NCBI GenBank assembly: GCA_012295275.1
Contig: CM022665.1
Span: 42,594,001 to 42,658,000 of the forward strand
Direction of reading: 5' to 3'
DNA length: 64,000 nt
Source of the DNA: Chrysomallon squamiferum
Lineage: Eukaryota; Animalia; Mollusca
Shown here: piece by piece, positions 1 through 64,000 of the stretch
Position numbering within the stretch: the first letter of the stretch is position 1
Layout: every line of letters starts with the position of its first letter
Program-made: the position numbers and the translations under genes
The notes under the pieces: model-generated
Databases searched by the model: none
Told to the model about the DNA's origin: nothing
Seen by the model: the letters and a program-made list of their open reading frames with translations, nothing else

Positions 1-1967
1 AGCAAGCTGAAATACATACAGACATTTTAAATATATATAAATATAACAAGATATTCAATACCATGAGATTAAATAAAAAAGTACTTTATGTTTATTAATT
101 TTATTATTTGTCTTCCTTATTTATTTATTTATTTCATTCTTTTTTATAATTTTTTTATTTTACTTTATTTACTTTACTTTACTTTATTTTTTTTATTTTT
201 TATTTTATTTTATATTTATGTACTTATTTATTTATTATATTTTATTTTGTTGTTGATAGGGTTTTCTTTGATAAATGAATGAATGTTTAACAATTCCCCA
301 GCAGAAAAAAAATATCAGCTGCTGGGTGTCAAAATAAGTTAAATATACCAAAATGGTGAATATTTTCTATATAAAAATTCAAAGTTAAAGTTAGTCAAAG
401 CACAGTGTAAAGACCTGTGCAAAAGGTATCACAGTTTATTTAAATTATAATTTATGGTAAAATTCTGTAAGAAATTTTAAAACAAGTTCAGGATGGAACT
501 GAAATGATTCCATCACACCTATTTGACCAAATATATCTTTCCAGATCTGCCTAAGATGATCGCTCTCCACAGATGAAATGAATGTAAGTTTCAATTAACA
601 GTTTAAATCTGTGAGATCAATTTAGAGTCTTTGGATTACTTTCAGCAGTACAATGATTTCAAGAACTTTTATACACAACTGCCGCTCCTGTATAATACAG
701 CAAACTAATATTTTTGGAAAATTGTAAATTAATTAAAACAAAGGTTAATTAATTAGAGAGTTTAAGAAAATGTCAGTCAAAGAGACTGTAGCTGAAAGAA
801 ATACCTGGGTAATAGGTTTCTTAGCAAATGACTTATTTGACCTTTCTAATGTTACTTCAAATTTGTATTCTGGAAAAGAAAATTAAAAAAGATTATTAAT
901 ATATTACAATCTAATGATATTAGATAATCAGTGAACAAAAAATAACAGCAAAAGATTTAATACCAAAGATGAGCATTACTTTATTTTTGCTTTAAATATA
1001 AAAAAATAATAATAACTAGTTAAATAAATATTTTATCATTTAACTTAAGAAGTAATATACCAATAGAGATCATTTTAGAATCACATTAAAATAACATTTC
1101 GACCAAATATGTATATTTTAATATACTTCACTTCTTGCAATTTATCTTGGCAGTGTAATATTCTGTTGAGATTATTGCAGTTTTTAACCAACATTGGTAA
1201 TTGCTTAGCCAGTGTTTGTCTTTAATTTCATTTCATGGGTTTTTTATATCTCACAATGAGAACTCAATTAATGACAAAAGAGCCTGTAAAATAGTTTTAC
1301 AACATTTTTCTTTTTTTTTAGTTTGTGTCAGATATTTTATTTCTGTATTTTGTTCTTACCTGTTACAGCTACACGGGGATTTTTTTTAACTTTATACTGT
1401 AGCAAGTGTCCTGGTTTTGTTCCAACTAACAGAATATCATCTGAAAAATTAACATCAAATTTAAATATTGGTCAAAATATAACCATAATAACCACAATAA
1501 TTATCATAAATTTATATGTATGTATGTATGTATGTATGTAATTGAATGTTTGCTATACTACAAAAATGCAGATGATCCTGAAATATCGATGTTATTAAAC
1601 ATTTGAACAAACACATTTTGACAACAGACATCCTAGTAAAGTTCAGGTCTGTTTATCAACATTCCAGAGTTTAAATATTAATCATATAATTGTCCCATAC
1701 AAGTAAATAGGGTGCCATTCTCAATTTTGACAATTTACAGAAAGGAACATTATTTCTATCAATTTTTTTCATTAAGTTGATCATATAGTTGTTGTTGTTT
1801 TGTTTTTGGTCATTTTTATTTGTTTGAATGTGTGCGATGCAGCATATGCAATGCAGTGAACATCTGTGAGCAGAAGTCAACAGGAAGTGACCAATATTGT
1901 GAATGATTCTATGTCAGTGACTGACAACAAGCCAAAATGTTGACACTTACGCCCAATGAGGTCATTC

Positions 1968-2790
1968 CAGGGCGTTAACCAGATTTTAAGAAATTGAGCT
2001 CAAACAGTAGATCAAATTGGAGCAAACTTTTATCAGGTTTCTGGTTTCTGATTTATGGGTAAGATGATTGAAACTCATCATCATGCAGCCTATCTTCATG
2101 CTCAAAGCATTCTGGATTTTGTTCACCTCCACAGGTGTCAGTATTCATCCTAGTCACACATCTTGTTTTCAGACAAGTCCCCTTTACCTTAAACTTCCTG
2201 ATTTCATGACAGATTTGGCAGTGGATAAGTTATTGGTTGGGTTGATATCACTAAGACAGACATCATTTTACATTTTGTAAGGAAAGAACAACATACTGAT
2301 GCCCTTTGTCATCCTTCTTGCTAGATGTGTGGATCAATGTTTTTTTTTGTGTTTTTATAGGAAAACAGTGCCCACTGTGAACAAATTCTTGATGCTCACC
2401 CAGCATCTGCTGAATTCCATGGCCAGCAATGAGTCCATACCTCCCTCCTAAGTTGAACAAGTTAGGTATATGGTAGGGAGACATGTGCTTTAATGTCCAA
2501 GACCACCAACCATGTTAGTGGAGCTTGGTCAAGTGGTAAAAGAAGAGTGAAACAGACTCCATCAAAAATGAATGTCTTACACTTCATTGTGGTATCACCC
2601 ACTACAAATATAAAGTACATCAACTTTTAAATTTCACTTCTGACCCCAGACATCCTTTAAGATTTTTGGTGATCATAAAACCTATGGTAACACTGGTTGT
2701 AATGTTTGCCCAATGAATTCTCTTTTCATATAATCATTCCCCACTGCAATGCTGATACACTTTATAGATGTGGCAACTGTAAATTATTAC
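1968..2790 (-). mobile_element. Degraded DNA-transposon-like block, possibly hAT
   Basis: GC-richer, CpG-depleted block starting CAGGGCGTTAACCAG. The minus strand has broken coding-like fragments (MSGVRS; PNLFNLGGR) but no intact ORF. Confidence 0.25.
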
Positions 2791-4317
2791 TAGCGATCAC
2801 CTATTTTTTTTGAAGAGTATATTAATAATAAAGTCTGATAATTAAAATAGTATCATATGAGTATGCAAAAGACTGTAATTCTTTTCATCCTGACATAATT
2901 TCATACAATGGGAAATATGAACCAAAATGTCTGTGAGTAATTGTTAGTAAATCATGGCAGACTTCTTACATTTTTTCTATCGTCATAATTTACTATTAAT
3001 GTATTATTTCAAAATGTCTGTAAGACACAAATAAAATTAAATATATCAACTTAAAATTAAATGTATATAAAATGTAATATGGCTGTGTAAATACCAACAT
3101 AAATGAGAACGGTAATCCGAACTGTAAAAATGATTCACTTTTCAATTCTACTCATAATTACATCTTTTTTCTTCAGTGTAATTTGACTGATTTCAAATAT
3201 CAGAATAATATTAAAAGCTAACTCTTTTCTTTTTCATAAAAATACATTTTTTTTTTTAAATCTGACAATTCTGAAAGAATCAAGTCAAGATATATGACAC
3301 TTTCAGGTCAAATCTGTTCATCATATTTCTAAACTGACAAATGAATGATGTTAATAGGACACAGCTCCTTAACAATATACTCTGTGTATATAATAGCTGA
3401 AATTATTAAGAAAGAATTTAATTTTGTAAGAACAGGTAACAATAAAAAAAATTTAAGTATCAAATAATTTTTGATAACATTTATGTAAATATAAAATGAC
3501 AATCATTTTTATCATGTTTCTTGTTTACTGTCTATTTTTGTGACTCTGTGGGTGGGTGTGTTTAACTAAAGTTTCAATTAAAAGAATAAGTTATTTTTTA
3601 TTATTACCAATGTTTGAAAATATATGTTCAGTGCTGTTTAATAACAACAACAACAATCAATTATGATTAGTGAGTTAAAACTCACTGTTACCCTTTTGCC
3701 TAGTTTTGGTCTACTGAATGAACACTAAGTGACTAACAGTATTATAATTTAGATTTGTCTTGGATGTAACTTAAAGCTGGTTAATTAACACTGATATTAA
3801 ATTAAAATAGAATTGATTTATCTAATTATCATTTTCCATTATGAATTACATATATATAAAAGATGTACAAAAATTTAAAGAGAGAGTTATTTAATGAGTT
3901 TCCAATCAGCTGTTTAACAAATATTTTATGAACATAGTACATCCTTATTTCACTACTTCAGTTCTTCGTTTAAATCACGAATTCGAAAAATAAAAAACAC
4001 TTACCAAAACACGCAATTGATTCTATTTGTAGAGGCAGCTTCTCCAAAATAGGAGCAGCTTCGTAAGCCTCATGCATCGTTATTAAATTCCAGTAATTTC
4101 ACATTATAAGAAATGACCATTCAAAACATAAAATAATGTCAACATATCTGGTTTCGCCAGCAGACTCTTTTCTCATGTGACCACACAGAAGAGTTATGCA
4201 TATTAAGGGTAAATAACTCTAAAATCTGTCGCACCGTGTTCATCTGTTAGGTTTGGGTTACATACCAGTATTTTGTTCTTGTTTTCTTAATCGAGTTTGA
4301 AACAAATGCTGCAAATT

Positions 4318-4322
<5 letters not shown>

Positions 4323-4382
<60 letters not shown>
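4323..4382. repeat. (AAT)n microsatellite
   Basis: Uninterrupted TAA repeats; similar tracts at about 7260, 20567 and 37911. Confidence 0.95.
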
Positions 4383-4383
<1 letters not shown>

Positions 4384-5082
4384 CAAAGGTGTAAATTTTA
4401 TCTATCTGTAAGACAGATGGTAACGTACACAATACCATTAAAAAAAAAAATCTAGATTTTTTAATTTTTTTTTTTAAATTATAATTAAAGTAATTTCATC
4501 TAAGAAAGATATGTTCTGAAGTCTATAATAAAAAGTAGTTAATGACTTTGATTATAAAGTTTTCAAAACAGGATTATGTTTCAAGTAAATACCGCAAGCT
4601 TTTCAGTGATGTTACAATAAACAGAAACGTCGTATTTCTTAGTAATGGAGGCAGCAGATCTATGAGTTAAAGAAAAACGTAATTTTTATTTAAAGATTTC
4701 GTTTTTTTAAATAAATTTTTTTTCTTTGTGAACTGTCATACTGTTATTATTGTTATTTTATCATTATCATCATCATCATTGTTATTTATTTATTTAGTGT
4801 CATATTTCATTTTAAGAGACATTAGAATGTATTAAGTGTTAAAAATGTATTTCAAAGATTACTAAAGTTTTCTATGACACAGTTTATAGTACACTAATGA
4901 ATTTAATTATTTTTAAAAATATACAGTGATGATATAAAAAAAGATTATTATTTATTTAAATAGTTACTTACAGTATTATTTTCTATCATACGACATGCAA
5001 AATATATTATATACATATATTAAGTGTACGTTTTGAAATTTTCCTACTATAAATTAATAGGTGCAGTCTATTTCTGAAATAT

Positions 5083-5115
5083 TACGTTACACTATATTAT
5101 TGTCAGTGAGGATTT

Positions 5116-5157
<42 letters not shown>

Positions 5158-5190
5158 AAATCCACACTGACAATAATATAGTGTAACGTA
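5083..5190. repeat. Near-perfect 108-bp palindrome with an (AT)n centre
   Basis: TACGTTACACTATATTATTGTCAGTGAGGATTTAAA-(AT)n-TTTAAAATCCACACTGACAATAATATAGTGTAACGTA; the arms differ by about 1-2 nt. Confidence 0.95.
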
Positions 5191-6459
5191 TTTACAGCTT
5201 TTTAAAATACATTTTTTAACAAAAACTGAAGGGTTAAGATATCACGCATTTCTTGTCTTATACTGTGACTATTTTCTGAAGCGTTAGGCGCATGTAAAGT
5301 AAAAAAATAAACTGAACGGAAACGTAAATAAAATATCGGGGATCGGTCTGTAAATGCATTAAAATATGTACACCAAAACCAATATATATATTTTTAAAAT
5401 GACAAAGACGCAAGAAAGTTATTAACTTATAAATTACTCAAAATACTTTTAAAAATGGATGACGTGCTAGTAAGATTGCATTTAATCTTATTTTTGTGTG
5501 TGCGTGTGTAACATTCTTCACACTTGTGTTATAGATCTATTTACTATGTTGGTTTTCAGCTATTGATTTAGTTACTATTTGTGGTGCTTGTCTTCCACGA
5601 GCGCATATACGCACGCACGCACATACACGCACGAATACATACGCCTTCAATTTTCCACGAAGAAAACGAAATGCAAGTGTTTTCGTAGACAATAAACCAT
5701 GCTATTATTATTATTATTAGTAGTAGTAGTAGTAGCTGTAGTAGTAGTAGTAGTAGTAGTAGAAATAGTAAATAGCAGTAGTAGTAGTAGCAGTAGAAGT
5801 AGCAGTCTTTCTGAAATATTACTTTTTTTAAAAATTGTTGATTTAAATGTTTATATTACAGGAATTTCCTTATTGCCTAAGTTCGAAGAAAAACTGCGGA
5901 TTTCTTTCAGCTAAAAATAGTCAAATGACGTCAGACAGTTTTCCAGCATAAAGAATATAAGTGATACAAGATACATGGCGGATCGTTGATTATCGTCAAT
6001 TTCTTATTTTTTCTTTTTCTTTCTTTCTTTCTTTTAAACTATATTACAATAATTATTCAGGAAGTAACTGAATTAATGGTAGGTTTTAAGTTATGCATTT
6101 ATATTTAGAAACCAACAAAAAAAAAAAAAAAAAAAAAAAAATCATATTCATAAATATTTGTCTATCTTACTGCATAATTTGTGGAGCACAGACTAGGCTG
6201 AGAAAAACCTCAAAGGATTCTAGAAGGCGGATTTATCCTGTGAATAAATATTTTCTTCTATGGGTGTCTAAAATAAAAAAATAAAAATAAAAATAAAAAA
6301 ACAAACAAAAACAAACAAAACAGAAACAGCCCAGTTGACATTATTCGTAAATTCCGGATATGTTACTGCTATTAACTACTGTTTTTTAAATTAATGTACT
6401 TTGAAATATCATAAACGAAGCTCATTTATGCATTATATTAGTTTCGGTATAGTACAAAT

Positions 6460-6466
<7 letters not shown>

Positions 6467-6535
<69 letters not shown>
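6467..6535. repeat. (AT)n microsatellite
   Basis: Uninterrupted TA repeats. Confidence 0.95.
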
Positions 6536-6538
<3 letters not shown>

Positions 6539-6725
6539 AATTATATACTTACTTACACACCTACATCCACCCCACACCCCCACACACACACCAGAACACA
6601 CACAAAATCATGTGTACTGGTTAATTTCACTATTTTCGACTGATATATTTTTTTGTATCATCAACATCATCATTATCGTCATCATTATTATTACTATTAT
6701 TGTTATTATCATTATTATTATTATT

Positions 6726-6756
<31 letters not shown>

Positions 6757-6777
6757 TAGTCGTAGTAGTATTTTAAA

Positions 6778-6818
<41 letters not shown>

Positions 6819-7126
6819 GCTTTTAATTTAATTTTGATATATTTAAAAAGAATATATTTCTGAATTAATGAATTAATTTATTTGTCTTATTCTGTGATAT
6901 CGTTGTTTGATAAATTAGGTGCAGAGCCAAAATAACTGTCAGAGTTGGGTGGAGCAGGCATCGTCCCACTCACAACGATCCTGACACATCTTCCCTCATT
7001 TTAATATATATATATATATAAAACATTGTAAAAGTAACTGTAGAATTTAAAATTTAAGCAAATGATATTTATACAAACAGTTAAGCAAACAAATAAATAA
7101 TAAATACAAAAATAAATAAGTAAATA

Positions 7127-7157
<31 letters not shown>

Positions 7158-7256
7158 AATAAAATGAAATATGTAAATAAATAAATAAATACAAACAACG
7201 TGGAATCAGATGATGATGATGATAATGATTATTATAATTACCAGTACTATTACTAC

Positions 7257-7314
<58 letters not shown>

Positions 7315-7679
7315 TAATTAATAAATACATTTTGTTTATTTATTTATTCTTCTATTTTATATTTATTTTGATATAGATGTATTTATATTTATTTATTTGT
7401 TTATTTATATATACATGAAAATTAAATATAAAACAAATAAAAGAATACATAAATAACTAAGAAAAAGAAAACACTAATAACTAAACAATTTAAAAAAAAT
7501 AAAAAACGCTGAAAGAAAACCAAATAAAAACTTTCATTAGTATATTAACTGAAGTCAAATGTGAAAAAAATAAAAAATAAAACCGAAACATTTCATTGCC
7601 TTCTTTCCAATACAAACAATTGACACTCTGAGAAAAAGAAAGAAAAAACATAAAACAGATCTTTTTTTTTTCTTATCCT

Positions 7680-8120
7680 ACCATATGGTGCGCCCCGCCC
7701 TAAACTGCACCGTAACAATATTAAATTTGGTAAGCTGAAGATATAATTATAATTCTCACGAAAAGAAGTGAAAGATTAACTGGGCATCTCGTTTATGAAA
7801 TGAACTGTCTGGCAGCGTTAGGCAGAAGCGCCTGTGTTGGTGTAACCAGCAATTACGGCGAGGTGTATCGCTCACGAAAACATATGGAAGCAGCGTAATA
7901 AATACAGATTTAGCGACTAGCTATATTTCCCATTAACTTGTGTCGAGTGTAACATTAAGAATTTTGTTAAGATATTAATCTCATACATGCACGTGAAGAT
8001 GATATGTTGATAATTACACCTGTGCCTGCCAATGCGAGAATTGACGAGTTTTTCCCTTTTCTTCTGCCCATGCGCGCAGGTAATAACGAAGATTTCGACC
8101 AATCGTATGCTGCGTCACTC
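7680..8120 (+). promoter_or_regulatory. Probable promoter/proximal regulatory block of the homeobox gene
   Basis: Locally CpG-retaining, complex sequence between AT microsatellites. Contains a GC-box-like CCCCGCCC (about 7693), TAAT sites, CACCTG and CACGTG E-boxes and CCAAT (about 8099), 250-700 bp upstream of the ATG. Confidence 0.4.
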
Positions 8121-8370
8121 TGTTTCTTGTCATTTTGGAGAGAATGTAATGAATAAATTGTCGGATATAGTTCATAATATGTTTAATTGGCTTTGAAAAG
8201 ACTTATCATTGAAGTGTAAGGTTCTATACCTTTTAGTTAAAAGTCTTGGGGAAAAAAAATAATTAAACTTTAAAAGTAAATAAATATACCAGTAATATTA
8301 ATAACAAACTATTTTAAAATTAATAACTGTAAGTCCTCAGTTTTTAAATACACTTATATCTATTTTAAAA

Positions 8371-8750
8371 ATGCTGTCAACTTTCATGGAAGGACAAAAT
8401 AAAAGTGACGAAAACTGTTACTTTCCCACTGAATCCATTCACGTGAATTCAACAGAAAGCAAGCAGACAGATTCTCAGTCGGAGACTTCCGAAAACGGAT
8501 CTTTCGCGGAAACAGACGAAACAAACGAACCCGAAAATTCTGCTCATCATACCAGCCCAGATTTGAAATTTTCAATTAAAAACATTTTGGGACTAGATAA
8601 GTGAAAATGTCTGCAATAGAGAAGGGGAAGGAACGTCGTCGAAAATGTTGAAAAACGAGACAAAAAGAAAAGAAGATGTCGTCCTGGAAGACGATTCGTC
8701 AAAATATTCGTGGTTGCAGTGCACCAGATACAAACCTCCAAAACTTCCTC
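8371..8750 (+). CDS. Msxlx: Msxlx-like homeobox gene, exon 1 (eh1 motif and WLQCTRYKPPKLP motif; contains a +1 frame break at about 8599-8602)
   Basis: ATG at 8371 opens a frame containing the eh1-type FSIKNILG, which ends at TGA 8602-8604. The +1 frame from 8600 reads SENVCNREGEGTSSKMLKNETKRKEDVVLEDDSSKYSWLQCTRYKPPKLP up to the donor C|GTGAGT at 8750/8751. That phase-1 end fits exon 2 (C+GA = Arg). Confidence 0.75.
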
Positions 8751-9914
8751 GTGAGTTTTAAATTGTTGTCGCCGTCGTTGTCGTTAGTTTCAATATTTTA
8801 AAAATTTATTAATATTATTATCATTTTTCATTTTTATATTTTTTTCAATTTGTATTACGTTTACTTTACTGTGGCGAGAGTTTTATTTTGCATTATTTTT
8901 TACTACTACTATTACTATTACTACTACTACTACTGCTACTACTGCCACTACTATACTATTACTACTACTACCTCTACTATTATTATTATTATTATTTCTC
9001 GTGTGAAAAAAAGGAAATAAATAAATAAAAGAATTCAGATTCATAGATATTTACTAGTGTGTCCTGCTAATAAATAAATTTAAAATTAATAATAGTAATA
9101 ATAATAATAAAAAAAATTGGTCTTATTTTTTTTCCCATTCGATTAAAAAATATATATATATATATAAATAAATAAATAAATAAAATGAAGTGAAATAAAA
9201 CAAAACAAAACAAAAGAAATAATCAAAATATTTAGGTAAGCAAGAAAAGTTTTTAAAATGTATTGAACAAGAACGAAAAGGATATAAACGTGAAACGCTG
9301 GTTGCATATGAATGAAAAGTTAATATTTTTAAAAGCTTTACTAAATAACTGTTAATTTAATTATATCAGTCGTATCAGTTAGGTTTGTTTATTTCTTTTA
9401 TTATTATTATTATTATTACTATTATTATTATTATTATTATTTCTATTATTATTATTATTATTTCTATTATTATTATTATTACTATTATTGTCATTGTTAT
9501 TATTATTATTGTTATTGCTTTAATCGTATAGCATAATAACTAAGGTATAATAAATAGTTATTCATTTGTTAATACTTATTTTACTAATACAGTATTTATA
9601 AAAAGTGAAAAATAAATATTTTTTAAATACCATTTTGCATTAAGTAAAATTTAATTATTTTATGTATATATGTATATTGGTGGTGTTGTTGTTATTGTTC
9701 TTTTTTATAATTGTTCTTGTTGCTCATATTATTGTTATTGTTTTGTGTCTTAAAATTAACACGTTATTTTTTTTATTTTTTTATTTATTATTAGTTTTTT
9801 TAGATTTACGATTTTCTATTCCTATATCGATATTATACCAAAAATTTAAAATCTGAAATTTGATAAATTAATAATCAAGCAAATAATTTTATTATCTTTT
9901 TCTTATTCTTTCTT

Positions 9915-9955
<41 letters not shown>

Positions 9956-11661
9956 TTTTTTTAATGCAAACTAAATTCATTAGCTTTTATTGGAATTACG
10001 TTAAAAAAAAGGAAGATAAAAGAAAATAATAAGAAAAAAAATAATAATCATAATATTGATTATAAAGATAAAAATACTAATAATAAAGTAACAATTAATA
10101 ATCTTTATTTATGTATGTATTATTTTTATTCATTTGTTTTTTGTTTGTTTATTTCTATAATAACTTGATTATTTTTAAATGTATTTATTTACTTATTTGT
10201 TTAATTAGTGTTTGTTTCTTTATTTATTTTGTTCTGTTATCATTCCAGAAAATAAAAATATATTAGTAAATATATTTAAAAAATAAACGAATGAATAAAA
10301 ACAATACATAAATAAATAAAAATAAACAAACTAATTAATGAATTAATTTAGTTATTTATAAACAAAACGAAAAAAAAAAGACAAATCAGTATTATTATTT
10401 TAAAATACAATACGTTTTTTAAGAACATTTTTAATTATTATCATTATTTTTTAAATTTAATATTTTTCAATTTATTCTTTTTATTACGGAAGGAAATTCT
10501 AAGCATTTTTTTTTTTTTAGATTTATTATTTTATTTTATTGTCTCCGACTTCGCAAAAATCGATTAGCAATTAAAGAATTAAATTAGGTCAGTCTGAGAA
10601 ATATTCATGGATATAAAAATATTTAATATACGTATATACATATGTGTGTTTGTGTGTGTGTACGAAAAATTCAGAATCAGATTGGAATGGAAGTAATATT
10701 ACTCTACAGAACTGCGAAAGAGGACAAATTACCATTTTGTAAATAAGTTATTTTATTTATTTATTTATTCATACATTCATTCATTCGTTTATTACTTAAT
10801 TTTAATTTTAATTATAATTCGAATTTTATTTTTTAATTTTAATTTTAATTTTAATTATTTATTTACTTATTTAATTTATTTATTTATTTTATTTTATTTA
10901 TTTACTTATTTACTTTCTTACTTACTTTATTAATTAATTTATTAATTTTGTTTATAGTTTACTTATTTATCTATATTATTTAATTTAATTTAATGTTTTT
11001 TCGTTTCATTTCTTATGGTTTTATCTTATTCGATATATAGCAAAGCAATAAAACATTTCAGAGCAAAAAATAAATAGGGAAGAAAAAGTATATTTAATTT
11101 TTAAAATATTTTACGATATATCATTTTAATTTATTATTTCTTAAATTTAATACTTATTACCAAAATGTTTCTTCCGAAAAAAATGTATCTAACGATAAAT
11201 GAAAAATATCTAATGCAAAAATAATGATGATGGTGATAATAATAATTATGAAGATGAGATGATAATTATGATGACGATGATGATTACTCAAATAATAATA
11301 ATAATAATAATAATAATAGTAATAAAGTACAAATAGAAAGAATCAGAAGTCAACGTATAGCTGGAATAATAAAACTATTAACTAAATAAATGTTACATAA
11401 TTGAAAACGACTGTTTTTGTTCACTCGAGATCAAACTTTCGTGAAAATCAAGTATAACTATAATATAAAAAATGTAGCTACAAATAATGGAAAAATTGCC
11501 TTTTCATATTTAATAAAGTTTTATAAATTTTCTTCTTAATTTAATTTGTGCTTTAATCACTGGGCCAAAACATATTTTAAAAACAAATGGCATAAGGAAC
11601 CCGAAAATGGTTCGAATTGTTTGTTTTTTTTTTTTTTTTTTTCTTTATCATGGTTTTTGTT

Positions 11662-11913
11662 TCTGCTATTAACATATTAGAATGCAGAAACAAAGATGAC
11701 GTCAAGAGCTGGAACATGATCATCTATTTTTTAAAATTATTATTTAATGTTATTTTTCCTTCTGCTATTAATATTTTAGGACGTAAAACCAAAGATGGCG
11801 TCAATCGCTGGAACATGAACATATATTTTTTAAAATTATTATTTAATGTTATTTTTTATTCTGCTTTTAATATTTTAGGACGTAAAACCAAAGATGGCGT
11901 CAAGCGCCGGAAG
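11662..11913 (+). repeat. 99-bp tandem triplication spanning the exon 2 splice acceptor
   Basis: TCTGCT unit starts at 11662, 11761 and 11860. AG acceptors give possible exon starts at 11681, 11780 and 11879, each followed by an RKTKDGV-like coding stub. Confidence 0.92.
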
Positions 11914-12048
11914 TTGGGCAGAAATCCCAGAGTTCCTTTCACACAGAATCAGGTCACTGTATTGGAAGAGAAGTTCAGACGAACTCATTACCTTAGCAGC
12001 ATGGATGTGGCCGAGCTGTCTTCTGTTCTCAGTCTATCTGACAACAGA
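11879..12048 (+). CDS. Msxlx: Msxlx-like homeobox gene, exon 2 (homeodomain helices 1-2)
   Basis: Acceptor TTTTAG|GA and donor AGA|GTAAGT. Translates RKTKDGVKRRKLGRNPRVPFTQNQVTVLEEKFRRTHYLSSMDVAELSSVLSLSDNR, an NK/Msx-class homeodomain with the GRNPRxPF and YLSSxDV signatures I recall for Msxlx. Confidence 0.85.
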
Positions 12049-12934
12049 GTAAGTGCAAACTTCAGTTAGTCTTTCACCCGAAACTTAATTACTTGTATGA
12101 ATGGTCCTTGTACGAAAGTCTTGCTACAGAAAGCAGAGATCTTCATAAAAAAAACCCCAATATTTAGTTAAGTTATTTATATTTTTCCAGTTTGGATGCT
12201 TGTTACGGATTCGATCCCAATAACTACCACATTATATCCGCAGTTTCTACATTTTCAGTGTAGTCAAGAATTACGAAACTATTCCTGCAGAGTATGCACC
12301 GAAAACCATTACTATCACACTTACAAACCCTGCATGAATACATAAGTAACTAACCAGTTAATTAATTAATTTTCATCAGCCAACATGCTCCTATATCAAC
12401 AGCAATACACGTGTTGTATACAATAACCGTTATATCTAACAGTGTCAGTAATGATTATATGAACTGCGCCTTATGCCAAAGGTGAAGTGACGTCACTCGC
12501 AACGCGTAGAAGTGTCGAGCGCGCGCTATTTTATAACGCGGATTCATGATTTGTCGCTGGCGTCGTGAATCAAACTAGTGAAGAGCACCTGAACCGGTTC
12601 AATAATACCCTGAAATATTTTGACACATTAAGACGAGGTTGTCAAAAGAAAATGGAATGGTTGATTAATGACACCTCCGCATCTGTTTAATCAGTGAGGT
12701 ACCAAACGAACACGACGAGCTGAACATATTGTGTTAGGATGGAATAAAGAGGAACTTTTAATATGTGGGAAATTGTCATGAAATGAAAAAAAAACACAAA
12801 AAACCCCCAACAACAACAAGAAAGAACGAAAAAGAAGGAAAAAAAGAACAGGATTTATTTTAATTTTTTTATTTAAAAGGTGTATTATCCTCATATCTTG
12901 ATTTTTTGAAATTAGGTTTCATTTCTTTTAATAA

Positions 12935-12937
<3 letters not shown>

Positions 12938-13007
<70 letters not shown>
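12938..13007. repeat. (AG)n microsatellite in homeobox intron 2
   Basis: Uninterrupted GA repeats. Confidence 0.95.
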
Positions 13008-13010
<3 letters not shown>

Positions 13011-13425
13011 TAAAAAGTAAAAGCCATAACGATTTATTTTCTTTCTTTCTTTTTTAATACCACTCAAAAAGAAAAGAAGTTGCTTCTACAAAATAATGTT
13101 TCTTTCTTTCTGTTTTTACATATTTATATATATATATATTTAATTAATTTATTTATTTAAAATATTTCTCTGGTATCTTATTGCATACTGGACGCTATTT
13201 AATACAGCTTTTTATCAAAAAATATGGCAAAGGAGAATTATAAAGTCAATATTATAAATTCAATTCTAGAACAATTTTATTTTTAGTTTTTATTGTTATT
13301 TATTAATTTGCTTAATTTATAATTACCCCCCACTATTTTAAATAGACATGTGCTATAATCCATAATCTAAAATTACCTGTATAGATATTGACTTAATATT
13401 TATTTACTTATTTATTTGGTTGTAA

Positions 13426-13456
<31 letters not shown>

Positions 13457-13739
13457 CATAATGATTTTAACAAGCTGATTACATCAGTATTATCTATTCG
13501 TAATCCTCTATTTGCCTTTAAGTTGTTCTCCCTTTCTTTATATTTCACATTAATTTTCCAAATGCTCAGTTTTCAGGACATTACGAAATAATGTTAAAAA
13601 AAAAAAAAAAAAATAATAATAATAATAAAATAAAAATTATAATAACAAATAAATAAATAAATTAATTAATTAAATAATAAAAATAAAATAAATAAATAAA
13701 TAAAGTAATAATAATAATAGTAATAATAAAGAAGATCCC

Positions 13740-14640
13740 GAAGGAGAGACCAGTCTTCTTATTCTTAACGTTTGACGTAACTGTCTTTAATTTGCACCTG
13801 ATCCCAGCTTTTAGAGAATCCATTCTGAATAATCAGGTGTATTTTCAACATCGGATTATCATGACATATGTCCATTCGTCATGCTAAAATCCAAAGTAAC
13901 AAGATCTGAAATCGTCTCAGTCAAAATCATTTCGCCTCCCAGCGTAACCATTTAATTCGAATGACAATAAACTGATTATTTTTCTCACGATCTGAGAGCT
14001 TGCGTAGAAAGAAAAGAAATAAATAATTTCTATTGTAATCGAGTTTAAATAAACCGCTGATTCCGAAGCCTGTCTACATTAGCGGTGGTGTTCGAAAGAC
14101 GAATATTATTATGTTTCCCAATCGGGTAATTTCCCATTGACAAAAGGCGTTAGTCAAATACCGGTGAAGCAACCTGCGATTGCTTCCAGCCGCCGAGTCT
14201 TCCTTCCAGAAACCATCTTCCTATTGTTTGTGAATCCAACACCGTTCCTAAATCAAAATCTAACAACAGTGGGACAATTATTAATTTGATAATGTAATGT
14301 AGAAGGTAGTATTTGTCGCGCGGAGCAGCCCAACTGGGGTGTGGTCGGGGCGGGGTTAGCGAGTAATCACGGACTTGGGTGAAGCAGACGACCGTGCGAG
14401 GGATCAGCCCGAAGCAGGTAGGCGCAGGTAACCAGGTAATTATTTACCTGGTTGAAACCTTCCATCTGTGCTCTTTGACTAAGTGATTAGAGGTCTTGAC
14501 TTGTGAGCCGCGCAAATTACACACACGCAGATCATTTTCATTCAAGTGTTACTGGGAACAAACTTAAAATGTTTCATTTTCGCTGACACTCTGTGTCAAA
14601 ATGGACGCCAAAGATTTTCGGGGTGCGTGCTTTAATTTGG
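13740..14640. promoter_or_regulatory. CpG-rich intronic block (candidate enhancer or internal promoter) in intron 2 of the homeobox gene
   Basis: High CpG for this window, GC box GGGGCGGGG (about 14347), many TAAT/ATTA sites, clustered CAGGTA (14415-14450), NK-type TAAGTG (about 14480) and TCAAGTG (about 14542). Confidence 0.45.
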
Positions 14641-14806
14641 ACAAAATTAGAAAGAAACGAGTTAAAATAATCAATCTTTTAAAAAAAAAAATTTTTTAAA
14701 TTATTATTTTTTTTTATTATTTTTTTAATGATAGTAATTTCTAATTTCATCGGAATTTAAATTTGTATAATAAAATCTGTTTGAAATTTGAAGGCTATAT
14801 TATAAT

Positions 14807-14837
<31 letters not shown>

Positions 14838-14882
14838 TATATTTATTTATTATTATTATTATTTTATTTTACTTTATTTTAT

Positions 14883-14923
<41 letters not shown>

Positions 14924-16147
14924 TTATTATTATTATTTTACTATATTTTATTTTATTTTAACTTTATTTTATTTATCAGTATTCATTTGGTTTATATTCT
15001 TTTGCATCTTACTTTATAAATTACATCTGCAAATAAATGAATAAATAAACTAAGATAATATAACATAGCATAACGTAACATAACATAATGTAATGTGATG
15101 AATAAATATAATAAGACTATAATATACTATAATATAATATTATAATATAATAGAAATAAGATAAAATAAGATAAAAAAAAAAATTGAAACAAAAAAAAAA
15201 AAAAAATTAAAATTAAAATACAATACAATACAATACAATATAATATGATATAATATAATAAAATATAATTAAATAAAATAAAATGGCAGAAAAAATTTAT
15301 TTAAAAAAAGGAAACATATCTGATAAAACAATAACAATAATAATAATAATACCCAAAGTTCCATTATTTATATTTAAATAAAATACTTTTATGAAAAATA
15401 TAAATTTGGTATTTAATTTAAGGTGAAAAAAATTTGAATCTTGATAATAATGATCTCAAAATAGAATATAAAGTATTTTTGCATCGTAACTAAACATTTG
15501 GTATTTTAATTTTAATTTTTGTTATAAGTTATTGATTAGGCCTATTATCATTAATACTGTTATATAACACAGAAATATTAAAAAAATAAAATAAATAAAT
15601 ATAAAAAAACAAAACAAACAACAACAACCATATAATCAAATAAAATGATGTATTTATAAAAGGAAAATTAAAAGAAAACAATTACTTTAATTTAAATTTG
15701 CAAAAACAATAAAACCTTTATTCCAATATATGTGTGCATATATATATATATATGTGTGTGTGTATGTGTATGTGTGTGTGTATATATACACACATACATA
15801 CATACACATTATTATTATTATTATTATTATTGTTATTATACTGTATTTAATTGGAAACATTTAGAAGAAAGATACGATCAATATTTTCTCTTTTTTACTA
15901 TCTTTTTTCTTTCTTTCTTTCATATATATTTATTTACATAACACGAAATAAACAGTATGTTACATTAAAAGTAGCATACGTATAGATCTAATATTCTAAA
16001 ATAATAAGCTCCTCTTAATCATTCATTCATTTGTTCTGTCAATCGTCTATCCATTCATTTCTCATCACTCTCCATTCTCGTTACAGCATCTGTTTCTGAT
16101 TTATTAACTGACGGGCCTAAAAAATTGTTCGCTTTTCTTTTTTCCAG

Positions 16148-16432
16148 GTAAAAATCTGGTTTCAGAATCGAAGGGCGCGAGAGAGGCGCGACCGAGAGTC
16201 CTCCCAAATGTCGCCTCTGAGACAGAAATCCTTTCAGCCCTTGCTCGTGCCGTCAGTCACGTGGCCTATCTTTCCGGCTAACGGGTCTCTCGCCCACTTC
16301 CACACGGCGATCCAGCAGACGCGAATGGGTTTCCTCCCCTCGGCCTTCAGCCTGTACCTCCCCCAGCAGGAGGCGATCTCGGGATCGCCGTGTGCCGAGA
16401 GTTCGAACGGATGCGTAGATTCCAATATGTAA
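16148..16432 (+). CDS. Msxlx: Msxlx-like homeobox gene, exon 3 (recognition helix and C-terminus)
   Basis: Polypyrimidine tract then CCAG|GTA. Reads VKIWFQNRRARERRDRESSQMSPLRQ...DSNM with TAA at 16430-16432. Joins exon 2 in phase 0. Confidence 0.88.
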   Translation, partial: VKIWFQNRRARERRDRESSQMSPLRQKSFQPLLVPSVTWPIFPANGSLAHFHTAIQQTRMGFLPSAFSLYLPQQEAISGSPCAESSNGCVDSNM

Positions 16433-17959
16433 AGTCGTAAATTTACGTTACCGCAAAAGACTGGAAAAAGGATTTAATTTTTTATTTCAAACATATTTTT
16501 CTTGTATTTCTGTTTGTGTTTATGCCCATCAAAATAACGATGATGACAATGATGATAATAATGATGATGATAATAAAAAAAGGCTTTATAAACAGTATCT
16601 GTGAGAAAATAATGTAAGTCTTGAATGTAATTATTAGTCTTGCATTATTGTTTATTTTATTTATTTTTATCACTGTTTATTATTGTTTATTGTTATCACC
16701 AGCATCATTTAATGAATTAAAATTAATTTTATTATTATTTATTTTATTTTATTTTATTATTTTTTTTATTAATTCTTTTATTTTGTTTTCGTTTTATTAA
16801 TTATCATTCATTTTATGTATTCCTACAACCATTTTTTATTTATTTATTTTTTTTAAATCTAAGAACATATTCAGAAGAGATATACTATTTGCTTAATCTA
16901 TTTTATTTTTATTTTTATTTTATTTTTTGTAGACCAGCGGGTAATATTAGAATTGCTTTCAACACAATTTAATATTTATTGATATTGCACTGGTATTGTC
17001 ATAAGCACATAATCATTATAGATACATAATCATTATAATCACGACAATCACATCATTGAGGTATTCATTACAATTATATTACTTTTAAAGCAAAAAATAA
17101 GTACTTAATCTTCTAATTATGTAAACAGAAAACGTTTGTTAAATTATCTTTTTTGTTCGCTGCAGTTGGTGCTCTTATTTTCAGTGAAGAAAACACTGAA
17201 TTAACAATACAACAGTAGTTATTCGCCCTTGCTTTGTGAACATTCTATTCTTTTTGTTTGAAACGGACGAGATTTTAATTGTAATGACGAGAAGAGAAAT
17301 AAGGTGTTTCTTTAACACTGAAAGGCAACAGTGAAATAAAAGGATTTCTCAATAAAGTTTCTGAAATGTTATTTTTATTTATTTATTTGTTCTATGTCAG
17401 TCTTAATGTAATGCGTAAATAAAGTACAGCATCTTCAGAAAAGCGCTAGCTATGTATGTGTGCGCAAATTAATTGGTTTCATTTTTATGACTCCCACCTA
17501 GTGCGTACTGATTGTCATCATATTAAGATACTGGAGGCAAACAGTTATTAATTCTAACATACAGTAATCATTATGAGAAAACTAACAATAATTTTCTGTA
17601 AGCACATTGCATTAGACGGGAACACTCTCACCTCTGCTGTGTAGACGTCACAAGAAATAGCTCATCAGGGCTTATACCAACTATGAAAAAATGTGATCTT
17701 ACAGCTATAAGACAGATGCTCCAGCCCATCACCATGTTTGTCACACCCATGACACTCCTATACTGTAGAATATAGACCCGCCGCTGGACAATTTTCTACG
17801 TAAATGATAATAATAATAAAAACAAATTATTACACAAATAACACGGCAGTAAGCAGAGACATTGATTTCTCGTGCCATTAATTCGCTGTATATAGTATCG
17901 TTTTAAAAATTCAATTTAAAGAAATGTATATACACATATATGACTCATTTAATATTTTC

Positions 17960-18420
17960 CTTTGTTTGAAATTAGGTAAGCGTTTGGCACACGACAATGA
18001 AAATGAAATTAGAAATTTCATCGTTTTTGTCTATTTGTCCGCACGCCGTGGGTTATTCATCACCTGCAATGCGACCGGCGCGAGTAAAACAATTCCGTGA
18101 TGGCTAATCAGTGAAAGAGGACAACGGCGGAGCTCTTTATTAGTTTACAAATGTAGTAATTCATTTCAGCCTTATTGTCAAACATCAATAAACTCCAGAA
18201 CTAATAACATCTTCTCGTTTCTGTGCCGTTTGTCATTCAATATTTATCGATTTTGTCAGAGACAGAGACGGTCTCATCTCTCGGCTATTGCACGTTCGAG
18301 GTATTAGGTGACGACGTTGCCGACTGCGACAACGGCTTGCGTCTCCAAGATTGGAATCGTCGCCAGACAGAGCAAAAGGTATCGGTTTGCGAATTCAAAC
18401 TCTTCGTATTGTAAAATACT
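17960..18420. promoter_or_regulatory. CpG-retaining non-coding block 3' of the homeobox gene (candidate enhancer)
   Basis: Complex CpG-rich sequence with TAATCA, TTTATT, CACCTG, GTAAAACA and TGTCAAACA motifs; no credible ORF. Confidence 0.3.
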
Positions 18421-18506
18421 GATTAATCACGTACTGAAAACTGGTTGCGAAAAGAAGTCACTGTAATTGTCATAGTAAAGACTGAATCTCAGGTTGAGAA
18501 GAAATC

Positions 18507-18752
18507 CAGGGGCGGATCCGTGTGTTCAAAAGGGGACGTGAATGTAAATATGTGTCCATGTAAAATCCATCCCGACCGATAGAAGTTAGCGTGAATTTTT
18601 TATTTTACTATCCAACGAATGGAAGCAAAAATGTTTATACATATACATACACATATACACACGCACACCCATACAAACATATACCATCTACCTCTCTACA
18701 AATATACATATACCCATATTATAATAACACACACATAAACACACACACATAT

Positions 18753-18783
<31 letters not shown>

Positions 18784-19038
18784 CACACAGCCAGTAACAC
18801 CTTTATACCATCATACATACACTTAGGCAGACACTCATACACTTACACATCACATATATACATACACACTTAAAATACATCACATACACTTATATATATG
18901 ATACACATATTTATACATATATACTCATAAACACACATACACACAGACACAAACATACATAACAAAACTTTCTGTAGGAGCGGGAGAGTCCACACCCTGA
19001 CAGACCCTGACACACCCCTCTCGCCGGATCCGCCCCTG
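18507..19038. mobile_element. MITE / non-autonomous DNA transposon with 14-bp TIRs (hAT-like CAGGG ends)
   Basis: Perfect inverted termini CAGGGGCGGATCCG (18507-18520) and CGGATCCGCCCCTG (19025-19038) enclose CA/TA low-complexity sequence. No clear target-site duplication. Confidence 0.8.
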
Positions 19039-19411
19039 AACAGACTCATCTTACAGCAGAGTTTGATTACAAAACGCCAGGCTAATTTGTCTTGCCGACC
19101 AGCCTCGTGTTTTGGAAGAGATTAATAAAATGAAATAATTAGTGTTTATTAATATCAGTATATTGGAAATGGATACCAGAGTATCGGATAAACCATCATA
19201 ATGAACAAGTGAATTGAAATATACAGCCTTAGAGAAAATTAACTCCTTTGATAGGATCCAAGACGGTGAAGACTATATACCGTTAACATTCTGATATGAT
19301 GGATGACTTTTCTGGGGTTTTTTATTATTTTTTTTTTATTTTCCCAGAACATAATTTCTGTTTTATTGCTATTATCTTGCCAAGCTTTTGTTTGGCATTT
19401 CTTTTGTATCT

Positions 19412-19446
<35 letters not shown>

Positions 19447-20567
19447 TAGAGATAAAAAACCAACAGTATTCTGAAAAAGACAGATTGAAAAATATATCGA
19501 TATAAGCTATTAAACAAGTTAAGGGGGAAAAAAAGAGGAAGAAGAAAATAAATAAATAAATAAAATGGAGAAAAAAAGATTTTAAAAGATTTAAGAGATA
19601 AATGAGTTTAGAAGAGATAATTGAGAATAGAGAAAAAAAAATGTAAAAAGTGAAAAATGGATAATGAAGAAGAATGTACCAAATTTTTATTTAATTATAT
19701 GAGGTAAAATTTTCACTTCTTGAAAAGGAGAAAACGGATATGAAGCAGAATATATAAAAACTGTATATAACTGTATGAAATGAACATTTTTAATTATTGA
19801 AAAGTACTAAAAATAGAGAGGCAGAAGAATATACAGCAATATAATAACAATATAATATGCATGTATGTATATATATGTATATATATATATCTGACGGACC
19901 AAAACATTTTTGCTCTGAGAATACATCCTTCAAATTTGATAAAATAAAACGTAAAATAAAGAGGTAAATAAACAATTAAATAAATAAATATATAAATAAA
20001 CAAACAAACAAACAAACAAACAAATAAATAAATAAATAAATAAATATATATAATTCCACTAGATAATTAAAAGTTCCACAGTTTATTTTATGAACTGTCC
20101 TATACGGTTATTAAATGTTAAATACCATTTGGTATGACACACAAATAAACAGCTCAAATGTAATTACATCTTTCCCCGGATTCTTTGAGGGACAAAACAC
20201 TGTGGACTGTCTGACTTAAACGATGATTTCTTAAACTGGTTTCAGCACAAGCAGGCACTGGTTTCGTGCCCAGTTTCAGAAAAATCGTTCATTCATATTC
20301 TGAGGTACAGGAGATACATGATTTAAAAAACAAACAAACAAACAAACAAACAAATAAATAAATAAATAAATAAATAAATAAACGAACCAAAGAACGAACG
20401 AACGAACGAACAAACAATCAAACAATCAAACAAACAAACAAACAAACAAACAAACAAATAAATAAATAAATAAATAAACAAATAAATCCAAAACACTGAT
20501 TTTCATCACCTTTTTTCTGAGAATACATCCTTTGAAGTTTGATAAAATCAAACGTAAAATAAAGGTA

Positions 20568-20638
<71 letters not shown>

Positions 20639-23600
20639 TAATAATAAAATTAAATCACCTATGAATTTTTAAATCTTTTAGGTCTTCAGATAACTCTGTT
20701 TTTTACGTCTAATCTGCATGGGTACGATGAAGCAAAAAGTTTGATAAACCCTTCACTAGACAGATGTTTGCTTGCGTCCGAGTTAAGCGTTCTAAAGCTG
20801 AGTAGAAAAAGTTAATCAAATCTTTAGGAGGAACAATCATTGTTATTAAATTCCTAAAGCATCCAACAACTTTAACTGTTTTCAATCTCAGTTTCGTATT
20901 CATATAACGGTTTTACTGCAAGATTTACAAAAATAGTTTTGAACTTCAGATGCCATTAAAAACCCACTGAAGACAAAGAATACTGATCATATTTCCGTAT
21001 TTATACAAATCCAAGATTCGAGATATTCTCAGAATCTGGATTCCTGTCTCCTAGACCCAAATATGTGAACTGCAACATTTTCTATAATTTTATTTATCTA
21101 TTTATTTATTTATTTAGTATTATTATTTTTATTATTATTAGTTGTTGTTGTTGTTGTTGTTGTTATTATTATTATTATTAATATTTTGTTGAAAATTCAT
21201 CATAATGTAATGAAATGTGTTTTATTTTTAATTTCAAATTAACAGCAACGCAAATATCCATCTGTCCTTGGAAGTTAAAGGTGAAAACCAATGAGGTAAA
21301 ATAAATCACGCTACAAATGTAGTTTCACTGGTCTGCCAGGACTAATCAGCTCCGACTTCCTGGAAAGGAAAACTGAACACTGATTGGTCCAATATTTATA
21401 TTTCACGTTTTTGATTGGTCCATTCGCAAATGTCATAAATAATCCTGTATTGAAACATCCATTTGTCAGTAACCTTCTCATATCTGGTCCGATTTAAAAA
21501 TTTCTGAGTTCTGTGCAAGTAAGAAAACGTGTTCAACACTGCTACGTTAATGAACTGATATTTAACGGCATTTGTCAGATTACGTTTTCTTCTTTTGCAA
21601 AGAACAAATAAAATAAAAATGGAAAATAACAGAATGAAATGACAGAAAAAAAAAAAATAATAATAAAAATAAAAATAATAAGAAAAAACATTGTTCATGT
21701 TTTAACGTTTAGATTACTGAATTATTATTATTTTTTTTTTCAGTAAATTACGAATTTATAATAATTTATTTATTTATTTATTTATTTACTTTAGCCTGCG
21801 GCAAACTACATGTAGCGCTTTCCAGACTGGCGCACAGTAATTTTGACTTTTGTTACAATCACATACAGTGAGATATTCTTTTATTAATTTATTTCGACTA
21901 TGTTCAAAGGTTACACATTTCTACACAATAAACAAATGAATGTTTAGTTTTTATTCGAAATAACAATAAATTTGAAGTTTGCTCGTTTTGTGCAAACTTT
22001 CACTAAATACGAAATCACCATACTTTTATTTGTTAATTTGGTGTTATGATGGCTGTTTGGTGTTTTTCACACTCATACGAAGCTGAATCGCGTTGGACAC
22101 GGTTTTTGGCGCCGAGCGAGGAATAATTTATATTTGAACATTTTTAACAAACTGGAGGCACCCGAGACATCAGATTCTGCAACTTCCGAAAAGGGAGTTT
22201 ACTCTAATTGAACCAGCTCGATCGACCATAAGAAGCATTAGACAAAGGTCGATAAAATAGAACAAAATAAACAAAAACCTCGTGTACTCAGCAGCAATTT
22301 TTGAGTCCGGACATTAAACAGTTTAGAAAACTGCTGTGAATCTAATCACGACTATATTAAATGCTGTAAACATAACCATTGACAAGTTTACGATGAATAA
22401 TAAATGTGTATACATTACAAATAATGACTCGGATAGCAGAAACAGCCCGTGATTTTATAAATGGTTATTGTATCAATTAACAGATAGATTATATACATAA
22501 AAACAACGACGACAACTATGAGGTTATCAAAATTCGCGATCTTTGGTCCGTAACAGATGGTTTTAGTAATTGAGAGTAAGTATATCATATTTCAGAGTGA
22601 ATTAATTTGTGTTCGTTCACCTTCTATTAACCTATATATATATATATATATATAAAATCAGGTACAGTGATTTTATTAGATTTCAGTTATACATTTTTCA
22701 AATGCTTATGATGATAATACAGTATCACCAATCACTGTGTTATTCTTGACTAAATGCTGCAATGATTTATGTTTAAATCCCACTAACAAAGAAAGAAAAA
22801 AATCATATAAATAAATAAAATGTTTTAGACAGACGTTTGATACTAATAATAAATAAATAAATAACAATAATGGGATGAACTATTATTATTATTATTATTA
22901 TAAATTAAGCTTTCCGCTCATCCCGCCTAAGTTAAAAATCACCTTCACAGTTTCAGTAAATTAGTTAATGGAATCATTTAATATATTATTAAAAAATTCC
23001 ATTTACTAATTTACTGGAATTGTTAGGGTGGCAAAAACAGTTTGTTGTTTTAGCTGGGAAAACTAAATCTACAGTTACATTAGTGAGACAAGAACAATAT
23101 TTGGATTATGTGTATGTACATCAGACAGACACGGCTTATCAAATAACAAGATAAAACACCAGCTTTGCTTCAGCAAGCAGACGTAACAAATCAAACACGT
23201 TGATAACTGAGAAATCACAATTAACCAATCAAACACTTGAACACCAAGTTAACTATTCAAAGCACTGAACGACTATTAACAACAACAACGACAATAATAA
23301 TAACAATTAACAATAATAATACTGTAACAAAAATAATAATACAGTATCAACAACAACAACAACAGAAACAACAATAATAGACAGACAGACAGACACAATA
23401 TTAATATTTTAATCAGAGCGAGGGGTTGTGAAGGACGTCTACGACAGGCACGCTTTCTGACAGGCCAGAGGGTTATGTCTGTCGCAGAACAACAATAATA
23501 ATAACATATGCATAATTTATATAGTTTCCCCTGGACCCTGGGAAAATAGCAGTGGGAAAATATATACATGGCAAGATGTATGCATCTTTATCTAGTGAGT

Positions 23601-24619
23601 GGTTCACCTAGAGAGGGTCTGTACAGAATTGCAATAGTTAAAGCAGGAAAGGTGTATTATCCATAGGTTACAGAAGTTAAAGTAAGTTCAGATGTTTAGA
23701 AGTGAAAAAGAAAAGATGTAAGAAGGATGATGCTTGCATAATGCCATTTTGGTAATGTCATGGTAGAAGATTATGAAAATTAACCAATCACTTTTTTTTC
23801 CTCATATATATTTTAATTACCTAATCGGTACAAAACGACGAAGAATACGAAGACGAAATCTTACAACAAAATCAAATTATAAGTAAAAAATACATTTATA
23901 TGTACAAACATTTACAATTTTTAAAAAATGTTTTTTTTTTTTTTTTTTTGAAGATCCAAAGAAAAATAAGTATTTATCAACACGTGTTATAGTGGCCATA
24001 GTATGAAGTATAACTGATATGAATAACGTTTACCGTACTCATTCTCATAATAACCAAATACATAAATTTATAAACAATAATTAAAATATAGAGGAATGGT
24101 GTAAAGCATCAAACTAGTAATCATTTCACGAAGACAAAGATTCTTTATAGTCTAAAATAAAACAAATAAAATAATAAATGCATAGCAGATATTTATTTTC
24201 TAAATAAATAAATAAATAAAATAAAATAAAATAAGCAGTCTTTTTTTTATGACATACTAAGGTTTATATTTAAGATTAACCTTACTTAAGATCTCTAAAG
24301 TAATTAACTTCTATAAATATTATAAGTTTAATTTTTTTTTTCACATTTGTTTTAGAAAATGTATGAAAAAGGAAAATGGCTTGTCTCCATTGAAATTTGT
24401 TTTAAGATTTGTTTGCTATTAGTGAACTGCATAAGCCGAGTAAAATAATGCTTAAACTGAACAAATGTTTGATTTTTTTGCTTGTCAGAGCAGTTTAAAA
24501 AAAAAAAAAAAAAAAAAATCCTTTCTAAGCTGAGTTAAGCGATATTCATTAAATAAAATAAAAACATAAAATAATGATTATTATTATTTAACGAATGTAC
24601 ATTAAATGGATGTAGCCAC

Positions 24620-24807
24620 AATACAATAAACCAATCACAGATCTGAGCCGTTAGCGCCTACCTCAGTTATCCTATTAGAGTCCTGAACGAATTGTACACG
24701 TGTTTTAACTGTCTGTCAGTATTTAACACACAAGTTACAAACGAACGTGAAATCAAAGTCAAATATACAGCGGCTCCAGTGAGTAGCGTTCAGTTAGACA
24801 GAGCCAG
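24620..24807 (+). promoter_or_regulatory. Candidate promoter and non-coding first exon of the GPCR gene
   Basis: AACCAATCA at about 24629 and a consensus donor CAG|GTAAGT at 24807/24808. The next strong acceptor (T-tract CAG at 25605) lies 10 nt upstream of the GPCR ATG. Confidence 0.45.
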
Positions 24808-25429
24808 GTAAGTTTCTTTTTCTTTCTGTTCCCAGGTTTATTCAGGGTCATCAGTACAGCACAGTGATTAGTTCAAGTCTAATACACTGACTAAGATGCT
24901 ACTGCGTTTGCGATAATTGACGCTGAAATTATTAAAGTTTATAAACAATTTTTTTAAAATAATTACAGTGTAGTTCATAAGTGCAGGTAAATGACACAGA
25001 CATTGAAATTACACTGATATGTGTAGTAAATATCATCTGTAACTTTATCATTCAAACTTATTTCCAATTCTTTTAGGATTTTTGATCTTACCATCATCTA
25101 TAAGGATATAATTCAAAATCATTTCGTATTGCTTTGGGATCTTTGATCTTACCAGCATAGATCATTTTATCGTTCAAACAGACTTATATTGCTTAAGGAT
25201 CTGACAGTGATAATTTAATTAATAAATTATATATTTCGAACAAATGATCTTTTGTAGATACTTTCTCACGAGTATGCAATCGCAGTCGATCACCTTCTTG
25301 TTGGATCGGGAAATAGAAGTTAAAAAACCCCCAACATGAATAAAATAAATACTTTATTAATTTTTAAAACTTTCCTGTGTATGTTGAAACAAAACGATGA
25401 TCTTCGTGTAACAGTTTCATAGTTTATAA

Positions 25430-25433
<4 letters not shown>

Positions 25434-25496
<63 letters not shown>
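25434..25496. repeat. (CT)n microsatellite upstream of GPCR coding exon 1
   Basis: Uninterrupted TC repeats. Confidence 0.95.
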
Positions 25497-25500
<4 letters not shown>

Positions 25501-25615
25501 GTAGCTCTGTATATTGTGTGCATAACGTTTATTTAAAGATACTTCATTTTTTTTTATTATTATTTTTTTAACCTGTTATTGATATTTTAATTTTTTTTTT
25601 TTCAGAATTAGCATC

Positions 25616-26572
25616 ATGTCTGTGTGGGTATACATCCTAATTTTTCAATTATCATGGCGGATTTACTCCACCCAGGAGAATCGCAGTGCAGTTGCGTCCC
25701 TTATCATCTCTCTTCAACAGAAATACTGTGTAGACAGAAGCTGCAAGACGTCAAACAGTACTCAGGAAATGTATCCTCCTTTCTCCTGTCCTCCTTGTTA
25801 CGAATGCTCTTGTGAAAAAGACTGCGTGATTTTCGGAGACTGCTGCCCGGATCTTCACATTGGACCGAGCCACTATTCATTTCAGTGTCTTGATATCCCG
25901 TTCATGACCGGAAGGAAGGAGAGATATTTTATTCTGAAAACCTGCAGTCAGACTGATACAAACTACAGTGAAGTGCTTGCCGAGAAATGCCACAACTTTC
26001 GACTTGATCCCACAGGCGACTATCTTACAACGGCAACCGTGACGTCTGCAGCAGGGGTAACGGCTAACATCACCTTCGGGAACAGATTTTGTGCGGAATG
26101 TCACGGCGTCGGCGACTCTGTTCCCTGGAACATCATGGTGGACTGCGCGGTAACACCTCAGTCGAGCGACGTCATTAACGTTGAGGAATTTTTAAAATGG
26201 GCGACAGAAGCTTGTTCTGTTGGTTTTGTACCACCTCCTCAGTTTAGACGCGGCATCAGACGATGTAAAGTGCTGGAATCGGAACTGATCTCTTCATGTA
26301 ACGGAACTGCGAGTCCCGGCGTTTACAATGAAACCATAGCACAAGCTTGTTCTGCGTACTACAACCCGCTCATTCAGGGCAAATACAGAAATATGTTCTG
26401 TTACCTCTGCAGTGGACAGGCTGAGAGAGATCTGCAGTTTCTTGTCGAGTGCGACGAGGCTGTGAGGTGGAGTGTACAACCTTTCTCGGCGATTTTAAAC
26501 TTCGAAGCTGTGCAGAAGTCCAAAGCACAGACTAATAAATGTATGGACGATGATTTCGAAGATAGCATTTCA
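25616..26572 (+). CDS. Methuselah-like / class B (7tmB3-like) GPCR, coding exon 1: signal peptide, somatomedin-B-like and Cys-rich ectodomain
   Basis: Hydrophobic N-terminus, SMB-like CSCEKDCVIFGDCCPD, and repeated Cys motifs (FGNRFCAECHG, YRNMFCYLC). Phase-0 donor TCA|GTAAGT at 26572. Confidence 0.85.
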
Positions 26573-26819
26573 GTAAGTTGATGTATTTGACACACACACA
26601 CACACACACACACATGCATGTATTTATACATATATTATACATTTATATATTATTATGGATACATATTTGTATATTTTAACAACAACAAAGAAATAATTTA
26701 ATAATAATAAAAAAAATTAATAAGAAAAAAAACAGCTATTTGGTATAAAACTTACGATTAAGATACACGACTAAATAATTATACTTCTGTCGATTAGCAA
26801 TAAAATACTTTTAATGTCA

Positions 26820-26920
26820 GCCTTCCCACAGAAAGGAAAGATAATACTACGGTCTATGATAATCTGAGCAGGGAAATGTTGCGATGGGAATTAGCCTAAA
26901 GGAGACCTCTGAGAAGATTA
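26820..26920. mobile_element. Degenerate SINE-like fragment in the GPCR intron
   Basis: CCCACAGAAAGGAAAGATAATACTACGGTCTATGATA...GGGAATTAGCCTAAAGG resembles, from memory only, the core of an abundant gastropod SINE. Not verifiable here. Confidence 0.25.
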
Positions 26921-26941
26921 TCTTCTATTTATCTGTGGCAG

Positions 26942-26976
<35 letters not shown>

Positions 26977-28559
26977 TCCGGAATCACTTGGGACCAACCA
27001 TATATACCGTTTTATAAAAATTAAAATGACATGAAAAAGAATGAATGAGATTTTTGAATTTGCCGGTCGTTACTCTCTGGTGAAATGTTGGTTTCGTATG
27101 GCTGCTGATCGCTACGTTTTAAAATGTCAAATGCATAGCCAGGGCTCATTGGGTGTGGGGGGTGTCGACTTGGGCGAAATACTCGCTTTACTTTTAACCC
27201 ACGCCAAAGTCTAAGTCGCCTTATTTTTTCTTTAAAATGTATTTATTTATTATTATTATTATTATATTCTACTTGAATGTTGAAAGTACCTACATTTTGC
27301 CTCCATTTTTGTCCAACGATGACGTGAAAAGATTTTGTGATTGGCCAGCGCTATGTGACCAACTGAATGAAGAGCTGCAAAATACATTGTTTTACAGCTG
27401 TGATTAGAGGCTGACAATAAATACAGTTCTTTTAAACTTTTACACAAATTAAATTAACTGAAATGGACATGATAACTGACTGCACGGAATTACTTGTACA
27501 GTAAAGATTACAATTAACAAACCAACGTAAGTGAAGGTCCAGGACAGGAGAAAGCAGGCTGCAAATAATCATACAGAAACATAACAATAAAACTTTTGTT
27601 AAATAATTTGACCACCTATGGCATGAGTCTGTATGCAATATTTTGTTTAAGGCATTTTTAAAAAAAATTATTTATTATAAACATGTTTACATGTAAGATA
27701 TTTAATTTTATGTTTGTGACAATGGCTTGGTTATTGTCTCATTTCGTGCTAACGTGTCTAAACGAAGAAATTACTTCTCCCTAGTTTTCTAACCTAGAAT
27801 GAACCCCGCATAATTAAATCTTTCTGTTTATACAGTGGATTTGATAAAAACTCTTCTATTAATTTGGCTTTAGAAAGTTCGATACATTGCCGTTTTTTTA
27901 GGTTGCTCTGCCATTAAAACTACTTCAGTAAGACAATGCAACATCTGCGCCATGCGTATATATATGTTAGGCTTGTGCTTTTGACACTAAATCAAAATGA
28001 GTGAATTCACTTAGATATCAGCACATACTAATAATCATTATGCTGCATGTAGTAATTTCAAGAAGCATGATATCATTATTTATTAAGCCTTCAAAGAAGT
28101 GCGATCATTTCTCCGTCGTCTAATTACGTGCAAATTGAAATGTTCGTACTTGCAAAATTGTGTGGCTATGTTGACAAAACTAATTATACAACGTTTGTTT
28201 TGTTTAGGAATTTACACCCGAAATCCGAAGAAGACAATAAAAGTGTTTTTATTATCATACATTCTAGGATTACAGTATAGAGAAGAATGCATTACAGAAA
28301 TATAATAACAAAAATGACAATGTTCATAATAGATTAATGATAGCTGACCGACACTTTGAAATGATGCCGGTTTATGTGTGTACATAATCTAATGTTTAAT
28401 ATTTATGATAATTAAGATCATAATTACCATTATTATTTTTATTTTTATTACATCAGATAGATTACAAATCACAGCCCTGTTAAAATATCTCTGTATAACT
28501 AACGTTATCTAACATGCACATAATCTTATCTATAACAATAAATATTTCCTTTATTGCAG

Positions 28560-30248
28560 AAAGTATGTCGCAAAATCTTGTGTCCATCGCTTCAGCAGTG
28601 GAAGGGAGGTAACTGTAGATACTTCATTGACTCGGCGAAAGGGATTTTAATCAAAATGGAAATGATTATGATTCCTTTGTCGCTTTTGGAAATGGAACTG
28701 TTTCTTTTCGATAAAACGTTAATAAATGCTGTACGGGAAAAAATACCTTGGGATTTTTATGTACTTAAAATATCTGTCCAGTTAGCTCTCCAGCCTGAAA
28801 AAGTCGACAACCCCAGGAACGACTATTACAATGAAACTACTACGACAACACTCCCGATGCCAGACACTTATACAGTTGTTTTCGTCAAAGTGTCTATTAT
28901 TGTTACTGCAGCGTCTCCTGTCTCCATGTCCAAAACAAAGAAAAGCCTTCTCGATTTTCAGTACGAGAAATTTACTGTAGGAATCAGAAGATTCGCAGCT
29001 CTCCCCTCGGTTTATTTTGACATCCAGTCTCTGAATTTGTCTGTGAGTCCTAACATGTTAGAGACTGATACGTTTGAAGATGATGGGATTCAGATGTTGT
29101 CGACTGCAGCAATTCTTGACATCCCGTATCCTTATCTCCAGTGTCCTCACGTAGAATTCAAAGACGACGAATATGAAAGACTTCCAAACGGATCATTGCT
29201 TGTCGTTCCTGATTCGCTTTACGTGTACGATCCTCATTTTGAAATAACCAATTCTTCAAAACTTCGAGTCTGTGTTGATCATCTCCGTCACCAAATAGAC
29301 CAGAAAAAAACTTTGAATAGCAAAGACAGGAACGACGTACTCAATTTAAACCTGTCTGATCGAACGATTACAACTGTCACTGCAGTGTTTCTAGGTCTCA
29401 GCTTGCTGTGTCTTTTCCTCACCTTTCTGACTCATTGTCTTTTCGCAGATTTGAGGACTCTGCCAGGAATCAACTTGATGTTCCTCACCTCGTCTTTGTT
29501 TGTGTCCCAGGCTCTCTACCTGTTCGGTGCTGGCGCCACGGACGACGAATTCATATGCAGAATCATCGGCATCGTCATCCACTACAGTTGGCTGGTGACA
29601 TTTGCTTGGATGAACGTCTGCTCCTTCCACGTCTTCAGAGTGTTCAAAAACCTGTTTTCTGCCCTTGGCTTTAATGATAAAAAAGTAACTATCATCGTCA
29701 GATATGCGCTTTTTTCATACATCGTCCCCGGCGTCATTGTTGTACTCAACATCCTTATTCATTATTACGTTTTGCACCAACAGTCGCTTGGATACAGCGA
29801 AGGAGGGAATATTTGTTTCATTACATCAGGACTCGCGTCAGTTCTCTCCTTTGGTATTCCTGCAGGTCTCACAGTTCTTATGTCTTCAGTCTTCTTCATC
29901 TACACATGCGTGGTGCTTCACAAAACATCCAAAGAGAGGCAGACGGTGGGCAAAAAGGAGAGCATTCCTGTGTTTCGATTCTTCAAACTGACGTCAATTA
30001 CTGGACTGTCCTGGTTGTTTGGATTCCTCGGGTCAGTATTAAAAGTTGAAATCCTGGCCTATGTGTTCATCATTTTGGCTGGAGGGCAGGGTTTGCTCAT
30101 CTTTCTGTCCTTCACGTGCACAAAGATCGTGTGGAAGAAATGCACGGCTTGCATCTGTCAAGTGAGAAGAAAGAAAGAAACAGAGAATTTGTCTCACTTT
30201 ACAAGCGGCGCAGTGGACAGTTCGTCCACAGAACAAACCATGACATGA
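28560..30248 (+). CDS. Methuselah-like / class B GPCR, coding exon 2: remainder of ectodomain and 7TM
   Basis: Acceptor TTGCAG|AAA, phase 0. Seven hydrophobic segments with class-B/Mth-like motifs (SLLCLFLTF, LRTLPGINL, CRIIGIVIHYSWLVTFAWM, GLSWLFGF, GGQGLLIF). Stop TGA at 30246-30248; AATAAA at 30284 and 30291. Spliced protein about 881 aa. Confidence 0.9.
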   Translation, partial: KVCRKILCPSLQQWKGGNCRYFIDSAKGILIKMEMIMIPLSLLEMELFLFDKTLINAVREKIPWDFYVLKISVQLALQPEKVDNPRNDYYNETTTTTLPMPDTYTVVFVKVSIIVTAASPVSMSKTKKSLLDFQYEKFTVGIRRFAALPSVYFDIQSLNLSVSPNMLETDTFEDDGIQMLSTAAILDIPYPYLQCPHVEFKDDEYERLPNGSLLVVPDSLYVYDPHFEITNSSKLRVCVDHLRHQIDQKKTLNSKDRNDVLNLNLSDRTITTVTAVFLGLSLLCLFLTFLTHCLFADLRTLPGINLMFLTSSLFVSQALYLFGAGATDDEFICRIIGIVIHYSWLVTFAWMNVCSFHVFRVFKNLFSALGFNDKKVTIIVRYALFSYIVPGVIVVLNILIHYYVLHQQSLGYSEGGNICFITSGLASVLSFGIPAGLTVLMSSVFFIYTCVVLHKTSKERQTVGKKESIPVFRFFKLTSITGLSWLFGFLGSVLKVEILAYVFIILAGGQGLLIFLSFTCTKIVWKKCTACICQVRRKKETENLSHFTSGAVDSSSTEQTMT

Positions 30249-30811
30249 AAACATTATCATAACAGACAGACAATAGTTATTTGAATAAACAATAAAATAT
30301 TGAAATGATGTTTTTTTTTTGTTGTATTTTTTTAAACGAAAAAAAAAAAAAAAAAAAACCTGAAAGAAATCAGATTTTTACACCTAGCACACATCTTAGA
30401 ACATGATATATATTTTAATTAACAAAATTTATTTTTTATTTAATATTTATTTTTGGCATGATGGATCTTATTAAAGGCAATAAATAGCTGTCACCAGCTA
30501 TGATGGGAAGAAAATTATTTTTTATTATGATCACAAGCTTCCTTTGACTGACATTCACATAACTGTCCATCAGAGATCAACAGCCTGACAAACTGAATGT
30601 GGAAGGAAAAACACTGCAGATTAAGAGAAAGTGCAATACTGGACAAAATGGTGTTTAGCGTCATGATGCAGACAGTCATTTCTACTCACAAGAATTTTAC
30701 TTTCAATGAAGGTAAAAATGTCACAAGACATTCTCTCTGGAAGTCACTGAAAGTTCACTGCATTTCCAGTAGAGTTTGTGCAAGAATTCACTCAATCGTT
30801 AAAAAAAAAAA

Positions 30812-30850
<39 letters not shown>

Positions 30851-31014
30851 AATAAAATAAAATAAAATAAAATAAAATAAATAAATAAATAAATAAATAA
30901 AACATAATTCGTAATTTAATTTTTAATTTGTTTATTATTATTTTTTTTAAATGACCTCTTCAAGATAAAGGGGGCAAACATTGGTTTCCGTAACGAATGC
31001 TTAACGTAAAACGT

Positions 31015-31565
31015 CTTTCAAATCGTGGACAACAACACTCATGGGCACCTAGCTTACATCATCATCATATTTAATAAATAAATAAAATAAATAAATTAGT
31101 GTCCATGCTGGAGAGACAAGAATTTCCTATTTCTAAAACATATTCTCCTTTATCAAAAACTTAACATGAAAAGGTAATTTCTTTTATATTTAATTTATTT
31201 ACAAGTATTAACGTATTGAATTTAATTTATTTACCTATATTGAATCCTTCGCTGTTTTACAAGTAAGCTAAAATATTAAGAGAGTTAATTTTAAATATTA
31301 CTCTTTTCAATCAATGTCGTCCGCATTCACGCCATGACGAATCTTGTAGCACAACACCCGTGGGCATCTGGCTAAAATCATCTTCATCATCATCATCATC
31401 ATCATCATATTACTCAATAAATAAATAATAAGTGTCCATGTTAGAGTCGTAAGAATTACCTATTTCTAAAATATATTCTCCCATTACGAAAACAATATGA
31501 AAAGGTAACTTGTTTTACATTAAATTTATTTACCAGTAAATTATTTGATATCATATATTTACCTA
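31015..31565. repeat. Diverged tandem duplication of about 320 bp
   Basis: CAACAC..TGGGCA, AGTGTCCATG, CCTATTTCTAAAA.ATATTCTCC and TGAAAAGGTAA occur in the same order at about 31030-31180 and 31350-31510. Confidence 0.8.
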
Positions 31566-32443
31566 TTTTGTTTGTTTAATTATTCATTCATCTATTTACT
31601 GTTGATTTGTTTATTTATATTTTTATTCTTACGTCGTTTTGCCGACTGCTCCCGAGTGGAGCCGAATGTAACGTCCAAATAAAAAATAAAAATGTATTAA
31701 GTGACGTCATATCTATGACAACCAGATTTCCCTTGTGAATTATCGCTTTGGAAAGATGAATTTCTTCAGAAAATATTTTTTCTCTCGAAAGAGGAAAAAG
31801 AAAGAATATTATCGAAGCAAGTAAGATTTTCCTAAGATTGCATATTATAACACGTCAAAATTCATTACGTGGGATACATTTACATATAACTTTGCAGTTT
31901 AGGTTCTATAAATATTTTGCTATGATTTATAACTGTTTCTGCGAAAACATTAAATGTCTATGGTCAAACCAGTCAATGCCGACAACGCGAAGATTTAAAC
32001 TGCACGATTACCGATTTATATTCATATTTGATTTTATAAATCAACTATTAATACAATTTATTATCTAGTGCGTTCTCTGATCATTCAAACGTTTAGATAT
32101 TAAAATTAGGAATTTATGTGATTGTTTTAATAACGAGTTACTGTTACTAGTACCACTATCACCATGACTCCACTTTTATAAGATTCCTCAACTTTAATCG
32201 AAGCACTGACATTCATAATTAGTTTAGTATTAGACTATGCTATCGGATTTAAACGGCGAACGGGTGAAGGGAGATAACTTTGTTCATACTACTTACAGTG
32301 TTATGCCAAGACATTTGTAGAGTTCTCTTTGAATTTCAGCTAAGTCTACGAAATGCAGGGATTTTACAGCCCTACTTTTAAATTATAATCGAACAGACTA
32401 TACCTCTAACAATCTTTTATTATTATTAATTTTTTTTTACCAG

Positions 32444-35400
32444 TGACTATGTATTCTTCCCGGAAGGGTACGAAGATGTAAGCGTTGCCGATAAGACTCA
32501 GGTATGTTTTATTTGTATTCTTCAATTTTAATACTTTTAGTGTGAAATTCATAACTTGGTATAAAACAAACAAACAAACAAACAAACAAATATACAAATA
32601 AATTTTAAAAATAAATAAATAAAATCAATAATTATAATAAGAATAATAATAAAAATTATAATAAGAATAAATATGTTAATTATTAAATGTTTCTTTGATT
32701 TCCTTAACAACAACAATACTACTAATAAAAATGATCTCGATTGTTAAATTATTTTGAAGTTTAATATAATTTTTTTTTTTTTTTTTTTTATAGAATAACA
32801 TCTTTGAAATCTTTGGTGGGTATTTAAATAAGTTTACACTATACAGTTTCTTTAGTCACAATACACATTGCACATATATTTCAGGTGGGGGCACGCTGAG
32901 GCGGGGCTGTCCAGTAAAAACAGCAGTAGTTTTCATGATATCAGTTGTAATATTAATATTAGTAGAAGTAGTAGTACTACTAATTAGTACCAATGAAGAC
33001 AGGAGACAGGAGAAAAATATTAGACAAAAGATTTCCAGTGTAATTATTTATAAATAATTATTTACTCTATTAAGAAGTATAAACTGTATTGCAAATACGC
33101 ATAGAAATACAATTTCGAATTTTCTACACACTTTATATCTGCTATATGAAAAAATGGAACATAATAAATGATATTAAACAATGGAAATATAAACAGCTAC
33201 ATTTTAATATTGTGTAATGGATGTTTATTCTGAATTTTGAAATTTGAAATATCAATTTATCTATCAAAGGATTATCTAAGTTCTGTAAATCTTGTAGATT
33301 TCACATGTCCAGTGACCAAGACATTTCAAGACTTTGAACACACCCCGGTAATTATCAGTTTAATATTCTTTTTCTTTGTAATTTATATATTCTTTCCCTC
33401 TTTTTTCTTTCTTTTGTCTATTTATTTATTTTAACTATATATATATATATATATATATTCTTTGTTTTCAGATTTGTTTTCATTAAATATATGAATTTAA
33501 TATCGTCAGTGTTTTATATGTTAGTAATTTTAAGTGTTAAATGAATTTTTATTTCATCATTATTATTATTTTTCTTTTTTGTAATTATGAGGAATACTTT
33601 AACTAAGAATGACAATAATTGGTAACTGTTTGTTGTTAATTAATTGATATGCATCATTTCAGGATAATACAGGTGCGAGGGAGGAGGAAGAAGACCTCAT
33701 TGTAAGTTTCAAACATTAATGTGATGAAAACATTCGGTTGTTCCACTTTATTTTATTACACTGTCCTTACAAAATCCTGTATTAATATTCTCTACTAAAT
33801 CATCTAATACATATTTATTTAAAACAGACTGAAATTTAATTTATAACTCTGAAATATAAAAACATAATGCAGTTTAAAAACTCAGTGATATTTCCCACCA
33901 ACAGCATAGTTACCTGACTCCGTGAATGAAATTATAACAACATGAAATCATTTAAAATGCTAAGAAAGAAATTTTAAAACTTACAAAACTAAAATGAATT
34001 ATATAATTTCACTTTCCAGTTCTATATTGAAATTGATGGCTACACTCCACCGACCGGTGAGTATTTTTAATCAACCTATTTGTGCACATTTACTGTACAC
34101 CAATGTTTTAAGAGACACCTTGCAATGATAAGCAACTAAAATGATGTACATATCTATTCTTTAGAAAATGAAAGAAATTATCATTCCAGTGTTCAAATGA
34201 TTATTCTTCTTAATTACCTACAAGGTACAAGATACTAAAATTGTGGCACTATATGTTTCTTAATAAATCATTGACAGTTGCGAACAATATAAAACCATAT
34301 TTTAACTCTAAGCTGTCTAATCTGATCCAAAAACTAAATTATTTTAAGAAAAAAAGTTGTTATAAACTAACATGAAAAACTGGATTAAAATATTAAACAA
34401 AGTCATGTAATCAATATTTTGTAATGATTAACAAAAATTATTGTATGAAGGTGAAACTCCTTTTATTTTTTTTTTTTTTTATATTACTTAATCTTTTTTA
34501 TTATTGTTTTTTTAAAGCACCATACATTCCCGATTTTGACATTTTTAATGAAACTGCGAACTGTAGTGGACCCTTCCATGTGATGGTTAGTATTTGCACT
34601 TTAGTTTTTAATCAATAAAATTGTTCTGTCATTTACAACTGAAGATTTTCCATAGTATCAGACAAAAAAAGGGAAACAATAAAAAAAAAAAAATAATAAT
34701 AATAATAAATAAATAAATAATAAATAAACTAAAATAATAAAAGTAAATAAAGACTAATTTGTTTTAAATTTTTTTTTTTTTTTTTTTTTAATGCACCATA
34801 TATTCCTGATTTTGACACTTCTAATGAAACTACTAATTGTAGTGTACCCTTCCATGTGTCGGTTAGTATTTGCACATCAATTGTTAATAAATAAAATTGT
34901 TATATCATTTACAACTGAAGATTTTCCATAATATGAGATGAAAAAAGGGACACAACACGAACAAATAATAATATTAATAATAATAATAAACAAAAATAAA
35001 AAATAAAAAATAAATAAATAAAATATAATTTTAAAAAGGAAATAAAGACTAGTTAATGTCCGTGTTTAATGTGAGCATCCCACTTAGAGATGTTTACTAG
35101 ACTATTTATTGTGGTTGAGATTTGAGATATACAGGATCAGTTCTACTTACAGCCATTTCCCAATCCAGTCACAGCCCCATTATTCATTTATGAAGAATAC
35201 AGAATCCCTATGGAAAGATGCCTTTAAAATATCTCCTTTTAGTCAGTAAGCCCATGATGTATTGTCTGTAGTTTTCCTTTGCTGACCTCTGTAAAATAAA
35301 AATATAATTTACTCCATTCATTCACTTTTACTTTATTGTGAAACTCAAAGAAAGGTCTCAGTATAGTTTATTCCTTTATTAACTTTTACGAAAAATTCTA

Positions 35401-37907
35401 TTTAGATTTTATATTTCATGACACTTAAATTAAGATTTTACATTACTTTGTTCATTAATGTGTGTAAAGTGTAGTGATAAAAAAGTATAATGTTAAATGT
35501 GTTTTTGTCTCTTTATTCAGACTCCACAGATAGAACATGAAAGAAGGGTGTGTATAGCTTTTTAACTCTAGAATTATCGTTATTATTAAATGTCTTACAG
35601 AATACTTTATATAAAACTAAGTGAAGACAATGAATGCAAAGAGTTAATTAAAGTGTTCATAACTACATCCACTGCAATCTGCTATTTTGTTTATTTTCAG
35701 TTTCTTTGGCACTGAATATCACTGTATAGATGACACATGTTAACTATGAATATGAGTATTGAGTCATACATAATTCTCAAGTTTACCAAAAAATAAATAA
35801 ATAAATTTGGAAATAAAGATAAAAAGGAAAAAGAAAAGAATAGAGTTTTATTATCATCAATTATTACGTATTATATATTATTATAATTCTCTTTCCTTAA
35901 TATTAAGAAAGTTTGGCCCCTAAAAAGAAAATCTCAAAGTTAGACAATTTATTTAGTCTACAGTTTCAAATTTCATTTTACTTGCAGGTCCACTCCTCTG
36001 AAAAAAACACCGATCATGAGTGAGTTACTACTAAAAATTCTTAATTAATGTTATTAACAAACAAACAAAAAGCCACAAAAGAAAGTAACCATTAACATCA
36101 ATCAGATAAAGTAACTATTAACATAAGAATAGGAAAATGTATTTCTTTGTCATTTGAAAAAAATATTGGTAGTAATTTGTTTTATGTTATTAAATCTTGG
36201 TTTGTCATGTTACTATTTTAAAAGCTTTATCAAAATTACTTTGATTTAAATATTTGATTCATGTTTCTTAGAAGTGTATCTTTGCCTCAAATAAACTGTT
36301 TAATAAATAAATACAGATAAAAAAGGTAAAGAGTTTGAGAACAAAAGGTGTTCTTTTATTATTTCCTTTTTATTGATTGATTTATTTATTGTTATTGATA
36401 TTATTGTTATTATTATTTCAAAATAGATGGTTTATCTTTTTGGTATTTTGCAGCTTTCATCCTGACCAAAACATAAACGCACCTTTGAATGAGTTGGTTA
36501 GTATATGCACATTAGTTGTTAATAAATAAAATTGTTTTGTCATTTACAACTTAACATTTTCCTTAACATTAGGAAAAAAACAACAAAAAACAAATAAATA
36601 AATAAATTTTAAAAAGTAAAATAAACACAGGTTAATGGTTGTGTTTAATGTGAGCATCCCACTTGGAGATTGTGGTAGACTATTTATTGTGGCTGAGATT
36701 TGAGATATTCAGGATCAGTTCTACTTACAATCATTTCCCATGAGCCTCATCATTCATTTATCAAGAATATTGAATCTCAGAGGGAAAATGCCTTTGAAAT
36801 ACCTCCTTTTAGTCAGAAATCCCATGGTGTATTGTGTGTTGTTTTCCTTTCCTGACCTCTGTAAAAGAAAAATATATTTTACTCCATTCATTCACTTTTT
36901 CTTTATTGTGAAACTAAAAGAAACCTAAAAAATCTCAGTATAGTTTATTACTTTATCAAATTTTATGAAAAATACTATTTAGATTTTATATTTCATGACA
37001 CTTATATTAAGATTTTATATTACTTTGTTCATTAATGTGTGTAAAGTGTAATGATAAAAATGTAATATGTTAAATGTGCTTTTGTCTCTTTATCCAGACT
37101 CCGCAGACAGATGAGAAGAAAAGAAAGGTGTAGTATAACTTTTTAACATCTAGAAATATTGTTATTATTAAATGTCCTATAGAATACTTTAGATATATGT
37201 AAGTGATCAGGATGGATGCCAAGAGTTAATTAAAGAGAGTCTGTATACTTTCAAAATGTATGTGTTCATAGCTACATCCACTGCAATTTGCTATTTTCTG
37301 TATTTTCGGTTTCTTTGGCACTGAATAACACTGTAGAGATGATATATGTTAACTTCACATATAAATATCAGTAATGACTCATTCATAATCCTGAAATGTA
37401 CTACAAAAATAAATAAGCAAGTTATGAAATAAAGAAAAAAAAAAAAAAAAAAAATGCAGCCTCTAAAAAGAAAATTTTAAAGTAACAAACTTTATTAAGT
37501 CTACAATTTCAAATTTCATTTTACTTACAGGTCCACTTCTCTGGGGAAAACACCATACACAAGTGAGTTACTATTAATATATCTTAATTAATGTTATTAA
37601 CAAACAAAACAAACAGAAACAAAGTAACCATTAAGAAGAATCAGATAAAGTGACTTTTGACATAAGCATAGGAAAATGTATTTTTTTTGTTATATGAAAA
37701 AGAATTATAGGTACTAATTTTTTGACATGTTATTAGATCTTGATTTGTCATGAAACTATTTTGAAATCTTTATTTAATAACAAAATACTTTGGTTTAAAT
37801 ATCTGGTCCATGTTTCTAAGAAGCCTATCTTTGCCTCAAACTGTTTAATAAATAAATACAGATACAAAAAACTAAAATGTATAATTATTTTATTATTTAT
37901 TTATTTA

Positions 37908-37978
<71 letters not shown>

Positions 37979-38214
37979 TTGGATTCAAAACATATGGTTT
38001 ATCTTTATTGGTATTTTGCAGGTTTCATCCTGGCCAAAAAATTAAGTCCACACCACTGCAACAGCTATTTCGTGTTTTTTGCCTGTGTATGTATAAAGAA
38101 AAGAAATATTACATATTTTGTAGATCATTCATTATTCTAATCATCCATCCAGTATTTTCTTTACAAGCAACTGAACCTAAAACAAATCCCATACGTGCAA
38201 CAGATAACAGAAAT
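32444..38214 (+). CDS. Putative micro-exon gene of unknown function (13 predicted exons of 22-68 nt; start and end not defined)
   Basis: AG/GT-bounded exons: 32444-32501, 32794-32815, 33298-33347, 33663-33701, 34020-34056, 34518-34585, 35521-35547, 35988-36019, 36454-36496, 37098-37127, 37531-37562, 38022-38086, 38168-38214. They join phase-compatibly without stops. Differences versus copy 2 include synonymous changes and 3-nt and 6-nt indels. Confidence 0.6.
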
Positions 38215-38443
38215 GTACATATCCCCCTACAATACAATTAGTATATAAAAACAAGATATTTACTCATATATAATTATTAGATAAAATCAATACATTTACT
38301 TTGAACAGTTTATTATAGAAATGTGTTTCACCTAGTAACTTCATTATCACTGGAGTGGGCTTAAATATTCATTCGTTTGTTTTACAGACCACTAAGGAAA
38401 CCAGAACAATTAGGAAAAAGGACACGACTGGTTTTATACATTA

Positions 38444-41400
38444 TAGTTTTTTGATTGAATTTAATTTTTTGTGAATAACAAATGAAATACAATTAAACTT
38501 GTTATTATTGTAAAAAAAACACCAAAGAAAATAGAAAAAAAAAACCACTGTAAATATTTTAACTTATTATTTTTTTGATTAAATATAATTGTTTTGTAAA
38601 TAACAAATGAAATACAATTAAACTTTTTATTAGTGGAAAATATAAAAAATGAAAACCAATATAAATATGTATACATACTAGTTTTTTGATTAAATATAAT
38701 TGTTTTGTAAATAACAAATCAAATACAATGAAACTTTTTATTAGTGTAAAAAAACAAACAAAAAACAATGTAGATATGTGTATCTACTAGTTTTTGATTA
38801 AATATATTTTTGTAAATAATAAATGAAATACAATGAAACTTTTTATTAGTGTAAAAAAGTGATAACTGGTGCAAATAATAGTTTTTTGATTCAATATAAT
38901 TTTTGTAAATTACAAATGAATACAATTAAACTTTTTATTATTATAAAATAAAAAAAATAAAAATCCAATGTAAATATGTATACATACTAGTTTTTTGATT
39001 AAATATAATTGTTTTGTAAATAACAAATGAAATACAATTAAACTTTTTATTAGTGTAAAAAACAAACAAACAAAAAACAATGTAAATATGTGTATCTACT
39101 AGTTTTTGATTAAATATATTTTTATAAATAACAAATGAAATACAATGAAACTTTTTATTAGTGTAAAAAAAAAAAAAAGTGATAAGTGGTGCACATACTA
39201 GTTTTTTGATTCAATATAATTTTTGTAAATAACAAATGAATAAAATTAAACTTTTTATTATTGTAAAATAAAACAAAATAAAAATCCAATGTAAATATGT
39301 ATACATAGTAGTTTTTTGATTAAATATAATTGTTTTGTAAATAACAAATCAAATACAATTAAACATTTCATTAGTGAAAAAAAAAAATGTAAATATATGT
39401 ATCTACTAGTTTTTGATTAAATATAATTGTTTTGCAAATAACAAATGAAATACAATGAAACTTTTTATTAGTGTAAAAGAAAAACAAAAAGAATGTAAAT
39501 ATGAGTATCTACTAGTTTTTGATTAAAGATATTTTTGTAAATTACAAATGAATACAATTAAACTTTTTGTTATTGTAAAATAAAAATAAATAAAAATCCA
39601 ATGTAAATATGTATACATACTAGTTTTTTGATTAAATATAATTGTTTTGTAAATAACAAATCAAATACAATTAAACATTTCATTAGTGAAAAAAAAATGT
39701 AAATATATGTATTTACTAGTTTTTGATTAAATATAATTGTTTTGCAAATAACAAATGAAATACAATGAAACTTTTTATTAGTGTAAAAGAAAAAAAAAAC
39801 AGAATGTAAATATGAGTACATACCAGTTTTTACTATAGTACAAAGAAAAAACACTTTAAATGTGTACATAGAAGTTTTTGATTAAATTTAATTTTTTTGT
39901 AAATAACAAACAAGCACAATGAAACTTTTTATTAGTGTAAAAAGAATGTAAAATGTGTACATACTAGTTTTTTGATTAAATATATTTTTTTGTAAATACC
40001 AGATGAAATATAATTCTAATTCTAAGAAAAAACCCACTATAAAAATGTGTATATCCTAGTTTTTTGATTAAATTTAATTGCTTTGTAAATAACAAATGAA
40101 TACAGTTAAACTTTTATTAGAGTAAACAACAAGAAAAAAACAACAAAACAATGTAAATGTGTACATATTACTCTTTTATTAAATAATTGTTTTGTAAATA
40201 ACAAATGAAATGAAATGAAACCTTTTTATTATTGTAAGAAAACAAAACCTGTAAATGTGTATATACTAGTTTTTGATTAAATTTTTGTAAATAACAAATG
40301 AATTATAATTCTAAGAAATAAAACACTGTAAAAATGTGTATATACTAGTTTTTTGATTACATTCAATTGCCTTGTAAATAACAAATGAAATACAATTAAA
40401 CTTTTTATTATTGTAAGAAAAGAAAACCTGTAAATATATGTATATACTAGTTCTTAGATTAAATATAATTGTTTTGTAAACAACAAATGAAATAGAATGA
40501 AATTTAAACTAGTGTAAAAAAACAACAAAAAAATGTAAATGTGTACATACTAGTTTTTGATTCAATTTAGTTGTTTTGTAAATAACAAATGAAATAACTT
40601 ATTATTATTGTAAGAAAGAAAACACTGTAAATAGGTGTGTATACTAGTTTTTGATTAAATTTAATTGCTTTATAAATAACAAATGAAATACAGTTAAACT
40701 TTTTATTAGTGTAAAAAACAACAAAAACAACAATATGAATGTGTACATATTATTTTTTTATTAAATATATTTGTTTTATAAATAACAAATAAAATACAAT
40801 AAAAACTTCTTATCAGTGTATAAAACAAAACAAAACAAAACAATGTGAATGTGTAAATAATAGTTTTTTTTATTAAATATAATTGTTTTGTAAATAACAA
40901 ATGAAGTACAATGAAATTTTATTAGTGTAAAAAAAGTAAATATGTGTATATACTATTTTTTGTTAAATATAATTTTTTTGTAAATAACAAATGAAATACA
41001 ATTAAACTTCTTATTATTAAAAAAAAAAAAAAAAAAGAAACACTGTAAATATTTTATCTTATTAGTTTTTTGAGTAAATTGTGTTTTGTAAATAACAAAT
41101 GAAATACATTTAAACTTTTTATTGGTGTAAAAAAAAAAGAACAAGAAAAAATGTAAATATGTGTAGATACTAGTTTTTTGTATAAATATACTTTTTTTGT
41201 AAATAACAAACGAAATACAATTAATTTTTTTTTATAGTACAAAGAAAAAACACTTTAAATGTGTTCATACTAGTTTTTGATTACATTTAACTCTTTTGTA
41301 AACAACAAAAGAAATACAATTAAACCTTTTATTATTGTAAGAAAAAACACTGTAAATATGTGTCTACACTAGTTTTTTTTAATTAAATTTAATTGTTTTG

Positions 41401-41610
41401 TAAATAACAAATGAAATAAAATTAAACTTTTTATTATTGTAAGAAAAAACCTGTAAATATGAGAATATAATTGTTTTGTCAATAACAGACAAAATACAAT
41501 TAATTTTTTTTTATATTAGAAAGAAAAAAACACTTTAAATGTGTACATAGTAGTGTTTGTTTAAATTTAATTGTTTTGTAAATAACAAATGAAATACAAT
41601 TTAACTTTTT
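38444..41610. repeat. AT-rich satellite array, monomer about 95-112 bp, roughly 30 copies
   Basis: Monomer ACTAGTTTTTTGATTAAATATAATTGTTTTGTAAATAACAAATGAAATACAATTAAACTTTTTATT, then an A-rich variable part, then TGTAAATATGTGTAT. CTAG at 38678, 38787, 38987, 39099, 39198 and onward. Confidence 0.95.
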
Positions 41611-43880
41611 ATTTTTTTGTTTGTTTTTATTTATCAACCTAGAAAACAGAATTTCTGAAACCTTCTTAATGTACTGAGAACTTTTTTTTTGTTTAAATAT
41701 ATCTGAAGTTGTTGAAATAGCTCAATGGATATTGTTTTCATAATTATCAAATCCACACAAATGGAAACTGTATCAGTAGTTGTCACTTGACACATAACTC
41801 CAAGTTTCTTTGTAAATATTCATAACATTTGAAGATATTAAATTTAAACTTACTTAAGTAACAACAGTTCAGTGCAATTGTTAATGTTGAAATAAGTGCA
41901 CAGGTAGTGCAAAACTAAGAATATATATGTGTCTATTAATAACATGTATATATTAGAAAACTGAAGACAGGTATTATAATTTTTGAATATGACAAGATTT
42001 AAATCTTTCATCAAGAATAATGAATGGAAAAAAAAAACCCGTAAATAATAAAAAAAAGGGAATAAAAAAGATATTTTTAAATATGTAAAAATAATTCTTT
42101 GCAACTTGATAGGGGAAAGCTGGTTATCAACAGAGTGATCCCATCTTTAGTAACACACCTGCCTATCCAGCAGAATCAAAATTAAACCTAACACAAAAAG
42201 GACAAGCCTGTCATTTAAAAAGTAAGAAAAAAAAAAAAAAATAATAATAATAAAAAGGGGGAATACAACGAAAGAAAGATTTTAAAAAGATATTTCCTAT
42301 GCCAATTTCAATTATTCTGATGAAATTTTCTTAAGATAATGTGACTTATTCGAGAAATGACAATAATTTGAATAAAAGGACCAGGTTCAAAAATAGATAA
42401 TGGAAATAGATTTAAAAATTAAACAGATTCGATTTAGCATGACATAAAATTAGCATTACCCAATCCAAAAGGTCCGTAGTTATAAGATATTGAAGTCTTA
42501 CATTCTGCCCCTCGACGTCCGTACACAAAGCAGCAGAACTGAATCTTAAAGGGAAACAACTCTAGACCACATTTTACATTTCCGGGAAGAAACACTATAG
42601 ATAACGTTTTTAAAACGAAAAAATGAAGCCAGCAAACATAAAAGTGAATTTTTAAATTCTGTTGAGGGGATACAGTCTATTTGTCTAATTTGGGTTTTTT
42701 CGTTTGCTTTTGTTCTTGTTGTTTGAAAATAAATAAATAAATAAATAAATAACATAACATAACATAAAATACCCGTAGTAATTCAGTAGAAGCAGCTGTG
42801 TGAGGTCAATAATGAAATGTTACAATTATTTCGTTCAGATATCATGCTGTTATTCACAATCTACATTTAACAGATTAAGAAACCTTTAAAAATAAAATAA
42901 AATAATGACTGCAATAATAAATAAAAAAATAAAAAAGAAACACCACAGAATAGTTTACAGTAGTTTTAAAACCTGATGTTTTATTCACATTTCTGAAAAA
43001 GCACTACGTAAGTACTTCATTATAATAAAAGATCAAACGTTTCTGTTTTACGTCGTTTTGCTGACTGCTCTTGATTGTAACCGAATGTAACGTACAAATA
43101 AAAAATAAAAATATAATAAGTCACGTCATATCTATGACCAACGAGATTTGCCTTGTGAATTATCGCTTTACAAAGATGAATTTCTTAAGAAAATCTTTTT
43201 TCTCTCGAAAGAGGAACAAGAAAGAATATCACTGAACCAAGTAAGATTTTCAGTGTAATTTATGTATTTACTTATGCATTTTATAACACGTCAAAATTCA
43301 TTATGTGGGATACATTTACATGCAGCCTTGCAGTTTAGGTTCTATAAATATTTTGCTATGATTTATAACTGTTTCTGCGAAAACATTAAATGTCTATGGT
43401 CAAACCAGTCAATGCCGACAAGGCGAAGATTTAAACTGCATGATTACCGATTTATATTCATATTTGATTTTATAAATCAACTATTAATAAAATTTATTAT
43501 CTAGTGCGTTCTCTGATCATTCAAACTTTTAGTGATTAAAATTAGGAATTTATGTGATTGTTTTAATAACGAGTTACTGTTACTAGTACCACTATCACCA
43601 TGACTCCAGTTTTAAAAGATTCCCCAACTTTAATCGAAGCACCGACATTCATAATTAGTTTCAGTATTAGGCTATGTTATCGGATTTAAACGGCGAACGG
43701 GTGAAGGGAGATAACTTTGTTCATCCTACTTGCAGTATTATGCCAAGACATTTGTAGAGTTCTCTTTGAATTTCAGCTAAGTCTATGAAATGCAGGGATT
43801 TTACAGCCCTACTTTTTAATTATAATCTAACAGACAATACATCTAACAATATTATTCTTCTTATTATTTTTTTTTACAAG

Positions 43881-46800
43881 TGACTATATATTCTTCCCGG
43901 AAGGGTATGAAGACGTAGGCATTGGTGATACCACTCACGTATGTTTTATTTGTATTCTTCAATTTTAATACTTTTTTCAAATTAATTCAAAACACCTTTG
44001 GTGTGAAACTCATAACTTGGTATAAAAAAAAAAAGAAAAAAAAAAAGAAACAAATATACAAATAAATTTGAAAAATAAATCAATAAAATTTATAATAATA
44101 ATAATAATAATAATAAAATTTATAATAATAATAACAAAAATTATAATATTAATAATAATAAGAAATATGTTAATTATTGAATGTTTCTTTGATTTCATTA
44201 ACAACAATACTGCTAATAAAAATATTCTCCATTGTTAAATTATTTGTAAGTTCAATTTTATTCTTATTTTTTTTTTACAGAATAACACCAACATCTTTGA
44301 AATTTATGGTGAGTATTGACTTAAGTTTACACTATACAGTTTCTTTAGTCACAATACACATTGCATATATATTTCAATAATTGTTTAATAATAGCAAAAA
44401 AAAATATCTATGAAACAATTTGTAGTTTTTAATCATTTTAAATTCATATATATATAACATTCTAATACAAATTTAAACATTTTAATTTTCTGTAATGGAT
44501 GTTTATTCTGAATTTTGAAATTTTAAATATCAATTTATCTATCAAAGGATTATCTAAGTTCTGTAAATCTTGTAGATTTCACATGTCCAGTGACCAAGAC
44601 ATTTCAAGACTGAACACACCCCGGTAATTATCAGTTTAATATTCTTTTTCTTTGTAATTTATATATTCTTTCCCTCTTTTTTCTTTCTTTCGTCTATTTA
44701 TTTATTTTAACTATATATATATATATTCTTTGTTTTCAGATTTCTTTTCATTAAATATATGAATTTAATATCGTCAGTGTTTTATATGTTAGTAATTTTA
44801 AGTGTTAAATGAATTTTTAATTCATCATTATTATTATTTTTCTTTTTTGTAATTATGAGGAATACTTTAACTAAGAATGACAATTACTGGTAGGTGTTTG
44901 TTGTTAATTAATTGATATGCATCATTTCAGGATAATACATGTGCGAGGGAGGAGGAAGAAGACCTCATTGTAAGTTTCAAACCTTAATTTGATGATTCAG
45001 TTCCATTTTATTTTATTACACTGTCCTTACAAAATCCTGTATTAATATTCTTTATTAAATCAGGTAATACATATTTATTAAAAACAGACTGAAATTTAAT
45101 TTATAACACTGAATTATAAAAACATAATGCAGTTTAAAAACTGAGTGATATTTCCCACCAACAGCATAGTTACCTGACTCCGTTAAAGAAATTAAAACAA
45201 CATTAAATCATTTTAAAATTTTAAGAAAGAAATTTTAAAACTTACAAAACTAAAATGAATTCTATAATTTCACTTTCCAGTTCTATATTGAAATTGATGG
45301 CTACACTCCACCGACCGGTGAGTATTTTTAATCAACCTATTCGTGCACATTTACTGTACACCAATGTTTTAAGAGACACCTTGCAATGATAAACAACTAA
45401 AATAATGTACATATCCATTTTTTAGAAAATGAAAGAAATTATCATTCCAGTGCTCAAATGATTATTCTACTTAATTATCTACAAGTTAAAATATACTAAA
45501 ATCGTGGCAGTATATGTTTCTTAATAAACCATTGACAGTTGCAAACAATATAAAACCATATTTTAACTCTATGTTGTCTAATCTGATCTAAATTTTAAAT
45601 TATTTTAATTTAAGAAAAAAACTTGTTATAAAATAAATAAATAAAATAAAATATTAAAAAGTAAATAAAGACTAGTTAATGTCGATGTTTAATGTCAACA
45701 TCCCCATTAGAGATTGCGCTAGACTATTTATTATGGCTGATATTTGAGATATACAGGATCAGTTCTACTCACAGCAATTTCCCAATCCATTCAGAGACCC
45801 ATCACTCATTTATGAAGGAAACTGAATCCCTATGGAAAGATGCCTTTAAAGTATCTCCTTTTAGTCAGTAAGCCCATAGTGTATTCTATGTAGTTTTCCT
45901 TTCCTGACCTCTGTAAATTAAAAACATAATTTAGTCCATTCATTCACTTTTTTAATTGTGAAACTAAAACAAAACTAAAAAATCTCAGTATAGTTTATTC
46001 CTTTATTAAATTTTATGAAAAATTCTATTTAGATTTTATATTTCATGACACTTATATTAAGATTTTACATTACTTTGTTCATTAATGTATGGGAAGTGTA
46101 GTGATAAAAAACTATAATGTTAAATGTGTTATTGTCTCTTTATTCAGACTCCACAGATAGAAGAACATGAAAGAAGGGTGTGTATAGCTTTTTAACATCT
46201 TGAATTATAGTTATAAAATGTCTTATAGAATACTTTATATATCAGTAAGTGAAGACAATTAATTAAAGCATTCATAACTATATCCACTGCAATCTGCTAT
46301 TTTGTTTATTTTCAGTTTGTTTGGCAGTGAATAACACTCTATAGATGACATTTAATAAAATTTTATAATCAATAATTATTACATATAACATATTATTATA
46401 ATTCTCTTTCCTTAATATTAAGAAAGTTTGGCCCCTAAAAAGAAAATCTGGAAGTTAGACAATTTATTTAGTCTACAGTTTCAAATTTCATTTTACTTAC
46501 AGGTCCACTCCTCTGAAAAAAACACCGATCATGAGTGAGTTACTACTAAAAAATCTTAATTAATGTTTTTAACAAAAAATTCTACAAAAGAAAGTAACCA
46601 TTAACATCAATCAGATAAAGTGACTATTAACATAAGAATAGGAAAATGTATTTCTTTGTCATTTGAAAAAAATAGTGGTAGTAAATTTTTTTTACATGTT
46701 ATTAAATCTTGATTTGTCATGTTAGTATTTTAAAAGCTTTATTTAATATCAAAATTACTTTGTTATAAATATTTGATTCATGTTTCTTAGAAGTATATCT

Positions 46801-46884
46801 TTGCCTCAAATAAACTGTTTAATAAATACAGTTACAAAAGGTAAAGAGTTTGAGAACAAAAGGTGTTCTTTTATTATTTCCTTT

Positions 46885-46931
<47 letters not shown>

Positions 46932-48514
46932 TTGTTATTGTTATTATTGTTGTTATTATTTCAAAATAGATGGTTTATCTTTTTGGTATTTTGCAGCTTT
47001 CATCCTGACCAAAACATAAATGCACATTTGAATGCACATTAGTTGTTAATAAATATAATTATTTTGTCATTTACAACTTAACATTTTCCATAATATCAGA
47101 GAAAAAAAAAAAATAATAATAAAAAAAATAATAATAAAAAAATAATAATAAATAATAATAATAAGAATAAACAACTAAGTTTTAAAAAGTAAAATAAACA
47201 CAAGTTAATTGTTGTGTTTAATGTGAGCATCCCACTTGGAGATTGTGCTAGACTATTTATTGTGGCTGAGATTTGAGATATACAGGATCAATTCTACTTA
47301 CAGCCATTTCCCAATCCAGTCAGAGCCTGATTACCGATTTATCAAGAATACTGAATCCCTATGGAAAGATGCCTTTAAAATATCTCCTTTTACGTAGAAA
47401 TCCTATGGTGTATTGTCTGTAGTTTTCCTTTCCTGACCTCTGTAAAAGAAAAATATAATTTAATCCATTCATTCACTTTTTCTTTATTCTGAAACTAAAA
47501 GGTCTCAGCATAGTTTATTCTATTTATTAACGTTTACGAAAGATTCTGTTTAGATTTTATATTTCATGATGCTTATATTAACATTTTATATTACTTTCTT
47601 CATTAATGTGTGTAAAGTGTAATGATAAAAATGTAATATGTTAAATGTGCTTTTGTCTCTTTAACCAGACTCCGCAGACAGACGAGAAGAAAAGAAAGGT
47701 GTAGTATAACTTTTTAACATTTCGAAAGATTGTTATTATTAAATGTCCTACAGAATACGTTATATATCAGTAAGTGATCATGATGGATGCCAAGAGTTAA
47801 TTAAAGAGAGCCTGTACACTTTCAAAATTTATAAGTGTTCATTGCTACATCCACTGCAATCTGCTATTTTGCTTATTTTCAGTTTCTTTGGCAGTGAATA
47901 GCACTGTAGAGATGATATGTGTTAACTGCACATATAAATATCAGTAATGACTCTTTCATAATCCTGAAATGTACTACAAAAATAAATAACCAAGTTATGA
48001 AATAAAGAGAGAAAAAAAGGAAAAAGAAAAGAATAAACTCCTACTGTCATCAATTAATACATATTAGATATTAATACATATATCGTTCCTTAATATTAAC
48101 AAAATTTAGCCTCTAAAAAGAAAATTTGAAAGTAACAAACTTTATTAAAACTACAATTTCAATTTTCATTTTACTTACAGGTCCACTTCTCTGGGGAAAA
48201 CACCATACACAAGTGAGTTACTATTAATATATCTTAATTAATGTTATTAACAAACAAAACAAACAGAAACAAAGTAACCATTAAGAAGAATCAGATAAAG
48301 TTACTATTGACATAAGCATAGGAAAATGTATTTCTCTGTCATTTGAAAAAGAATCATTGGTAGTAATTTTCTGACATGTTATTAGATCTTGATTTGTCAT
48401 GTAACTATTTTGAAATTTTTATTTAATAACAAAATACTTTGGTTTAATAAATTCTTTAATAAATAAACACAGATAGAAAAAGCGAAAGAGTTCAAGAACA
48501 AAATGTGTTCTTTT

Positions 48515-48562
<48 letters not shown>

Positions 48563-48576
48563 TTATTTATTTATTA

Positions 48577-48612
<36 letters not shown>

Positions 48613-49045
48613 TTCCCTTCAAAACATATGGTTTATCTTTATTGGTATTTTGCAGGTTTCATCCTGACCAAAAAATTAAGTCCACACCACTGCAACAGCT
48701 ATTTCGTGTTTTTTGCCTGTGTATGTATAAAGAAAAGAAAAATTACATATTTTCTAAATCATTCATTCTTCTAATCATCCATCCAGTATTTTCTTTACAA
48801 CCAACTGAACCTAAAACAAATCCCATACATGCAACTGATAACAGAAATACAATTAGTATATAAAAACAAGATATCTACTCATATATAATTATTAGATAAA
48901 ATCAATACATTTACTTTGAACAGTTTATTATACAAATGTGTTTCACCTAGTAACTTCATTATCACTGGAGTGGGCTTAAATATTCATTCATTTGTTTGTT
49001 TTACAGACCACTAAGGAAACCAGAACAAGAAAAAGGACAGGACTG
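43881..49045 (+). pseudogene. Decayed paralogue of the micro-exon gene in duplication copy 2
   Basis: Exons at 43881-43938, 44281-44308, 44576-44623, 44931-44969, 45281-45317, 46148-46177, 46503-46534, 47669-47698, 48181-48212 and 48656 onward. Exon 3 has a 2-nt deletion giving TGA at 44611, exon 6 is deleted, and the exon 9 donor is deleted. Confidence 0.55.
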
Positions 49046-49059
49046 GTTTTATACATTAT

Positions 49060-49125
49060 AGTTTATTGATTGAATTTAATTTTTTGTAAATAACAAATGA
49101 AATGTAATTAAATTTCTTATTATTG

Positions 49126-49162
<37 letters not shown>

Positions 49163-50250
49163 ATTGTAAATATTTTAACTGATTAGTTTTTTGATTAAAT
49201 ATAATTAGTTTGTAAATATCAAATGAAATACAATTAAACTTTTTATTAGTTTTTTATAAAAATGTAAATATGTCTACATACTAGTTTTTTGATTAACTTT
49301 AATTGTTTTGTAAATAACAAATGAAATACAATTAAACTTTTTATTAGTTTTTTATAAAAATGTAAATATGTCTACATACTAGTTTTTTGATTAACTTTAA
49401 TTGTTTTGTAAATAACAAATGAAATAGTTAAACTTTTTATTATTGTAGGAAAAAAACACTGTAAATATGTGTATATACTAGTTTTTTGATTAAATATAAT
49501 TGTTTTGTAAATAACAAATGAAATACAATGAAACTTTTTAGTAGTGTAGGAAATAAACAGTGTAAATATGTGTATATACTAGTTTTTTGATTAAATATAA
49601 TTGTTTTGTAAATAACAAATCAAATAAAATGAAACTTTTTAGTAGTGTAGCAAGAAAACTCCTATAAATATGTGTATATACTAGTTTTTTGATTAACTTT
49701 AATTGACTTGTAAATAACAAATGAAATAGTTAAACTTTTTATTATTGTAGGAAAAAACCCGCTGTAAATATGCGTATATACTAGTTTTTTGATTAAATAT
49801 AATTGTTTTGTAAATAACAAATGAAATACAATGAAACTTTTTATTAGTGTAAATAAAATAACCAAAAAATGTAAATTGTACATACTAGTTTTTTTTATTA
49901 AATATACTTTTTTGTAAATAACAAATGAAATAGAATTAATTTTTTTTATAGTAGAAAGAAAAAACCCTTTAAATGTGTACATACTAGTTTTTGATTAAAT
50001 TTAATTGTTTTGGAAATAACAAATGAAATACAATTAAACTTTTTATTATTGTAGGAAAAAACCCCTGTAAATATGTGTATATACTAGTTTTTTGATTAAC
50101 TTTAATTTCTTTGTAAATAATAAATGAAATAAAATTAAACTTCTTTTTATTATTGTAAGAAAACAAAACCTGTAAATATGTGTACATACTAGATTTTTGA
50201 TTATATATAATTGTTTTGTAAATAACAAATAAAATACAATGAAACTTTTT
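49060..50250. repeat. Second array of the same satellite (about 100 bp), roughly 12 copies
   Basis: CTAG at 49281, 49379, 49478, 49579, 49681, 49781, 49885, 49984, 50084 and 50189. Confidence 0.95.
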
Positions 50251-53200
50251 ATTTCTCGTTTGTTTTTATTTATCAAACTAAAAAACTGAATTTGATTTGA
50301 CATATAACTCCGAGATTCTTTATAAATATTCATAACATTTGAAGATATTGAATTTAAACTTAATTAAGTAAAAACAGTTCAGTGCAATTAGTTAATGTTG
50401 AAATAAGTGCACAGGAAGTGTAAAAACTAAGAATATATATGTGTCTTTATTAATAACATGTTTATAGTAGAAAACTGAAGACAGGTATTATAATTTTTAA
50501 ATATGACAAGATTTAAATTTTTCATCAAGAATAATGAAAATAAAAAAAAAAAACCGTAAAAAATAAAAAAAGGGAATAAAAAAGATCTTTTTAATATAAA
50601 TATGTAAAAATAATGCTTTCCAATTTGATAGGGGAAAGCTGATTATCAACAGAGTGATCCCATCTTAGTAACACACCTCTCTATCCAGCACAATCAAAAT
50701 TAAACCTAACGCAGAAAGGACAAGTCTGTCATTTAAAAAGTAAGAGAAAAAATAAAAATAAAATAAAACGAGAGAAAATAATTCTTCGTTTCGTTCTATT
50801 CCCCCCACTAAAGACGAAGCCCCTCTTTTCTATATAAACCCCATCAAAAGATGAGTCTTTAAATCGATTAATAGTAATGTTGGAATATTCGGAACTCTTT
50901 TCCCCAAAATGACGGAAAATATTTGCAATTTCAAATATTCTGATGACATTTCACTTAAGTTAATGTGACTTATTCGAGAAATGACAATAATTCGAATAAA
51001 AGAACCCAGGTTTAAAATAGATATTGTAAGATCGATTTAAAAATTAAACTGTCAACAAATTCGATTTAGCGTGTCTTATAATTAGCATTACGCAATCCAA
51101 AAAGTCCGTAGTTATAAGATATCGAAGTCGTACATTCTGCCCTTCGATGTGCGATCAAAAAACAGCAGAACTAAATCCTAAAGGGAAACAACTCTAGACT
51201 ACATTTTTCATTTCCGTTTTCTTATAACCCAAACGTGAAGTCATAAAAGTGATTTTTTTTTTTTTTTTTTAAGAAGTTAGGTTTTGGAACTAAATTTAAA
51301 TAATTCATTAACACATCAAGCACCAACTTTATACTTCATTTTCTTGTTAAGTTGTTGAACTGTTAGTATGAGTAAAGTTAGGGTTGTTTGTTGTTTTATT
51401 ATTATTAATAATGTAAACTATTGAGTGACCACAGGAAGTTTTCGTTTATTACATGAATTATATAATTATTAACTGTTTATATGAAATACGTTGATGTGAC
51501 ATTAACATATTTCTTTTTCTTTTTTTTTTTTTTTTTTTTTTTAAACATAACAACCACTAGTAATGTGTATTATTGTTTTTAAATTTCATATACTTTCCCC
51601 AGTTCAGTCATAAGAGATCATTAAGAAGAGTCAGTTTTAGGAAAACAACAAAATGATTTATTTAAAAATACTCATAATATTGACCTCACAACAGAAAGGA
51701 ATCAGAAGTCACATATACAGGAACCAGAACTAACATTTATTTCTAAGATGACTAAATATAGTAATATATTTTAAAAGTTTAATAATAAAACTCTTAAATT
51801 GAGAAGAAATACTTTTTATTTTTTATTTATTTTTTCAATTTATTGACACATTTCTAATTATTATTTTTTTTACAGATTAATTATTTTTGCAAAGTAAACA
51901 AGATCCATGTTTAGAGCAGTGACATGCTTGGGCTACTTCACACCCACACCCATACAGATGCAGGGCATTCCTGTTATGCTTAATTTTAATTTCTAAAATC
52001 TCTCTCTCTCTCTCTCATCAATATTTTCTCAAGTGAGGGTTGTTTTTTATTTTTTAATAGACAACCACAGAACTCGAAAGACTGAAAAAGGTTTCAGGAT
52101 TCACTGCATAGAGAAAGCTAGTACAGGTACTAAAAAGTTTGGCCCAAAAGATGAAAAGTAATACTGTGAGATTTTAAATATTTCTTCTTATTAAGTAACT
52201 TAGTAATTTGATATAAATATATTTTTTAAAATTAAAAACTCAGCATTTGTTTGTTTATTTTTAAATTGTTTGGCAATGATATTAATTAATAAAAATATTA
52301 TTATTATTATTATTATTCAGTTTTCAGACATTTCATTAAATAAAATAATTATAAAAATAACATTAAAATATGTTATCTCTTTTCAGATACATTGGTTACA
52401 ACTGCAAACAGACTGGTTTACTTACTAAAACAGACTCAGATTCCTCCAGTAGTAAATCGCAGCAGGTAACTTTTTATTATATTTTATTATTGTGTGTGTG
52501 TGTGTGTGTGTGTTTAAAATAAATGATGACTTTATTACAGAAACATTGTGACTAAACAATTAAATAAAAAGAAATATGAAGAGCACATTAACAAGAAAAA
52601 ATAACAAACAATTCAGGCTTTAGGCTAATACCATTTAGACATATTTTAGTAAGAAACAACTAATCAACACATTAAGAAAAACCATGTAAAACCATGACTT
52701 GGAAATGGACAAAATATACTAGAATACCAATGTTAACTGCAGTGCATGGAATCAATACAGATTACTGAAATATTTTTATTTTTTATTTTTTTTATTCCTA
52801 ATATAATTTTTATTTTTTACTGAAATTTAGCAACAGAAAATGTAGAACAGGAATTCTTGTTTGTGGGTACAGAGTGCAGGAAATTACTGGCCATTAGAAA
52901 TCTCAAACAGGAGGTAAAAGTATGTATTTTTACCTTTTAAATTACAATTTTAAAAACAAATAAGTAACCAAAAACTAAATTCCCACAAAAAAACAACAAT
53001 CTTTGCATTTTAGAGATTAAACGAATAAGGTATAGAAGTTAGTATTTTATATTTTCTGTTTGTAAAGAAAAATAATAAATAAATAAAATAAAATAAACAG
53101 ACCAAAAAATCTTGATGTATTAAGAGAATCAAAGAATAAGGTTACTAAAAAGTTCTTGTATCTTATTTTTATGATGTTTAAAGAGTACAGGGAATGCAGC

Positions 53201-53771
53201 CACCCGTGTTAATTTTTGTTTGATACAAGGAAAAAACAAAAAAACTGTTTCATGAACTGATTTACGAGGGAATTGGTATTGATGTCATACATGCAGATAC
53301 AACACAGATACAGGTAAGTTTTTTTTATTTTTTTTATTATTATCTTTATTTTTTAAATTTTTGTTTGTTTGTCAAAATGAGGATATAGTTAAGATGTATT
53401 TAGTATGAAAAGAAGTATGTTATTTTGATTTTTATTTAATTTATATCTTTTATAGACCATTAAGCAATAAGGGAGAATTCTGTACTGATTAAATTTCTTT
53501 TAATTATTTTCATACTAAATTCTTAATTTAATTATTAGTTAACAAAGATATATAATTTTTTTGACATTGTCATGAGAACGTATATATATTTGTAACATAA
53601 TTATTTTATAAATATATTTACTTTCTGTTTTTATTTATTTTCTTTCTTTCTTTTTTATATTTATATATATATATTATATATATATATTTTCAATAGCTTT
53701 ATATTGATGACAGAAATACTGAACATAAATAAGATTCATTATCTTTTTTGTTTCTTTTATTTCTTTTTATA

Positions 53772-53808
<37 letters not shown>

Positions 53809-54564
53809 GTCTTTTTAATTCTGTTTTTCATTTAGTTTATGATAAAAACATAAATATAATATTAAATGTTGATTATAAATTATATACAGTTTTATTTTGT
53901 CAAATACCATGTTATTTAAGATAGATCTTTTTATTTTATTTATTTTTATTATTTATTTATTTATTTAAATTTTTAAATTTAATTTTTTTCATTTTAAATT
54001 TCAATACATAAATATAATATTAAATGATTTATTAGTTATCAATTTTATTTGATTAAATACCACATTGTAAAGATACATCTTTTTTATTTTATTTATTTTA
54101 TATTATTTATTTATTTAAATTTTCAAATTTATTTTGGTTTTTTCTCTTAATTTGTGATAGATATATAAATATATTAAAAGATAATTATAAACTGTATGAT
54201 TTTATTTCATTAAATGCTTTGAGAGTTTTAGAGGTTCTTAATTTTCTGCAAACTGTATCATAAAATTCCATTTATTATAGCAGATAACTTACAATTAGTT
54301 GGGTTTTTGTTTTTTGTAATTTATTATATTATTATTATTCTTTATTTTTTTTACAGGTAGAAAGTTTTTTAAGGAAGGAGGAGAAAAGCAATTACTTTCT
54401 TCAGAGAGGATGACATAATAAATGGCAGAAGGTAACAAGACTTTAATAACAACAGTAAATATATTTTCCCATTATTTTAATTTTATTAAAATTATTATTA
54501 TTATTATTATTATTATTTATTTAATTTTTTTTTTCAAGTAAGTCACATACATGTCAAACCAGGT

Positions 54565-56115
54565 TTTAAGACAACTTCTCCCCAGGACAATTGCCCCTAG
54601 GATAACTGCCCCCATTTTTTTCTTCCAATAATGATTTTCAAGCATAACAACATAAATATATGTATAAGGACAGGTTTTTTAATATTCAAAAAATAATAGA
54701 CCACATATAAAATGGAATTTAGAGTTCTCTAGTAAAGCTTTATATAGCAACTGTTCGTTAATGAAGAATAAAATGTCATCTGTTATTTCATAAACATTTA
54801 GTACTGACGATAGAAGACAGAAATACAGTACAAAAATATGTTAGCTATCACAATAAATTTGTGTGATAATGTTTATTTGACATAAAATTAGGTGTTCAGA
54901 ATGAGATTTTAATTTTATGGACATTTAGTATTCAGCATATTACATTTTGAAAATACATAAATGTAGTGATATCATTACACTAAATAATACTTTGTGAAAA
55001 GGTAACTATAATGGTATTATTACATTACAGAAATACACTGTGAAAAGGTAACTAATGTTACTATTACGTTACAGAAATACACTGTGAAAAGGTAACTATA
55101 ATGGTATTATTACGTTACAGAAATACACTGTGAAAAGGTAACTAATGTTGTTATTACGTTACAGAAATACACTGTGAAAAGGTAACAATAATGTTATTAT
55201 TACATTACAGAAATACACTGTGAAAAGGTAACTAATGTTACTATTACGTTACAGAAATACACTGTGAAAAGGTAACTAATGTTACTATTACGTTACAGAA
55301 ATACACTGTGAAAAGGTAACAATAATGTTGTTATTACGTTACAGAAATACACTGTGAAAAGGTAACTAATGTTACTATTACGTTACAGAAATACACTGTG
55401 AAAAGGTAACTAATGTTGTTATTACGTTACAGAAATACACTGTGAAAAGGTAACAATAATGTTATTATTACATTACAGAAATACACTGTGAAAAGGTAAC
55501 TAATGTTACTATTACGTTACAGAAATACACTGTGAAAAGGTAACTAATGTTACGTTACAGAAATACACTATGAAAAGGTAACTAATGTTACTATTACGTT
55601 ACAGAAATACACTGTGAAAAGGTAACTAATGTTACTATTACATTACAGAAATACACTGTGAAAAGGCAACAATAATGTTATTATTACGTGGTTGAGGAGT
55701 TCACCACCAATCATCTGGGTTTTTTCTACTTCATTCAGTGCTTGCTCGTGTTTTAAAATTTCTATAAACTTCCAGAAATTTGGTTGGTAGGTACCAGTGT
55801 TTGCATGGAAACGAAGGTGCCACCTTTTGCGAAGTTGTTAGTCTGTGGCAAATTCTGTATGTGGAATATATCTTTCTTTTAGATGTTTGGAACTGGGATG
55901 CTGAGATCTTGAGTTAACATTAAGGATGCAAATGATGTTAAGAAATGAGTTAAAAGGTGTTATACAGTTACACTGTTTCAATGGTGGCAGCTGTCTCAAA
56001 TTACTTTTCTTGTCCAAATGGTCACATTTATGTTTTTCGCATAGCGCATTAAGTTTTAAACAATAAGAAAAATAAAAATGAAATATAAAGGGTTACTGTC
56101 CTCAGCAGTGTAATT
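54565..56115 (-). mobile_element. Internally deleted MULE (Mutator-like) element carrying a minisatellite
   Basis: Minus strand 55852-55690 reads LPQTNNFAKG/WHLRFHANTGTYQPNFWKFIEILKHEQALNE, matching the MULE C-terminal RTNNxxEGWH...HPNIWKFIxxLKxEQ motif with a 1-nt frameshift. The left end has iterated GGACAATTGCCCC/GGATAACTGCCCC subrepeats (54567-54613), with a degenerate inverse GGGTTACTGTCC at about 56090. Confidence 0.7.
54975..55690. repeat. Minisatellite of 44-46 bp, about 16 copies
   Basis: Repeated TTACGTTACAGAAATACACTGTGAAAAGGTAACTAATGTTACTA with a few recurring variants. Confidence 0.97.
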
Positions 56116-59100
56116 ATCATCTATATTTCTATCTTACATTTCAGCAGAAGATGCAGTTTTCACTCAGATTCGTCTGTCACTGCCTTCAGACACTAAAGCA
56201 GAATCCAGGACATTGCTAAGTTTTCAGTAATAATAACATGCTAACAACATTATTACAGCACTGGATGATTTTAAAAGGAAAATGTTATTGGAACATCTTG
56301 CAGAAGGTAAGAACAGAGAGACATTAATAACTTTATAAATAGCAATGGTGTATAGAACATGTGGCTATGAATTGAGAATTACACCTTAGATATTTCTGAT
56401 TTCTGCACTAGTTTACATTCATAAATCATTAAAATATTGCAAAGGTAATTTTTTATTTTTGTTAATTTGTGGAGTTTTGGGGTTTTTTTTGGCTTAACTA
56501 CTTTAAGTAAAAATAAAAAATATAAAAATTTAGATGATAACCATTTATATTTTGTTATTACATGAATTACATAAATGATAAAGGTAAAGTTTATCATCAG
56601 ATCAGAAATTATTATATAAATTGTGTTTAACTTGTTAAATAGGTTGGTATAAAATTAAATTGGTAAATTCCAATTTTTTGATACATTTGGTGAACATAAA
56701 GCATGGCTGTGGCTTTTATTCATAATAATTTATTTTAAAAATCTGAAATCAAAAACCAGAAGCCAAAATGAAACAAACAACAAAATACTTTCTTTTTGTT
56801 TAGTTTTTATCTCTGAAGGTGAACACACTTAATCTTTTTATTAGTCAGGTTTTGGGGAGAAGCTGAATTCATATCACTGTTCTGAGCTTTTTGTTATCCA
56901 AACTATTAGCTGCTTAATTAAGTCTCCATGGCAACCTACCCATTGGCTGGGCAGGGTGAGTTGTTGGTCACCTGGTGTCATTGTTAATTTTGAAGCTGAC
57001 AGTTGAACTGCCAAGATCATTTTAGTTATCAGTCAGTTTGAGTAAAGAACTGTGAATGGTAAAAATAATAAATGCTGTGACAGCAGATGGGTATGGAAAT
57101 GTTAGAGAGTGTAGGTAAATTTTCTCTGTTTTTTGTTATAGTTAATTAAATTTTGAACTTTGTTAATAATCACATTTTCTTTTACTTTTTTCTTTATTTT
57201 CTTTTTTTTTTTTTCCTTTTGTCAACAAATGACAGGAAAATAGTGAGGTTTTTTCTAAGAAAATTGCATTTTATTTAATTCTTTATAATCTGTTTCAGAA
57301 AAATATGCTAGTATATTTGAATATTATTTTAGTATTTTGTTCCCCATGCAGTATTAATGTACTGTTCTTAATATTACTGGATAGGCAGCTGTTTTGATTT
57401 TTGGAATAGTCACTAGGTTTATGCAATCGGCCATTTTGAATTTTGCCTAAATGTTTCTGATTTTATTTTAAAGTAAGTAGTGATTTCAGAAAATTTATTA
57501 ATGAATTACACTTGTACCAAAATTTCAAATAATTAGTGTTTGATATTATAATAATAATTATTATTTTAACTGGTGATGCAATCCTGAATGAAAAATAGTA
57601 TTAAATGAAAAGTAGGAGCATCGATCTTTGTAATTCCATTTTCATTAAAATTATATATTTCAGTCTCAGGGCATTGTAAAACTGTCTCAGAATTGCTTTT
57701 CCTCACACCTGATAGCTTATTAAATTTTAAAACAAAACAATAAAATCTTGAAAAGAAGATAGTGATGATAAAAAAAAATTCATTTCACACAATCAAATTT
57801 GCACATTTAAACTTATTTTTCATGCATCTTTGATCCTATGTCTAAATGTTTGTAAATAATAAATCATAAAGAGGTAGTTTATAGTTTTTCTGTTTCTCAT
57901 CTGATGTATCGAGTATAATATTATTAGTGGTAATCTGCAAATTATTTTCAAAGTATAGTTACAAGCTAGATATTACAGTTTGTGGTGCAAAGTATCATGA
58001 ATATGACTTAACAAATGTGGTTGAGAAAATATTAACCAGTTTGTTTTTATTTGAAAGACACTATTAATAACTAATAGTTTTCTTTTGTACTTTTAGCCTT
58101 TCTGCCGAAACAAAAAATATCTTGAGTATTTTCTAAACAAGAAGACTGCAGATGAAAGCTGTGTCCAGTTTTAACAGGAAAAGGAAGTAATATGTTAGTA
58201 TATATAGGCTCTATCATAAGTAACATATATATATAATTGTTATATTAAAATAGAAACATTTTTACAAATTGATTTTCAAGATGAAGTATAATAATATGAT
58301 TGATTTAATATATATATGTATATGTATAATGAAAGTAATGTTTACTAGGGTAAGAAGAATTGTTCTGGATGATTAATATATTTTTTTTAAACTTATTTCT
58401 TACTCTGCTTTCTACTTCTGTTTCATTTTAAAAAAAAAACTTTTTTATTGATTAATTTCTATTTTATTTTAAATAACAAATGAAATAAAATCAAACTTTT
58501 TATTATTGTAAGAAATTATTTTTTTATTCTGATTTATTAATGGTGAATTATAAAAACATTTTTGTTCTTTCACTAGATATGTCAGAGCTGAAGAAAATAA
58601 TTTGAAAGGGATCAGCAAGAAGAATGCTTTTTGAAAATGGACTCCAAGAATGATGATGTGTGGAAAAAAAAAGTTCTCAAAATATTAGTCATTGATAGAT
58701 TTCTGTAAGTGATGAAATGTATTTTGTTTATGAGGTGTATAATTCAGTATTACTTGTATGTGGAACATTCTGCTGTATCTAAAATGTGCAGATGTCAGTT
58801 TTATCAAGTTGTGTTGATGTACAGCTGCATTTAACTGATCTGTCCTCGTTAGGACAAATTGGTTATTTCCTATTGAAGCCAGTCTTTCTTTTTTTTTTTT
58901 TACTCAGAAGATTTTTAAAATGTGATACTTAGGTCCATAGTAAGATATCAGAAATAAAATAATATTTGACAGTAGTTAATCTTCAACTCTTTGAAGATGT
59001 TAAAGAAATATTTTTCTTCTCATTTCTTGATAAAGTTATTGATTTGAAAACAAAGTAAAGAACTCTAATAGAATTGGGATTCTTTTTTTTTTTTTTTTTT

Positions 59101-60785
59101 TTTTTCTTTTTAACCGAACTGTCTTGTACATGACAAATCTATGTTTGTGCTAAATCAAAGGTCATGGTTTTTGCTGTTCTAATTGTAATTTAATATCAAG
59201 CAAAGAAATATCCACAGAATATACTTATACAGAGAGTATATAATTTGTATATTATAAATAATATAATTACTGTATATCTAGTGATACAGTATCACTTTCA
59301 ATTCCCAAGTAGTCCTGGACGCAATAATTAGCATATTAATAATTAACAATGTTCCACGTTAATTAATATAGATTTTTCTTTTCTTTATCTTATATACAGT
59401 AAAATAGTGCAGCTTGTCTTTTCCAAATGTCTGTAAAAATGACTGGCTTCTTTCTTTTAAATTTAATTCCAGGAATTATAAACACATTTGTTTTCTTTTA
59501 AATTGTTTTTCAGTTAAGTTTTAAGTCATAACTTTATACCACCTTCATCTGTTCTTTCTATGAGTTTATGCTGTTTTATTTGGAGGTTTATCAGTCAGAA
59601 ATGTCATTGTGCTCAACTAAAGACTGAACCAACGGCTCCTTGCCAACATTGGTGGCCTCTTGTTCTTACCATATCAATCTCAGTTATGATGTACACTATT
59701 TTTGTGGGGCCTTGCATAGGAAAGAGGATTGAGCCATACCAATCCTTCTGATTTAATCTTTGTATTCTTTTTAGGAGTCTGACATAAATCTTGAGGAATA
59801 TTCTTAATAAGAGAACCTGACATTTCTTTCAGAAGCATTTTTGATATTTACTGATAAGACTAATTTTGACTTGTACATACACACTGACTTACAAGTCTAG
59901 TGTAATGCCAGGGAGGGTTGCTGACTTTTGTTGTATTTTGTATAAGCACTTCAGTGCTAAACAGTTTTAGTGTTTTATACAGATCTCAGTTTTTAACCTT
60001 TCAGCGATTCTTTGTGGTAATGACAGAGATGGGGTTCATACACTCTTGTTGACATCTGATACACTGGTGTGACAGTGGTTACTGAACAACTATGAGCAAT
60101 CTCTTTACAGACAAGGCAGTCATATTTTCACAGGAATTTTAAATCTCATGCTCATCAATTTATCACCAGTATCAGTCTCTGCTCCAGGCATTGCTGACTC
60201 TGATCATGATTTAGATAAATCTGATCCTGCCAGTGGTAAACTGAATCGTTTCTTAAACAACTAAGTCATCAGTTGCTTTGTACTGCATAGTGATAATACA
60301 TTAAGACTGTTTCACTTTTCTGCTGATGTCACCACACCTATATTTGTATGTACCTTTTCACTGACAGTTATTCATCCCATCATGCATAAATGTCAACTAC
60401 TTCTGCTCTTTTCCTCTCTAGTAGTATTTTTAGCCTATGCATCACCCCAAGGAGTTTTCTCACATGTCCAACTTGTCTGGGATGTTTTTGGTTTCTAGGC
60501 TTGTGTTGTTTTTAGGCTAGAGCAGATAATTGTTATGACTTTCCAGCACTGGTGTCTGATGATTTTTGAGGAAATCTGGATGCAGTACAGGAATAACAAA
60601 TTTAATTATAGTCCAAAAATAGGGCATTTGTCACTTCTTGTGATAGTGACTCATAAAAGTGATAAACAATTGTTTCATTGTCCAGCATTGGGCAGATGTC
60701 ACATTTTCTTGTAGTGACATCAACAGTGATGACCAATACATTCGTCCCCAGGTCAAGCATACTGGATGGATGGCTTCCATCATTT

Positions 60786-61265
60786 GAGCAGACGTCACAT
60801 TGCCAGTATTGTCACCCAGATTGTCTTTGTCTCTGGAGGACTCTCCCCACAGGTCATCATCAGTCCTGTGAATGAGGTCTCATTTGTAAATATCCTGACA
60901 CATGGCCGCTGCTGTTTGCTGGGGTTGTTGATGTGCCCATTGTAGGGTAGGGATCATCTCCACCCTCCTGTCTGTTGGTAGATAGATGTCATGGTTACAG
61001 ATAATCTGTGTCATCATGCAAATCTGGTTGTTGCCTGTGTATGTTTACTAATGTCTAATGTGTGAATGTGTGTGTATCTGCAGGTGTAACTGAGAGTGTG
61101 TTTGTAGTTAAAATAATTATTATCATTATTTCTATTATTAGTTTATTATTTATTTATTTTATTATTATTATATTATTATCATTATTATCATTATCATCAT
61201 TATTATATTATCATTATCATTATTTTATTATTATTATTATTACTTTACTTATTTATTTATTAATT

Positions 61266-61304
<39 letters not shown>

Positions 61305-61323
61305 TTTATTTTTATCATTTATT

Positions 61324-61362
<39 letters not shown>

Positions 61363-62085
61363 TTATTTTTATTTTTATTTTTATTTTTATTTTTATTTAA
61401 ATCTTGATAGTCTGGGCAGGAATAATAAGTGACCATATGATACTGGAATGAGGTCATTGTTCCTGTAGGGCAGACAGACCATCAAAGATTTAAATGTTTT
61501 TACTGTCATTATCTCAGTAATGCAGTAAAAATCTATTTTTCTCAAGTAACAGCACAAATCTTTCCTCTCTGATGATCTGTGCAGGAGTGGTGAATGATCA
61601 GAAAGTATTCTGGGATGAAGTCACTGTTCCTGCAGAGCAGCCAGATCATTGGGGATTTTACTTTCACTTTTTTAAATACTAACTGTAGTATGGCGACAGC
61701 AGTTGTGTTGCAGTGACAGATGATTGTCATCTCTGGTCACTATTTGGTTTGGCTGACCATACTGTTTAGGATAAGTCTAATACAACTAATATTTAGCACA
61801 TTGCAATTTTGCACATGCTACTAACAACATACGCTGGTGAGAGCCTGAATTTACATGCATGACGCAGATTTCTGTGAACATAACATGTGTCTGTCAGTGG
61901 GCAGGTTGGTGGAGAAGGTTCTAGCTCTGTGGTGGGTGTGTTGATGACGCCAGGGGATGGTAGTAGTGTGAGTCTGGATTTTATGAATGAAATCGCATTC
62001 ACAAGGCTGGTGATGACTTGTGGGGACAGTCCTGCAGTGACAGGGACTGTCTGGGTAACGGTATTGGTGATGGGACATCTGTTCA
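60786..62085. repeat. Diverged inverted repeat pair of about 290 bp (60786-61068 and 61795-62085)
   Basis: Plus-strand GAGCAGACGTCACATTGCCAGTATTGTCACCCAGA...GGACTCTCCCCACAGGTCATCATCAG aligns with the reverse complement GAACAGATGTCCCATCACCAATACCGTTACCCAGA...GGACTGTCCCCACAAGTCATCACCAG. ORF track entries 60678(+) and 61851(-) show homologous peptides. Confidence 0.8.
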
Positions 62086-62269
62086 TGTGCTGGGTCCACT
62101 CCTACCCAGTTGTCTTGGATTGGATTGTTGTTTTAAGAGGGAAATACCTGACTATGAATGATCTTGTTCAAAACAAACAAGAAAGAAAGAAAATCCTTCT
62201 GCCTTGCAAAAAGAACAACATACAGACAAAAATGGTATTACTGCATTAACAAACGCTATCTGTTATTAA

Positions 62270-64000
62270 CCCTCAATCCAGCATGTCATGTGTATCTCGT
62301 TGCTTGTCTTGTGGGGTCTGCATAGACCCCATGTACACTTCAAATGTTGATAAAAAAAAACCCACTGATAGGCCTATTCTACTCGCAGTCAGTGCATGCA
62401 ACAGAGGCTGAGCTATGCTCACAGTTTGCAGATCATCTGTGATTTTCTGACCTGATTTCTGGGACACATGAAACACATTCTCTGTTTAGGTGGTCCTTCA
62501 GGGTTTTACCCAATCCCTTCCCTCAGAATTGTATCCCATGAACCCAGCTGACAGGGAACTAGTTTGTGGCCTTTTAGGTCAAATTTACATAGTTTGAGTT
62601 GCGTGATGCACAGTCACAACAGTGACCAAAGTGAGGGCATGATGTCAGTTACGGAAACACAGAGAATACTTTGTTTCTGAGTTTTCTACAGAAATCTGTG
62701 CTGGCTTACGGGTTAAGAATAAACTTGATACAGATTTTCACATTTTCTGTCTGAAACAACAACAGAGTAATCCATTTTAGTGGTGTGTTATTTGTAAATA
62801 TCACTGTCATCAAAATTGTCAGTAACACGCACTTGTTGCCTTGTGGCAATGTTTTCATTGTTGAGAAACATTTGAGAAAGACAAAGCCTTATTTATTATT
62901 CTTGCTTTCTTGCATAACTTTTTTTTTTTTTTTTTTTCTTTTAGTGGAATTTACAGTGGGTTGAAAATTCGAATTCACATAAATTGTAAGTGGAAAATCT
63001 GCATTAAAATTCTTACAGGTTATTTTAATAGCAGTTGAAAAAGCATCACCAGGTTACTCAGCCTGCTTGATTTTAAGCCGATGATTTCAGTGACAGTGTT
63101 TTTTTTTTTTTTTTTTTTTGTCTTTTCTTCAGTATTGTAAAAGGTTCAGTTAGGAGTCATTTCTTTTATATTAAGATCCTGAGATAAGTAATGGTTCCAG
63201 TAATTTATTCAGCAGAATCATCAACTTGTAAGTTCTGAAGTTTGTTCTGTACCCTTACCTTGATTTATCAGGAGATAAATACATGATTCTCAGTGGAGTG
63301 TATTTTTTTATTGGATTTTTTTTAATTCGTGTTCAGCTTCATCACATTACATGGTTTCAACAATCATTCTACAGGCAGGTCTGATAACAGACTTTGCTGA
63401 AATATGCATTCTTTTCTGGTTATGTGAATAGAAGCAACTTGCTGGAAGTGCTGTTTATTTGAGATGTTTACCTTCAGTCCAAAGAGCCCAGCTTGCTAAA
63501 AAAGTCAAGTTTGAAACGGAGACAAGTGACAGCACATCACATTTAATAACTGAATGGTCTGCAGGTTCTGAAGACACATTCAAATCTTTAATGTGTGACA
63601 GCTACTTGAGTCCAGGAACACAGCTAAAAGTAATATTCAGTATATTTCAACTGTTACTTTGTGGTAGAGTGCTTAAGAAAATTAATTTTATACTCATTTC
63701 AAAAGATTTACATTTAGTATTTTCTTGTTTACCTATTTTAACACTGTTTCCTGTGAATTCAATAGTGGCGCCGCTGTTGTTTTCTCAGAATACAGTTTAA
63801 ACTATTCAAGAACTATATTCTTTGTTCTTAGTAAAAAAAAGTTACATTTTTTTTTTTTTTTGTTAAATGTAGCACAGACCATAGATAGGTCTCTGTGTAC
63901 CAAAAGGCTTTTCTAATTCAGCCATCAAGTTTTGCATAATACTTGTTTTATCTGAAACTGCCATGTCTGATCTTGTATACGAGAAGGTTCACATAAAGGA
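62270..64000 (-). mobile_element. Highly degraded Ty3/Gypsy-like gag-protease relic
   Basis: Minus strand, in gag-knuckle-protease order: LMAELEKPFG (about 63930-63900; cf. LxxxLEKRFG), broken KCF...HKATSC zinc knuckle (about 62870-62828), DCAS (about 62615) and GLSVGFFLSTF (about 62370; cf. GxDFL). Many stops. Confidence 0.35.

Follow-up and report, generated by a model that had tools for sequence, protein, structure and literature searches.

Organization of the locus

The window, a 64,000-nucleotide stretch of DNA, includes on its forward strand a chain of small exons, named E0 to E14, which very probably represents a real, lineage-restricted gene of about 14 small exons, followed by a tandem copy of it (Table 1). 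The chain consists of 658 nt in 219 codons with no stops, all of its junctions have the AG/GT structure, and an in-frame stop is found upstream of E0. A previous sequence-only reading had described E1 to E13 as 13 tiny, GC-richer islands, most with a pyrimidine tract and AG ahead and all with a GT donor, that could be joined into a stop-free frame with no start identified. The coordinates of the islands, their splice dinucleotides, the open frame, and the lengths given for E4, E7, and E10 (39, 27, and 30 nt) are all correct. The term tiny is overstated, as the exons range from 22 to 68 nt with a median of 39 and just two of the 13 are no longer than 27 nt; exon 2 is not GC-richer (GC 0.23); and an exon with an ATG, E0, supplies the missing start. 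Several of the donors are weak, with ranks 37, 55, and 95 of 334. The last of these belongs to E13, whose place in the set is weak also because the 81-nt 'intron' at its 5' side is in frame and stop-free. Six alternative 3' endings result in 206 to 240 codons, and the predicted protein would have approximately 205 to 240 amino acids, the exact length depending on which of them is used.

Judged from their sequences, E7 to E9 and E10 to E12 are the products of an internal block duplication that is older than the tandem copying, with E9 as an in-frame hybrid exon made at the junction of the blocks. The internal paralogue exons are no less divergent than their introns (18% versus 12%, p=0.15). A tandem copy of E6, named E6', is likely a decayed duplicate.

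Table 1. Features of the exon chain, its surroundings and its tandem copy
Feature	Coordinates	Strand	Remarks
Palindrome that we take to be CRE-like	31702..31709	+	motif match, putative function; in CpG-rich promoter-like 5' region (~31600-32500)
E0	31756..31820	+	newly found first coding exon with ATG at 31756; phase-2 donor, rank 14/334; polybasic 22-residue N-terminus
E1	32444..32501	+	58 nt, phase 2 to 0; exact blind scan pick
E2	32794..32815	+	22 nt, phase 0 to 1; stronger frame-equivalent donor after 32884
E3	33298..33347	+	50 nt, phase 1 to 0; a second, frame-equivalent acceptor at 33313
E4	33663..33701	+	39 nt, symmetric; exact blind scan pick
E5	34020..34056	+	37 nt, phase 0 to 1; exact blind pick; top donor of 334
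E6	34518..34585	+	68 nt, phase 1 to 0; exact blind pick; missing from copy 2
E6'	34794..34861	+	tandem copy of E6; frame open, donor retained, acceptor AG lost
E7	35521..35547	+	27 nt, symmetric; exact blind pick; paralogue of E10
E8	35988..36019	+	32 nt, phase 0 to 2; exact blind pick; paralogue of E11
E9	36454..36496	+	43 nt, hybrid; 5' part E12-like, donor and downstream intron E6-like
E10	37098..37127	+	30 nt, symmetric; exact blind pick; basic half of RVxF motif
E11	37531..37562	+	32 nt, phase 0 to 2; exact blind pick; VHF half of RVxF motif
E12	38022..38086	+	65 nt; exact blind pick; alternative is read-through to stop at 38239-38241
E13	38168..38214	+	47 nt, weakly supported; acceptor rank 34/315, donor rank 95/334; both sites lost in copy 2
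E14 (candidate)	38388..38430	+	acceptor strong, donor weak; frame continued
Array of ~100-bp tandem units	38431..41620		within CpG-poor domain; intron or 3' UTR
E15 (candidate)	42171..42221	+	51 nt, at end of CpG-poor domain; frame ambiguous
Copy 2	43048..51216	+	tandem duplicate of 31629-42584, pseudogenised

The CpG observed/expected ratio is 1.39 at 31600-32501, 0.31 over the gene body, and 0.95 past 42251. This profile, which we read as the putative signature of a transcription unit, matches that of oyster gene-body methylation (PMC4378273). The argument is weakened by the decayed helicase region downstream, which is equally CpG-poor (ratio 0.24), and by the repeats, which show CpG loss as well. 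Fractions of 0.12 to 0.28 of the sampled words of 32000-38500 were present in four RNA runs from one study and in one run of unknown kind. These shares were excluded as evidence for the gene; since just 184 of 6471 31-mers (2.8%) are exon-internal, the shares cannot stem from spliced exons alone, and part of them must come from unspliced RNA, DNA or repeats.

Blind and chance tests of the exon chain

A frame-blind splice scorer was used to rank 334 donors and 315 acceptors, and its top 16 picks were examined. Ten of the 13 exons (E1 and E4 to E12) were recovered exactly, E2 and E3 were recovered in frame-equivalent form, and five picks scoring at least 10 were located on the + strand versus none on the − strand. 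The ATG together with the 12 blind picks overlapping previously proposed exons forms an open frame, while two further picks (32183-32263 and 35153-35245) break it if included. The product of the open-frame fractions of the nine non-duplicated blind picks is 0.0008, and when the order of E1 to E12 was shuffled the frame stayed open in 5 of 20,000 trials. It is hardly credible in view of these results that the set is a product of by-eye selection in AT-rich DNA with no gene, or that the exons form part of a multi-exon non-coding transcript, for example a snoRNA host. The weak donors and the empty homologue searches would fit such an origin, but blind recovery, strand asymmetry, the open chain, and splice flanks conserved between the copies all argue against it. 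A search of Rfam with 31000-52000 at E values up to 1 gave no matches, hence no known intronic snoRNA of the kind that a snoRNA host gene contains (novel snoRNAs being outside its scope).

Decay of copy 2 and divergence between the copies

Copy 2 carries a nonsense codon in the counterpart of E0, a 2-nt deletion in exon 3, and other frameshifts; it is missing exon 6, the donor of exon 9, and both splice sites of exon 13. Judging from these lesions, it is a pseudogene. The sequence-only reading had called its divergence coding-type on the basis of 6 additional nt in exon 2, 3 additional nt in exon 7, and TAC/TAT and GAT/GAC changes; all of these are real, but the account was selective in leaving out the lesions. 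That copy 2 is an uncollapsed haplotype was considered and is disfavoured by the 6.6% intron divergence, the many lesions, and the different flanks.

The expectation that the islands differ less between copies than the introns do held in part. Exons E3 to E12, a subset picked after inspection of the data, differ at 5 of 349 positions (1.4%) versus 230 of 3434 (about 6.7%) in introns (p=1e-5), and the splice flanks at 3 of 201 (1.5%). When all aligned exons are included the values are 4.9% versus about 6.6% (p=0.11), and E0 to E2, with 19 differences in 145 positions, diverge faster than introns (p=0.009). Base composition is no explanation for the exon conservation, since GC-richer intron sites are more divergent (9.1%). 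Gene conversion as the origin of the exon similarity is disfavoured because intron divergence is uniform, 5.0-7.5% over five segments, so that conversion tracts would need to be exon-sized. A dN/dS-type comparison of the copies, which had been proposed as a check, gave a pooled pN/pS of about 0.5 (p=0.03), most of the individual tests being non-significant. From these comparisons we infer purifying selection on copy 1.

A different history, in which both copies are dead remnants and copy 1 derives, as an incomplete or lately inactivated duplicate, from a gene located elsewhere in the genome, its frame open by inheritance, has several features of the region on its side. Copy 2 is dead, decayed duplicates accumulate in the area (pieces of a DEAD-box helicase are found downstream, Helicase_C E 0.016), two introns carry a decayed minus-strand exon-like island, and a firm last exon was not found, one candidate terminal exon being present only after copy 2. 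We consider this history rather improbable, however, because copy 1 has no lesions where 2.7-3.7 would be expected neutrally, and an intact copy 1 survived in 2-7% of neutral simulations (P(intact) 0.024-0.069). The single polarisable indel of copy 1 is in frame, E7 having 27 nt where copy 2 and the paralogue E10 both have 30 nt, and in the 5' region the CpG-to-TpG changes tend to fall in copy 2 (9 versus 2, p=0.065).

Homology and literature searches

Homology queries consisted of single unbroken exon stretches with intronic flank. In a set of 5.8 billion proteins the E6 stretch gave one candidate and no hits, and the E1 stretch gave no candidates. Among 1.84 billion representatives the E12-E13 read-through had a sole match, P0001, which was rejected as a summed-repeat artefact: it is a singleton tandem-repeat ORF and the match sums 23 stretches of about 25 bits. 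The best score in the ESM Atlas was 0.80, which is chance level. No Pfam families were found across 11 exon stretches, and six-frame Pfam scans gave two sub-cutoff DUF hits in one set of 12 translations and none in another 12. Among metagenome contigs the E5 pattern had no matches, and another search yielded 384 pattern matches of which none was confirmed. A neighbouring control gene is without an identical entry (its best full-length match is 45%), and thus the proteins of this species seem to be absent from the collection; the homology negatives for the exon stretches are weak. A possible resemblance of E1 to E3 to the MELT repeats of KNL1 was also weighed but dropped.

The neighbouring receptor gene had nine matches, and the six that are named belong to Haliotis (four), Patella (one), and Pinctada (one), most of them gastropods. 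Homeobox and adhesion-GPCR genes are available as synteny markers for the locus. The downstream helicase fragment, when compared with the PDB, matched designed repeats, which are artefacts, and a single helicase weakly (E 0.28).

Comparison with micro-exon genes and orphan genes

The sequence-only reading had proposed an unannotated, lineage-specific gene resembling the micro-exon genes (MEGs) of schistosomes. The first part is supported, the gene appearing unannotated, lineage-specific, multi-exon and coding; the likeness to MEGs is not, as shown by symmetric exons in 3 of 13 cases and an N-terminus with no hydrophobic stretch. The locus shares with schistosome MEG-1 to MEG-32 an architecture in which 10-20 short coding exons alternate with introns at least a few hundred bases long, as well as lineage restriction, difficult automatic annotation, and duplication. 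Two sources (PMC4350168; bioRxiv 10.1101/2023.06.21.545858) describe MEGs as having mostly very small symmetric exons, the majority of 15 bp and in multiples of 3, and products with signal peptides. In contrast, the exons studied here are longer (median 39 nt) and of mixed phase, the symmetric ones (3 of 13) not exceeding a chance expectation of one in three and holding 17% of the coding bases, and a hydropathy scan, as distinct from a dedicated predictor, detected a basic N-terminus and no signal peptide. With a microexon cut-off of 27 nt (PMC8378409) E2 and E7 alone qualify, and with one of 30 nt (PMC8042270) E10 is added, i.e. 2-3 of 13; exons of up to 36 nt hold 26% of the coding bases and those of up to 27 nt hold 9%. 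The host of the known MEGs is a platyhelminth, while the named matches of the receptor gene indicate a gastropod-like one here. No MEG-like gene of gastropods was found in the literature surveyed, which consisted mainly of titles and abstract openings with few subscription journals.

Schistosome MEGs diversify their products by skipping. An equivalent system, in which a secreted or surface protein is diversified by leaving out symmetric exons in various combinations, would agree with the abundance of short exons (10 of 13 measure at most 51 nt), with the computed possibility of stop-free skipping of E4, E7, E10 and of blocks such as E2-E3, E5-E6, E8-E9, and E7-E9, and with E6', which may be the trace of a formerly mutually exclusive pair. 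It is nevertheless very unlikely considering the scarcity of symmetric exons, the median length, and the missing signal peptide. The pN/pS of about 0.5 between the copies is another difference from MEGs, and the DNA alone gives no sign of skipping.

Taxonomically restricted orphan genes can grow by tandem exon duplication and may be accompanied by a pseudogenised tandem paralogue. The locus has in common with them the lack of a detectable homologue, the duplication of an exon block with an in-frame hybrid, a decayed duplicate exon, and a dying tandem copy. Nothing categorical separates it from this class, its exons being uniformly small (22-68 nt).

The predicted protein and a putative PP1 docking motif

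The predicted product is hydrophilic (GRAVY -0.99), with few hydrophobic residues and no hydrophobic segment. With E0 as first exon, residues 1-22 have a charge of +8 and the best 9-residue hydropathy within the first 35 residues is -0.01. Residues 155-160, KRKVHF, which span the E10-E11 splice and so occur in no continuous part of the window, fit the extended RVxF consensus [KR][KR][ACHKMNQRSTV]V[CHKNQRST][FW] (PMC4794898). This consensus occurred in 122 of 50,000 shuffles, which break basic clustering, and has two matches when the unspliced window is translated in all six frames; a loose RVxF consensus occurs in 35% of shuffles. Hydrophobic residues are located 6-9 positions past the Phe, at the expected PhiPhi site, and E0 includes a secondary PP1-type motif, Fxx[RK]x[RK]. 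No SILK motif was found in the predicted product. KRKVHF is identical in copy 2. RVxF-type PP1 regulators such as Ki-67/RepoMan and spinophilin are likewise hydrophilic and carry an extended RVxF with hydrophobic residues at the PhiPhi position; the predicted protein differs from them in that homology outside the motif was not detected, SILK is absent, and the motif is split over two small exons. GADD34 is a further disordered RVxF-type PP1 regulator.

These characteristics raise the possibility, which we put forward tentatively, that the gene encodes an intracellular disordered PP1-binding adaptor. Transcription would start from a putative CpG-rich promoter near 31.7 kb and the RNA would be spliced as drawn into about 14 constitutive small exons. 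Through its basic N-terminus the protein may be targeted to the nucleus or an acidic surface, and KRKVHF, assembled by the E10-E11 splice, would bind the RVxF groove of PP1, a capacity that the duplicate module E7-E8 would have lost with its Phe. With the same gene-level evidence, the product could be a real coding orphan in which the RVxF-like sequence is incidental, for example an NLS followed by VHF, and whose activity, perhaps in germ-line cells, would depend on different short motifs or on binding to nucleic acids. The KKRK stretch fits the classical NLS pattern as well, the E7-E8 module is without the Phe, and the motif was noticed post hoc, all of which agree with an incidental origin; the rarity of the extended consensus and the existence of the second PP1-type motif speak against it, and we regard it as unlikely. 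A stronger version of the PP1 adaptor, a gastropod-specific regulator with a duplicated two-exon docking module whose binding is switched off by frame-preserving skipping of E10, E8-E10, or E9-E11, MEG-like in its use of exons and independent of flatworms, is quite improbable. Taken as a whole, the locus is best explained, with somewhat better than even confidence, as an orphan gene of gastropod type that encodes a putative disordered PP1 adaptor and is accompanied by a decayed tandem copy.

Significance

The find is one of annotation, a likely real orphan gene at a locus that gene finders may overlook because all of its exons are short. The locus clearly displays how a block of exons was duplicated and how a tandem copy decayed, and it does not extend the biology of schistosome MEGs to molluscs. 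Its importance would be greater if the splice-assembled RVxF motif were truly a regulated PP1 switch.

The exon chain and its two ends

The locus very probably holds a genuine orphan gene of small exons, accompanied by a decayed tandem twin. The 13 exons that the sequence-only reading had joined into one frame (E1-E13, 32444..38214, plus strand) all lie where it had placed them, and with exact boundaries, AG before and GT after each, the joining is indeed stop-free. To these we added a first exon, E0 (31756-31820), which carries an ATG with an upstream in-frame stop and whose phase-2 donor matches E1, an exon that begins in phase 2; a CRE-like palindrome lies 54 nt 5′ of E0. A further candidate, E14, was found downstream and leaves the frame open. 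Joined, E0-E14 comprise 658 nt and 219 codons with 0 stops, and the introns measure 81-935 nt. We infer the splicing as drawn; public RNA runs contain a small fraction of the words of this region, a comparison of word sharing only.

E13 is weak, as is the donor of E14. The 81 nt that separate E12 from E13 keep the frame and are stop-free, so several 3′ endings are possible, and six alternatives give 206-240 codons. In one reading, the two strong-acceptor exon candidates listed in the table would join in phase 2 and encode a basic tail that includes a loose RVxF motif (RRVSF), followed by a stop. The second of them is present only after copy 2, the tandem duplicate, and for this reason the last exon may have been left out of the duplication.

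Phase compatibility alone is weak proof, given that exons of whatever set can be joined, and a blind test was therefore run with a scorer that combined generic splice-site frequencies with a composition term and ignored the frame. The frequencies were approximate, from general knowledge, and not trained on these exons; the GC values of the composition term (0.42 and 0.25) were taken from these exons and introns, so that the scorer is not fully independent. Among its top 16 picks, E1 and E4-E12 were exact, whereas E2 had a different donor and E3 a different acceptor; the remainder were the E0 donor and three others, two of which would break the frame and the third of which lies beyond E13. Eight exons were exact when the composition term was removed. 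The ATG and the 12 overlapping picks are open because the alternative ends of E2 and E3 keep the frame; the product of open-frame fractions was 0.00018 for these 12 picks and 0.0008 for the nine non-duplicated exons, and a random exon order was open in 5 of 20,000 trials. Picks scoring ≥10 numbered five on the plus strand and none on the minus strand, and the 14 control strands had 0-4 such picks; copy 2 and the decayed-gene region were the two that reached four.

Duplications, selection and CpG content

Self-alignment revealed three duplication events. In event 1, E6 was copied in tandem, and the copy, E6′ (34794..34861), kept frame and donor and lost its AG. Event 2 doubled the segment that runs from the donor of E6 to where E12 begins; the introns involved are 12% divergent, and the event gave rise to the exon pairs E7/E10 and E8/E11 and to E9, a hybrid exon that stays in frame. 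In event 3, the stretch 31629-42584 gave rise to copy 2 at 43048-51216; with low-complexity positions masked, the introns of the two copies diverge by 6.6%. The in-frame and silent changes cited for copy 2 by the sequence-only reading are present; left uncited were the lesions that make copy 2 a broken gene: a stop created at E0 codon 20, deletions of 2 nt in E3 and 4 nt in E14, the absence of E6, and loss of the E9 donor and the E13 sites. The minus-strand island within the introns has a good acceptor, and all four copies retain a GT(A/G)AGT donor. No frame of the 35150 copy is free of stops, and the island may be either a repeat or what is left of another gene.

Evidence for selection is mixed and leans positive. 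Between the copies, 34 of 687 sites differ in all aligned exons versus 303 of 4600 intron sites (p=0.11), 19 of 473 in E1-E13 (p=0.03), and 5 of 349 in E3-E12, a subset chosen after inspection (p=1e-5); in the splice flanks 3 of 201 differ. GC-richer intron sites show higher, not lower, divergence. E0-E2 changed faster than introns (19/145, p=0.009), an excess to which CpG decay leaning to copy 2 (9 vs 2; p=0.065) contributes. The pN/pS between copies is 0.52 for E0-E13 (p=0.2) and 0.40 for E1-E13 (p=0.045), that of the internal paralogues 0.66, and that of E6/E6′ 0.34, with a pooled value of ~0.5 (p=0.03). Neutral simulations assuming an intact ancestor left copy 1 intact in 2.4-6.9%.

CpG o/e is 1.13 at 4-25.5 kb, 1.39 at 31600-32501, 0.31 from 32502 to 38430, <0.1 from there up to 42250 and 0.95 farther on; the profile recurs in copy 2 (1.08 followed by 0.31). 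In oyster, methylation climbs downstream of the start site, stays level along the gene body and declines past its end, and young repeats are methylated as well (PMC4378273). The pattern fits a transcription unit from ~31.7 to 42.25 kb and records history, not present activity. A lone unit related to the ~100-bp arrays lies near 58420-58520.

Neighboring features

Features of the AT-rich animal DNA of the window
Feature	Position	Strand	Remarks
Homeobox gene, upstream	8376-16432	+	Pfam Homeodomain, E 2.7e-10
Secretin-family 7TM receptor gene, upstream	25606-30248	+	7tm_2, E 5.5e-16
Exon-like island	~35150-35286; copies near 36640-36860, 45690-45920, 47220-47450	-	Inside introns E6-E7 and E9-E10
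Arrays of ~100-bp units	38431-41620; 49051-50255		Nearly CpG-free; lengths differ between copies
Exon candidates with strong acceptor	42171-42221; 51608-51658	+	Second present only after copy 2
Decayed DEAD-box helicase gene pieces	51876-54430	+	Introns, stops, frameshifts
Tandem array, ~16 units of 44-46 bp	54986-55689		90% identity
Exon-like islands	56145-56306; 58097-58187; 58580-58705; 63432-63800	+	CpG-poor region; several with stops; no Pfam match

The homeobox gene, presumably Msx/NK-like, carries an intron within its homeodomain, and a 99-bp acceptor region is duplicated at 11654-11912. The receptor gene is adhesion-GPCR-like, with two large exons, a cysteine-rich N-terminal part and 7tm_2. 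Its nine matches, six of them named (Haliotis, Patella, Pinctada), point to relatives in abalone and limpet; none is identical, so the DNA is probably that of a gastropod with none of its own proteins in the collection searched. One of five helicase pieces tested matched Pfam Helicase_C (E 0.016), and we take them to resemble DDX52/Rok1.

Predicted product and possible function

Schistosome micro-exon genes (MEGs), to which the sequence-only reading had likened this gene, consist for the most part of symmetric exons of very small size, code for proteins with a signal peptide and are apparently restricted to flatworms (PMC4350168); their exons are mostly 15 bp and multiples of 3 (bioRxiv 10.1101/2023.06.21.545858). 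In this gene the median exon measures 39 nt; of the 13 exons, two are ≤27 nt and three symmetric, and the predicted E0-E13 product includes no signal-peptide-like or membrane segment. The gene does not belong with the MEGs in exon size, symmetry or signal peptide. Several exon skips would keep the frame; even so, the gene is unlikely to work like an MEG. The titles and abstract openings searched included no MEG-like gene in gastropods.

The predicted product has 205 aa, a GRAVY of -0.99, a charge of +8 over residues 1-22 and -17 over residues 23-113, and five Thr-Pro sites. Searches with single-exon stretches as queries found neither a homologue nor a Pfam or Rfam family. Across the junction of E10 and E11 the product reads KRKVHF, a match to the extended form of the RVxF consensus in use for interactors of protein phosphatase 1 (PP1; PMC4794898). 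This consensus was matched by chance in 122 of 50,000 shuffles, and the loose one in 35%. Hydrophobic residues follow KRKVHF at PhiPhi-motif distance, with a spacing that presumably resembles that of GADD34; a secondary motif, Fxx[RK]x[RK], lies in E0, and the Phe is absent from the module's duplicate, E7-E8. The combination of RVxF and PhiPhi is known in Ki-67/RepoMan and spinophilin (PMC5005033 and PMC6377682). The likeliest mechanism, which we put forward tentatively because the motif was noticed after the fact, is that the product may be a disordered adaptor that would dock on PP1 through the KRKVHF created at the E10-E11 splice junction.
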